The notes under the pieces are model-generated. The model searched no databases, was not told where the DNA came from, and saw nothing but the letters and a program-made list of their open reading frames with translations. A stretch of 63,193 nucleotides of DNA, the filler included, from Nemertoderma westbladi (lineage: Eukaryota; Animalia; Xenacoelomorpha): assembly GCA_032718475.1 (NCBI GenBank). It is 5 parts of 5 records of this genome, joined end to end, with 100 filler letters (N's around TTAATTAATTAA, not from the genome) between each part and the next. Parts side by side here need not be neighbours in the genome. Positions count along the whole stretch, not along the records: positions 1 to 22,443 come from JAUCBJ010008021.1; 4 more parts are not named here. The stretch is one strand, 5' to 3'. Positions within the stretch are counted from its first letter, which is position 1. Every line of letters begins with the position of its first letter. Below, one piece after another: positions 1 to 63,193 of this stretch. Both the position numbers and the translations under genes were made by a program.

Positions 1-595
1 GCTTCCAAACGGCTGGATCCATTGTATCTTTAGCCACTCCCATCCTGTGTATATCTTCCCAAGTAGCCTCGGACAGATCCAACGGAAGTCCGAGTCCGGG
101 AAAGTTCCATTGTGATTCAACAATAGATATCAATTCTTCCCTGGCGTATCCCGCGTAATTATCTTGGGTCGCTCGCTTATTCTTCGCCCAGTCGGCTTGA
201 TGTTCCTCCACCGCAATGAATATAGTAGTTAGCACTGCAGCAGGAAGAGTAAGAAGGGGGTCCGAGTAGACTGTATCAGCCATCTGCACTCCATGTTCGG
301 GAATCAGCTCTACAGTATCCGAACTGCTGGAGCTATCGGGTCGCTGGGAAGTAGGTTCTTGACCAAGATGTTGCTGCGATAGTACAACTGCCTCTTGGTC
401 CCGTTTTACCTGTGCCCGAGTTCCTATGATGGACCTATGGTGGACTAGCCTAGGGTCTGATACTACTGGAGGGATGACCTTTTTTACAGTAGGAGGTGAG
501 CCGAACTCCTTTCTTATTCACTCCACACTCCTATCTGAATCACAGATAGTTGTATCGATCAGACTGTCTGACAGGTTTTGCTGAGTGTCAGACAT
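1..595 (-). pseudogene. ORF running off the window edge, possibly retroelement gag-like; one in-frame TGA
   Basis: Manual translation from ATG at 595: MSDTQQNLSDSLIDTTICDSDRSVE*IRKEFGSPPTVKKVIPPVVSDPRL...WEDIHRMGVAKDTMDPAVWK, open to base 1 except TGA at ~518-520. No diagnostic motif; the gag call is inference from context. Confidence 0.35.
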
Positions 596-1929
596 GTTTA
601 GCTATACAGTTGAAGGCTTACTGCTATAGTTACAGTTAAAGCAAGTCTAGTAATTCAGTATGACCACTGGCCTAGTACCGGTAATTTATTGCAGTATATT
701 AGAATACCGGTATGCACTTATAATATATATAAGTATTGTAAACTAGGTTTGTCACAGAGTAGCGGTATATAAATTTAGCACAGATATATATAAATATATA
801 ATAGGCCTATCTTGAATACCGGTATACAGCTTACACTTATAGTATATATAAGTATAATTATGAACTAGAATTAATTACAGAGTACCGGTATGATTTCAGC
901 TCAAATTTATAGAAATAAATATAATAAGCCTATGGTAAGTACCGGTATGTCAATTATTTTTAGAATAATTGAATTCCTGAATATTTTAGGGTTACCCAGT
1001 TACTTTAACTTACTTTATTACCGTTATTTAAGCAGTAGTCCAACTGATAGTGAGACCTAGTTGTTGTATGGCAGGCCTACTATTTATAAATCGTTTGATT
1101 TGATTTATAATATTTATATACCCGTTTAAATGGGTTTTTTGTCAATATTTGAAATAAATGTTATTATTTCTGGGGGAGTCACTACACAGAAGCTGTGCGC
1201 TCTCAGTGAAGTGCTATTTATTTGACACTAAAACTGATAATTCTAATTTACCTAAGTTACTTAATACTACAAATTACTTACGATTCTGGTGAGATTAATT
1301 CTCTAATTAAACACAACAAAAATATTACGTACGAAATTTTTAGGGTAATTTTACAGGAAGTCTACAAACCAGCCTAACAAAGGGTTAGATTTCTGGTTAT
1401 TACAACGGACAGGGTACTACGGTATTTGAAATAATAAGTAGTAGTAAATATATTGTACTGTCCAGATAGGAAAATACCACCGCCTGACGACCTATAACCG
1501 TATCGCTATAGGTACTACGTTATGTATCACGGATTGTTCCTACCCAGAAGCTAATAGAGCTAACGAATGTGCCTATCAACCACTTTACAACACAAATATA
1601 CTGCCTACACTAATTACTTCGGAAAGCACTGTACACTAAACCCTAAATTAGGTACAAGTACCGGTATAACAAATAATCAGTAGTTAAATATACTTGAACA
1701 GTTAAAAGAACCACGGCATCTGCTGGAGTGACCGAAGCACAAAATCTCCAGTCTTTACCTACGCCGAGCAGCCCTGATGTAGTACCGGGGTTAATTTAAC
1801 TATAACGGTATGTATAACAAGCACAATTACTGTAGGAATAAACTTGGGGACATGAATGTTGCGAATAATCGCATAAACTCTGAATAATAAATATTACGCT
1901 ACCCGTACAGAATACTCAAACAGAATACA

Positions 1930-2450
1930 AACCAAACGCTGGCAGACTACTATCAAGCCTAAACAAACTACAGTATGTGCAGATTCTGAAACTGTTAGTT
2001 AGTATGCGTTCTAACACGGTAGCACGACTTATTCTTTAAGAGGGGATTGACCTTACCGCATATGGCTGCCCCAACTTACTAACGGCACTTTATCAGACCA
2101 ACTCTACACACGCAGCAATCCCTTCAGGCCTAAGAATAGCTAGACAACAATCTAGCCTACAAAATATCTGAGTAATAACTATTACGGTACCTGAACAGAC
2201 CACACAAACAAACACAGGCTAAAACACTGGCAGACTACAATCAAGCCTAAATAAACTACAGTATATGCAGATTCTGAAACTGTTAGTTAGTATGCGTTCT
2301 AACACGGTAGTACGACTTATTCTTTAAGAGGGGATTGACCTTACCGCATATGGCTGCCCCAACTTACTAACGGCACTTGATCAGACAAACTCTACACACG
2401 CCGTAATCTCTCCAAACTCAACACAGTCAGACAGCAGTTCAGCCTACAAT
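1930..2450. repeat. Direct duplication, ~230-bp block, period ~288 bp
   Basis: ctggcagactac.atcaagcctaaa.aaactacagtat.tgcagattctgaaactgttagttagtatgcg... starts at ~1939 and again at ~2227. Confidence 0.9.
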
Positions 2451-4221
2451 TATTTGAACAATCTGAGCAGACTTATACGTCTTCAGCTCAATATTAACTT
2501 ACTAGGAAATAAAACCGACAGAAATAAGTAAGCTCCAAAAGAAACAAGGGGTGTACAGTCCCTAATCTCTTAAACAGCCTACCGGTATACAATAATCAAA
2601 ATCGAATAATACTAAATGTACTTGTACAGCAGTACCGGTACCGGTGATGACAGTTAGGCCTACTGACCTACAGAAGTACCGGTTCAGTTTTACCAGTCAC
2701 TACGGTATTTTGCAACCTTATTGCCTACTGCAATAAGATTATAAACTGTTACTGTTCGCGCTTTTGAAGACCTTTAGCAGTTTAACCTGCCAAAATTTAT
2801 ATGTCTTTTAGTTAATTAAAACACCTTTAACATACGACAATATTTTATGCTAATACACAAAACATTAGCCGAAGTCAGCCCATGCGCGATCATTCACCCG
2901 ATGGATCTACACCCGGGAGGCTGAATTCGGATGCTTAAATTTTATTATTGCAGTGTAAGGTTGCAGCGTAAACTTACTGTATTATTCGACAGATCGTTAA
3001 TAATTAATTCCTGACAGATATTATTGGCTTTCGGGAAATATTAACAGTTCCTTTAGGACATGGCGCTCTATCTATTTAAACAGAACTAAGACTTATACTA
3101 AACGCAACGATACTGCTTATGATTAAAGTATAAAGCGTATTCTTTAGGAAATACTTTGTTACCAATCACAATCATGCACACTATTCTGCCGACCGTCAGT
3201 ATATTTGATCACACATAAAGAGAGCAGTAATTGACTCATGTAGGGTCTGCTAAATAACATTAGATTCAATACACACCACATTAATATAAATCGCAATTGT
3301 TATATATAGCCCGCCTCTCTAACCTGTAGTGTATCAAGAAAATTGGGAAATTTGAGTGATTTATCCGTATTATCCAAAGAGCAATATTTCCATCAACAAA
3401 TAGGTACAATTAATAACTGACGGTAAATAACAGTACAAACAATATGATTAATAGTGAGTTAATTAGATCAGATAAGTCGATTGCGTTAGGTTAGTTTAGT
3501 TAGGTAACAGTTTATACTTTCGATAATTTAAGCAGTTTTATTAGAGTTCTTCCCAAAAAGCCGGTGTTATGGCGAAAATGGGAACACAACAACAGAATCA
3601 TATAAAATCATATGACTACTACCACTATACGAGTATACCAAAAACCCTTATTCCCCGAAGCTCCCATCCAACACAGAGGATGAGCAGTGAGATAGGAAAT
3701 TCAGTTCAGTAGCGCTGGGATAGGTCGAAATCAACACCCACGCAAATTCTATTGGCCGACACGGACAGCAAGGCTTAGGCAACCTCCCTACACTGGTTGG
3801 CCGATTAAACTGAGCCCAGATATCTCCACACAGCACATCAGCCAATAAGCTGGTAGCTTGCACTATTTTAGTTATAAATCCCTTTGAGAGTATTCTAGCG
3901 ACCGGGGGGGAACTGGCCAGCAAAGGCAAACGTATCAGTTATCCCACAAAAGCTTTTACAACAGGATAAGGGGATTATATAGTAGTTACATGTAAATACT
4001 ACAATACCAACTCCTATCCTGGTTTTTACTTGGAATTTGTATAATTTGAGTATTTTCTCTGTGTAGTGTGATAGGCCTAACCAATACTTCAATACTTTAG
4101 TGTTTAGTTGGAGTTATATTACTGTACCGGCTGACCGGTATTAGGTAACGGTGGTGGTGCAATACCATATAGATAGGCATGTAGGCTATCGCTGTATCGC
4201 TATACAAATAATAAAAATATT

Positions 4222-5894
4222 ATGTTTATGGTTCGTAATTATAAGCGCAAGTTGGGCAGTAGACGATATAAAGATTACTCTACCGAAACATTAAACAAAG
4301 CTCTTGATGATGTAAAAAAAGGCGATTCTATTCGAGGGGTATCGAAGACTTATGGAATTTCAATTGGAACACTGTGGAATAAACTTAACGGTCAACATCA
4401 ATCAACAGTTGGTCACCCTGTTGCATTAACAGCTGGAGATGAAAAATGTATTGTGGACGCTATTGGAGTATTAGTGGACTGGAAGAAACCACTGAGTATT
4501 CCCGAAGTTCAAATTTTAGTTCATAACTTTCTTGAGAAGAGGGATATTAAGGTCAAATGTTTTAAACAAAACTACCCAGGTATTGAATGGATTCTCTCCT
4601 TTATGAAACGTAATGGTCTTCGTGCTCGCAATGCAGCGAATATCAAAACAAGCAGGGCTGAAATATCAGCAGAAACCTTAAACAGTTTTTATGATGAACT
4701 ATAGAGAAAGAAATTGAAGATGTTCCTGCAAGCAACATCTGCAACTATGACGAAACAGGCTTTGCAAATGATCCTGGTGAAAAGCGTGTTATATGTCGCC
4801 GAGGTCACAAACGTGTTGAACGATCCATTGACCATTCTAAAGATAATACATATGTTATGTACAGTGGTTGTGCAGATGGCGCAGTAAATCCTGTGATGAT
4901 TGTTTACAAAGCGAAGTTTATGTACGAAAGATGGAAATCTGGTGGTCCCAATGGGGCTTGTTATTCAATGACTGAGTCAGGATGGTTTGACATGATAAGA
5001 TTCGAGGAGTGGTTCGAATGGGTTTATAAACCATCCATAATGAATCTTAATGGGAAAAAGATTCTGATAGGTGACAACTTAGGATCACACTTGTCCATTG
5101 ATGTTGTCCGTGCATGTAAAGAGCTCAATGTTCGATTCATCCCACTACCTGGCAATACAACACATATTCTGCAACCACTTGATGTGGCATGTTTTCGATC
5201 TACCAAGATAGCATGGCGAAATATCCTTTCTAACTGGAGAAAAGAGACACGTACAAAGGGTTCTATTCCAAAGCCTCAAATTCCAGCCCTAATGAAACGA
5301 CTGGCTGATAAACTTAGCGATGCATTCCCATTAAATTTAATAAAGGGATTTGAAGCCACAGGATTATATCCACCGAACAGAGAAAAAGGTCTTTGTCATA
5401 TTCCATCAGCTCCAAGTGATACATCCACAAATGCTATAAATTCTGTAGTATTAGAACTTCTTCAATAACAACACACTTCATCAGCATCAACACGGAAGCA
5501 GCGGGGCAAGAAGGTAACACCAGGAAAGGGAATTGAAGAAGAAGACCTTCTGCCAGCTGCAGGTGATGGAGAGACAGGAAACCAGAAGAAGAGGAGAAAG
5601 GTTGTTACTGACGTTCATGTAGGTGAAACTGATGTTGATAAACCATCAACTTCGGGAGGTCAAAGGGGTGTTCAAATAGCAGATACGCCATCGAATTCAA
5701 CAGGTTCACGTCGTCAGTTGCGGCAACGGATACATAGTGAAGGATGGAGCTGTGGATCATGTGGATGTGATTGGAGCGATTTAGATATCAGTGATATATG
5801 GGTGATGTGTGACCTGTGTGAAACATGGTTTTGTGGAGAGTGTGTCCCACCTGCTTCATATAAAGAAGATGATCCGTTTTTCTGTTGCTCATAA
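4222..5894 (+). mobile_element. pogo/Tigger-family DDE_1 transposase pseudogene (psq HTH, CENP-B HTH, DDD triad, C-terminal PHD finger)
   Basis: N-terminal YSTETLNKALDDVKKG..SIRGVSKTYGISIGTL; catalytic NYDETGF (~4743, after frameshift at ~4704), IGDNLGSH, QPLDVACF; stop at 5466-5468, then in-frame CGSC...WVMCDLCETWFCGEC...FFCCS*. TIRs not identified. Confidence 0.9.
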
Positions 5895-6405
5895 TTGCTA
5901 CTAGTAGTAGTACCAAGTACTCATGTTGTCTTGTATGAAATAGCCTACTATGCAATAATACTATATATATATAATAATATAGCCTACTACTGTATATATA
6001 TATATATATATATCCCTTATATATATAATATACTAGATGTATAACTTTTTTTGTGGTTCTTTGGCTACAAATATACAATATATGTATAATGGCACCCTAT
6101 GCTGCTCGCATTCTATATTGTGTTTAGAAAAACCACTTTCAGTTAAAATTACATTTCCGTGATAATTGGGTTAATGTACTGTACCTAAAAGCGAAATACA
6201 TTACCGTATAATACTGCAGGTATCGATGCCATACAGTATTACTTGTTATATGAAGTACTGTATATAGGTAGGGTGAGTGAGGGAGACTGGAACCCCAAAA
6301 GTTATAATCGCTCTAAAGAACTGATAAATAAATTTTTCAATGCCGTTTTAACTTTTTCACATTACATTTATGTTTGCTATCATTATGTCAGAGTTTGAGA
6401 ACTTC

Positions 6406-7170
6406 AAGGACCCAGAAGTAGTAGATATCCGGCAACTACAGTCACTGACACCGAATTCGCGGATGACATCGCCCTGCTCTCTAATACGCTAGCAGATGCA
6501 CAGCTTCTACTGAATAAAGTGGAGAGGGCTGCTAAGGAGGTTGGATTGCATATAAATGCTACCAACCCTTGATAATAATCAACAAAGGAAGGTCGACGAC
6601 TTCCAGTACCTAGGATCATGGATAGAGAGTAGCAAAAAGGACATAGAAGTTAGGAAAGCAAAGGCTTGGGTAGCTCTATCAAAAATGGATACCATCTGGA
6701 AATCAGATCTCCTCAGGCACCTGAAGACTAAGTTCTTTGGAGCAACAGTGGAAAATGTATTTTTATACGGGGGTGAGACCTGGACACTGACTAAATCACT
6801 TGAACAACGAATTGATGGTTGCTACACAAGACTACTAAGGGCAGTCCTAAACATCAGCTGGAGACAACACATGGCAAATGCCGAGCTTTATGGTACAATA
6901 CCACGCGTATCAACAACCCTCCGTAAACGCAGATTAAGATTCAGTGGGCACTGCTGGCGAAGTAAAGACGAGGTCATACCAGATCTACTTTTCTGGCAAC
7001 CAACTCATGGAAAGCGTAGTCGTGGACGACCGGCCATAACATATATAGATCAACTTTAAAGGGATACTGAACTTGGGAGAAACGAAATTGCGACAACTAT
7101 GGAGAATCGGGAAGCCTGGAAGGATCTCATTTCCATTGTCCGAGATCGCTCGACTTAGTAATAGTAGTAG
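6406..7170 (+). mobile_element. 5'-truncated RTE LINE (family RTE-A), 3' part of RT with small internal deletion
   Basis: Highly similar to the reverse complement of ~30014-30817; FADDIALL, FQYLGSWI, RLRFSGHCWR; ends in (TAG)n-like tail. Confidence 0.93.
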
Positions 7171-8319
7171 GTATTGTACCGTAGTTCTTTCAATCTTAAG
7201 AGAACCAAATAATCAACCAAAATTCAATAAAGTTAATTTGTTCTTAAGTCACTTTTTTTGTCAAAGTCGTTAACAAGTTTGACAAAAAATAACACTTTGT
7301 TGTTAATATAAAAAGTTATGTTGAATTAAATTTCAAAGTAATTTCCATGACATTGATTTTTTATACTAGCTAGTCTTTTCTACTTTTTTATAAATGTTAT
7401 GAACACGTGTTAGCTATCAATTTTGATAAATAATTTTGTTCCAGAACACTTTTTATGTATATGAGTTATTATTACCATAATGAACAAAATCTATAATAAG
7501 TGAAGCGAGATAAAGGAATCATGATTGGGGTGATTTATATTGAGTCAATGCAATAATGAAGATGGTCTGGAGGCGCTACCACCCAGTGGAAAAGTGCTGG
7601 TTATGTGAAGATCATTATATTTACATTATATAGAACTTAAAAGTAATGGATATATTTGTAGATTGGAGGGCGGGGGGGGGGGGGGGGGGGGGTGTTGGCT
7701 GGAGAACCACGTTGATTGACACAATGATTATTCAATAATTATACGAGAGATACTGAAGGCCTACTTGTTTTTTGTTTATTTCTTTTTCCATATATTTAAT
7801 TTTATACTGTATGTCTACCGGCACCTCTTACTGTTTATCACAGTGTATGAAACCAAACAAAACATTGTTGTATAAGTAGAATATATAATATATACAGAGT
7901 ACTGAAGTAGTTAGCTATGTAGAGTTTTTGAACAAACTTCAGATTCTTTCTAAACTTTTGACGGACTACATACGTACCAAGTTTCGTTTAATTTCATCGA
8001 GGAATAACCGAGTTATTAGCGATCAAAAATTTACGACGACGACGACAGACGACGACGACAGACAACTCGCCAATGGCACCCATATGCTAAGGCTTCGCTC
8101 AGTTCGTGGCTCGCCCCACATAACAACTACGTTGGTCGATAATGTTACAATTTCTCCTAGCACTACAGTAGTATATAGTAATCAGAATGAATAATTTTAC
8201 GAACAAATAAATTGAGTGAGAGAAAATAAAGCCACAGACACTTTGCAACAAGTGTATACTGTACTGTTGGTACATTTTAGCACTGGGAAATTACTCCAGA
8301 GGAAACTTTTCATTTTTAT

Positions 8320-11220
8320 AAAAAAAATAATATTTTTGGACCTCATGAATATGCAAAAGGTCAAAAAATATATATTATCGGTAAAACTACTACGTTGGTA
8401 TTGCAACCATCTGTATACTGGTAAGCTCTCAAGTAATTATCCAGTAATCGAAGCCATTTGAATACCGCACCTACAAAGATGATATAGATAAAAATGCAGC
8501 CCCATTAATATTCAATAAATGATTAATTTATGAACGGTGCAGCCATTTTACTTCTTTTACACTGCATTATAGAGGCCAAATGATTTATTTAACATTGCAG
8601 CAATTTGTAAGTTAAATTGTATAGATTGGCTATGAATTTGCAGCCAAAAGACAACTTCTTCATAAACGCTAGGTACAGGAAATATAACTTAGATATTGTA
8701 CCGTGTAGTTCATTGAATCAGTAAATTCTATAAAGTTTTTTTTTACATATTGTAAATTAATAGGAGGGACATTGTTTCTGAAGTGAAATAGTAAGCTGAG
8801 TTAAAATCTGTTGCCACAATTTTTCAAGAGTTTCCCGCACTCAAGAATCACTATACACATTAATGACAAATTCACCATAAACATTGGCAAATCACTGGTG
8901 ATTCCTATAGGCCTACACTAACAACCACAGTACTGTATGTTAGGCGCTAAAGTTACTATTTCTCCCAGCCCTAGTACAGTAATCAGTATAGCGAAATGAC
9001 TCCATAGGAATCTTTTCTGTTTTAAAAAATGTAATATTTTTGGACCTCATGAGTATGCAAAAGGTCAAAAAATATATATTATCGGTAAAACTACTACGTT
9101 GGTATTGCAACCATCTGTATACTGGTAAGCTCTCAAGTAATTATCCAGTAATCGAAGCCATTTGTATACCGCACCTACAAAGATGATATAGATAAAAATG
9201 CAGCCACATTAATATTCAATAAATGATTAATTTATGAACGGTGCAGCCAATTTACTTATTTTACACTGCATTGTAGAGGCCAAGTGATTTATTTAAGATT
9301 GCAGCAATTAGTATGTTAAATTGTATAGAATTGCCTAGGAATTTGCAGCCAAAAGAAAACTTCATCAGAAACGACGCTAGGTACAGGAAATATAACTTAG
9401 ATATTGTACCGTAGTTCTTTGAAACAGTGAAATCTATAAAGTTTTTTTACATGTTGTAAATTAATAGGAGGGAAATTGTTTCTGAAGTGAAATACGGATA
9501 GTTCTAAATTAGGAAAACACTAGTAAAACGGTAAAACACTAGGAAAACATAAGAAAAGTACTGTAAAACACCCGGAAAACAGTGGAAATATTGATCAGCA
9601 GGAAATTTAACACATGTACTTCTCTGAATTGACAATCCTAAATGTACTCCTCGCATAGCACCCCTTAAGTAATCACCGTAAAACATAGGGAAAACACTAT
9701 AAAAACACTATAAACCTTCCGGAAAACAGTGAAAAAATTGATCAGCATTAAATTTTACCTATATGCTGCAAAAAAATAAATTGAAAGAGTCTAATACTGC
9801 CCAGAAAGCTTGTTGCCAGGCAACCAAAGAACTGTAACCAATCAGCATACGGTGTAGTATCAGTACAGCAGTACTATCGATCCTTGTTTTACCGGTCAGT
9901 TGGTAGAGGCGCAAAGTACCAGTATCGCTGTATTCAGGTAGGCCTATTACCTGATTACAGATTACAGTATTAGTGCTGTAGTGTATTCCAGTATTCAGAT
10001 ATTGCAGTATTGTAAGGGTTAGTTAAAGCTGTAAATATTTCTATATTTAGTAGCTGAGTTAGACCGGTAAGCATTACAGTATTAAGACAGCCTGGCAGCC
10101 TGGTTACAGATATAGTGCCATAGCCATGGGACATTACAGCATTACATTACATTACAGCATTACACTACTGCACTACAGCACTATTACTGTAATCTGTAAT
10201 CAGGTAATAGGCCTACCAGAATACAGCAATACTGGTACTTTGCGCCTCTACCCCTCTACCAACTGACCGGTAAAACAAGGATAGTACTGCTGTACTGATA
10301 CTGCACCGTATGCTGATTGGTTACAGTTCTTTGGGTGCCTGGCAACAAGCTTCCTGGGCAGTATTAGACTCTTTCAATTTATTTTTTTGCAGCATATAGG
10401 TAAAATTTAATGCTGATAAATTTTTTCACTGTTTTCCGGAAGGTTTATAGTGTTTTTATAGTGTTTTCCCTATGTTTTACGGTGATTACTTAAGGGGTGC
10501 TATGCGAGGAGTACATTTAGGATTGTCAATTCAGAGAAGTACATGTGTTTTACAGTACTCTTCCTATGTTTTCCTATTGTTTTACTGTTTTACTAGTGTT
10601 TTCCTAATTTAGAATCATCCGTGAAATACAGAAGTAAGCTGAGTTCAAATATGTCTTCACAATTTTTCTGAAGTTTCCCCGCACTCAAGAATCAGTACAT
10701 TAATGACAAAATCACCATGAACATTGGCTAATCAATCACTGATGCTCCTTATACACTAACACCACAGTATGTTGGGAGCTACAGTTACTATGAACAATGA
10801 AGATATTGAAAATGTGCAGCCAATTTACTTTTCACTAAATTATAAATTTAATGAACGTTGCAGCCATTTTACTTCTTATACAATGTATAATATAATAATA
10901 TATAATAATAATATACATGGCATTGTATGGTCAGTAATAGGCCAACTCGAATATTCAAAATTGCAGCTATTTGTATGTTAATAGTATAAAGCATGGCTCA
11001 TAAATTTGCAGCAAAATGACACTTCGTTAAAAATCTAGGTACAGCAAGATACAGTAGTATTGTAGATACATACTATTCATAGGCTTACAATAAAGTTAAA
11101 GTTTATCTTCAATATTGTCAAATATAGGAGGTAATACAGTAGAAGTATGGATATTATGATGTGAAATACTAAGCTGAGTCTAAATATGTTGTCAGCATTC
11201 TTATAAGGTTCCCGTACTAA
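8320..11220. repeat. Three diverging copies of a ~0.6-0.7 kb unit rich in TGCAGCCA; copy 2 interrupted by the foldback element
   Basis: 8330.. and 9030.. are near-identical (tttttggacctcatga.tatgcaaaaggtcaaaaaatatatattatcgg...); third diverged copy ~10800-11220; motif continues to ~11960. Confidence 0.85.
9496..10620. mobile_element. Non-autonomous Mutator/MULE-type foldback element with long TIRs and 9-bp TSD
   Basis: GTGAAATAC at 9487-9495 and 10621-10629; ends GGATAGTTCTAAATTAGGAAAACAC / GTGTTTTCCTAATTTAGAATCATCC; inverted arms extend ~470 bp; paralogous empty site at ~8783 (gtgaaatagtaagctgag). Confidence 0.9.
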
Positions 11221-12206
11221 CACTGATTAAAAATAAAAATCGAAATTAAATCACCATTACAAGAAAAACCCCATAATAAAATCTTACATTGGGCGAAGGT
11301 GTGCCTCTACATAGATTATTGATTGTTAGGCAGAGCGATCAACATTGGCAAACAATCAATATTCTTTAAAACGTTAAAATGGACATCGGAAAATAGATGA
11401 GGAAATTCCCAAGAAGCAAAAATTTCAGGTCGCTGGTGTACTGTACTATGTTATTATTATCGTTTTTGACTGACAGAAATAATGACAGTCCCTCAATCAT
11501 TATTATAATTAACATCGGAAATGATAACCCGACCAGGAAAACCCAGATATAAATAATCTTAGTTAGGACTTACAATATGGATACACAACACATCTACTGT
11601 AGGCCCCTCCTCCAGTATTCATATCTTGGTTCTCTCATAACAGTAATACCTAATGCAGCACATACATTAGTTCAAGATTTTATGCAGCCATTGTTGTGAA
11701 AATAAACGGCAGCCAATAAGCCATTATTTATACAAGAATATCTATATAATTCAGCAAAATATCTATATAATTCACCAAAATGTATATATTGAGACAATAA
11801 TTGACCCAAAAATTTAAATTGCAGCCACTGTAGTAACCAGGCTTTTTGCAGCCAAAAGAATGCGGATGTTTTAGAAAGACCATATGGCTACATTGCAGCC
11901 AAAATACAACCTGCCGCAGCCACGGTGTCACTTTGTATATATCATGATGCAACCAATAAGCCATTATTCATATAATCCATTGACACCACATGCTGCATTG
12001 TACATCTATATATATATATATATATATATAGATATATATATCGGTATATAATTTACAGTAAAAAATCTCCACCACCAAACAACAACAATAAATTTCACAC
12101 TCTCTAATTATATTTTACATCAAAAACCCACCACCAAACAATAATAAATTATTAACCAGTTTGTTGAATATAGTATAATATATATGAAATTTAAACGGAG
12201 AACACA

Positions 12207-12661
12207 TTAATGTACTGTACATTTACCAGTGTAGAAGCAGCAAACAACAACAATATTATTTATTCTGACTTTACAGTTATTGAATATTTCGGGGTCGTAT
12301 GAAATTTCTAGTTTAACATTATCAAATATAACATAAAACCCGATATTGTTTATAAGTAACCTATAGATTACGGTGTCGATACTAAAAATATAAGTACACA
12401 AATTGATAGATTTAAAAATCAATTTAATGTTTGTTTTTTGAATATATGCTTTTTCACTTTATTAAAATTATATTTTCTACCGAGAATTGTTATTCGTCCA
12501 TTTGTAAACATTAATATGGTTGCACCAAATACCTTATATATAAACTGATTAGGTTTGAGTACAATTTTACCTGTCAATTGATTTTTTAATTCTTTTAAAT
12601 TAAGTCCATAAATGATCTGCTTACAACTTATATTTTTATTTACTATTTGATAATTCATCAT
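12207..12661 (-). pseudogene. TATA-binding protein (TBP)-like gene, frameshifted at ~12420, overlapping the end of pPolB
   Basis: Repeat 1 YQIVN..LNLKEL..ATILMFTNGRITILG (TBP: LQNIV..LDLKTI..TTALIFSSGKMVCTG); repeat 2 SYDPEIF...VVVCCFYTGKCTVH (TBP: SYEPELF...VLLIFVSGKVVLTG); order and spacing fit the two-repeat TBP core. Confidence 0.75.
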
Positions 12662-15600
12662 CAACATCATCACCTTTTGGTTCTTCATAAATTGGTATAT
12701 TTGATATTTTTATAGGTTTTTTGAGGTTTGTTTTATAGTGCCCCCAAGGAAGTGATTGATTTTTATTAACCCAATAAAGTTTATCATAAAAGCTACTGAG
12801 TGCAAATTTATTTTGCTTTAAGGTATAAATACGATGTAATTTAGATTGAAATCTGTGTATGTTTTTTTTTATTTCTTCATTTGAGTTATATGCTTTTAAA
12901 TATTCTTCATGTGTAATATTCGTTTCCACAACAGCTCTTGTAATACCTTTTGCTCTACGAATATTTTTGTTATTCCATTCCAAAATTGAATATAATTTTG
13001 GTCTTAAAAATACAGCTTGTTTAATTTCACGTGAGGCTAGTTCATCTTTACAGTAATAAAGTCTCGATTTATTTTTATTACTATAAAGCGGGTGATCCTT
13101 AGGGTAATTGGATGTATCTAAAATATTATTTTTAATTAATGCTTTTAAAAAATTATTCTGCGATGTATTATAGTAACAACCTATTAATAAGTCTATATCT
13201 GATGCAGCAATTTCAATACGGCAGTTTAATTCTTTCTCAATAGGTAGCAATTTATCGTAGTACAGCTCATACATATCCAGTTTAGCCAAATCCAACACTG
13301 CGCTACCAATAAATATAGGCTTATCGAGAGTTACAGAGTCTTTCACTAATAAATGTCCCGATAATGTATTATTGTATATTATAAATTGTTCATGATTAAT
13401 ACGATTCACCAATTGGTCACATTTATCATTGCTATTTGCGATACGAAAGTTACATCGATCCCGTATCTTTTCTATTGACTTACCGAATAAAGAGTTATTA
13501 AGCAGCTTCGCGACAGCCGTTTCAATGTAACTTTTTGCTAGTCGCCTTTGATTAATATTAAAATCTATGTAATTTTTAAATACAAATTCTTGTTGAAAAG
13601 AATATAATTTATGTAGTTTAGTAACAATTAATCCATGTTTTATATAAAATTTTAACAGTTTCAAATGTAAATGATAAAATTCTTTATCAAATTGCGTCAG
13701 CAAGAGTTTTGGTGTAGGCATCTTATATTTACTGGAGGTACCTCTTTGTATCGATAAGTTATTAAATTGTTCCCTCATATAAGGTGAAAGCATTGATTCA
13801 TTTATACTTAAATGCTCTGGGGCTAACGGTAATTGTAATGTTTGATCGTGAATAGCTTTGGGGTAATTTAAATCACATATTAAAAAATATCCAGTAGATC
13901 CGTCATTGTCTAAATCTACCAAGTACTCGATTAGTTTTTCTGGAATTGCATTCTCTAAATGTTTAATACTTACTTCTTTGAATTGTGAGGTGGGTAGTTT
14001 TTTACTTAAATTCCCAGAATATAAAGAGTTGAAATCAATATTAAAAATATGGCATTCTTCCTTAGTAGAATCATATGTACTTGTTTCGGGTATATTTGAT
14101 TCTATATAATGCTTTCGACAAAATGAAACACCACCCCTAATTGATTTTTCAAAATCTCTATATGTCTGATAATCCTTTATTAATTCTATTTTACATTTAT
14201 TATATTTTAGTTCGCAATCATTGGTAAATGACGCAATACTACAGTAAAAAACCACTTCTAAATCGTAATTTTGTTTACAAACATTCCTAAAATTCTCAAA
14301 TATATCAGCAAGCAAACAAACATCGAGTTTTAAATAGGCCAAAAGATAATCTTTGAGATTCACTCAGTCGAATTCTACCCATGATAATCCCACAAACCTA
14401 TAATCTTCAATTGTGCATGTTTTTTGACTTAAGTTACTAAAAAAATTATTTATAGATGGTAAACCAGTATCATTAAATTTATTTATATCTGTCAAGTACT
14501 CGTATGGAAATACTCCTTTCCGATTAATTGTTGAGTTATTCAAGTTTGGATAAAAATATTTCATTTCTTGTAGAGTAATAGGTAAAATTGAGCTTATATC
14601 ATGACTCGCTACATCCTTTGTTTAACACTCAACTAAATTACTTAAAGAAAAGCTTAAAAATTGATATGTGTCTAAGACACGTAACTCAATTTTTTTAGAA
14701 GTGTTTTTAATTGGGATAAATCCACTCAGTGAAATATATCGTTCTGTATTTCTCGGTATAACCTTTATATCCCAATCCGTGTATTTCTTATCTCTAAATC
14801 CGGTTTGTAATATACAATGTATATCATAATTATTGGAATTGTGCCCGCAAAGTACATACAGGTATCGTTTCAATGATGAACTTCGGTTACAACTATTACA
14901 GGCTGCCGCAATATATTTACCTGTAATATGTGAATGATGTCTGTTTTTCCCTACATTATTATTTAAAGTAACATTACAATAGAAACAAAATTTTGCCTGT
15001 TCAAAATTTACAAAATCAATATTAGTAAATAACATAGTTTTATGAGTGTATATTTCTGACCAACAACATAATTCAGTTAAATCAGTATATAATGAATCTA
15101 AGAAATCTTGAATACAATTATTATTATTTGACTTTACGAATGTTTTCAAATGACATTTTGGAGGATCAATTAATTCACTATTGGGAACAATTAAATAACT
15201 CACAGCACACGGTATATGCTCCTGTATAAATTGATTATTAACTGAAGGTTGTAAGATACATTCTATATCAAAGTAGGTGACAAACAATAGGGATAAGGTT
15301 CTATCTAAATTTGTAAAACTAATGTGTGTTCTTTTTTTATTAGGTAGTTTCTCTCGTTGACTTCTTCCTTGGTAGCAGACGAGACGGTGTCGATGAAGAA
15401 CTTCCGCTCGAAAAAAATGTCCCAAACACCTTTCACAATATTTCCTATTGTGGATATGAAGAGCTCTCGTATTCAGCAATCGATTCAAGTTAGTTATGCA
15501 AACATAATGATTCAGTTTAGGTACATTGTTATTTTTTACTACAAGTAATATATTTAATAACTCTTTATCAGGTGTAATTTTACTAAACGGTGGTTGTCTT

Positions 15601-16697
15601 AATATAGATACGGGGGTGCGTTTGTTGTCGTTATTCCAACATAGTAAATTAATTATATATTTAAAATTTTGTTTTTCAAAAAGTTTAATCATTAACTGCC
15701 ACTCTGTTGGATAATCATTTTTCCCGTTGTCAAAAATGAAATGACTCATATAATTTTTGTACGACGAAGTATGGTTTTTGTTGTTTTTCACTTTGCTACC
15801 AAATTTTGCGGTTATAATAGCCCATTTGAAACAGTCATTATCAACCGTTTGTATATTTATTGTACATTTTTTAGCTGATAGAGCCTTAGGTAATTCCATA
15901 TATCCATGCCCCTTATATAGTAACGACCTACACTTAGATTCAGCTAATTTAATTTCAACCCTTAATAAAAATTTAACGCGCCACCCTGAGCCACATGTGT
16001 TAAAGATGGCTATTTTTTGTAATATATTTTCCACCACATACTCAAACCATATGTCAAAACTTTGTGATGAATCTACAGTATTATTAGCACCACCGGAAGA
16101 ATTAAAATAAAAGGTTTCCAATTGCTCGCCTTCTGAAAAATGTGATCTGTACATTAATACATTTAGACCTAACCACAGTCTAAGAACATTCATTTCTTTC
16201 AATCTATCTAATATTAACTGAAGAATATTACCTCGAATTTGCGTTAATGCTGTTTCTACATCGGGATTTCTTCATCTAGAAGTTGGGAGGTCGTGGACAT
16301 AAATTTCAAGACGATTATCGTGAGCTTCTTGTTCCCGCGTAAAAATTGTTGCGCATGTACCAAGAGCCACCCTTAAGTTTTTTCTAGATAATATATTTTT
16401 ATGTTGTGGAGATTTATGCTTTCTTGTGTAATAACATTTCAAGTGACAGTCGTGTCGTAAATAATTCTCATATGTATACTCTTTATTACAGGTAGAACAA
16501 GTCAATTGATAGGTACGGAACTCCATTTCTTTACAACCTGTAGTTGATTCATGTCATTTACAAATTTCGCTGCATGAAGTCACAACATGACACTTAAAAC
16601 AAGAATAACCTTCAAAATGTGACCGTAGGTAGCGTAAATAATTATGTCTAGTTACATTCATATGACAGAATGAACAACATATTGTTATTTTATCCAT
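12636..16697 (-). pseudogene. Protein-primed family B DNA polymerase (Polinton/Maverick type), 1354 codons, four in-frame stops
   Basis: Track ORFs 16272-16526, 14622-16202, 14364-14564 and 12636-14363 plus an upstream ATG at 16697 are all one frame; stops at 16554, 16272, 14622, 14364. Motifs: N-terminal Cys/His fingers, GSGW, DNDCFKWAI, YCERCL, ExoI YFDIEC, endonuclease VII-like RHHSHITGKYIAAACNSCN, ExoII HNSNNYD, RKGVFPYEY, ExoIII YLKLDVCLLADIFENFR, DFNSLY, KLLNNSLFGK, SDIDL (usual DTDS), LRPKLYS, RAKGI. Confidence 0.96.
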
Positions 16698-16884
16698 GTT
16701 AAAGTTTGTTTAGATTAATAATAATAATAAAATATCACCAAAGATTAAAATAAAATGAAATGAAATGTTATTGACTATATCTAAACATTTATATGCTAGC
16801 GAGTGAAATAATTTTAAATCAATCACCAATCACCAATCGCTTATGGGTATTGGAAACCTCAAAGAGTTTAACTTATGATCAGGT

Positions 16885-17949
16885 TTACATGTTAGAATAA
16901 TAATCTGGTTTCCATGGAGAATTAGTAACTGGATCTACTGGAACTAGGTTACCGGCAACTTTCTGTTTCTTTGCAGGTGATGCGTTGGTAAATTTACTTG
17001 ATGATCTTGGCTTCCGAGGTAATATTTCAGGAAAGACCTGTTGCGGTTGAGAGCAACTCTCTTCAACATCCGGATTAGGTGATGGGATCTCTATGAATGC
17101 TTTAGGTTTATCCAAAAGGACAAAACCATCTACATTGGCTTCAGTAAGAGAAACACCATCCATAGCCTCTTTGAGAAAACTAATATGGGTTTTATCCTTC
17201 AAGTAATGCAACTCAATAGAATTTCCACCTGCTCCTTCTTCAGTAGAATTATCGGTGTTGGTGATAATAATTTTTTTATTATTGGTTTTAATCATTTTGA
17301 GACGGTCTGATAATTGAATGATATTTTTATCAAAAAGATGCTTGTCTGTTTCATCGATTTGGGTGTCCCACTCTCGCAACAAAATGGTTAGTTCCTGATT
17401 TGACAAATTGAAACCCGTATAATAGTTAAAACCAACACTATCAGCGTATCTGAGGCTGATTTTCCATAAGCCAACATAGTTGGTTCCTTTAAAAGCTGTT
17501 ACAAATCCAATAAACTCTGGATTTGATAATTCAATGTAGAATTGATCGCTAATAATCTCTAGCGGTGGAGAGAGAAATTGCAATAATTTCCCTCTGTATT
17601 GAATTAGAACTTCAGTAAAAGCTTTGTTGAGAACTTTACATTTGCCTTGTTTCTAAACGTAAACATCACCCGACGTGGGGTTGATAGAAATATTCAAATT
17701 TCCTCGCGCAAAACGAAGAGCAGCATATATCCTACCTGGTATAATTGCTGGTCTGGATTGATGTTGGTTGTTGTTGGTTGTTTCTAGAATGTCTAGCAAA
17801 TAGCGGGTATCTTGATGGGAAAAACAAATTGATTCATTGTCCTCCTGAGATTCCACAATAAAATACTTGCTGTGAACGACGGTACAAGTATATTTATTGT
17901 AAGTAAATTTCCAGCTATTTGTTGCTCCAGTTTTTTGCGTTAAGGCCAT
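16885..17949 (-). pseudogene. ~354-codon ORF with one internal TAG; contains a PC4/Sub1-like ssDNA-binding domain
   Basis: ORFs 17653-17949 and 16885-17583 are in one frame separated only by TAG at 17653-17655; FVTAFKGTNYVGLWK...GFNLSNQELTILLREWDTQIDE resembles PC4 VSVRDFKGKVLIDIRE...[21 protein letters not shown]; basic PAKKQK near the C-terminus. Confidence 0.6.
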
Positions 17950-18043
17950 AATAATAATAAATACGAAAAATATTACAAGTGATAAATTTTAAACCGTATT
18001 GCTGTAATAAATTGACACCATAGTTCTCACTCTAAAGTTGTGA

Positions 18044-18202
18044 TGGTCGGAAAACAACACCTGAGAAAAATGATACTGATTCCGACATTGGGTATCAATC
18101 AAAAAACGAAAATCGAGCAAGACACGTAGCTCGATTTTCGTTTTTTGATCGATACCCAATGTCGGAATCAGTATCATTTTATGAGGTGTTGTTTTCCGAC
18201 CA
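18044..18202. repeat. Near-perfect inverted repeat, ~75-bp arms, 10-nt loop
   Basis: tggtcggaaaacaacacct..aaaatgatactgattccgacattgggtatc.atcaaaaaacgaaaatcgagc [aagacacgta] gctcgattttcgttttttgat.gatacccaatgtcggaatcagtatcatttt..aggtgttgttttccgacca; weaker outer arms ~18004-18042 / 18250-18300. Confidence 0.95.
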
Positions 18203-18893
18203 ACGAATATACAACGAGTAAGATAATGATGAAATTATTAAGGAAATAACACAATTTCAGAGTGAGAACAAAAAAATTAGATATGGTATCAATATATTAC
18301 CATGAAGATTACAAGTGATGAATTTTAATAAAAACATTCAGTTATATATAATTTCTGAATATGTGATGTGGCATAATCAACGTTGAAGAGATGGGATGTG
18401 GCATAATCAACGACGAATAAGAAAAGAGATGGGATGCAATATGGATGAATGGTTAGTTGGTTGCGTGGATAGGAAATACGTGAACGAATATGAATCATTG
18501 GGTTGTGCGTAATAATAATCAATAATTATAATAAAAACGCGCAGTATAATGTTAGTAGGCTTTCAATATGCCGCAGATGCTGAGGGTTAGGTTAGGTTGA
18601 GTAACTATGGAAATGTGAGAACGTGTACGTGACGCGTGCCGAAATTTCATGTATCATACTGGTTGGTTGGTTGGTTGGTTTGGTGACAGCAGCCGAGTAG
18701 CTCTAGCGGTGGGTAAATCATTGAGTTGGCAATCGATATAATATAATAGCACGGCGTTGCGTGGTATATGCGTGGTGTGCGTAGATGGCCATGTCGTCCG
18801 TGACTGGCTCTATCATCGTTGTCATCATATACAGTATGTGGTAGCAAGGCGAAAAGGGGAGTAACCGGAGGGCTAGGCAAGCAAGCATCACCG

Positions 18894-18958
18894 TTGGTTG
18901 GTTGGTTGGTTGGTTGGTTGGTTGGTTGGTTGGTTGGTTGGTTGGTTGGTTGGTTGGT
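18894..18958. repeat. (TTGG)n microsatellite; shorter run at 18660-18683 and a 2x ~90-bp duplication at ~19008-19186 lie nearby
   Basis: Directly visible. Confidence 0.95.
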
Positions 18959-19310
18959 AGGTAACAGCAGTCGAGTAGCGATGGGTTGGGTATGTGGGGG
19001 CTAGCCATGCATCGCGAGGTTAGGCTACGCGAAGATGAATATCGATGATTGGTTGATGCAACGACGCGAATCAATACTGATGGTTGGTAACAGCAGTCGA
19101 GTAAGGCGTGCATCGCTAGGTTAGGCTACGCGTAGATGAATATCGATGATTGGTTGATGGCAACGACGCGAATCAATACTGATGGTGGCAGATGGTCATT
19201 AAACACCGGAATTTGGCACCGGAATTTGGCATTTTGAATAGTCCTCCGAGATATCTCCCATAGCCCAAGCTAGGGAGGACTATGGTGAGGAACCCTCTTC
19301 CTCTACTACT

Positions 19311-21750
19311 TACCCTATCGCCTACACTATCTCTCCCAGTATGGCCTATAGTATGTGCAGTAAGGCTTACAGTATGTCCTGCAGTCTGCCTGTGTCCTTC
19401 CGTATCAAAGTTTAATCTTCTCGAATATTCCGAGAAGTCCTCCCCGCAACTACCATATTCTCGATCGGCAGCTACTTTCCAACGGGAAGTTTCCCTCCGA
19501 TCCCCTCTCCTGTCTTCTTCCTCGTACCAGTACCCTCTCCCGGTGGGTGGTATATTTCGCCAGGTTATGTTTCTCCGGGGCTATGGCAATCTCCCGGAGT
19601 ATGACCCCAACGGCTCTCTTTCTCCACCCAGAAAGGATCGACGGTTTACTGTCCATCCTTTCTCTCTGGTTGCTCGTTGCAACACTCCCTCGTCCCTCCT
19701 CGCTTCTTTTGATTTTAGCGTAATGTCCTCCCTAATGAGATCTCATTTCGACCTCCCGGATGAACTCCACTGTTCTTCTTCCGTCTTCCGAGTGGGCTCA
19801 ACGTTTCCTCATTTGGCCACTTACGGCACCAACGTCCCTCCCTCTGCCCGGTTGGACGGCCCCGTGGATATTCGCAGTCCCCCTACTGTCCTCTGTGGTT
19901 GGGTGCCACGGTTCACTTAACTCACCGTGCGCATTATCTGCCGATGCTCGAGGGGCGTTTGCTGCCCCCCCCCCCTTTCCTCCATTGTTGGATGCCACGG
20001 TTCAATTAACTCACCGTGAGCACTATCTGCCAACACTCGTGGGGTGTTTTCTGCCCCCCCTCTCTTGTCATTAATTGGTTGTGGTGGGGTGCCCGTAGCC
20101 CCCCCACCCATCACCTCTTATTTCGCCCCCATGTCCATGTTACCCTCGAATCGACATGTTAGTTCTATCCTCACTGAGTTTGTTAACCCATGTTCCTCTC
20201 TGCGCAACTGCGTGGCCTTGTAGTCCCTCACTAGGCAAATTGCCTCTTTCCCCTACGTTTATATTAATTGTACCGCCATTAGCCCTGCGCGGTTGATTTG
20301 TTACGTTATTATTTAGGTTATTTTGATTAATTCCGCCGGGGTTATTTATTATATTGTTATCTGGCGTATCTGGATTATTATTTAAATTATTTAAATTATT
20401 TTGTTCACCAATATTTATATTATTATTTAAATTATTTTGTGCACAAATATTAGAATTATTACCGAGTAAAATATTATCTCCTGTAAAGAAAGTTTCGTTA
20501 GTATTAGGGTTATCTATTACGGTACTATTAATATTAAGGTTCTCGTTAAACGTATTGTTATTACCACCCCCGCCCGTCCGGTCACACCAGTCTTGGGTCT
20601 GTCGTCTGGGATCAAGTGTCAAGTAATATCAAGTATCGAGTACCTGTAAGTGGAGTATTAACAAAGGTTTCCATCATCCCTGGTTCCTCATAAATACTCC
20701 CCGAACCAGCCTTGCTCTCTGATAAACCCATTTTTGCCAGTTCTAATTTCATGTCTGTCTTGCCTGATATTGCATGAACCCCCTCAACCGGGTATGCATA
20801 TCATCCCGCATACGTTTACCCGCCCTCTCTCTTTCTCTATCCTCTCTGACACTCTGATCGGCTAATTCTGCCTCACTCGCCTCCCGCACTCTACGCTCAT
20901 TCACCTCTCTAGCCTCCCGCTCTCTGCCCTCGTTCACCTCTCTCGCCTCCCGCTCTTTGCGCTCGTTTTCTTCTCTCGCCTCCCGCTCTTTGCGCTCGTT
21001 TTCCTCTCTCGCCTCCCGCTCTTTGCGCTCGTTTTCCACTCTCGCCTCACGCTCCTTGCGCTCATTCATTTCTCTCTCCTCCCGCTCTCTATAGTTTCTC
21101 GCCACCCTCTCGGCCCTCTCTTTACACTCTCTCGCTGATTCCTTCTCCCTCTCTAGTAACGCGGTCCCCTCATCCAGCTGTCTCTCTAGCTCCTTTTGAT
21201 CCAGCGCCACGATATCTAATTGACACGCCAGATCTATCTTAAACACCCTTCTTGCTTTTGCGGAGGATGTAGTGGACTTTTCGGTTGTGACGGACTCCCG
21301 TTGCCTGCCCGTCCTACTAATTTTCCCGCATTTACTGGGATTCCTACTAACCGACGATACCGAATCTTCGGGGTTAACCTCGGATTCGCTGTCGTGCGGG
21401 TCCGCCCATCCCACTAACTTAATCCCCCTCGCATCTACTAGATTAGGCCCTATGTACACTACAGTGGCCTCCACCACCTCGGATCGCCACAATTCGAACA
21501 GTTCTGAGGCGACCCCCCTCGCCCTCTCACTTGCTAGTTCACCCTGCCCAAATCGGACTAGATAGCGAAAGTGTTTGTTGCACTCATCTAGCCTTTGGTA
21601 CAACTCGGGGATGAAAATCTGAAATTTTGCATGATTTAAACCCCTTGAGTAACGTCCACACTCCGCATCACCCACAGGGCATTCAGACTTCTTCCCGAAT
21701 TAGCTCAGAAACAAGGTGGGCTGAAACCGTAAAGGCCTGTTTTTTAATGA
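19311..21750 (-). mobile_element. BEL/Pao LTR retrotransposon, 5' (gag N-terminal) portion, disrupted
   Basis: EVNPEDSVSSVSR...STTSSAKARR followed by a coiled-coil (REENERKEREA)n is typical of BEL/Pao polyprotein N-termini; then Asn-rich low-complexity sequence with stops; no pol visible. Confidence 0.65.
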
Positions 21751-22443
21751 AATAATATGTCGGTTCCTTAGTAGTTGAAAGTTACTGATTAAACTAATAT
21801 ATAGCAATTTCTAAATAAATATTTATTTTTGATAAATTATATCCAGTTAAATATTGAAGTAATTTTACTCCTACACAATTATTATCAAGTAAAAATTGTC
21901 GATGAATTTAAGTTACTGATAAATAATAGCCAATCATATGAGTAGATTGATAAACGATTTCGAAAAATATGTTACTTACTGATATTTAATATTCTGTTAA
22001 TTCTTGATAAATTAAAGTTTCTTATAAATAAATATAACATACTGATAAATAATACGCACTTAATCATTGAAGTATATAAATTATTCATTTGTAATTTCAA
22101 TGTATTTCTCGATAAATTGAAGGTACTGAATAATATAATGAATGTGAAATAATATAGTGAAAGATAAATATGTTTGTGAAGAAATAAGTAATATTCTCTC
22201 TGCTACATACTTTCCTTTCTGATAAATAGTTATTTAGTCTGATATAAATATTATAACTCGGTAATATATTACTGATATCAATGTTGAAGGATATTTATGT
22301 TTCTTAAGGGGGGGGGGGGGGGGGGGGGGGGGGTACACCATTTTCGGACAACTCTTCGATTTATCCCTCTCAGCGTTTCAAAATTGTTTTGTTTTGGCTA
22401 AAATTTGGCATATAGGTGCCTAAGATGTTATTCTACATAAGTA

Positions 22444-22543
22444 NNNNNNNNNNNNNNNNNNNNNNNNNNNNNNNNNNNNNNNNNNNNTTAATTAATTAAN
22501 NNNNNNNNNNNNNNNNNNNNNNNNNNNNNNNNNNNNNNNNNNN
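22444..22543. other. Artificial contig linker
   Basis: 44 N + TTAATTAATTAA (stops in all six frames) + 44 N. Confidence 0.97.
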
Positions 22544-22732
22544 AGAAGCCTTGGTTAACTAAACCAATCACAGTTAGCTCTGTCAATGCAAGTAACATCA
22601 ATTTAGTATCATACATTGATATTGAAGTTAAGTTATTTATTATGGCTACGGTGAACGTAGCAGACCCATAATTATTACGGTACAAAGACCGACTTATAGT
22701 ATTCAGCCTGCGCGGTGCCATTGCTTCGCACG

Positions 22733-22757
22733 AGCCCGGACTTGGGGCATTAGCTAG
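22733..22757 (+). mobile_element. Candidate Helitron 3' end
   Basis: Short gccc...gggc stem then CTAG followed by T. Confidence 0.4.
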
Positions 22758-22933
22758 TGTTATCTATCTGTAACATACTTAACATTATACTGTTTATTGA
22801 CAATATATGTGAAGTTAAAGACGAAACTAGCTGAGTTTTCACAAAGATCCAGAGCTACTAGAACCCATTTGACCCGTAATCCTAAAGGTTTACAAACTCT
22901 CGCTTGGTATCTAGGCCTGAACAACTCACGCCA

Positions 22934-23598
22934 AGTCTACTACCCTAGATCCCATGAGAAAACCAATAGATTGTGTTGCTTTGATGTCTACTACCAAAGA
23001 TCCCATGAGAAAACCAAAAGATTGTGTTGCTTTGATGTCTACTACCAAAGATCCCATGAGAAAACCAAAAGATTGTGTTGCTTTGATGTCTACTACCAAA
23101 GATCCCATGAGAAAAACTAAAGATTGTGTTGCTTTGATGTCTACTACCAAAGATCCCATGAGAAAAACTAAAGATTGTGTTGCTTTGATGTCTACTACCA
23201 AAGATCCCATGAGAAAACCAAAAGATTGTGTTGCTTTGGTGTCTACTACCAAAGATCCCATGAGAAAACCAATAGATTGTGTTGCTTTGATGTCTAATAC
23301 CAAAGATCCCATGAGAAAACCAATAAATTGTGTTGCCTTGATGTCTACTACCAAAGATCCCATGAAAAAAAGCAAAAGATTGTGTTGCTTTGATGTCTAC
23401 TACCAAAGATCCCATGAGAAAACCAAAAGATTGTGTTGCTTTGATGTCTACTACCAAAGATCCCATGAGAAAACCAAAAGATTGTGTTGCTTTGATGTCT
23501 AATAACAAAGATCCCATGAGAAAACCAAAAGATTGTGTTGCTTTGATGTCTAATACCAAACATCCCATGAGAAAACCAAAAGATTGTGTTTCTTTGAT
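22934..23598. repeat. 51-bp minisatellite, ~13 copies
   Basis: Unit aaagatcccatgagaaaaccaaaagattgtgttgctttgatgtctactacc, head-to-tail, no spacers. Confidence 0.97.
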
Positions 23599-23929
23599 GG
23601 AATTCACCCTGAGTTTTTTAAAATAGAGGAAAGGCAGGGAGTACTACAGCCTATACTAGATATGAAAGTTTGAGAGTTGAAAGCCACTCCAGAATAAATG
23701 CTTCCAGTCTATAAGCATCTCTCCTGTTTTTGATCACATTATGGAATTGGTCTGATCTCGAACCTATCACAGATAGTCATCATAATCATGTTCAATCGTA
23801 CTTGTAGCTGTTTATCCTATCCTCATTAATATCATATTGAATTAATTTAGGATACTTAAAGTTCTTAATGTTGAGTTGGCATCTTAAGAGTTTGTATCTG
23901 GATATAGTAGTGTAACAAGGTTTCACTGT

Positions 23930-24631
23930 ATCTGTAGTCTTTAACCTTCTTCATCACTACCTGAACTATATAACATTACGTCCGATGACCTGGCATTTCC
24001 ATGCAGATAATACTGTTGGTGAAAACAAAAAGAACGGTTTTGTGCAATACTTACAGTGGCGAATAGATAATGGACTGGATAAGAATATTCATTACCATTT
24101 TATGCTTGTGAGTCGTACAAAGTTTCGGCCGGATCAATTTTTTGGACTTTTAAGTCAAAGTTTAGAAAGGCAACAGTTTCAACGATGGTCGAGATGGCTG
24201 ATGTTGTTCAAGAGTCTGCCACATGAAGTTTTCCATTAGTTGTTGATGATAGTTATCCATTCTACGACTGGGATACATTCCTAGATAGGTTTTATCATGA
24301 TGTGCAAAACATTACGAATTACCAACATTTCAAACTGGGCTCCGACTGTGCGGATGGAATAGTGGAAAGTTTTCCCAGTCTCTCATTCTTGACATCATCT
24401 ACAATTGATATTTATAAGGAGTGCACAGGAAGACCAGTCACTTCGTCCATAGATATGCCAAATACTCTTCCTTTGTCAGATTTAAGTGCCACAAGGCAGT
24501 GGTACCTTTACAACAACATTCGTAAGTACTGTATAAGAAATCCAGTTCAGGTAGCGTCATTGCCGCAAGTGCCTAAACCGATAGCAGCAAATAAGACTGA
24601 AACGCAGGCTGAGACAAAGGTTCGGAAATGA
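23930..24631 (+). mobile_element. Sola-like DNA transposase C-terminal fragment, degenerate
   Basis: HFHADNTVGENKKNGFVQYLQWRIDNGL...FMLVSRTKFRPDQFFGLL matches the Sola-type pattern HADNCxGQNKN...WR...GHTKFxPDxxFG; then FYDWDTFL...ITNYQHF...RQWYLYNNIRKYC. Confidence 0.75.
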
Positions 24632-25807
24632 ATAGCGAAGTGGCCCATTGCAGTGAGTACTCCGAAACTAACGAGCACTACAGGATCTAAAAACTGAAAA
24701 AGCGCAAATTGTAGACCTTCAGACTTATAGGCATACTCATTTATTTCATTTTCATTAATTTCAAGAGTCAAATTTATTATATTAAATTTGAAACATGTTG
24801 CGATACATAATTGTTCAATAACTGTCTTATTTGACTTATCTTATTCCATTGTGTTGGTTCAGTTAATAATTTACCATCAGTAGGTATTTTTCCTCGTTCA
24901 TATTCAGTAACAGCTCCAAAATCAAGACATATAAGTATTACTTCATCAAAATTTAGATCAAGAAGCTAAAATCATTGTTTTATACGTTTCCAAATTAAAT
25001 TTGCAGCCAATATTCATTGAGTTCGAGTAATTTCAAAATTTGTGATTAATGTCGCGATGGGATCATGGAATTACAAAACATAAGAATCACTTCATATCAC
25101 TATATGGAATGTTTTTAAAGAGATTTTAGTACAGTTTAAAAAGTACATTTTAATTTAGGCTAGAGATTGAAGAATATGTGACATGGGATGGCCATAAAGA
25201 TAATATAGATAGAGTATTTAGTATCAAGTACAGTATTTAGCCAATGAAGTTAATTCGAAATGGTCACAAATACCATAAATAACCATTTGTTTGCGTTTAT
25301 GGTTCTTTAGCTGTTACTGTTTTCTAACTAATAAATGTAACTAGAGTTCATAATTACGTATGCGACCACTTTGTGTTGGAAATAATTTTTTTATTAACTT
25401 GCAGCACTCTTTCTGATCCAATGCGGACCGGACCTTAAGTGTAAACTTTTGTTTGTATTTTAAATTTGTATAATCCTTTATAAACCACTACTTTAAATAC
25501 TTAAATTAATAAATTAAATAGTTAAAACCTTCTAGACAATATCATACTTGTATATCAGGAATGGACTAACTCAAAGCCTTAATGGTAAAAAATACCCTAC
25601 GGGCCTAATTATAGTCAGTTTCACATTAAGTCGATCATTTTTTGTTAGTAGCCATTGTAACTTAGCTTAATGTTACTTTTTGCATTAACTTTATGGTTAC
25701 CATCCTTCTTCTTCTTGACAGCATAATTTGTTATTCCCAATGAATGTGAATAAAGAGTGTTTAGGTTATATTAATTAAGGAGCATTCATTAGGACCTTGT
25801 CACTTAA

Positions 25808-26669
25808 GGGGGGGGGGGGGGGGGGTAGCGCATTTTCTGACCAAAAAGACGAATTTTTGAAACATATCCTATCTGATGCAGAATTTCATGCTGAATACCG
25901 ATGAATTCCAAATATGGAAACCGTTTTCAGATATCTTGCTTAGTTTTCGAGATATCTTGGATAGAAGATACTGGCTCCGATATATCGCGATATCGGTAAA
26001 GGCGATGAAGTTTGGGGTTTGCATTCAATTTCTGCAAATTTCTGTGCTCAGTGGTGCCAATTGGATGTCTCCACGAAAAAGAGCACACAATTTTAATTGA
26101 GAAGGTATTTTTTATGATTATTGGACCTACTGATCAGTTTATAAGACAACTTCAAGTCTCCGGAATACGAAACTGGACTCGAATAAGCGACTCTGCTGTC
26201 TTTGCGCGATTACACGGAATAGACTTATCAGTCATCGGAGATCTTCAAAATGTATAATCTCCAGTTCTAGTGGTCGTACGAAGTTCGTTTTAGGCTCATT
26301 CGAAAGCGTAGAGAACAAAGTTACCATTTGATTTAAGACAAAATGGTTGTAAAGCAACATAACATGAATTTGGGTAAAATATGCCTTGCAAATTTTGTTC
26401 AAGTTATGATTGCTCAGGCAGCTTTCAAGAGTTTGCCAAACCAAATGGTAACTTTGGTCTCTGAGAAAAGAGCTTTCGAATGAGCCCAAAACAAGTTGTA
26501 TTATAAACTGATCAGTAGGTCCAATAATCATAAAAAAAATACCGTCTCAATTAAAATTTTGTGCTCTTTCTCGTGGAGACATCCAATTAGCACCACTGAG
26601 CACAGAAATATGCAGAAATTGAATGCAAACCCCAAACTTCATCGCCTTTACCGATACCCCCCCCCCCCC
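25808..26669. mobile_element. Non-autonomous TIR element with TTAA TSD and poly-G/poly-C ends (Kolobok-like)
   Basis: TTAA at 25804-25807 and 26670-26673; ~160-bp inverted repeats 25990-26150 vs 26493-26656; a similar TTAA-G(n) start occurs at ~22304. Confidence 0.8.
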
Positions 26670-26676
26670 TTAAATA

Positions 26677-27376
26677 CACCATTCCCGGAATATAGTGTCG
26701 TTATTGAGGTACGGACTCCTGCCAAATATTTCTACAAATCTTACTGTGATTGCTTGAAATTTGAAATAGAGATAGTTTCACCTCCCTCCTCCTCCGTGGG
26801 TGAGCCAGAATGTTTATTTTTGCTTTCAATCTTTAGCTACAAGTGTTTGAAAAAGGTGTCTCCGGTGATATTTCACCAGTTCTTACAGTGCAATTATTCT
26901 TCAAAAACTATAATAAACGTTTGAATTTGGTTGGACTATTGCGTAGCTATTCATACATAAACAAAATGTTCTACAATATGGTGCTTTTTTATTTAATAGA
27001 ATAAATAAGGGCAACACCATGAAACTTTTGAACGCTGACATCTCACCTATTTTACAACGAAATTCAGATTATGTTACATATTTGGAATCCTCACATGGCC
27101 AGCTTTTCATCAGTACCAATATATCAATATAAGGTTGAAGAATAACTGCAGTGTAACTGGTATAATATCGCAGGAGACACTTTCTTCAAATGCTTGTAGC
27201 TAAAGATTGAAAGCAAAACTAAAAATTATCGCAAAACTAAAAAAGGCTCATCCACGGAGAAGGAGGGAGGTGAAACTGTATGTTTCAAATTTCATGTTTC
27301 ACTTGTAGACAAATTTTTTGCGTGGGGGGGGGGGGGGGGCAGGTACCTGAATAACGACACTATATTCCGGGGCATG
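26677..27376. mobile_element. MITE flanked by TA (Tc1/mariner-type)
   Basis: cccggaatatagtgtcgttatt / aataacgacactatattccggg termini; internal IR ttttgctttcaatctttagctacaag / cttgtagctaaagattgaaagcaaaa. Confidence 0.8.
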
Positions 27377-27656
27377 TATTGTTCGATGTAATGTAAATTG
27401 ATTTAGTAATGTAAAATTGTTGGTGAATGTCCTATAGAACGTCTGTCCAATCAGCACGTGTTGTTGGTATGTGTTGTTGGTTATTCCGTTCCGTTCCGTC
27501 CCGTTCCGTTCCGTTCCGTTCCGTTTCATTCGGGTAATAGTGCCATCTTGCAGTGTAGAAGAAGTAACAACTTATAAATAATAAATATTTTACCAATATT
27601 TAAAATAAATTTGTTTATAAAATGGTTGTGTTAAAATAATAAAAATAAATTAATAC

Positions 27657-27752
27657 CTGATTTGGTGTCCAACACATAAGAAAGAATGTACCAACAAGAA
27701 TGACCGTTTTGAGAACATTGGCTTTTGCTTTCTCGGCAAATCCTCCTTGATC
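27657..27752 (-). CDS. Rhodopsin-class GPCR exon (TM6)
   Basis: tttcag|DQGGFAEKAKANVLKTVILVGTFFLMCWTPNQ|gtatta; CWxP motif; phase 0-0 matches the preceding exon. Confidence 0.9.
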
Positions 27753-28278
27753 CTGAAATTACATTAGTTTCAGTAGATTAATATAATATATTTATATATA
27801 TATCGTCGGTAAAGAAACAACAACATAAAAAAGTCATTTAAAGTAAATCACAAATTTAGGTGGTAGGCCAGCTGATTGAATTATCAACAAGGGCGCAACA
27901 GGGCCGTCTCCAATGGGTCAGGCCCGCCTAATAATGCTCATAAAGCCAACTCTCTATGCATTCATTCGCCGTAGCTGTCTAAGAATGTCTATATACATTT
28001 AATTTCGCGACAAAACAATATCAAAAAACGAATTATATCGAATAACACACATAGAATCGATCTGAAATTTTGTAACCCAATTATCAACCACCAAAGCAAT
28101 GTACTTGCAAAATTTAATCAAGAAAGCTAGGTAGGAAGTGTGCGAAGCTGCACTTCCGGTATATGGATAGCTATATTCCTCACTTATAATTTATTCTGTC
28201 AGTAACTATCCCTGCTCTTTATGCGGGCTCCTAATCACAATTAAATTATCAACTCAAGCCCAATTCAATTAGTTAATA

Positions 28279-28490
28279 CTAGAAACGCAACGCAAGCGTT
28301 GCGGTAAGGAGCTTTTTTCACCGAGTTAGGAAGACCCTGAAATTGGTAAGGTTTTTTGTATATTTTCGGTTTGTTTACCGTCGATTGGATCAACATTTCC
28401 GAGAGCTGGACTAGAATTATATATCCCGACATCGCGGCACCTTTATTAGTATGTATGTGTGTGGATATGTTTGTGGTTCCACTATAGTAA
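28279..28490 (-). mobile_element. Non-autonomous Helitron-like 3' end
   Basis: Minus strand cgcaacgc-tt-gcgttgcg hairpin then tttCTAG followed by T at 28278; 5' extent approximate. Confidence 0.55.
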
Positions 28491-29293
28491 TTCAGGGCCT
28501 TGAAATCAACTTCAAGGTCACCTTGAAACTCAAGTTTTACATTGACTAAGGTTTTCTTGAGTTTCAGTCAAGCGGATAACTCAAAGCAATACTTAGTCAA
28601 GGTGAAACTTGAAATTTCAAGTTTACCTTGAGGAAAATCTGAAATCTACCTTAAGGTTGACATTGAAATTTTTCAGATAGGAATACTAGTAAAATAGATT
28701 CAAGGTTAGTTTCAAGGTGAATCTCAACATTACTCGGCCCAGGGCTCCAGCCTATTCGAACGTCTTGCAGTATATAAATAAATGTACCTGTAGGGACTGT
28801 TTACCCTCGCTGGATTCGCAGGCATAGGGCACACTTGTCCTTCTTTGGTATATGAATGGAAATATCATATTCTTTAAATATATCCCAAAACTTCGATTCT
28901 GTTAGAATCTGTTCATCTCTGGGTCTGTCCATCAGTGTACATTCTGAATATATTAGCTACAGAGGTCAGTTCTTGATGGGAATTTTTTTGCTCCAAATCT
29001 TATGGCAATACTGAGATGGGACTGCTGGCAAGTGGCGACAATTCAACGAAGCTTCTAGCTCTCGTTTTGGTCTCAGTGTTTGTTTTTAGGTGTGGTTGAT
29101 GTCGCCCCATTTGGTGACTTTTCACTGTCAATGCAGGATGCTGCACGCACATCTCATTTCCCTTTTGCCAATCCTAATGTCTAAGGTAAGTCTCTGTTTG
29201 CGGTCACTTTGTGCCATTAACTCGTATATTTGTAACGTGTACATGTATATTATAATTCGCATTGTAGTTTTGTGCTGTTTTTATTACACTCAC

Positions 29294-29433
29294 CTTAGTC
29301 GTGTGTTTACTAGCACTGCTTCTTAGCTTCATAAATATGGAACCATAGCAGTAGAGAAGTATGGTTAGCGGGATGACGTAGTTTATGAGAATGAAGTATA
29401 TGTTGATTAGTAGAACGCACAGCGAACAAAATC
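29294..29433 (-). CDS. Rhodopsin-class GPCR exon (TM5)
   Basis: tttcaag|(G)FCSLCVLLINIYFILINYVIPLTILLYCYGSIFMKLRSSASKHTTK|gtgagt; P..I...CY..I...L pattern; phase 1-0. Confidence 0.9.
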
Positions 29434-30013
29434 CTTGAAAATCAAATATATTATATATATAATTAATTATATAATATTAACTAATTAACTATATATATAT
29501 TATACTATATATTAACTAATTAACTATATTATATATTATACTATATATTAACTAATTAACTATATTATATATTATACTATATATTAACTATATTAATTGT
29601 TATATAAGTGTTACTTCATTTGGCAACAGCATAATTCAGAATTATTATTTAATAATAACGCATAATATTATTAAAAAAATGAAAATAGGTGGAAAAATAT
29701 AAACAAATTTAGTTTACTTACATTGATTTTCAACACACCAATTTTAAAATTTTTAAAATATATGTGTCATATAATATATTGCTACTTCTTTCGTTTTGGA
29801 CAGTCAATAAAGCGAAAGCGAATTAAATCACTTTCTTAGATGGAAATGCGATATTTGGTAGTGAATTTACCATATCGCAGTAGCCTTGACAGGCTAAAAA
29901 GCCCTTTGTTCGGACACTGACACTGATGACATAATCAGTAATTGAGAAGGGAGAACATTAAACAGCTCATAGAGAAGTTACGAATATCCATCATGTGAAC
30001 AGTATAAATGCAA

Positions 30014-33000
30014 CTACTACTACTAGGTCGAGCGAACTCGGACAGTGGAAATGAGATCCTTCCAGGCTTCCCGATTCTCCATAGTTGTCGCAATTTCGTT
30101 TCTCCCAAGTTCAGTATCCCTTTCAAGTTGATCTATATATGTTATGGCAGGTCGTCCACGACTACGCTTTCCATGAGTTGGTTGCCAGAGAAGTAGATCT
30201 GGTATGACCTCGTCTTTACTTCGCCAGCAGTGCCCACTGAATCTTAATCTGCGTTCACGGAGGGTGGTTGATACAGGTGGTATTGTACCATAAAGCTCGG
30301 CGTTTGTCATGTGTTGTCTCCAGCTGATGTTTAGGGCTGCCCTTAGTAGTCTTGTGTAGCAACCATCAATTCGTTGTTCAAGTGATTTAGTCAGTGTCCA
30401 GGTCTCACCCCCGTATAAAAATACACTTTCCACTGTGGCTCGAAAGAACTTAGTCTTCAGGTGCCTGGAGAGATCTGATTTCCAGATGGTATCCATTTTT
30501 GATAGAGCTACCCAAGCCTTTGCTTTCCTAACTTCTATGTCCTTTTTGCTACTCTCTATCCATGATCCAAGGTACTGGAAGTCATCGACCTTCCTTAGTT
30601 GATTATTATCAATGGTTGTCAAGTTTCCATCAACATTAAAGGTCATGAATTCGGTCTTGGTAGCATTTATATGCAATCCAACCTCCTTAGCAGCCCTCTC
30701 CACTTTATTTAGTAGAAGCTGTGCATCTGCTAGCGTATTAGAGAGCAGGGCGATGTCATCCGCAAAGTCGGTGTCTGTGACTGTAGTTGCCGGATATCTA
30801 CTACTTCTGCGTTCTTGAAGTGTGAATCCCAGATCTTCACCCTTTGTGGCCGTCCTCATTGCGTTATCCAGCACAATTACAAATAGTAATGGTGCTAATG
30901 TGTCACCTTGCAGTACGCCAGCCAGGATTGAGAAAAACTCAGTTTCACCATCTGGTGAGAGTACCTGCGCTTCTGTGTCACAATATAACAATCCAATGCC
31001 AGCAACAATTACTTCTGGTATTCCATAAGCTCTTAGGATTTCAAGCATTTTACCTCTATGGATGGAGTCGAATGCCTTCTTGAAGTCCACAAAAGTCATG
31101 ACTGCGGGGAGATTCTTTGACTTAATTCCTTCAATCAGTCTCCGTAGTGCAAGTATCTGAGCTATTGTTGATCTACTTGGTCGAAATCCGTTTTGGCTCT
31201 TACGCAGTAGTTTCTCTATGTGAGGCCTAATCCTATATAGAATCATTTTATTGTATATTTTGGCAGCTACCACAAGCAGACAGATCCCACGATAGTTTGT
31301 TGGTATGCCGAGGTCTCCTTTCTTGGGGAGAGGCTTTAGTTGACCTTTAGTCCAAATTGGTGGTGGCTTTTCCCCTTTTAACATCCGGTTGCAAACATTC
31401 AATAATGGTCTATTTAGCACTCCGGTTTTCCATACCTCCGCTGGGATTTCATCTAATCCACTCGCTTTATTATTGGACATGCTTTTAATGCTTCTTTGGA
31501 GTTCGGCAGGTGTGAAGTCCCCTGTTTCTATAGGTAGTGTCTTGTCATATATTTTCCTTGTAGGGCTGACCTCGATGTTTGGTGGCTGCCCAAGCAAGTT
31601 GCTGAAGTGATTTTTCCACTTCCCAACACGTTCTTCAGGACTATCGGCTTTGAGGCGCCCCTTTGCACAACTTTTCCGACCAGATACCTCATTTACAGTT
31701 TGCCAGGTAAGTCTTGATTGTTGCTGTATGTGAGCAGTTGTAATTGCTTCAGTTTTATCCTGTATGTACTTTTCCTGGCTGATGTTGTAGGCCAATTTAA
31801 GATCGTCCTTAGCTTTCTCAACCTTGTTAATGTTTTCGGTTGTTGGTTGTTCGGTTTTAACTTTGTAGGCTATCTTAAGATCTTCTCTCTTACAAGTAAC
31901 CTCAGAGTTTTGCCATGGCACATACTGTTTTCGTTTAGGTTTCTGGGGGATATGCCTCTTAGCTGATTCCTTGTGGGCTGTTATTATATTCTGGTATATT
32001 GAATCGGTGGATTGGTCTTCATCCATTGACTGAAGTGCTTCAAAGCGGTTTTGAACTTCTACTGTATAAGCATCCTTTACAGCATTGTCAGTTCTGAGTT
32101 TCTCCCAGTCATAGTTGATTTGCTTGCTTGTCCTGGGTTTGCTGGCTCTCAAACTGAGTCTGATCTCTGCAGTCACAATTCTGTGGTCCGAACCAATTAG
32201 GTTGAACGAGCTGTATGCCTCGCAGTTGATCATGCTATTTCTCCACTTTTTGTTTATAAGGATGTAATCCAGTTGTGCTTTGGTTCCATTAGGGTATTGA
32301 AAGGTCCATAGCTTCCCCTTACTCTTTTCGAATGTGTTGTTTGTTGGTATCAATTCACATTCTTCCATTAGGTCTAAAAGTAAGTACCCATTTCTGTTAG
32401 AACTGGTGTTATAGGTGTAACCCTTGATGTCTTCTGGGCCAATTTGCGCATTCAGGTCACCAGCAAATAATTGCGTTTCGGGATGTCCTTAATAAGTCCA
32501 GTCAGTTCTTCATAAAACTTGACTGCTTGTTCTGTTGTCCGTTAACTGTTGTCTTGGGATTCCCATCAAATGTTGCGATCATAACCCTGGAATTTATAGA
32601 TTCGATGTTGTTTAGGGTCTTAAGTGCAAATGGGCTTAGCAGAATTCCTACTCCACCAATTGATGCATTGGCCGAGTTTCTTACTGCTGAGCTTGTTACT
32701 AACGTCCATCCATTTCCAATGTCATTGTACTTCATGGCAGTGTCTTCATGACAAATCCGATGTTCTTGGATGCAGATGATGTCGATGTTATATTCCATTG
32801 CCAGAGCGACCATGTCACCATGTTTGCTCTGTGCTTTCAGCGTGCGTGCGTTCATTGTAGCAATCTTTAGTGTCTTTTTACATTTCAACAGGTTGGTTCT
32901 TCTTTCTTCTCTGTCTTCTGTTCCAGTAGCCAATTTATCGACCCCAGCCTGGTGTACCACTGAGGGACGCGGTCCTTGTTGACCCGGGCGACGACCGAGC

Positions 33001-33533
33001 CGGTATTTCTCCTGGAGGGTTGGTTCTCATACTCATATCTTTCAGTTGCGGGAGTAAACCGCTTGTGGTCGCAACTCCTACAAGCGTCTTTGCAGTAGGT
33101 CGCCATTGGTTGATTACCTTCCGCCGACCTTGTCAGCATGTCTAGCCGTTGGTTGATTACCTTCCGCCTATTCATGGCCTACAGCCCTGCTGCCGACTGT
33201 AGGGGTCCATTTGTTACACCCTGAACCAAGTGTGCCTCCTGGGTTAGGTTACCTAACACTGGTAGAGGAGCATCCAGTATAGACAGGGCGGGGCTTGTAT
33301 CATCTCTAATGCAGATGCGTATCAAGCCTTTGCCTTCAATGGTGCCCTAGGCGCTATAGCCCTCAATGACTTATTTAGTTGACGGGGCTGAACCAACCCA
33401 CTCTTGATCAACTAAATAATGAATAGGCTATGCTTATCGGGCGTGCCCTACTGGGCTGACAGCTACAGGTAGTACCACATTACTGTAATAGTGGTAGCAG
33501 GATCTGGGGACTTGACCTGACCTGACCTTTTAA
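30014..33533 (-). mobile_element. Full-length RTE LINE (family RTE-A): APE endonuclease + RT, frameshifted near 32400-32500
   Basis: IATMNARTL, IICIQEHR, QLDYIL, GSDHRIV; NYRGI, QNGFR, FVDFKKAFDS, GVLQGDTLAP, FADD; (TAG)n tail at 30014-30025; candidate TSD ATAAATGCAA at 30004-30013 and 33542-33551. Confidence 0.96.
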
Positions 33534-34099
33534 ATAAATGCATAAATGCAAAGAAATTATTAAAATAATTTATTGCCAATTCACTTGTAATGTATAAGTT
33601 CAAAAAGTAAAATCAGTTGAGTTATTCTTATTATTGTCCAGTCATCGTATCATAAATATCATAAATCCAAAAGAAACTCTCAATCAACCCAAAGCAAATT
33701 TGGAGCTATGTTACCTATTTATTGCACAAAAAGTCTACCATGTCTAGTAAGAAGCAAAATATTAGTCATATTACAGATTAATATATTCATTTGCTGTCAA
33801 TTAATGCTACCTTGGGTCATAGATACTGAGTTTGGCAGCATGTTCTAACAATCACCAGCTAATTTAGCTAATTTCCGTGACCGGTTACTCAAGGAAATGT
33901 GACTTCAGAACTAAGCCGACCTTGGTCAGGGTATGGCTGACCAAAGTGATAAGAAATAGTGGTTCCAGTTGCCAGTTGGTAATCAATGTTTCTGTATAAA
34001 TAACGGCGCAAATGTAATTTTATATCTTGATATTTGTATGTTGAGTGATCTCTGACAGCGGAAATGTGATCCTTTCAGGATTCCCGATTCTGTATGCAG

Positions 34100-34280
34100 T
34101 GCCCAGCACATTCTACCTTTGAATCGCAGTCTATGTTCACATAGAGTAGTTGATATAAATGCTTTTGTACCATAAAGCTCGTGTTTGTCATGTGTTGTCT
34201 CCAACAGATTTGTAGAGCTGCCATTAATAGTCTTGTCTAACAACCATAAATTCCTTGTTAAGTGATTTCGTCAGTGGCTA
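34100..34280 (-). mobile_element. Old degenerate RTE-A 3' fragment
   Basis: gtaccataaagctcg.gtttgtcatgtgttgtctcca and aaccat.aatt.cttgtt.aagtgattt match ~30285-30395. Confidence 0.75.
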
Positions 34281-34857
34281 CACCACCCCCCCCCCCCCCC
34301 CCCCCCCCCGCCCCAGCTCGAGACATGCCTATACCACCGTTCGAACTCGGGTGCAATTACAAAGGGTGGTTGCATGACTTGCATATATTGTTACATCAGT
34401 ACACTATATATTAGCAATGGGAACTACAAACCACCCTCTTCAGTTATTCCTTACTCGATAGTGAATTGTCCACACTTTCTTTCATTGACAGATTGTTATT
34501 AATAAACAAAACACCCAGAGGTATTTACATCGATCTCTGGTTTTAAATTTATTAATATATTGAAAATTTCATCACAAATACACAAATTCAGCAGTACAAT
34601 TATTTATTGAACTTACACATTAGAATACTTTATCGATTAAGGGAATTTATTTATTTTATGAAGATGTACTGGACAGGTAACTTAATAATATATTTTAAAT
34701 TAAATTCAGCCTCGAATTTCTAGTGTTAATTTAATTTCAGTCTATAACTGCTAATTTCAGCTGTCGAAAATCAAATCCAGCTTGATATCAACATTCTACA
34801 ACAATCTGTAATGGGACATACATTCTTGGTAACCTCATTTTTCGCAACTAATATTAC

Positions 34858-35030
34858 CTTCGTGACCTTTCGTTCCAATTGGAAATTCGCAAGCTGTTCC
34901 TCTATCCTCGATAGCAATACCTTCTATTCCGCTGTACGATATGGATACCCAGTAAGGAGTTTGGCTCGCAATCGAAATCACCAACACAAGACTGCATGCA
35001 CGGCGACCGTAGGTTACTTTCACTTTGTTT
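34858..35030 (-). CDS. Rhodopsin-class GPCR exon (ICL2-TM4-ECL2)
   Basis: tttccag|(R)NKVKVTYGRRACSLVLVISIASQTPYWVSISYSGIEGIAIEDRGTACEFPIGTKGHE(G)|gtaata; phase 2-1 joins both neighbours in frame; ECL2 Cys. Confidence 0.85.
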
Positions 35031-36609
35031 CTGGAAAATATTTATTTACAATATATAAGTTAATACTTTCAGTATTCTTGTAACAAAACTAATGTGACTT
35101 GCGTGCGTGTATCACTGGATTACTGGGTCGGTGAATTAATATTTAAATTTACTATTTATTAAAATTACTATATATTTAACCAGAAAACTACCTAAGATTG
35201 TTTTATCTCAAAACCACAAGGGCAGAGAATAAAATGGCAATTATTTTACACGAAAATGCAACTTTTATCTGATAGACTGCCACCCAGGCCTATAAGGAGA
35301 CTGTAACTATAATAATAACGATAATAATCGGTTTCAAGTTAATGTAGTGGAATGCGATGAAATACATAACTCTTAATTTCTTGTGGAATTAAATTTGAAA
35401 AACTCAAATCAACAAAAAAATATTAATCCGAGAATCTAACCTCACTGTTTAAAGTTACCATGCAAATTATCTATCTATCTAAAATTGGCAAGCTGCATTA
35501 CAGCTACATTAAGAATGCTATGCCATCTGATCGACAATATTGTGCTGATTCAACTTCTATCCCCCATTACTTTCGCGAGATAATCCGCATCTCCATGAGA
35601 CCTCCAAATCCTGCAACCTGCACAGACTGACCGAACACAGACTACACAGACTGACGGCCGGCGAAGATAATGTTAATACCAGCGGAGTAATGCAATATTT
35701 CGAATAAATTATATTTTGAGTTGAAAGAATATGTTTGGCGGTTAAGAAGAAGGTTAAGGCTCACAGCATGAGAATACCTACCTACTGCGTGGGCTAGCAA
35801 TACCCCCTGGTTACCCAACCCATTCGTTTTCTTGCAAATTTAACATTGTATGCTTGTAGGTCTTCAAGTGGTCTATCATACAACCATCACTACTGTACCT
35901 CTCCGGTTTGAGAGAAAAATTACTCCTTTAAATTTAAAATAAGCAAACTCTGCTACTAACTTCATTGCATTTTAACCAATGAAGAAGGAACCACTATTAT
36001 CCTGAAGATTTGTAATAACTTCTTCAAATTATATAATTGCTTCATCAGTTTTTAGAGAAATATTCATCACCTTGTTTATGGATTCCAAAGGCAAAAGCCT
36101 CCGATCATGTAACTCCACTATACCATGTTGCAATGTTTGATAAGGACTGGAAAAGTAACATCCACAAGATACTGAATAATCCAAACATCCAGGTTTTGTT
36201 ATTGTAATTGTCCATATAGTTTTCTATTAACAGGTTCGAGATTCCTATGACAGAATCAGATAGGGTCATATCAAAACATCTTGCCACAAGGAGATGTTAT
36301 CCTCTGGTACACAAACTAGCCTTCCACACTGCATTTACAAGCAGATGCACTAAACCATGTATCTGCTTTGCTAATGGAAAGAAGAATCTCCCGAATGCAT
36401 TACCTGATGTATGTTCGCCGTCAGTTGAGAAGTGTGTCTTTGATGATGATTCACCTAAAAGCAGAATGATTCTACTAAGATCGCTCCTGTTTAGAAGGAA
36501 TGAGGATGCCTCCTGGGCCTATCCTGAGAAGATCACCTTCAAATCAAATAGAGGAACACAATATGACTGGGTTTCCCATATGACTGCATGGTGCTGTGGT
36601 GGGGTGCTG

Positions 36610-37613
36610 TTTGAAGTGTTATGGGGCGTCCTCCAAGGAGACACACTTGCACCATTCTTGTTCATTATTGTGGTTGACTATGTTCTACGCATGTCCTTAG
36701 ATCATCATAATGATGATGGGGTGATGATAACTCTACCTACTGGCTCCAGAAGTCGAGGAAATCCTGCCAAGTACCTAACTGATCTAGACTTTGCTGATGA
36801 CTTAGGAGTACTCTCAGAATCATTAGAGGGAGCCCAACGGCTCCTCAGCTCATTAGAACATGCTGCTTCTAGTGTTGGTCTTTTTATTAACTCCAGAAAG
36901 ACCAAAATTCTGACTGTTAACTTTGAAAGTCCTCAGCAAGTCCCTGATCGGATGAGCATAAGCTCAAAGGATGGTATGCTTGAGCATGTGGACGACTTCT
37001 GTTACCTGGGATCATGGATCCGGAAGTCAGGTGAGGACCTTCGAATACGTAAGGGAAAGGCATGGACAGCCTTGAATAGGCTTTCCAGGATTTGGAAATC
37101 ACCGAGAATTAATCGGAAACTTAAGGTCCGATTATTTAGAGCAGCAGTAGTTCCAGTACTCCTCTACGGGAGTCCATGCTGGGCTCTAACTGCTGAGGAC
37201 ACCAAATCTCTGGATGGCACATTCACAAGAATGCTACGCCGGGTTCATTGTGTCAAGTACAATGCACACATCTCCAACCAGACACTATATAACATTGGAG
37301 GTGTCTCATTGGTTCCCCCAAGCTTGACACTAGAACAAAATCGCCTCCGCTTTGCAGGACATTGCTTTCGCCGTGAGGACCAGCCAGTGCATAATCTTGT
37401 ACTTTGGCAGCCTCATGGAGTGAATAAGCATGGTGGACAGCCCATGACTTTCTTGAGACGCATCTTAAAGGACACTGGCCTTAAAGATGCGGATGATCTA
37501 GCAAATGTCATGGGTGATAGGGAGTTGTGGCGGTGCAATTTTGTTGACAAGCCGGCACAGCATTCTTAAAAATGCAGCTGCAATGCAGCATGCCGATCCT
37601 AGTAGTAGTAGTA
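36610..37613 (+). mobile_element. 5'-truncated RTE LINE (family RTE-B)
   Basis: GVLQGDTLAP, LDFADD, FCYLGSWI, RLRFAGHC; near-identical to 60824-61820; (TAG)n tail. Confidence 0.95.
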
Positions 37614-38798
37614 GGGGAATTAGGCAATGATGTAAATAAGATAAGTTCATGTAGCTTTCTGTTGGTTTACATTTGATATGAATAATATTGATCATTATAA
37701 ATGCACTCATTTATGTTCTTCAAATAGCCTTCATCCTATTTCATTATCATTATGTTGGTATGAGTATCAAAAGTCTGAGCATGAAATTTACAATTTGAAA
37801 CATCAATCTCGCAGAACAATTTCGACAACTAATTCATAGACATAATATAATTCTCATCATGGAATCAAATGATCTTAGTAGGCCTTTCTTTACCTCACTA
37901 ATATTTGTGAATATTTTTTAGACGATAGTTGTTAATTGGATTTACAAGATGTCACCCAATTTCCTTCTGAAAACAAACAGTATCTGTGTCGACTACATAT
38001 AATGGTAGTCTTCGAAATGAATTTTCTGGTCCAAAGTGCCAAAGCTCACCACAAAAAACAGATTGTTTTAACAAACCTGGTGCATGGAATATATGGTGTG
38101 GTGTTCAGTGCATGGAAGTGTTCAAAGGTAATGGAATTTGAATGTGTATGTATCACTTCACCCTTCACCTTCACCTTCACCAAATATCCAAGAAAATTGA
38201 GGGATGTTGAAAACTGGACAGTGTAGTATGGTGTTGATTATGGCAGGGATGTCAGTATGTCTTATACCTATAACGATACAGAACCTTAACTGTATTTAAA
38301 CGGAAAATTACTTATGATAATTGGCCCCCAAACACCCCCCACACATTTGATAATAGTTGGGGGGTGTTATATTAATAATTACGATTCTAGATGATTAATA
38401 ATAATTGTAATACGATTCCCCAGGCCCAATCCCTGCTTTTGACACATCGGAAACAGACCCAAATTAAAATTGTCCTGCCATGGTCTCTGGATAACTATTG
38501 ATAGATGTTGTGGGTGGATAACTATTGCTCAAAAGAAAGGGACAAATATCGACTATATAGAATATATAGATTAAAATAAAAAAAATCAATAAAGATAAAA
38601 TATTAAAAATATCATAAGATTAATAAAGGATTAGAAAATCACGCATAAAAGATTTGTGTCTCTGCAGTTTAACACTGTAGCTCAGAATTAGAGAGCAATA
38701 TTTTATTAAACTGCTTATCTGATAGTTGTGTTGCGGCTGGTCAGTACAGGGGATTAACATAATCTAACACACAGCAATATATTAAAAATTAATTATAC

Positions 38799-38924
38799 CT
38801 GTAAAAAATTGGGTGACAGACAGCCAGATATCGTTCCAGTGTCATTCCCAGAAGATTGTTGGTTGAACACACCATCCCCAACCACATGATACAGTTGTTT
38901 GGAAATGTGAAGCAATATAAGTAC
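38799..38924 (-). CDS. Rhodopsin-class GPCR exon (TM3, ERY motif)
   Basis: tatttag|YLYCFTFPNNCIMWLGMVCSTNNLLGMTLERYLAVCHPIFY(R)|gtataa; phase 2-2. Confidence 0.92.
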
Positions 38925-39618
38925 CTAAATAATATAAAATTGAGTAGAAAGATTAATATAATAATAAAAAATATTGTTTACAAAGGGCTAAAGGCTATCT
39001 ATTTAAATATTAGCAGGTTATATTACTACAATTAGTTACATTAACTTGTGAAATGTTATTTCCGGTCATATATATTGAGTTGTAAAGATTGAATTTACCT
39101 TACAAATTACATAAAGTAAAGGCAAACTGAATCTAATCAAATAGAGTAAGATGCCAATATTTGAAACGATAGGCGTTTTACCGTCTAGGATCGATAGATC
39201 CCAGGTTCTTAAGCACCCATAGAATTTAGATCATGCGGGTCTTTAATTCCCGCTCTCAATTTGGCAGTGAGCCTTTAGTTCCTGAGTGTTTTTAGATCCC
39301 AATGTCTTTTGATCCCAAAATTATTTTACATGAAATTAACTTTATGGAACGTAATTTCAATTATACATAATATTATCAACATAGATACGTTGTGCAAACT
39401 AGATCTAAGAAATAACGTCAACTATTGATGTTGTATGTTAATATTATTGTAATCATAAACTGCATTTTTTAAGAAAAGACAGACATTAACCGCTGTCACC
39501 ACATCAAAATGATAATAATTATCATAAACATAATTTATAATATGCAATTGATGATACCTCTTATCAAAAACCATATAACTTTAGTAAGAAAATAGGAAAT
39601 AATTCTAAAAATAATTAC

Positions 39619-39670
39619 CTTCTTAATGGACACTTGAGGAGACATATGAGAGGGTAATGTTTTATAATAG
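39619..39670 (-). CDS. Candidate upstream GPCR mini-exon (ECL1)
   Basis: ttttttcag|(A)IIKHYPLICLLKCPLR(R)|gtaatt ends in phase 2, compatible with the TM3 exon; no diagnostic motif. Confidence 0.3.
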
Positions 39671-40567
39671 CTGAAAAAATAGCTACAAAAAGCTGATATA
39701 TTTCCTGAATTTTATTAGAAAAAGAATCTGGTTTGATGTTATTCTACATAATTTCCATTTCGAATACGAGATTTCTGGCGAATAAAGGACGAAATTATTA
39801 CATGCAGCACAGCATGTAATAATAGTGTTAAATGTAATGCAATAAGATATAATGAGGAATTAACGTCAAAAAAAATCGATGCTAATAAATTAATTCAGCT
39901 AAGGTACATCCTTGTAAACTTTCTATCAGCAATAATTCCATCAAATGAACTGTGTGCTGCTTCTATGACTTGCAATGCCAAATTCTATATTCTGAAGATT
40001 GTGTCAAATTCCAAAGTGAAATCCCAAAGTTGAAATCATTAAACTGAAACTAACAATGTCATAGTCAATTCACGCCCAATGTCCTCAGAGAAAAAATTCC
40101 TAACTTCTTATTTCTGTCAATATCAATATTTGCAAACATAGAACCTTACATTGATTGATAACTAATTAACACCATTCATTCAGCACAATGTTGCAATACA
40201 ACAAAAACCGTTCTTCATAATATATCGGCAATTATACTTGTGTCAGTTGATAGATAGTATTACATTCTACAAATTCTTTGGAAATTGGTGCCAGAATTAT
40301 CAATTCGTCGACATCGTGGTTTAGTAATTAATTTTGATGGCTAATGTGGTATCAAGGGAATGATAATAAAAGGGAATGGTATCATGATAAATGTAATATT
40401 GCTCTTAATTTAATTTCTGTAGTAATACTGAATTTAATTTCATGTCCATTTCTGTAGGACATGTGCATTAAGAATGATTGGAGTTTCCAAAGGCGCATTA
40501 ACCACACATTGCTCAAAGTACATTTAGAAACGATTACTTACCGGATAATTTAATAGTTATGTTAAAT

Positions 40568-40667
40568 NNNNNNNNNNNNNNNNNNNNNNNNNNNNNNNNN
40601 NNNNNNNNNNNTTAATTAATTAANNNNNNNNNNNNNNNNNNNNNNNNNNNNNNNNNNNNNNNNNNNN
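40568..40667. other. Artificial contig linker
   Basis: 44 N + TTAATTAATTAA + 44 N. Confidence 0.97.
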
Positions 40668-41250
40668 TGTTTACGTCCTCATTGCTTCCCCCCATCTGTC
40701 CACCATCAGCTGATGGCACTACTGTGCTCAACCCTACCGGACTTGGCCGTCTTTAACCACTCGATACAATGAAAGGGTAGTCTTTATTAACCATGAACCA
40801 TCGCGGCCACTATGATTAATTAAGCTGGTTAACTATTTTTACTTAATAGTTTTCAGCACAATGCTAGCTAACTTGGCTATAGTCAGTTTGTTAAATATAC
40901 ATGGTAATTTTTTGATCCAGATTTCCTTTGCTTATGTGGTTTTCTATTTATTTGTCCTTTCGTTCGCCAATTTCTCATGGAGCAACCGATCCCCTCACAC
41001 AACGGGAAACTTGTTGCTCAAGAAAATAACAATTAAATCAAAATGAATACATGTCCAGTTATTTGTTTATAATATCAAATCACTCAAATTATCTAATATT
41101 AGCTTGTATAGAAATGAGATGTAATTTTTAAAAAAGTTGCTAGGAATATAACTTTTTAAAAATATTGCAGCATCTTATTGCTGCCCCCCTCACAAACATC
41201 AATTACAGACATCTTTATTCCTTTCTTTTAATAATAATTTTTTCCCTTAG

Positions 41251-41799
41251 AAAACGGAATATGGAGTGCTGGTTATGGGTGTTCCAAATGTCGGTAAATC
41301 ATCACTGATCAACGCACTGCGTTCCACGTTCGTGCGGGAACGCAAAGGCCGGTGCCAGCGGGTAGGAACGCAACCGGGCGTAACGCGTTCCATAGAGACT
41401 GGCGCACTTATAAGCGCGGAACCCCGGATACTCGCGATAGACACCCCGGGTGTGCTGCACACGAAGGATCTAGACCCAGAAATGTCCTACCGACTAACAG
41501 CCTGCGGAATCATTGCAGATAGAGCTCTCGGAGAAATCGCGGTCGCAGACTATCTTCTCTATAATCTTAACAAATCCGAGGTTTTCGAGTACGTCCAGCT
41601 GTTCAACCTAACGGAGCCAACCGATAATGTTGTGACTCTTTTGGACCATATCGCATTCCAGCGCGGATTGGTTCGATTAGTTCAGGATAAGAAGTCCAAA
41701 GGTTGGGGTCGAACCGGGGCCTTGGATTTCGCAGCTGCTCACATGCTGGCCGAGTTTAGGTCTGGGGCTTTAGGGAGGATTATTTTTGATGTGTTCTAG
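41251..41799 (+). CDS. MTG1: Mitochondrial ribosome-associated GTPase 1 (RbgA/YlqF family), terminal exon
   Basis: Acceptor ttttcccttag; GVPNVGKSSLINALR (G1), PGVTR (G2), DTPG (G3), ADYLLYNLNK, FRSGALGRIIFD; upstream exons not identified. Confidence 0.92.
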   Translation, partial: KTEYGVLVMGVPNVGKSSLINALRSTFVRERKGRCQRVGTQPGVTRSIETGALISAEPRILAIDTPGVLHTKDLDPEMSYRLTACGIIADRALGEIAVADYLLYNLNKSEVFEYVQLFNLTEPTDNVVTLLDHIAFQRGLVRLVQDKKSKGWGRTGALDFAAAHMLAEFRSGALGRIIFDVF

Positions 41800-42974
41800 C
41801 GGGATGTTCTGTAATTTTTTCTACCTCAAGCGATCGAGTTACCCGTCTAGTTATTAATATTGATCTGGCCGTTATTACCGTATGTGCGGGGTACGTTGTA
41901 ATGTTATATAACTCGGGAATGTTTGGTGGACGTTGGTACGCTGTAATATTATCCGCTATGTACATAATTAAATATGCTAAGTAAGATGTGAATGGTTTAA
42001 TTGATTTATAATTAATAGCGTACGTACGGCATTGGGTATTGGGTAACCTACTGGGTAGTAGTTAGGGTCGCGATATAGTCCAGTCCTAGTCCAGTTGTTT
42101 TGGTTGCTTTTTTAGGTGCTGCTGGAAAGTTCATTTTACAGACCTAGATGTCCAACCTTTATTGGAGGACATACAAATTGTGCAGATAGAGCAGAGATAT
42201 TAAATATACAAACTCAGCAATCAGCCGATAAGTTACGGTGAATATTTTTAAAATACGTCATTCATTGTTAATTGATTAATTTATAAATAAATATTACTAA
42301 TTATTTGCTTCTTGAGTCATGAACACTACTTTATAGGTAATAATTACATTACTAGTTGGTTTTATGCCTATAGAAGCAATGCTTGTATTTGCTTTCAGTA
42401 GCGTATTTGGATTCCAATAGCCTTCGGGAAAGCAGTTAGTTCAGAGTTGAAACCTCCACTAACGGTGTCGTTTATATTAAGTAATCAAGTACAGGTATAA
42501 TATAAAATAGTAAAGAAATCAAAAGTAGTCAGTTTTAATTAAAAGTGATAGTATGTTAATTACTTACGTTAGTAAGTAATTAACTAATTGAGTTAATTAA
42601 TGTTTCAATTTTTGAATAAAATATTATCACTAACCCGTCAGTCAGTCAGTGTAGGTGACTCCATCTTGATTTACTCCATTAATTGTTGGATGTTTGCGAA
42701 CCATAACATCCGGTAAATTATAGTAAAGACGAATTATTCCGCAGCGTTGTTGGCTTGCAGCTCTGGTCTTTTCTTTCTCCAAAACGCATAGGTTGTATTT
42801 TTCTCGAGAATTCTAGATCATGGATTGTGTTTCTTCTGTTTAAAGTCAGTCTTACAGACGCAAAATAAATTCGCAATCATTCCAAATACCAAACCACGTT
42901 TTTTTACTTTATATTTCTTTGTTATCGCACAAAAAGTCTATAAAAATTAATTTTGCGGATCATAAGTTAGTGAT

Positions 42975-43802
42975 AGATTTACGCTCTCGCTCTCTTTTTG
43001 CCTATGTGAGTGTTTTTGCCGTTGACTATTGAACTGAGATTTACGCTCTCTTTTTGCCTAGATTAACAGCTGACTCTTGAACTGAGATTTACGCTCTCTT
43101 TTTGCCTAGATTAACAGCTGACTATTGAACTGAGATTTACGCTCTATTTTTGCCTAGATTAACAGCTGACAACTGAGATTTACGCTCTATTTTTGCCTAG
43201 ATTAACAGCTGACAACTGAGATTTACGCTCTATTTTTGCCTAGATTAACAGCTGACAACTTAGATTTACGCTCTCTTTTTGCCTAGATTAACAGCTGACT
43301 CTTGAACTGAGATTTACGCTCTCTTTTTGCCTAGATTAACAGCTGACTATTGAACTGAGATTTACGCTCTCTTTTTGCCTAGATTAACAGCTGACTATTG
43401 AACTGAGATTTACGCTCTATTTTTGCCTAGATTAACAGCTGACAACTGAGATTTACGCTCTCTTTTTGCCTAGATTAACAGCTGACTGTTGAACTGAGAT
43501 TTACGCTCTCTTTTTGCCTAGATTAACAGCTGACTGTTGAACTGAGATTTACGCTCTCTTTTTGCTGACTATTGAACTGAGATTTACGCTCTCTTTTTGC
43601 CTAGATTAACAGCTGACTATTGAACTGAGATTTACGCTCTCTTTTTGCCTGATTAACAGCTGACTATTGAACTGAGATTTACGCTCTATTTTTGCCTAGA
43701 TTAACAGCTGACTATTGAGCTGAGATTTACGCTCTATTTTTGCCTAGATTAACAGCTGACTATTGAACTGAGATTTACGCTCTCTTTTTGCCTAGATTAA
43801 CA
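42975..43802. repeat. 48-bp minisatellite with 43-bp variants, ~17 copies
   Basis: Unit aactgagatttacgctctctttttgcctagattaacagctgactattg; no unique spacers. Confidence 0.96.
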
Positions 43803-44785
43803 GGACTGATATGTCAGGTATGACGTGATAAGTACCGGTATGTCCATTTCTTGTATATATTTCTTATTTCTTATTTGTTGTTTTTATTTATTTATTTCCT
43901 TGCTTTTGTTAATTAATTACTATGTATTAATATTTCATTATGGCTTGTTATTGTTAAATATTGACAAATTAGTGTCGTTGTTACAGTATTTATTGTTGCG
44001 ATAATAATTACTGTAGCATGCAGGCAGACACCGGTTTCACGAAATTTAACATAATAATTTTTGTGAGTGAGAAAATAATTAATTATGTTTATTTTTGTTC
44101 AATATGTTTAATTGTTTTCAAGTTTCCGATGGTCAATAAATTTATATATATAATATTTATGTGGGTATTTGACACAGAAAAGCATCTGGGAAGAGTGAAA
44201 AAGTGTAAAAAATTATTTTGGTCATTCTGCACCGATAACCTTTTCTATCAGCACCTAATTATATTATTAAAATGTCACGTTAGAATATTTGAGTTACAGA
44301 TCTGTTCGTGTTATATACTTTTTCCGAAGTTATTGTTTGTGTTTTGTATTATTAACGGATATTCCTGAACTAAATGTAATTAAATAAATTTAATATTGTT
44401 ATAGTTTGGATTGGGATCAATAAATACGTAGCTATATTAGTTTATTTTTATATTAATTAGTAAAAACGATATCTAACCCTATTCGATAAAACAAGATTTT
44501 CCTCTTTTACATTATAAATCCTAATCTGTAGTTGAGTAATTTTAGTAACCATAGGAACAATAATTGTGGAAGTATTAACGAATATAATTGTCTGTATGGA
44601 AGAAATCCTTACTTCTTGCAATTTCAGTAAAAAGTGTGTTGGTTTATTGGTGTTAGTTAATTCGTTTTGTAATATTTTGCCATTGAAAATTATATCTCTT
44701 GTTTAGTATGTAAAAAAGGCCACACTCGGTATATTTTACAATTTTTAATGTGTATAATGATAAATCTAATACCATATATATTATG

Positions 44786-45663
44786 CACAATGACCGTAAT
44801 ATAATGTCAGTTTCTGATCACATTTACCCCCCATATTTTTCTACAGCTCTTTATCATATTGCTTGAAATTAGAAACACAACTAGTTCCACTCACCATCGA
44901 TGACCCCATGAAGCCGGAATTTTCGATTTTGCTTTTAATTTCTTTTTATAAGCGTTTTAAAAAAGTGTCTTTTGCGAAATCGCACCCTCCGTATCGTGGC
45001 CATTTCATATCATTAGAAAGCTTGCCTTGCAAGGATTCGAAATATGTAACAATATCTGAATTTCATTGAGAAACAGCTGAGAAATAGGCTAGGCGTTCAA
45101 AGATTGCAAGAATTATTGTTCGCTATACAGGCCATTTATTCTATTTAATAAATACACAAAATTCTAGAACGTGTTAGTTATTTTATGAGTTGGTAGGCAA
45201 CAGCGGTATGCCTATACAATATCTATATTGCGTAGCTATTCATACATAAACAAATTGTTCCAGAATATTCTGTATGTATTAAATAGAACAAATGGCCTGC
45301 AGCGATCGATACTTCTTGCAATCTTTGAATGCCTATTTCTCAGCTGTTTCTCAACGAAATTCAAACATTGTTACATATTTGGAATCCTTGGAACGCCAGC
45401 CTTTTAATGATATCTATAAAGCGAGGTTAATGTGAAGAATGGCGATAATTGGAGATGTGCAATTACGCAATAAGACACTTTTTTAAAACGCTTATAAAAA
45501 AATGTAAAGGCAAAATCGAAAATTCCGGCTTCATGGTAACAACGACGGTGAGTTGAACTAGTTGTGTTTCAAATTTCAAGCATTATGATAAAGATTTGTA
45601 GAAAAATTTGGGGGGGGGGGGTCCGTGTCATCAGAAAATGACACTATTTTACGGGTCATGGTG
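44786..45663. mobile_element. MITE with long inverted arms, related to the 26677-27376 element
   Basis: catgaagccggaattttcgattttgc / gcaaaatcgaaaattccggcttcatg and other arm matches; shares central tattgcgtagctattcatacataaacaaa with ~26937. Confidence 0.85.
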
Positions 45664-46144
45664 TATATCAGTTAATTTATAAGCAAATGGTTTAGTCAAT
45701 AAAAACTTCATTTATTTTTTAAGCAAAAGCAAATATATACTTCTTGTGGTTATATTCTAGCTATAATGCTTATTTACGTTATGTATAGCTGTAGGTAGCA
45801 GCCTTATCTCTACAAAATATATGTGGCCCATTCATAAGAATTAGTAGGCCTATTTGAAATCGCATTTGATTTTACGATAATTTACAATGATAATTTCATG
45901 AAATATTGTAATGTGTCATGCAATGTAGCTCAATTGTCTTATGTTTCTTATTTTTTAGAAAATATTACTGAAATCTTGGGAATGAAAAGATAATTTAAAT
46001 ATAGTCTGTAGGTTTAGCCTGACCTTGTATCGTACCTATTATACGTAATTTACAAATATTAACCTAATATAGACCTTGTATCGTACCTATTATACGTAAT
46101 TTACAAATATTAACCTAATATAGACCTTGTATCGTACGTAACTA

Positions 46145-46244
46145 NNNNNNNNNNNNNNNNNNNNNNNNNNNNNNNNNNNNNNNNNNNNTTAATTAATTAA
46201 NNNNNNNNNNNNNNNNNNNNNNNNNNNNNNNNNNNNNNNNNNNN
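46145..46244. other. Artificial contig linker
   Basis: 44 N + TTAATTAATTAA + 44 N. Confidence 0.97.
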
Positions 46245-46799
46245 TAATAAGAAATTTAGGTTTGGATACTCATATTTTTGAGACCATATGCCTACAGTTT
46301 TTTTTGGCACCCTTGTCGCAATCACTAATTCTGATTTCATCAACCAATCATAATCAACCAATCAACCATCAACCAATCATAATCAACCAATCATAATCCA
46401 AAAAAGTTTTGGCCCTCTGAATGAACCACTTTAAATATATATATAATTTTATTGACGAGTTTAAAATATGAATAAAACAAGAATACAGACACGAAACGCA
46501 CCCGTCCAAAGCAAAAGGGTAAATTATAAAACAGTAAAATTGGCCACAAACCCAAAATAACCAATAAACAAAAAAATAAAAATAAACTAAAAAATAAACC
46601 AAATAACCAAAAATAAACAGCATTTGTCATATACATGATACACGTAATATCTTAGGCTTCGTCATTAAAGAATTATACATCGAGGCATCAAGTCAAACTG
46701 GTTAAACACGGATAAAAACATATAATTATAAACAAGCTGCGTAACTGCGTACTACTGTATACATTATAAACTATAGCCTACACACTAATTAATGGACGA

Positions 46800-46985
46800 C
46801 TTTAAACACTAAAGTTATAAACTGTAGATTTAATAAAACACCAAAGTTATAAAGTGTAGATTTAATTAAACACCAAAGTTATAAATTGTAGATTTAATTA
46901 AACACCAAGTTATAAATTGTAGATTTAATTAAACACCAAAGTTATACACTGTAGATTTAATGAACCATTTTAAACACCAAATTTC
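46800..46985. repeat. ~32-bp tandem repeat, ~5 copies
   Basis: aaacaccaaagttataaa.tgtagatttaatt repeated. Confidence 0.9.
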
Positions 46986-47099
46986 TATGCAATTAATAAT
47001 GCCTTTTGACCAACAAAGTTTTGTAACTGATCTGCATACAGAGAGAGATAACACAAAGCAGTTAGCAATCTATCACCAACACCAACAGAATAAATAGAA

Positions 47100-47497
47100 C
47101 TAGACGTCGCAGACTATGTCACTGACACTCTCGCTGTAGATCACTTCGCTGGACGAACCGGTGTCCCCAACCTGTAATTTCGTGATGGGCAGTAAATTCT
47201 TGTCATCAACAACAATTGTCTCAAGACATTCGGTAGAGCTCTGATGACAAGTTGTCGTCCTCCCGGTATTAAATACATGCTTGGTGGCATAGCGATCAGC
47301 AAAACACAAATCATAGCTGGAGACGCCCTTAGATGAAAGCGTTATGGTTTGGGTGCAGCTGAGTGCTCTGTCTATGATATTACGCACTACCGAATCGCCC
47401 TGGTCATAACTAACGTTGATATCATATCCACATTTGGCTTCAGGTCCACTTGGTCCAACCTTCTCGCTTACAAAGGCCGCAGGAATAGTGGTTTTTC
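47100..47497 (-). CDS. Terminal exon of tandem-module gene (Caspr/neurexin-IV fibrinogen-like module)
   Basis: ttttttctaaag| phase-1 acceptor; INVSYDQG..NIIDRALSCTQTITL..DDKNLLPITKLQVGDTGSSSE..DIVCDV*; resembles Caspr CEQ.I.Y.C and D.DHLPVTQ..GDT. Confidence 0.75.
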
Positions 47498-48595
47498 CTT
47501 TAGAAAAAAATATAAATATAGCAGAAACCATTCTACGAAAACGTTATGTAATAACAACATTTTTCCTGGTTAAATCAACATGTTTGTTAAATTATTCTAA
47601 TAATATTCGAATTATACAGTATTACAATGTAATTTACTGAATGGGGTTATGGATAAAAGGAAATATATTTTTTAGCGATATTTCGGTACCAATTTTAAGT
47701 TTCCTGCACAAATATTAGGCCAGATGTAGAAATGTAAAGACACCTACTACTATAGGGCTCGTTCACCAATTTTTAAAGTAAACAGTATGAAAATAATAAT
47801 TAACTGCACCACAAATTATACAAGTAATTAAGTTTAAGAGTGTGCGAATATCATACTATGGAGACACATAATATAATATACAACGTACAGGATTATTATA
47901 GATTTGTACGAAATAACAGCACTAAAAATTATAAAGAAATTAAGTTTAGGAATGTGAGAGAATAGTGGTACAGAATATAACATACATCTTCTGTAGAAAC
48001 CCAATAGGGCTTATATAATTAATAAATAGTTGTAAGGTGATATACTGTAGTTTCAGTATGTTCACTAAACTTTTGTACTTGGAGATTGGTGCCAGAAAGG
48101 GAACACAGCACGAAAACGAACATAGCTCTATGTAAACGGCGTTTACGTTGTTGGATAACCCATTAAATTTTTGGAACAGTCACGAAATCTCGGTTTTCCC
48201 AACAAATCTGGCTCAAAGATACAGATGAATTAACAAAAAAATTATAAAATGACCCCCTCCCAGGCCAAATAGGGTTAAAAGTTTAGTCAACATTTCAATT
48301 TTAGAATTATTTTTACATTTAACAATATAGTCCGGCAGCTTGCATCATTCAGGATTTTGTGTAATTTCAAATTAAAAAAATTATCCCCAGGAACGGATAA
48401 GACAATTCATCTGAGTGCTTCTATATATTTTAGTGATAAATTTAATGTTGGAAATTATTAAAAGGTACATGTTTCCATTATAATGACAAAATACATATAC
48501 AGTTTTTCAATTTCCAACAGATTGCTTACTGGTGATACTGACTGACTGATATTGCCTATATGATATTACATATCAACCGTTATACTAACTAAATA

Positions 48596-51500
48596 ATGGC
48601 GGAAGAATTTGTCCGATTACAAAAGGAAACAATGGGATTGATCCGTTCAATTAAACAGAAAAAGAGTACGACGATCGAGGAGGAACGACAACTCAGTGAT
48701 AACCTCCAGGAGATGGCTTCAATGTATACCATAACTCTCGACAGGCTTGCAACGGCTAGGGAGGAATCAATTACTTCGAAGGACGAGTTGTTGAAACAGA
48801 AACAGTCAAATAATGGTAACAGTGCTCAACCCACTGTCCCTGTCCGACCGAATGTTAACGAAGTGCGCAGGCCTCCGGTATCCTGTGTTGTGGGAACCTA
48901 TGCAGGGGCTACCGGTATGACACTCGGAGTAGTTCACCCTGAGCGAGCGTACCTAGTGGGTCACGGACCGGCCCATGGTGCACCGCCGGGAATACAAACT
49001 CATCGGAATGGTTATGGCGACTCGAGTGAAACCGCCGGACACCGACGGTCTTCTCGGAGACCAATACGAGGGAACAGAGTTGGCGGCCCGTTGCGAGTGG
49101 CCAAACCCCGCGAACTTCCAACTCCTCTGGTGCATAAAGCACACATTCACATTGGTCGCCTTGACACGGAGGTTACAAAGGAAGAAATCGAGAATTTTCT
49201 CACCACCGAGGGACATCAGTTAGATTCAGTTATCCCGATCACAATGAGGGAGGATTCACCATACCGCAGTTTTCACCTAACTTGTAACCAAGACAGCCAC
49301 GCTTCTCTAATGGACCCGGCGTTATGGGAGGCGGGGATTTCCATAAGGTATTACAAGTTGAACGACGACGAGCAGGAGTCCCTGGGCCTCCGACAACGAT
49401 TTCTACGCACGGATGCTCCTCCACCAGCCCCAGCCCAAAGGGCGAGTCTGCAAGGTTGACATACTTCCTTGGATTCGCCTGCAACCCAGAGAGCAACGCT
49501 GGTACCGGAACCAAACCACGTACAATCCACTAAACAGTCTTTCACATCTATTTTCTGGAATACAGAAGGTCTAAGTTCGTTATTAAATTTATTATCTGGA
49601 AATTTTATATTTGAGTCAGATGTACTGTTGTTTGTAGAAACACTTGCGGTAAAGGAAATACATATAGATGGTTATTACCCTTTCCAAATACCAGCTCTAA
49701 ATAAGCCGGGCCCGGGACGTCCGATTGGTGGAATATTCGTTGGGGTTAAACCGGAACTGAACCCAATATTAATTGTTCGAGAACCTTCACACATTGCTAT
49801 AAAAACGGATGTTGGATATTTTATATGTTGTTACTTCGATCCGACCTTCAGCTTGGATGATTTTATTGATGGAGTTTTGACAGTCTTGGATACTATTCCT
49901 GATAAGGAATCCAACCTTCCGAATACCTTCATATTGGGTGACTTTAACGCTCGAATTGATAAACCAGATAGCAGGAAGGCGGTTGTGTTGTCATCGTTAA
50001 TGATGGAAGCCGGGTTTGAACTGCAAAATACATCAAACGAGCCTACATATTATTGTCACAATGGCAGCAGTAAAATAGACCTAGTATATTCGAACTGTAA
50101 CACTATCTCGGTAGACTACCCTTTCCAAGGATTAAAGAAACACGTCCCAGTACGAGTTGACTGGCCATTGGAAATTCAAAATATTGCCGATTGAAACACG
50201 GATCCCTTTCGTTTGACACGTAACATCGACACACAGAAACTAGAGGTAGACCCAAGGATATACACCGCTGTAGTTCAACTCCAGTCTAACCAGATAGACG
50301 ATGCTTATGATACGATTACAAATGCAATTCACGATGCAACCGAAAGCAAGTCGAACCGGAAGCGCCACGCCAAACCATGGTTTGACGAGGAATGTTTCTT
50401 TAAAAGGAAGGAGGTACTTGTTTCCCATTCATCGGCCAAAGTCGATTCAACCCTGAGAGAGATGTGCTGTAAGCTGAAACACGAATATAAATCTCTGTTG
50501 TCAAGAAAACGCCATGAGTTTGACAAGAAAATGGAACTTTGACTAATAGAAGAGGCGGAATCTCAGCCATATCAATGATGCAAGGGGCGTCCAGCTCAAT
50601 CCAACTGATTCCATTAGAGTCATGGGAAAATCATTTCGAAAAGATTCTAAACGGCCCGTGTGACGCGGAGATAACCGATAGTGTTCCAACTACAGATATG
50701 CCAGATGACCCTTTCGAAGACGCAGATGATGCATGTAATAGACCATTCAGCGCTGAAGAGATAGAAAGGGAATTTAGGCGAAAGAAGAATGGAAAATCAG
50801 GCGACCCAGATAAATTACCATACGAGGTGCTTAAAGGTTCTATATTGATTACACTCTACTTCTGGACTCTGCTTTTCAATATATGCTTATCTACTGGGTC
50901 CCTAGTATCTTCATGGAAATATAGTGTGACCAAGGTTCTGTATAAAATGAAAGGCCTCCGCGACGATGCGAACAATTACAGAGGCATTTCCCTTTTGTGT
51001 AATCCATACAAACTGCTAACGGGACTAATTGTGAGACGCCTACGGGAATTCCTGGAATGCAAGATACCGATTTGGCAGTTCGGTTTCATGCCCGGCAGAT
51101 CAACCATGCAACCACTGGCCCTTCTACTAACAAGAATCAAAGTGAACCTGTCCAAACCTAAAGTACCCCTATATGCCTTCTTCATAGACTTCAAAAAGCG
51201 TTCGACTCAGTTCCCCGGTCCAAGATCCTGGTAAAGCTAGAACACATATTTAAAGTAAATGGTAAATTACTGAATTTAATTAAGGAAATTCTCAAGCCTA
51301 ACTACATATCCATTCACGATGGTCTTCGGAAGTCAGAAACAGCGAAACAGACTAAGGTTTTTTACAGGGAGATACTTTGAGCCCGTTTCTGTTCATTTTG
51401 TTTATCTGGGACCTTATAAAGTATATTAAACGGGCAGCAGATTCCATAATTGCGTTTCTTTTCGCCGATGATCTTTTGTTTTTCTCCAACTCCAGAGGGG

Positions 51501-52353
51501 ACCTGCAGGCTGCTATAGATGGTACATATGAATGGGCTTCATTAAATGGACTTAAAACGAATTTAAAGAAATCCCAGATTATAAAGTTCAGACGGGGGGG
51601 GGGGGGGGGGGGTCGACTCTGTAATGCTGACAAGTTTTACTACAACGGCCGGCCGGTAGACATTGTGAACCACTACACCTATTTAGGTATTGTGTTACAG
51701 CTGACACTTACTTTCAGTTTGCATGTCACCAATGTGCATTGCAAATCTCTTAAATCAATACACGGAATTAAAACTCCAAGTCTACTCTCACTCAGAACTG
51801 CTATCAAACTGTTTAAATTAAAGGTGCGACCTATTGTTTTCTATGGTCTTAAAGAAATCTGGGAGTTCCTAAATGTTGCAAATTTCCTGGACTTTGACAA
51901 AATAAAATCAACTTATCTGAAGCGAGTACACTCATTGCATAAAACATCGCAAAATCGACTTGTAACGGCAATCTGCAAAGAAGAAAATCTGTGTGTGGAA
52001 CTCCAAAATGAATTTCATTTACCAGAAACAATAATTATATACATCATATACATATACATATAATCAATAAATATATACAGATAGTGAAACTGAAACAAGA
52101 TGAAATTCCAGCATGTTTTTGGACTTCACCTGCGTTTACAAACAACAAATGGCAACACTCAAATTTCAGAAACAGACACACAATAACGCATATGTCAGTA
52201 CATGGCTTCCATCATCTTATCTGTACTTCAAAGAAATTCCATGACCCGACCAACGAATGTGTTTGCTCTCTATGTGGCGCTGTGGCTGACCGTTATCACC
52301 TCGCTATCTGCCCTAGCAACCACCATCCTCTGCCATATTGGGCAACCAAATAG
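48596..52353 (+). mobile_element. Two-ORF non-LTR retrotransposon (ORF1 48596-49459 open; APE-RT ORF2 with stops and frameshifts), clade unresolved
   Basis: ORF1 coiled coil plus HIGRLD..T.EEI..FL...SF.L....LMDPALWEAGISIR; ORF2 FWNTEGL, VET, LGDFNARI, SKIDLVY, NNYRGISLL, QFGF, FIDFKK, QGDTLSPFLF, FADDL, YTYLGI; C-terminal HGFHHLIC..CVCSLC..DRYHLAIC; antisense within an intron. Confidence 0.92.
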
Positions 52354-53382
52354 AGGGATTTTAACACAATAATACGATGTACCTTTTTAGATTAATTAAT
52401 ATTTTAATGAACTGTATAGATATATAGCGTAAATTATATTCATATGTTAATTTTATTATGCTCGCTGTGCCTTTACTAATATTGGCGTAATTATTAATTA
52501 TATAATGACAAAATGGGGATAAAGATAACTTGCTGAAAAACACAAGTATTTGTCACCCGGGTGACAAATATGAAAAATCTGTAATTAATTGGCCACGGTA
52601 TAAATTACATTCTCATAAGCTTACAAAGATATCGTGTTCATGATTTTAATCAATACAAATGAAAACCAATGCACAATTAAGTTTTACAATAATTATAGTG
52701 TTGGTTCTGCAGATGAACATGCGCATCCACAAAGGGAAAGACTGTTTTGTATTCTATAGTTTGCTTTCCACGATCGGTCCAGTAGCTTCTGGCTGGATGG
52801 CAATCGAGCATATTTAAGCAGAGTGCACAATATGAATATGCGTCAATGTGGATGTGGATATGCGTCTAACTACATTGTACATGGCATTCCTGGTTTGACC
52901 AAAAAACAATGGTGGCCAGACAATTACCTTAGTCTGTTTCTCAAGGGCAATGGACTTGAGAACATCGATAAACATGGAAAGAGTACAGCTGATAGATAAT
53001 TTAGGCAGCTTTACTCGTAGTCTTCTGACACTGAGCGAGCAGGCCAATTGCAATCATATCATGCCATGTTATTGAGATTTGCAAAATACTCATTCTCGTA
53101 CTCAATGCAATATACAATCTAACAAGTATGGCCATTAACTCATTGTAGAGCAAATTCTTCAATATTAAGCAATGGGGGCTCAATACATTCGGTTTTCTTG
53201 GAAAATTAATAAAAAATTAGATAGTAAATCTTTCAGAATTTAATTTTAAAATGTCCACCAAAAAATAAGAACTACCTTATGGAATAACTTAGCTGGGCAA
53301 AGTGAATGGCAAGGTTGGTTAGTCACTCTAACACACTGACATACGATGACAAATAAATTTAGCATTTCTACAACAAACTCAC

Positions 53383-53781
53383 CTGCCTTTTTGCAGACTA
53401 TGTCACTGACACTCTCGCTGTAGATCACTTCGCTGGACGAACCGGTGTCCCCAACCTGTAATTTCGTGATGGGCAGTAACTTCTTATCATCAACAACAAT
53501 TGTCTCGAGACATTCGGTAGAGCTCTGATGACAAGTTGTCGCCCTCCCGGTATTGAATACATGCTTGGTGACATTGCGATCAGCAAAACACAAATCATAG
53601 CTGGAGACGCCCTTAGATGAAAGCGTTATGGTTTGGGTGCAGCTGAGCGCTCTGTCTATGATATTACGCACTTCCGTATCGCCCTGGTCATAACTAACGT
53701 TGATATCATATCCACATTTGGCTTCAGGTCCACTTGGTCCAACCTTCTCGCTTACAAAGGTCGCAGGAATAGTTACATCAG
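53383..53781 (-). CDS. Internal 399-bp symmetric exon of tandem-module gene
   Basis: ttttattccaaaag| ... KKA G|gtgagt; phase 1-1; near-identical to the other two exons. Confidence 0.8.
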
Positions 53782-54713
53782 CTTTTGGAATAAAATATTA
53801 TATAAAATATGGAATTAATAGAATAAAGAAGACTATCGTATCATTTTCTGCTTATTATAAATTTATTGCCTCTTTATTAGTAATGAGAAGGACATTGAAG
53901 CAATATTCAGTCATTTATTTTGTACAATCAACAAAAAAATACAATAACAATTGTTAACATCTCAAGCAATTAATATGAGGTCAATAATGAGGATGTTGCA
54001 TTTTCTTACTTTTGGTATGGCAGTTTCTCTAGTAAACACATCTGATCACAAGCAAATTGACAAGAAGAAGATACATTTATGTCCATAAATAAATTTTAAG
54101 TGGACATTTTACATATGCTTTAAAAATGGCAAACATGCATAAAATTTGACAAAAGGATGAACCTTGATATAATGAAGTGCATACATGGAGTCAATTGAAA
54201 TCATTGGCTCCACGAAAAATTCCTGGTTTGACAAAATAGTGGTGGCCAGACAATTACCTTAGTCTGTTTCTCAAGGACAATGGACTTGAAAACATCAATG
54301 AACATGGAAATAGTAGGGCTGATAGATAATTGAGGCAGCTTTACTCGTAGTCTCTTGACAGTGAGCGTGCAGGCCAATCGCAATCATATCATGCCATGTT
54401 ATTAAGATTTGCAAAATACTCATTCTAGTATTCAATGCAATATACAAACTAACAAGTATCCATTAACTCACTGTAGAGCAAATTCTTCAATATTAAGCAA
54501 TACATGCTCAATACATTCGGTTTTCTTGGAAAATTAATAAAAATTAGAATGTAAATCTTTCAGAATTTAATTTTAAAATGTACACCAAAAAATAAGAACT
54601 ACCTTAGGAATAACGTAGCTTAGCTTGGCAAAGTGAATGGCAAGGTTGGTTAGTCACTCTAATACACTGACATACAATGACAGACAAATTTAGCATTTCT
54701 ACAACAAACTCAC

Positions 54714-55112
54714 CTGCCTTTTTGCAGACTATGTCACTGACACTCTCGCTGTAGATAACTTCGCTGGACGAACCAGTGTCCCCAACCTGTAATTTCGTGA
54801 TGGGCAGTAACTTCTTATCATCAACAACAATTGTCTCGAGACATTTGGTAGAGCTCTGATGACAAGTTGTCGTCCTCCCGGTATTAAATACATGCTTGGT
54901 GGCATAGCGATCAGCAAAACACAAATCATAGCTGGAGACGCCCTTAGATGAAAGCGTTATGGTTTGGGTGCAGCTGAGCGCTCTGTCTATGATGTTACGC
55001 ACTACCGTATCGCCCTGGTCATAACTAACGTTGATATCATATCCACATTTGGCTTCAGGTCCACTTGGTCCAACCTTCTCGCTTACAAAGGTCGCAGGAA
55101 TAGTTACCTCAT
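54714..55112 (-). CDS. Internal 399-bp symmetric exon of tandem-module gene
   Basis: Same splice sites and length; lies in a ~1.33-kb tandem unit (~52890-54080 vs ~54220-55415). Confidence 0.8.
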
Positions 55113-55415
55113 CTTTTGGAATAAAATATTATATAAAATATGGAATTATTAATATAATAAAGAAGACTATCGTATCATTTTCCACTTATTATAAATTTAT
55201 TGCCTCTTTATTAGTAATGAGAAGGACATTGAAGCAATATTCAGTCATTTATTTTGTACCATCAACAAAAAAATACAATAACAATTGTTAACATCTCCAG
55301 CAATTATATGAGGTCAATAATGAGGATGTTGCATTTTCTTACTTTTGGTATGGCAGTTTCTCTAGGAAACACATCTGATCACAACCAAATTGACAACAAG
55401 AAGATAGATACATTT

Positions 55416-55515
55416 NNNNNNNNNNNNNNNNNNNNNNNNNNNNNNNNNNNNNNNNNNNNTTAATTAATTAANNNNNNNNNNNNNNNNNNNNNNNNNNNNN
55501 NNNNNNNNNNNNNNN
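55416..55515. other. Artificial contig linker
   Basis: 44 N + TTAATTAATTAA + 44 N. Confidence 0.97.
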
Positions 55516-55877
55516 ATCGCACTGAATTCAGTTGTAGGCCTACTTGTTGCAATAGATGGTGGATGCGCTAAGGGATTAATAATATTATATGGACTACGTT
55601 GGATTGGTGAGAAAACCTGGCTCAAATTGTAACCAGGTCGCTCAGTGGATTGCGAAACTGCAAATCCAAAATTAAAGTTGTCAATATCATCATTACTTTG
55701 GTCTGAGGCGAGGAAGACTCTCAAGCGATTCCGTTTTTCTCCAGTAGTTCCGGAACACAAGAGACCTCTCTCTTCCAAACAACGATCCAACTGCAATGGC
55801 ATCAGATTGCCAATGTCTTCCAGAGCGGGTAAATCAGCCCGTCTGTCTGACTTCAGATAATATGGTGACTGCGCCAT
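55516..55877 (-). mobile_element. Probable retroelement gag N-terminus with SAP-like motif, cut by contig end
   Basis: LQLDRCLEERGLLCSGTTGEKRNRLRVFL fits SAP pattern L..RGL..SG.K..L..RL; retroelement origin is inference. Confidence 0.45.
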
Positions 55878-56709
55878 ATTATTACCAGTTTAGTACCGGT
55901 ACCGTACCGTTAAGAAGTAGGCCTAACAGAAACGGCCCACAATAAAAATAAACTGCAGGTCCAGATACTTCAATTAAAAAGAAACCGGTATCCGTATCAT
56001 TAGGAAGTAGGCATGACGGAAGCGGATTGCAGCAAAATAAACTAACTAGTTAATATCAATAACATTAGTTACTTGTGAATGTATCGAGTTTGATAAAACT
56101 CATTTTATTAATGAAAGTAAAATCCAAGAAAAGTCATACTTGTCAACCATTCAGTCTATAATCAGTTATATTTAATTGTTACATCTGTACATTCAGACAT
56201 TTGACCATGAATCTACCGTTTGATGATGCGATGCTGATGCTAATGTTCACAAGTATTGACACATTTACATATTAACTATAAACCGGTAACTAAAATGGTA
56301 GTGCAGTAAGTAGGCCTAAAACCAATAACAGTTAATAACCCTACAACATCAGATACAAGATCATTATACTGCATAGCTAATAATAATAATAGGGTTTTTT
56401 AATAGTCCGCCCAGATGAAGTTTTAATCGGTCCACTATCAGACTCTGCTACACTTGTTGACAGGCAAAGCTTCGTATTTTTGCTGTCTTTGATTTGATCA
56501 GTCGGGTTTTATTGTCGACTTAGTAAACATCGAAATTAAGGTGTTGGTAGGCGGGTTAATACCTCGGTCGAAAGGGTGAGACAGTGCATTCTTATAATTC
56601 CAGTATAAGTACCAATCCGGTCCTTCCTATCAAACAATTGGCTTTGGGAGGTAAAGACACTAACAATTTGCAACTAATGTCAAATCCTCCCCCTTCAACT
56701 GAAGTTATG

Positions 56710-56840
56710 ACAATTCCAACCCAGGCATTTCCGACCCGGACAATTGCGACCCGAACAATTTTGAACCATGAAAATGATCAAATTTGGAAATGGGTCGGAA
56801 TTTTCTGGGTCGTAATTGTCCTAGGTTGGAATTATCACCC
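56710..56840. mobile_element. Small inverted-repeat element (MITE-like) just upstream of the TBC ORF
   Basis: aattccaacc.agg / cctaggttggaatt and ttccgaccc / gggtcggaa. Confidence 0.6.
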
Positions 56841-56873
56841 ACATCTACAAAATATAACACGTGACCTGCAATA

Positions 56874-58220
56874 ATGTGCCATTACATGAAATTTATGGGA
56901 CCCAGTCTTAGAGATAACAAAACAAGATTAATGATATCAAATTTGAATCCCAATTTGTGGTATCTGAATGATTTAACCAATGACAAAATTAAGTTTAAGA
57001 GAAGATTCACAGTTGCTAATACGAGAGAATTAGACAAGTTACAAACTATTATAGACATTAAAGACTGCTTAATTAAAGAAACCATTTTGAAACTAAAGCG
57101 GAAGTGGGGAAGGGATCGTATATATCAGAGGTACGATCGCACTAAGGATTACGAAAAGCTAGAAGGACAAAATATATATACCGGAAAAAGCACAACAAAA
57201 GAATGGATGGATAACACGGGAGCAACTAGACTCAAAAATAAGATAAATAATGTTGGAGTTTACCAGATGTTCAAGACAATAGCTCAAACACAAGACAGCG
57301 AGTTGTCTTTGGAAACATTACAAGTAATTAATAGAGATATGTCAAGATCACCTTTTCAGTTGTTTGATCCACAATTATTCCCAAGAAGTAGATTATTTAT
57401 ATACACTACAGATGGAAACGGGGAATCTGAGACACCAGGCAGAGCACTTCGTTTTATATTCCAAGTTCTAACTGCTTATGCCGCATATGATAAAGTTACA
57501 AGTTACACTCAAGGAATGGATCAGCTGATTGGTTGGTTCTATTTCCACCTTGGAGGTGGTGAAGATGATGGAGTAAATTGTGAGGAGGATGCATTTTGGT
57601 ACCTCAATTCGCTAATGGCAGGTAAGAGGCATCACATGCGCGGATTTTATGACACGGATAAAATGGAATTGACGAGGATGAGCTACCGAGACCTAATTTG
57701 GTGGATCCTAGAGAATGAAATTCCTGATCTATATGAGCACTTATGTAGCATTCACAATGGCAGATGTTATATATCATCTGCTATTATCGATTCTTGGGTA
57801 TTAAGATATTATATAACAGAACTTCCATATGACTTGGTTAGGGAATTTTGGGATCAGTACACATTTTATGGAGACGAAATGTTAGTTGCAATGATGTATT
57901 GCATCTTTCGTATGCACAAGGAAGAATTAAAAAAGAAGCATAACATGAATGGTATAAACAAATACTTTAAGCGTTTACATGATGATTTTCGTTTTCATGT
58001 AACCAACACAATGATGCAGCTTTTTAAATGCATGCGGAAGTTAAGTCATCGCCATCATACAGCATCCGGCATCTCTCGCGCTTTCATATCGTATTGTTGC
58101 ATTGGTGAGCGTGAAATGTCTGTAGACAGAACCAAATTCCATGAATTATTTTACAAAGTATTCGGTCAAGAAAAATATCAGATGTACAAAGCATACGGTA
58201 GTTCGACTTTTTACTACTAG
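56874..58220 (+). CDS. Intronless TBC-domain Rab GTPase-activating protein (USP6NL-like, divergent)
   Basis: INRDMSR (IxxDxxR arginine finger), VLTAYAAYD..SYTQGM (YxQ glutamine finger), EEDAFWYL, PDLYEHL, LPYDLVREFWD; 448 aa open; AATAAA at 58245-58250. Confidence 0.88.
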   Translation: MCHYMKFMGPSLRDNKTRLMISNLNPNLWYLNDLTNDKIKFKRRFTVANTRELDKLQTIIDIKDCLIKETILKLKRKWGRDRIYQRYDRTKDYEKLEGQNIYTGKSTTKEWMDNTGATRLKNKINNVGVYQMFKTIAQTQDSELSLETLQVINRDMSRSPFQLFDPQLFPRSRLFIYTTDGNGESETPGRALRFIFQVLTAYAAYDKVTSYTQGMDQLIGWFYFHLGGGEDDGVNCEEDAFWYLNSLMAGKRHHMRGFYDTDKMELTRMSYRDLIWWILENEIPDLYEHLCSIHNGRCYISSAIIDSWVLRYYITELPYDLVREFWDQYTFYGDEMLVAMMYCIFRMHKEELKKKHNMNGINKYFKRLHDDFRFHVTNTMMQLFKCMRKLSHRHHTASGISRAFISYCCIGEREMSVDRTKFHELFYKVFGQEKYQMYKAYGSSTFYY

Positions 58221-59194
58221 GTTTATATTACAGGATATCAATGCAATAAAATCCGTACATAATTATTAGTAATAATGTAATTATAATCATCATTATGGAC
58301 ATAATTGTACTGTATTATTGCTATGTAGAAGTACCATAAATTAATGTCATAATTTTTTAAAATTGTTATGACAGTATAGGTATTTTGCTCTTTGAAGGAA
58401 TATATAGTAATCCATGCATCATAATCCTATGATATTTTGACTCCGTTGAATGAATATATACATAATATCAATTAGTGAAGTTTGATTTGATGCCCAGGCC
58501 TGACCTCCCCCTTCAACACAAACACAACATATGGGACATCACCCAGATGTTGCGAGACTGTTATTGTAGGATACAATTGCAGGATTGATGGATATGATAT
58601 GAAAAATAGAAGCGCGAGGGGCGAAATTATTCAATCTAGTAATTGATGGTTACAATCGAGCTCAACGATATTTATGTGCTTATTATTTTTATTTAAATTT
58701 GCTAATATTTGCATATTTATTACGCATAACAAATAATTTCTGAAATTTTTTTTTTAATGATAGCTAAACTTGGAAAATCACTAGCTAGCCTGATAGTTTG
58801 TATTTTTTAATGTTTATAGATAAATAAACTATTTATTAACTATTATTTATTAAATAATTTTTAATAAATTTTTATTTTTTTTATATGTTCTAGAACAAAA
58901 AATATTTGTTCTAGAACTTAATTTTTTTTACCTAACAATATCTAACATGAAATAGAATAGTTCTAAAAAAAACTAGCAAAAACTAGCTATAGTAAAAAAA
59001 ATATGGTCATGCGTACACATACTAACTGTAGTAGTGTCAAAGTAAAAATAATATATTCATTTTTTTATAATTTTTTAAATTGTTCTAGAGAACAAATAAT
59101 ATTTGTTCTAGAACATTTATAAATTGTTTATCAATTAGCTACCATGTTCTGGAACATGTTCATAAAAAGAAATAGCAAAAACTAGCTAGTAAAA

Positions 59195-60340
59195 ATTTTT
59201 AGGGGGGTGTGGGGCGAGACACGTAGTCGGCGAGTCTTGGCATACGGTTCATATAGGGCAGGGAAATGGGGCATGTCCGTCTGTCTGTCGGTCTGTCTGT
59301 CTGTCCGTCTGTCCGTCTGTCTGGTAAATATTTGAACGAGAATTTCTCGGCATCGCTGATTCGAAATTGAACGAAACTTAGTAGGTAAGTAGTAGAGGGA
59401 AAGTTTTGAAAATTTGTAAAGTTTGGTGAAAAATCATGCAGTCTGACATCAGTTACGACAGATTATGTAGTTTTTAGAAAATTTTAAATTTCTCGGGAAC
59501 GCCTCATTTTCCAGAGCTGAAATTTTGGTTGCTTGTAGAGAATCATAAAGTCTATCTTCTACGAAATTGAAAAGTTAAGACATTTAATTGGGGATCGGCT
59601 AGAGACTCCGAAGTAATGACATAGGCCTACCGGTACGGTACTGCTGTACTGTACATGTACAAGTACGAAATTGCAGAATAATAACTTGACACCACCTAGC
59701 GGATTAATATATAATTGTATATCGATTGAATACATTTTATAGCGTGGGGTATAGGGTCCGACCACGAAGTTGAAGGAGCCTTTGCGAACTGACGCTATCT
59801 CTTAGGGGGGTAGGTCAATTATGGCAAATAGTTCATTCAATAATGGTACTGTATGTCATCATCGTCGCTACGATTTTGACTTACTTATAACTTCGTCGGA
59901 TTTAAAGCTTTCGAGTCTAAAATTAGTAGGCATCAATAAGACCATCAGTTTTGTTTTTTAGGGACTTCCAGACACCATCAAATCCTCAGTCTTTCGCTAG
60001 AGGACTGGACTACATGTCTAGATATTAAATATCCTCACATTTTCTTTGCTTTAAACCCGTTCTAGCTAAACTTGGCATATTTGTACTACACCATTAACTG
60101 TGTCATTCAAAGTAGGCTCATCTGTCTGCAGTTCTCTGGTCTGCCGCTAGAGGAAAAAATATCTCAAAGTGCAATCACTGATTTAGCTGAAACATCAGAT
60201 ATGTGCTAGAACACGTCCGGTGTGTTTGCCGGGCTAGGAATCAGTCCGACCAGTTCCACCTCACCACTATTCCAGCAAGGTGTAATTCTATAGGATATGC
60301 AATAGTGCTAGGCCCTAGAGTAATAAGACAGCTTGCTTAT
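59195..60340. repeat. Probable non-autonomous interspersed repeat with (GTCY)n microsatellite (DINE/HINE-like)
   Basis: gtccgtctgtctgtcggtctgtc tract at ~59275-59322 after a short GC-rich head; boundaries approximate. Confidence 0.35.
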
Positions 60341-60589
60341 TGTTTATCTCGCAAAATGATTGGCTGAGTATTTAATGGAGATTCTTTAGAATAAATATGG
60401 CTAAATAATTTTGTTGTGACATCGACATGGTAAATTAATATTTCAGTATCAATACTAAAACGTCATAATGTAAGTTATAATATTTCTTATAAATTGGGTC
60501 GCCTCCACTCCGAAAATATATTACTTTGAAAACACAAATTTTCTGTTAATACCTGCCTGTGAACAATCCTCTGTGTGTGAAAATGGACC

Positions 60590-61820
60590 ATGGAGCCCAT
60601 TTTGGCACTTAGAAGGATAATTGAAGAGTTATCAAAAAAGAAAGACAGGCATCTGGCTGTTATCTTTGTTGACTTCTTCAAGGCCTTTGATTCAGTCTCT
60701 CGCTCACGTATGTTCAGCATACTTTCATTATATGGGATTCCTGATGAAATTATTGCAGCAATCAGATCAGTATACGATGGTTCGACAACATTTGTGTCTA
60801 CTGTTGACGGTGACACAGAACCATTTGAAGTGTTATGGGGCGTCCTCCAAGGAGACACACTTGCACCATTCTTGTTCATTATTGTGGTTGACTATGTTCT
60901 ACGCATGTCCTTAGATCATTATAATGATGATGGGGTGATGATAACTCCACCTACTGGCTCCAGAAGTCGAGGAAATCCTGCCAAGTACCTAACTGATCTA
61001 GACTTTGCTGATGACTTAGGAGTACTCTCAGAATCATTAGAGGGAGCCCAACGGCTCCTCAGCTCATTAGAACATGCTGCTTCTAGTGTTGGTCTTTTTA
61101 TTAACTCCAGAAAGACAAAAATTCTGACAGTTAACTTTGAAAGTCCTCAGCAAGTCTCTGATCCGATGAGCATAAGCTCAAAGGATGGTATGCTTGAGCA
61201 TGTGGACGACTTCTGTTACCTGGGATCATGGATCCGGAAGTCAGGTGAGGACCTTCGAATACGTAAGGGAAAGGCATGGGCAGCCTTGAATAGGCTTTCC
61301 AGGATTTGGAAGTCACCGAGAATTAATCGGAAACTTAAGGTCCGATTATTTAGAGCAGCAGTAGTTCCAGTACTCCTCTACGGGAGTCCATGCTGGGCTC
61401 TAACTACTGAGGACACCAAATCTCTGGATGGCACATTCACAAGAATGCTACGCCGGGTTCATTGTGTCAAGTACAATGCACACATCTCCAACCAGACACT
61501 ATATAACATTGGAGGTGTCTCATTGGTTCCCCCAAGCTTGACACTAGAACAAAATCGCCTCCGCTTTGCAGGACATTGTTTTCGCCGTGAGGACCAGCCA
61601 GTGCATAATCTTGTACTTTGGCAGCCTCATGGAGTGAATAAGCATGGTGGACAGCCCATGACTTTCTTGAGACGCATCTTAAAGGACACTGGCCTTAAAG
61701 ATGCGGATGATCTAGCAAATGTCATGGGTGATAGGGAGTTGTGGCGGTGCAATTTTGTTGACAAGCCGGCACAGCATTCTTAAAAATGCAGCTGCAATGC
61801 AGCATGCCGATCCTAGTAGT
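60590..61820 (+). mobile_element. 5'-truncated RTE LINE (family RTE-B), open RT frame
   Basis: ILALRRIIE, FVDFFKAFDS, GVLQGDTLAP, FADD; near-identical to 36610-37610; tagtagt tail. Confidence 0.95.
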
Positions 61821-62535
61821 GTGTCTTTGGGTTGGGGTGCAGATTAAGGGGGGGGGGGGGGGAGGGTTGAAAGCGAGCAACTTTCCCCTCTTATGATGTA
61901 TTTGTGGTTTGGTTAATTTTTTAAATACAGATTTTGTGTTAGAATTGCTCAATTTTAATTTGTATCTCATAACTGAGCCTCGTGCAGTTACCTCGTGCAG
62001 GACCCACGAACGTGTACCTATAACACACTAGTATCTGGTACTACTGTCATCACCTTATTTGAATTTGCGAAATTCCAGAAAGACTCAACAAACAACTACT
62101 TGGAGTTGTTGTGTTTGACAAATATATATAAGGATCTGTTGTTAAGACTCATGAAAGATACAGAACTGCTGCACGCTCCACTCGAGTTGTCAGGATGTCT
62201 GAAAACACAATACTACCATCACGCGATGTCATAATGAATTCTTGTATTAATAAAGAGCTACTAATCAGTCTGCTGGGCAGCATTAATACATCAACAAGTG
62301 TCACAATCTCAGGGAAAGAAAACTCAGTAGGAAATCAAGAAGATGCCGATTGTTCAATTATTACCTTCATAAAAGATTGTCTAAATTATATCGCTAGCAA
62401 CAAAAACCTCAATTGAAGTAAACCGCAGACATACTGTATACCGCTGATGATACAGATATATTGGTCCTGCTTGTCTACTTCTGTTGGAAATAGCAACTAT
62501 AAATAAAATAAAAATAACAATGAAGAAAGTATACC

Positions 62536-62700
62536 CGCGACGCCACCACCTCCGTCCACAATGCCACCACCACCGTCCACAATGCCACCACCTCCATCCG
62601 CGACACCACCACCCGCGACGCCACCACCACCACCCGCGACGCCACCGCCACCGTCCACAACGCCACCACCCCACCACCCCCGACGCCACCACCCGCGTTG
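62536..62700. repeat. GC-rich ~21-bp degenerate tandem repeat (gccaccaccacc...)
   Basis: Directly visible; produces the His/Pro/Arg-rich ORFs in the track. Confidence 0.85.
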
Positions 62701-63193
62701 CTACCGCCTCCATCAGCGACGCCATCTGTTCCACTGCCTTCTCGCTCGCGGCAACCAAACAGTGGGCCTTCCTGGCCCCTGTCCACGACGCCAGGCTAAA
62801 AGCCCTGCGGGAGTCCCTCCCACCATCCGGGGTGGCAAGGTTGGACTCCCTGGACCACCCCGCCGCAGGCTGTTGGCTTGATGCCATCCCCGTCAGCTCT
62901 CTGGGACTGAAGCTGACGGACTCGCAGTTCCGGATCTCGGTCATCGGCACTCGTCTAGGGCTAGGGTGTAGGCTGGCCGAGCCCCACAGCTGTGCCCGGT
63001 GTGGCAAGAGGATGTTCTGTCGGATGGCCCCCATGGTCTTTCCTGCTCAAGGAGCCTCGGCAGACTTCCGCGCCACTCAATGTTGAACGACATCGTGTGC
63101 CGGACGCTCATCAGCTGTGCGCATCCCAGCTACGCTTGAGCCACTAGGCTTGTGTAGAGGGGATGGGAAGCGAGTAGATGGCGTCACCCTGGT
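62700..63193 (+). mobile_element. CRE-type non-LTR retrotransposon fragment (CCHC finger plus restriction-like endonuclease), frameshifted
   Basis: AGCWLDAIPVSSLGLKLTDSQFRISV..RLG...EPHSCARCG; then HGLSC...GRLPRHSMLNDIVCRTL; then LEPLGLCRGDGKRVDGVTL (consensus GKRPDG). Confidence 0.85.

Follow-up and report, generated by a model that had tools for sequence, protein, structure and literature searches.

A decayed multi-copy Polinton-derived element with a TBP-like gene in the genome of Nemertoderma westbladi

Background

Polintons (also known as Mavericks or adintoviruses) are described as elements of 13-25 kb that are bounded by terminal inverted repeats of 100-1500 bp and target duplications of 5-8 bp, and carry integrase, protease, ATPase and capsid genes (10.1101/2023.08.22.554363). 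The same source describes Polintons of nematodes and oomycetes with an HNH-bearing protein-primed DNA polymerase B (pPolB2) that retain all core Polinton genes. The legend of a figure about MELD viruses mentions TBP-like genes (PMC8502044, Fig. 5). Cytoplasmic and mitochondrial linear plasmids and bidnaviruses are likewise based on pPolB and have neither a double-jelly-roll capsid nor an rve integrase (10.1101/2024.03.18.585575).

Here, we analyze a locus from the xenacoelomorph Nemertoderma westbladi, contained in a stretch of 63,193 nucleotides (hereafter, the window), for which the original prediction was a compact, possibly distinct replicon. The locus resembles Polintons in encoding a pPolB with OTU-type Cys and His residues and the full complement of exonuclease and polymerase motifs, in the AGTAGT-like end upstream of pPolB and the repeat-rich subterminal DNA, and in belonging to a multi-copy family with deletion forms. 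Unlike typical Polintons, the element is only 7.3 kb long and has one candidate terminus, and neither terminal inverted repeats, nor a target duplication, nor the core genes were found at the locus. It shares with the pPolB2 Polintons an HNH domain inserted in pPolB, a relation by domain only, and with TBP-bearing Polintons and MELD viruses a short TBP-like gene. Unlike linear plasmids, it has no plasmid RNA polymerase and sits in nuclear DNA, and, in contrast to bidnaviruses, no parvovirus-like genes were found in it.

Results

The repeated unit, a decayed Polinton-derived element on the minus strand, was delimited at 12056..19310 by the summed depth of contigs from public runs and by the ratio of depths between runs X1 and X3. 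As originally noted, it contains three co-oriented genes spanning ~5.7 kb, in the order ORF-A, pPolB and TBP-like gene; this order was observed in none of the 165 pPolB loci examined. The element is surrounded by nuclear DNA with LINEs and DNA transposons. The ~4 kb of ORF-poor DNA reported downstream of the genes is indeed gene-free, but consists mostly of other repeats outside the common unit, which starts at ~12056. The genes of the window copy jointly contain five stops and one frameshift, and at many positions, its letter is matched by none of the aligned contigs. No RNA families were found with Rfam over 11000-22400.

The expectation that the unit recurs was borne out by the public-run contigs, whose depth on 12056-~19310 is ~20-50 times that of the left flank, with the caveat that contig depth is not equivalent to copy number. 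At the left edge, depth jumps from ~200-1,100 to 10,000-94,000 at ~12056, within a single 41-nt bin. At the right end, where summed depths are inflated by overlapping short contigs, the X1/X3 ratio changes from 4.7-8.5 to 2.3 in the bin 19281-19727, and to 0.9-1.7 beyond it, so that this edge is resolved only to that bin. The family includes many variants, with thousands of aligned contigs just 85-95% alike, as well as internal-deletion forms present at depth, with joints at 15488-16977 and 17565-18223; these forms suggest that an integrase acts on the family. Single contigs of run X3, 90 and 210 nt long, reach ~11,000x, compared to 205-216x for the flank, although the uniformity that this implies is overstated because contig assembly drops rare variants. 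Among runs labelled with the same organism, depth varies widely (X1 and X3 versus X4); runs X1-X3 contain both the flank and the element, whereas X4 and X5 give no cover on the left flank and are uninformative. Given the high depth, the numerous variants and the internal-deletion forms, the window locus represents one decayed member of a multi-copy family.

The candidate terminus, AGTAGTAG (19303..19310, minus strand), lies upstream of pPolB. This 8-mer occurs 14 times in the window and is weak evidence alone, but gains weight because the depth ratio changes in the same bin; the AGTAGT terminus proposed at the outset is, accordingly, compatible with the right edge of the unit, without being established by the motif as such. 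An (A)GTAGTA start on the same side of pPolB was found in 4 of 167 loci (L011, L028, L042 and L131). None of the 26 viral loci that matched an 18-nt terminus pattern encodes relatives of the three proteins, and none of them yielded a DNA match at E 1e-3. The adjacent subterminal non-coding region (18600..19300), where several contig joints fall, contains (GGTT)n, a pair of 78-bp direct repeats and a 13-bp tandem repeat, and differs from copy to copy. Upstream of ORF-A, the repeat search confirmed the long hairpin of the original prediction (18044..18202), which has 52-bp arms with 98% identity inside a ~160-nt palindrome (z -20.9, equalled by 0 of 200 shuffles) and is deleted in the family form with the 17565-18223 joint.

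The left edge of the unit is marked by repeats and contig depth at a (TA)n tract (11996..12048), where the public-run contigs break; no contig among those listed bridges the tract, which is uninformative because repeats are skipped by the method. Immediately inside this edge, at 12056..12200, a 3' motif occurs in duplicate, with AATAAA in the plus strand (12087 and 12143) and GU-rich tracts on the minus strand, possibly a two-way poly(A) region, although this is a weak prediction in AT-rich DNA. The sequence at the left edge, TA/CAGT, resembles a pogo/mariner end, a candidate that was dismissed because the matching right end was not found. No inverted partner of at least 11 nt was detected for the left edge, and none was detected within 8000-12700 for the 19310 end. 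The six bases outside 19310 differ from the six outside 12056, a comparison that is meaningful only if 12056 is a natural end. A multi-copy gag-like sequence adjoins 19311 and is not resumed on the left side. Thus, with a single terminus, no target duplication and a cut beside the (TA)n tract, the copy does not appear to be complete.

The pPolB gene (12636..16697, minus strand, read from 16697 to 12636) was identified by motif alignment, homologs and phylogeny, in agreement with the original assignment. It consists of 1353 codons plus a stop, with four in-frame stops at codons 48, 142, 692 and 778. The Cys/His-rich N-terminus includes the OTU-type Cys and His, the Exo I-III, Pol A-C, KxY and TxxG motifs could all be aligned, and an HNH (endonuclease VII-like) domain is inserted within the protein. 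We detected 42 homologs with 25-35% identity, among which PF02945 and PF03175 were found. In the phylogenetic tree, which included neither named pPolB2 nor bidnavirus sequences, this pPolB belongs to a clade of 20 with support of 1.0. The motifs, the homologs and the clade all point to a Polinton-type pPolB (vOTU, exonuclease and palm, with a putative terminal-protein domain). Because pPolB sits on a long branch, with the closest tree distance of 2.2, its neighbours poorly predict the gene content of the window element. Scanning viral contigs by exact peptides, from the C-terminus of the window pPolB and from the TBP of locus L030, revealed no relative.

The start codon of the TBP-like gene (12207..12658, minus strand; 3' end uncertain) overlaps the 3' end of pPolB, and a frameshift near 12430 splits the gene into two pieces. 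The original TBP call holds: although the Pfam TBP matches (PF00352) are weak, with E-values of 0.004 and 0.011, below the curated cut-off, a family HMM (A5) gave colinear matches at positions 13-59 (E 3e-5) and 93-142 (E 2e-4), the next best segment of the window scoring E 0.67. The two TBP repeats are recognizable, and the family motifs P-x-Q, F..G and Y-x-P-E-x-F are present. The gene belongs to a short (~167 aa) mobile-element TBP family that also includes those of loci L030 and L139, and is far more divergent than they are. Locus L139 is a 12.7-kb contig that combines TBP with protease, capsid, rve integrase, A32 ATPase and pPolB, so that TBP is not confined to compact elements, and the idea that it marks a new type of replicon is not supported. 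In contrast to the window, the TBP of L139 is the last gene of the structural cassette, at a distance from pPolB, and that of L030 is located 5.5 kb downstream; a TBP gene immediately following pPolB was observed in none of the related loci.

ORF-A (16885..17949, minus strand; 354 codons, with one internal stop near 17655) is an orphan, and its initial annotation as PC4-like was not confirmed. No homologs were found in Pfam, PHROG, PDB or the sequence databases searched, there were no matches to 847 candidates, and neither PF02229 nor Polinton PC4 proteins matched its sequence. For the 255-aa C-terminal part, the sole match among 1.84 billion representatives was a bacterial metalloprotease, which we judged spurious. 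The structural models, of low confidence (pLDDT 35 and 39), consist of beta-sheet-plus-helix modules; Foldseek found no match in PDB or BFVD at E 0.001, and Pur-alpha appeared against these models at rank 11 amid unrelated rows (Z 4.6, rmsd 3.2, 61 aligned). Locus L017, an element that is complete at 12.3 kb and has terminal repeats, contains PC4 genes. ORF-A may have a putative PC4-like role in ssDNA binding.

The original observation that virion and integrase genes are lacking was upheld for the window copy, to which this result pertains: a search with 9 HMMs identified no capsid, packaging ATPase or protease, and three rve HMMs run against the window and 836 locus ORFs found no rve integrase in the window. 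Of the 62 related pPolB loci of at least 8 kb, 56 encode one or more of rve, ATPase, capsid and protease; this count is biased, because 27 of the loci derive from a virus collection that was likely selected for hallmark genes. Within the window's own clade, two of the three loci of at least 8 kb, L030 and L045, have none of these genes in the DNA covered (15 of 23 kb for L030; 8.4 kb for L045), and L045 has no terminal repeat pair. In L038, of the same clade, a capsid gene on the same contig converges on pPolB, an arrangement seen in 10 of the 29 capsid-bearing loci.

Discussion

We put at roughly even the chance that the locus is a truncated arm of a larger Polinton, the other arm having been lost at the (TA)n tract. 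The unpaired terminus, the gag-like repeat that flanks the element on one side only, and the decay of the copy are all consistent with truncation, as are TBP in the full Polinton L139, PC4 genes in the complete L017, the virion or integrase genes in most of the longer related loci, and the convergent capsid gene of L038; the two plus-strand AATAAA motifs at the edge would agree, weakly, with the loss of a convergent gene, and the internal-deletion forms suggest an active integrase. This explanation has to contend with a left edge shared by most of the family, with no long high-depth continuation among the loose ends listed (the tract itself being skipped), with L030 and L045, with the biased locus count, with the long pPolB branch, and with the unprecedented position of TBP directly behind pPolB. 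The sharp common edge and the compact, overlapping gene set instead favor a Polinton split into two segments, with this unit as the half that carries the polymerase and TBP, or else a helper-dependent satellite; we regard this as a less probable but serious alternative. Such an element would replicate itself, supply TBP in trans and borrow integrase and capsid from a same-ended partner. The 7.3-kb unit could then, tentatively, comprise all that a single segment of a split animal Polinton virus encodes, namely, polymerase, orphan replication protein and private TBP, and, equally tentatively, this TBP would activate the capsid and integrase genes of a separate segment. The absence of virion genes from the window and from the covered DNA of L030 and L045 fits this scenario, and it would be easier to account for the retention of TBP if late genes were present elsewhere. 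Conversely, the window copy has no second terminus or target duplication, the 63-kb window revealed no partner element, L045 lacks paired terminal repeats, and L038 carries pPolB and capsid on one contig.

The remaining explanations appear improbable. The left junction could be an assembly misjoin at (TA)n, with the compactness artefactual and the element itself real, given that no listed contig bridges 11996-12048; however, a missing bridge proves nothing when repeats are skipped, the flank and the element are each represented in X1-X3, and an X2 contig extends from 12129 to 12052, followed by 10 more letters. It is about as doubtful that the family is an autonomous capsid-less linear plasmid-like replicon, extrachromosomal and high-copy, of which the window locus is a fossil insertion. 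Plasmids of the pGKL type carry RNA polymerase and capping genes, and the element has neither; furthermore, contigs that are 85-95% alike and deletion forms are expected of a genomic repeat family, and depth is not copy number. The short X3 contigs, which imply great uniformity across much of the family (if less than assembly makes it seem), and the variation in depth between runs would be compatible with such a replicon, and cytoplasmic linear plasmids are indeed described as deriving from Polintons via loss of the virion module (10.1101/2024.03.18.585575). Least likely of all, and only marginally plausible, is a segment of a bidnavirus-like virus, in which pPolB occupies a segment of 6-7 kb: the size is similar, and an OTU domain is also reported in bidnavirus PolB (PMC8502044), but no parvovirus-like NS1 or capsid gene was found in the unit, none of the three ORFs (of which ORF-A is unassigned) having such a Pfam match, and all placed neighbours in the tree, built without bidnaviruses, are Polinton-type, HNH-bearing pPolBs.

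If the locus is a truncated arm, the decayed integrated copy would have kept the early (replication) arm, that is, the terminus, the orphan gene, pPolB and the TBP-like gene, with the integrase, ATPase, protease and capsid genes on the lost, probably convergent, arm. By analogy with the rest of the family, pPolB would replicate the excised linear DNA starting at the ends of the molecule, primed by the N-terminal part of the enzyme, which the OTU-type protease would set free. ORF-A could be a helper in this process, as a putative ssDNA-binding protein, and the TBP-like protein would turn on late genes via the host RNA polymerase II.

A truncated arm would be an ordinary fossil, from a Polinton lineage that is new, divergent and abundant. 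It would still be useful, given that this lineage carries a TBP of its own along with an orphan gene and seems to differ strongly in abundance between samples. Should the unit prove to be a segment or a satellite, it would mean that Polintons can turn multipartite, with the element's TBP acting in trans, and that the late-gene timing of Polinton viruses would be testable in one genome.

Genes and non-coding parts of the element

The largest gene of the element, pPolB (16697-12636, minus strand), is a single frame with four stops. No Pfam polymerase model matched the window's own copy; residues 143-1330 found 42 homologs at 25-35% identity among 5,552 candidates, many of them annotated with PF03175 or PF02945. 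The alignment includes the OTU-type Cys and His, Exo I-III, an HNH insert, Pol A-C, KxY and TxxG, and these homologs together with the full motif set bear out the original prediction of a pPolB. In motif C, both aspartates are kept and the adjacent residues depart from the family. The names OTU, Exo and Pol for these motifs are our own labels, drawn from two bioRxiv papers and general usage.

The next gene on the minus strand has its start at 12658, within the end of pPolB, and a frame shift near 12430 splits it into two pieces. From 317 candidates, a search seeded with these pieces and with the TBP of locus L030, a related pPolB locus, picked out 77 short TBP-like proteins. An HMM built from 42 of the 77 aligns with both pieces in colinear order (E = 3e-5 and 2e-4). 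Judged by this sequence match, the gene belongs to the TBP family, and its earlier designation as TBP-like stands.

ORF-A (17949-16885, minus strand) contains one internal stop, and none of the routes tried (Pfam, sequence databases, locus HMMs) found a homolog. Models predicted from its sequence alone are of low quality (pLDDT 35 and 39) but show four-strand-plus-helix modules, and in a structure comparison with such a low-confidence model, Pur-alpha, which has a PC4-like fold, ranked 11 (Z 4.6) amid unrelated rows. The PC4 identity originally proposed for ORF-A is still a guess. Among the relatives, PC4 genes are present in L017 (a weak Pfam match, in a complete element with terminal repeats) and in L078.

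A 160-nt hairpin lies ~100-250 nt upstream of ORF-A, and repeat-rich DNA separates it from AGTAGTAG at 19303-19310, the candidate terminus. This 8-mer has 14 copies within the window, but the same motif opens 4 of 167 loci, upstream of their pPolB. On the left side of the element, neither an inverted partner for the right terminus nor a target duplication was found. Candidate CCAAT- and TATA-like boxes, which may include chance matches, were read upstream of pPolB and ORF-A.

A multi-copy family and its edges

Parts of the element family are present in five public sequencing runs (X1-X5) from four studies. The figures here are summed contig depth, to be set against the flank and not read as copy number: over 12129-19280, X1 reached 37,000-265,000 and X3 6,900-53,000, compared with 1,600-1,800 and 240-250, respectively, at 10788-11681; X4 gave 19-460 and X5 0-8 over the cassette. 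At fine scale, the left edge lies at ~12056, adjoining a (TA)n tract that itself falls outside the depth comparison. Inside versus outside this edge, single X3 contigs have 11,383x and 10,833x versus 205-216x, X2 has 7,918x versus 372-438x, and X1 has at least 26,000-34,000x (summed) versus 913-1,139x, a step of ~20-50-fold in depth, not copy number. Among the loose contig ends listed, no shared continuation past the (TA)n tract appears, though the family may have one.

The X1/X3 depth ratio is 4.7-8.5 in the cassette, 2.3 in the bin 19281-19727 and 0.9-1.7 beyond; the right edge therefore falls in the same bin as the AGTAGTAG motif. Unlike the right flank, the left flank (10788-11681) has a ratio of ~7, as in the cassette; it may therefore be present as a single copy or represent a minor variant of the left side of the element.

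Family contigs range from >99% to <90% similarity to the window. Shortened forms are evident from deletion joints, among them 15488-16977, 17565-18223 and 14698-15424; in X4, the joint 15488-16977 reaches 206x, more than the intact contigs of that run. At many positions, the window's letter is matched by no contig placed on it, and the window copy is therefore a decayed outlier of the family.

Genomic setting

The DNA of the window is nuclear and of animal type; it contains LINE reverse transcriptases, fold-back repeats, a DDE transposase and a gag-like ORF. The N-gaps at 22444, 40568, 46145 and 55416 share the central spacer TTAATTAATTAA and are probably contig joins, so that the piece holding the element is probably 1-22443. 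Directly to the right of the element, GC-rich multi-copy sequence (19311-21700), with a between-run depth ratio unlike the cassette's, includes the gag-like ORF (20749-21699, minus strand), an E/R-rich coiled coil without a Pfam match. To the left, the flank 10622-11995 is non-coding, GCAGCCA-rich (7 of the window's 17 copies), related to a 704-bp duplication at 8294-9494 and near-identical across X1-X3, with a depth ratio resembling the cassette's. It is preceded by a 1.1-kb fold-back (inverted-repeat) element (9494-10622), which some X1 and X3 contigs skip (joint 9486-10621). An HTH-psq and DDE_1 transposase remnant (4177-5990) is followed at 5993 by the window's sole long TA tract other than that at the element's left edge.

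Elsewhere, an open 451-codon ORF with a RabGAP-TBC domain (56865-58220, plus strand; Pfam E = 1.4e-21) is intronless over this stretch and hence possibly a retrocopy or mobile cargo. A coding-like segment occurs in three 97% identical copies (47109, 53393, 54724), the scanned one without a Pfam match, and a fragment of a 50S ribosome-binding-type GTPase (PF01926; 41251-41799, plus strand) is probably a host exon.

Relatives of the element

We compared 165 pPolB loci (27 viral, 79 from metagenomes, 59 from prokaryote genome bins), the metagenome loci deriving from the best 80 of 523 matching stretches. Among the 62 loci with at least 8 kb of sequence, 56 have at least one gene for rve integrase, ATPase, capsid or protease; the 12 locus HMMs had zero matches in the window. 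The same TBP family as in the window is present in two of the 165 loci. One, L139, is a full Polinton: besides TBP (E = 2e-10), it has protease, rve and A32 genes recognized by Pfam and a capsid gene recognized by a custom HMM. The other, L030, encodes TBP, phospholipase A2 and KilA-N; the 15 of its 23 kb that were examined contain no core virion gene. The 59 contigs with Polinton-type pPolB inside prokaryote bins (L109-L167, including L139) are probably eukaryotic or viral contamination.

In a midpoint-rooted FastTree tree (162 of 171 sequences after gappy rows were dropped; 847 columns), the window's pPolB sits on a long branch in a clade of 20 with support of 1.0. Three loci of this clade have at least 8 kb: L038 has a capsid gene convergent with pPolB, whereas no rve, ATPase, capsid or protease gene is seen in the examined DNA of L030 and L045. 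The relatives therefore point both ways, on balance towards full Polintons. The pPolB of L045 (1379-6460; 1694 aa) ranked first by tblastn among the initial 106 loci. It is isolated in an 8.4-kb contig, flanked by tandem repeats, and this locus has no terminal repeat pair.

Nature of the element

The gene content, decay, repetition and edges of the element are directly observed. We class it as a Polinton-derived variant rather than a full member, since a search of this copy for integrase, capsid genes and paired ends found none of them. The original description is largely upheld, apart from the unproven PC4 assignment; its reading as a new replicon is possible but not favored.

By analogy, the excised linear DNA would be replicated by protein priming, with OTU cleaving the terminal protein, as described in 10.1101/2024.03.18.585575. 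Early genes would be driven by host-type promoters, and the TBP-like protein is a putative activator of late genes. Such an activator, together with the amplified deletion forms, suggests that virion and integrase genes of the family exist somewhere. We give about an even chance to their having lain in cis, on an arm that was lost, as the full Polinton L139 and the capsid gene of L038 would suggest. Appreciably less probable is that they act in trans from a partner element, a reading to which L030 and L045 could be accommodated. That the left junction is a misjoin, with these genes in cis, seems quite improbable.

In PMC8502044, the Fig. 5 legend names TBP, and Hydra and a spider are reported as sources of MELD viruses without integrase; further Polinton background comes from 10.1101/697771 and 10.1101/2023.08.22.554363. 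The titles and abstract openings searched mention neither a split Polinton nor the ORF-A/pPolB/TBP layout; gene maps in Repbase, supplements or subscription papers could hold such elements.

Follow-up and report, generated by a model that had tools for sequence, protein, structure and literature searches.

Nucleocytoviricota mostly encode their own RNA polymerase. Most viral TBPs are argued to pair with a viral TFIIB and to escape N-lobe regulators, and in the available part of the account that describes them Polintons are never mentioned (PMC7221094). In KSHV, ORF24 replaces TBP on TATT late promoters; according to the available sections of PMC12529657, it is a multidomain protein that carries all four intercalating Phe but none of the acidic residues for TFIIB; its contact with Pol II is direct, and five partners are required. 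TBP appears among the legend entries of Fig. 5, a set of MELD-virus maps in the part that deals with non-animal datasets (Starrett et al. 2021, PMC8502044; preprint 10.1101/697771). In the available text of that article the label stands without analysis, and one of its supplements contains neither TBP nor TATA as a whole word.

Text searches gave no mention of TBP or TATA in PMC11161782, 10.64898/2026.10.13.758929 and PMC11131425, nor of TATA or TFIIB in 10.64898/2026.06.19.733378. The literature search, whose scope took in few subscription papers, returned no study of a Polinton TBP family, and the supplements of the preprint 10.1101/697771, with further adintovirus maps, may bear on novelty. 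Within the literature searched, a three-Phe TBP family of Polintons is undescribed.

The locus described here belongs to a window (the whole stretch of DNA that was analysed) of 63,193 nt from Nemertoderma westbladi GCA_032718475.1, composed of five parts joined with filler of N's around a fixed 12-nt linker (22444-22543, 40568-40667, 46145-46244 and 55416-55515), whose order does not imply neighbourhood in the genome; positions 1-22,443 are JAUCBJ010008021.1. It contains a TBP-like gene next to a protein-primed family B DNA polymerase (pPolB) like that of Polintons/Mavericks (adintoviruses, Beta-type PolB) and MELD viruses; its assignment to the Beta type is putative. Like cellular TBPs (PF00352; eukaryotic and archaeal), the TBP-like protein has a two-lobe repeat, the dyad Asn, three intercalating Phe, an acidic C-terminal stirrup and, as modelled, the same fold of lobe 1. 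Unlike them, it is encoded by an intronless, element-borne gene, with the first-lobe stirrup and its Phe changed to K-P and the second-lobe Pro changed to Asn.

With the TBPs of Nucleocytoviricota, as described in the available part of PMC7221094, it shares two virus-encoded lobes, the retention of key Phe and the loss of N-lobe regulator sites. Those viruses mostly encode a cognate TFIIB (PMC7221094), unlike the element as seen here: a scan of the window and of 29 locus proteins showed neither a TFIIB nor an RNA polymerase. A TFIIB gene may lie in the missing part of the element. By analogy with KSHV ORF24 (the beta/gammaherpesvirus vTBP), the working model is a viral TBP fold that would act on a non-canonical late box in a genome that encodes no RNA polymerase. 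Unlike ORF24, as far as the available sections describe it, the family of the window protein is a bare core of ~170 aa with the acidic residues kept; herpesvirus-type vTBPs (ORF24/BcRF1/UL87) are instead large and multidomain, have a Pol II-binding domain and lack the acidic TFIIB residues. The window protein may work like a vTBP, but it does not belong to the herpesvirus family.

The element copy and its DNA polymerase

The window DNA is AT-rich, eukaryotic and full of repeats, with LINE and DDE transposon debris. Contigs from four public runs were aligned to it (9,865 placed); other copies are visible there as short contigs, not as raw reads. A high-copy element family extends approximately over 12050-19500, where the summed contig depth in run X1, which is not equivalent to copy number, is ~4e4-2.8e5 vs 75 at 22056-22400. 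In this alignment the TBP-like gene and pPolB form part of one very high-copy repeat family, and a single contig of run X4 (record 17, 12316-12960) joins the end of pPolB and both TBP halves in another copy. Run X5, which bears a second organism label, contains the same element family, with a similarity of mostly 90-99% in the TBP gene; run X4 has a more divergent variant across this gene.

The pPolB, with an EndoVII-type zinc finger, was recognized from its ORFs and relatives at 12636-16553 (minus strand), in four pieces (ORFs 12639-14363, 14367-14621, 14625-16271 and 16275-16553). For the 575-aa ORF, 642 relatives were retrieved (best E 1.5e-122), of which many have PF03175/PF02945; the window element thus possesses the protein-primed family B polymerase of a Polinton/Maverick. 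Relatives of this polymerase sit in loci with an rve integrase, a packaging ATPase and adenain or PLA2. The copy in the window shows none of the remaining modules: searches for integrase, ATPase, capsid and protease were empty, and no pair of terminal inverted repeats across the element was found. It is therefore probably a truncated Polinton copy. On the left it merges into a TA microsatellite, which the contig alignment skips.

Structure of the TBP-like gene

A hidden TBP-like gene in two ORFs joined across a frameshift had been claimed in the preliminary description, and both halves indeed have PF00352 TBP as their best Pfam match. The first piece (12422-12661, minus strand) comprises the N-terminal lobe and the start of the linker helix (E 0.0047, 17.2 bits); it is read in frame A from the ATG at 12661 to the stop at 12421-12419 (MMNYQIVN...TILMFTNGRITILG). 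The second piece (12207-12458, minus strand) comprises the C-terminal lobe with the acidic stirrup YDPEIF (E 0.011, 15.9 bits) and is read in frame B from 12458 to the stop at 12209-12207 (SYDPEIF...CFYTGKCTVH). Each half singly is below the Pfam TBP cutoff of 22.9 bits.

Since the two frames overlap at 12422-12458 (minus strand), the frameshift lies within this zone (break 1), where the contigs of each of the four runs show length differences against the window copy. Programmed frameshifting was ruled out because of these length differences. The position 12207, at which the range in the preliminary description ends, is a premature stop and a second lesion rather than the natural end (break 2, 12207-12216, minus strand), because in the two runs that reach it (X1 and X3) the majority of the depth differs in length. 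The last strand and helix of the TBP fold are absent from the second piece in comparison with relatives, and extending the protein beyond break 2, in each of three frames, did not raise the profile score. Given several further breaks in pPolB, decay is, on contig evidence, a simpler reading of both breaks than an assembly error of the window.

The likely start, MMNYQIVN, was correctly placed inside the last codons of pPolB: pPolB terminates with TAA at 12638-12636, and its end overlaps the start of the TBP-like gene, whose ATG at 12661 falls 26 nt inside pPolB, at 12636-12661 (minus strand). In-frame ATGs of the TBP-like gene occur at 12688, 12670, 12667, 12661 and 12658. All five ATGs within 12631-12760 share the TBP-like frame, and four of them arise from Asp codons of the acidic tail of pPolB. 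For the pPolB stop and the ATGs 12661 and 12658, no difference is listed among other copies at a 10% threshold. Two TATAAAA boxes in the pPolB tail (12737-12731 and 12714-12708, minus strand; 76 and 53 nt before ATG 12661) represent two of the three minus-strand TATAAAA in 12050-19200. They are the likely promoter of the TBP-like gene, as predicted from their position, and no difference is listed at 12708-12737 among other copies.

Homology and selection

The relatives were found with seed A3, which contains the window halves, so the following profile tests are not fully independent: on a profile of 94 relatives, with the window rows left out, the two halves rank 1 and 2 of 1,017 window ORFs, and the X read-through protein obtains 38.5 bits vs a maximum of 7.9 over 2,000 shuffles and 0.5 for the reversed sequence. 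Unlike these family-profile scores, the Pfam matches of the halves are independent of that seed. The read-through protein, in which the two lobes stand in tandem, reached 45 bits with a 131-sequence profile, and 18 bits on a cellular-type profile vs 43-45 on family profiles. No TBP match was obtained by phmmer of each half against PDB sequences at E 10, and a homologue search with the first half alone yielded none among 53 candidates.

For the selection count, 34 difference rows among copies were considered, from which 3 in the zone of break 1, 3 beyond break 2 and 5 in the pPolB tail were excluded, leaving 23. Third codon positions of the two TBP frames hold 12 of the 13 majority differences (p 1.7e-5), and 16 of 23 when minor variants are added (p 4e-4); in the second piece (12207-12458) all seven majority differences are at third positions. 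Pyrimidine swaps at third positions of the coding strand, always synonymous, account for 8 of the 13. This bias indicates that both TBP frames were translated under purifying selection. In pPolB, 5 of 11 difference rows are at third positions, with no bias, among rows that are a selected 40 of 1,644 and were set aside.

Together with the length differences of other copies at both breaks, the third-position bias identifies a decayed copy of a once-selected gene, not a host retrocopy. The window gene is a real, once-selected and now broken element-borne TBP, and we are highly confident of its identity as such. The divergent, element-encoded TBP anticipated in the preliminary description is thus supported by profile and fold matches, by its grouping with Polinton TBPs and by the X4 contig, with the qualification that the window copy is a pseudogene. 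That description had also named two outcomes that would speak against it, namely the lack of a TBP profile or structure match and a host retrocopy unlinked to pPolB; matches of both kinds were found, and the gene is linked to pPolB in the X4 contig and only 19% identical to eukaryote-type TBP.

Related Polinton loci and the TBP family

The surroundings of related pPolBs were examined in 100 loci (the best 80 of 524 metagenome stretches and 20 viral). An intact TBP is present in three of them, L004, L019 and L046 (Pfam 56.7, 46.8 and 32.6 bits, respectively). Integrase and ATPase accompany it in each, and L019 and L046 also contain a protease and a probable capsid. The TBP-bearing L004 and L019 are the only loci of at least 10 kb among the ten closest pPolBs. 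Their TBP genes and that of L046 are placed 5.5 (L004), 1.0 (L019) and 3.2 kb (L046) downstream of pPolB; the overlap with pPolB, which had been described as virus-like, holds for the window's element family and is not seen in these three loci, and is therefore local to that family. In L019 the TBP gene (7511-8399) has ~290 nt, read in another frame, in common with the ORF that precedes it.

Seeding with L004, L019 and the window halves gave 119 proteins and, in a further search, 358 clusters at 50% identity. This [RK]P TBP family includes the TBPs of two Polinton loci, L004 and L019, and [RK]P and a short loop of the first lobe are common to their type and the window protein. The nearest relative of the window protein is only 31% identical to it, and archaeal and eukaryote-type rows are 15-25% identical. 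In a 49-row tree without animal TBP or TRF, the window protein, a long branch (3.1), joined the L004/L019 clade, and support for the split from archaeal and eukaryote-type rows was 100/93; the phylogenetic placement proposed earlier was obtained within those bounds. The TBP of L046 (8426-8911) is of a different type and falls outside the [RK]P clade, which suggests that Polinton TBPs derive from more than one capture.

A locus search of viral contigs with the window pPolB alone returned no loci. The sole locus from a search with the L004-clade TBP alignment, L113, was rejected as giant-virus-like and not a Polinton; its eukaryote-type TBP is at 9908-10513 of a 29.5-kb contig. Archaeal-type TBPs were observed in several viral contig records in the range L101-L111.

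Conserved residues and fold

Yeast TBP residue numbers (F99, F116, F190, F207, E186, E188 and N69) were mapped onto the family columns through the L113 protein. The TFIIB residues of TBP are printed as E184 and E188 in the available part of PMC12529657. Residues were counted in 131 full-length representatives, drawn from 145 new deep-search matches without known genomic context. Phe is kept at the F116 equivalent in all 131, at F190 in 128 and at F207 in 130; E188 is kept in 127, E/D186 in 121 and the Asn of N69 in 114. R/K predominates in the F99 column (74/131), where F is outside the six commonest residues, and P follows in 124/131.

The window protein has N, K-P, F, D, E, F and F at the N69, F99-P, F116, E186, E188, F190 and F207-type positions. 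The reported retention of intercalating Phe therefore applies to three of the four, that of the first lobe being absent; the first-lobe stirrup is replaced by K-P here and by [RK]P across the 358-cluster family. The protein thus departs from the canonical cellular TBP, with four intercalating Phe and two stirrups, and retains the acidic TFIIB-binding residues of the C-terminal stirrup as D and E. The second-lobe Pro (P in 109/131 representatives) is Asn in the window, with no variant listed in other copies. Five residues of the first piece, N8, L22, P37, F52 and G55, are invariant in a 57-row alignment.

The model of lobe 1, guided by a TBP-family alignment, has pLDDT 79.6. In Foldseek, as the preliminary description had advised, every listed row among ranks 1-29 was a TBP (best E 0.036, none below 0.001). 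With VIA, in which Z under 8 is not decisive, TBPs gave Z 7.9, 7.6 and 7.2 (rmsd 3.4-3.5, 71 residues aligned) and the best non-TBP Z 5.7. The modelled lobe 1 thus has the fold of a TBP lobe. The intact L004 TBP was modelled as a full saddle (pLDDT 93.3), and comparison of this model with large-virus TBPs in Foldseek gave 39 BFVD matches at E <=0.001.

Promoter words in related loci

Promoters were compared in 25 loci of at least 10 kb and at least 8 genes, by scoring canonical TATA[AT]A within 70 nt of a gene. Of the 42 genes in the three TBP loci, 5 have it upstream, vs 131 of 262 in the 22 TBP-less loci, a contrast that, counted per locus, has p 0.022 (p 0.012 vs 11 AT-matched loci) and rests on three TBP loci. 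Four TBP-less loci (L020, L030, L077 and L079), which may be incomplete, are equally TATA-poor.

In L004, 7 of the 12 CATAAAC words are located 10-90 nt before an ATG (p 1.5e-8; ~2.5e-4 corrected for all 7-mers). These words (11226-19004) precede the genes for PLA2, ATPase, integrase and a probable minor capsid, and none precedes pPolB, KilA-N or TBP. The best word of L019 was TTAAGC (5/14, p 9e-5), which fails correction for 4,096 words, and L046 has no significant upstream word. The best words of L004 and L019 were equalled in 2 of 60 random draws. In the element fragment of the window, CATAAAC, TTAAGC and TAAGA have 0, 1 and 4 minus-strand matches, all inside pPolB and marking no gene starts.

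Proposed function

The gene is considered a twice-broken divergent TBP gene of a high-copy Polinton-type element, whose intact protein was, in our moderately held opinion, the element's own late-gene initiation factor. Evidence from the relatives inclines slightly towards a role at late promoters, and the best reading is that TBP would be swapped for late genes on host Pol II with host TFIIB. The gene would be transcribed early, with host TBP acting at both TATAAAA boxes of the pPolB tail, and the protein would then bind DNA through the kept Asn and three Phe. Without the first-lobe stirrup and Phe, and in the window protein without the second-lobe Pro as well, it would have an altered sequence preference and escape host N-lobe regulators. 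Host TFIIB would be recruited by the kept acidic stirrup. Genes behind the element's own box would be switched on only once the TBP-like protein had been made; the predicted target is a non-standard TATA-like box before late genes (packaging, capsid and integrase), at which host RNA polymerase II is likely recruited. The copy in the window cannot perform any of these steps.

The same features might serve a general activator, one that acts at ordinary TATA boxes to increase the transcription of every element gene, with no private late box, for instance in cells with little host TBP or with another factor in its place. The retained DNA-face residues and acidic stirrup agree with such a general effect, as do the canonical TATAAAA words upstream of the TBP-like gene itself, which would allow positive feedback, and the absence of a private word in L046. 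It is nevertheless unlikely, because canonical TATA is less frequent, not more, in loci with a TBP, and the family as a whole has lost one intercalating Phe, which suggests that the target has changed.

Near-invariance of the acidic residues on the TFIIB side (E188 equivalent 127/131), with one Phe lost, would also suit a decoy or repressor that titrates host TFIIB or other TBP partners, or occupies host promoters, and so lowers host transcription. A pure protein decoy would not need the three Phe and dyad Asn that are equally conserved, host shut-off would presumably be of little gain to a high-copy resident element, and CATAAAC marks element genes in L004, all of which makes this quite improbable. 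Host factors act at adenovirus origins, and the protein could by this parallel bend DNA at the element termini to help protein-primed initiation in replication or integration. The tight linkage and overlap with pPolB in the window's element family would be in keeping with that, but the overlap is absent from L004, L019 and L046 and the TFIIB stirrup is conserved, so the probability assigned to it is lower still. Of the three roles suggested in the preliminary description, promoter use has gained support, from relatives, and binding of termini and action as a decoy have not. Capture of a host TBP/TRF as a retrocopy, or a resemblance by chance, in either case without a role for the element, for which the sub-cutoff scores of each half, the broken copy and a tree without animal TBP or TRF might be cited, is largely refuted and very improbable in view of the 19% identity to eukaryote-type TBP, the lack of a PDB match by phmmer, the 18 bits on the cellular-type profile vs 43-45 on family profiles, the derived [RK]P first lobe common to Polinton TBPs and the third-position bias.

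As an extension of the late-gene reading, it is tentatively proposed, at somewhat less than even confidence, that the large family of minimal three-Phe TBPs is a one-protein late-gene switch of Polintons, in which only the TBP of the host pre-initiation complex is swapped, host TFIIB and Pol II are kept and an element-specific box is read. Under the same proposal, the lineage of the window, with Pro in lobe 1 and not in lobe 2 (the reverse of eukaryotic TBP), would read another word or orientation. If true, a viral temporal cascade would exist in elements long treated as transposons. How Polintons time capsid and packaging genes without an RNA polymerase bears on their status as true viruses. 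If they encode a TBP that matches a box of their own, a simple, direct test would need just one small protein and one short word. The family would also supply natural altered-specificity TBPs, useful to separate the contributions of each Phe, the stirrup and the lobe-2 Pro. The window copy adds a deep, very divergent member with past selection, dead and without genes from which its box could be located.

Other features of the window

Upstream of pPolB an ORF in two pieces was called at 16885-17949 (minus strand). By eye only it appeared PC4/SSB-like; this identity was not confirmed, as it has no informative Pfam match and no match to ORFs of related loci. The non-coding part of the element (18044-19231) contains a long hairpin with near-perfect 52-nt arms (18044-18202), a (GTTG)17 run and duplicated units of 78 nt and 13 nt, which may be subterminal repeats. 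The adjoining stretch, 19264-21699, is richer in GC, has a separate, lower depth and no Pfam match, and is probably a different repeat; its ORFs are 19264-19917, 20143-20628 (Asn-rich) and 20752-21699 (33-nt repeat, charged, coiled-coil-like).

Elsewhere, Pfam matches reveal a DDE_1/HTH_psq transposase, itself broken, and several fragments of LINE-type reverse transcriptases at 4177-5894, 30026-32488, 36220-37566, 49460-52060 and 60581-61780. A 451-aa RabGAP-TBC ORF without interruption and a small GTPase-domain ORF are located at 56865-58217 and 41251-41796, respectively (Pfam).
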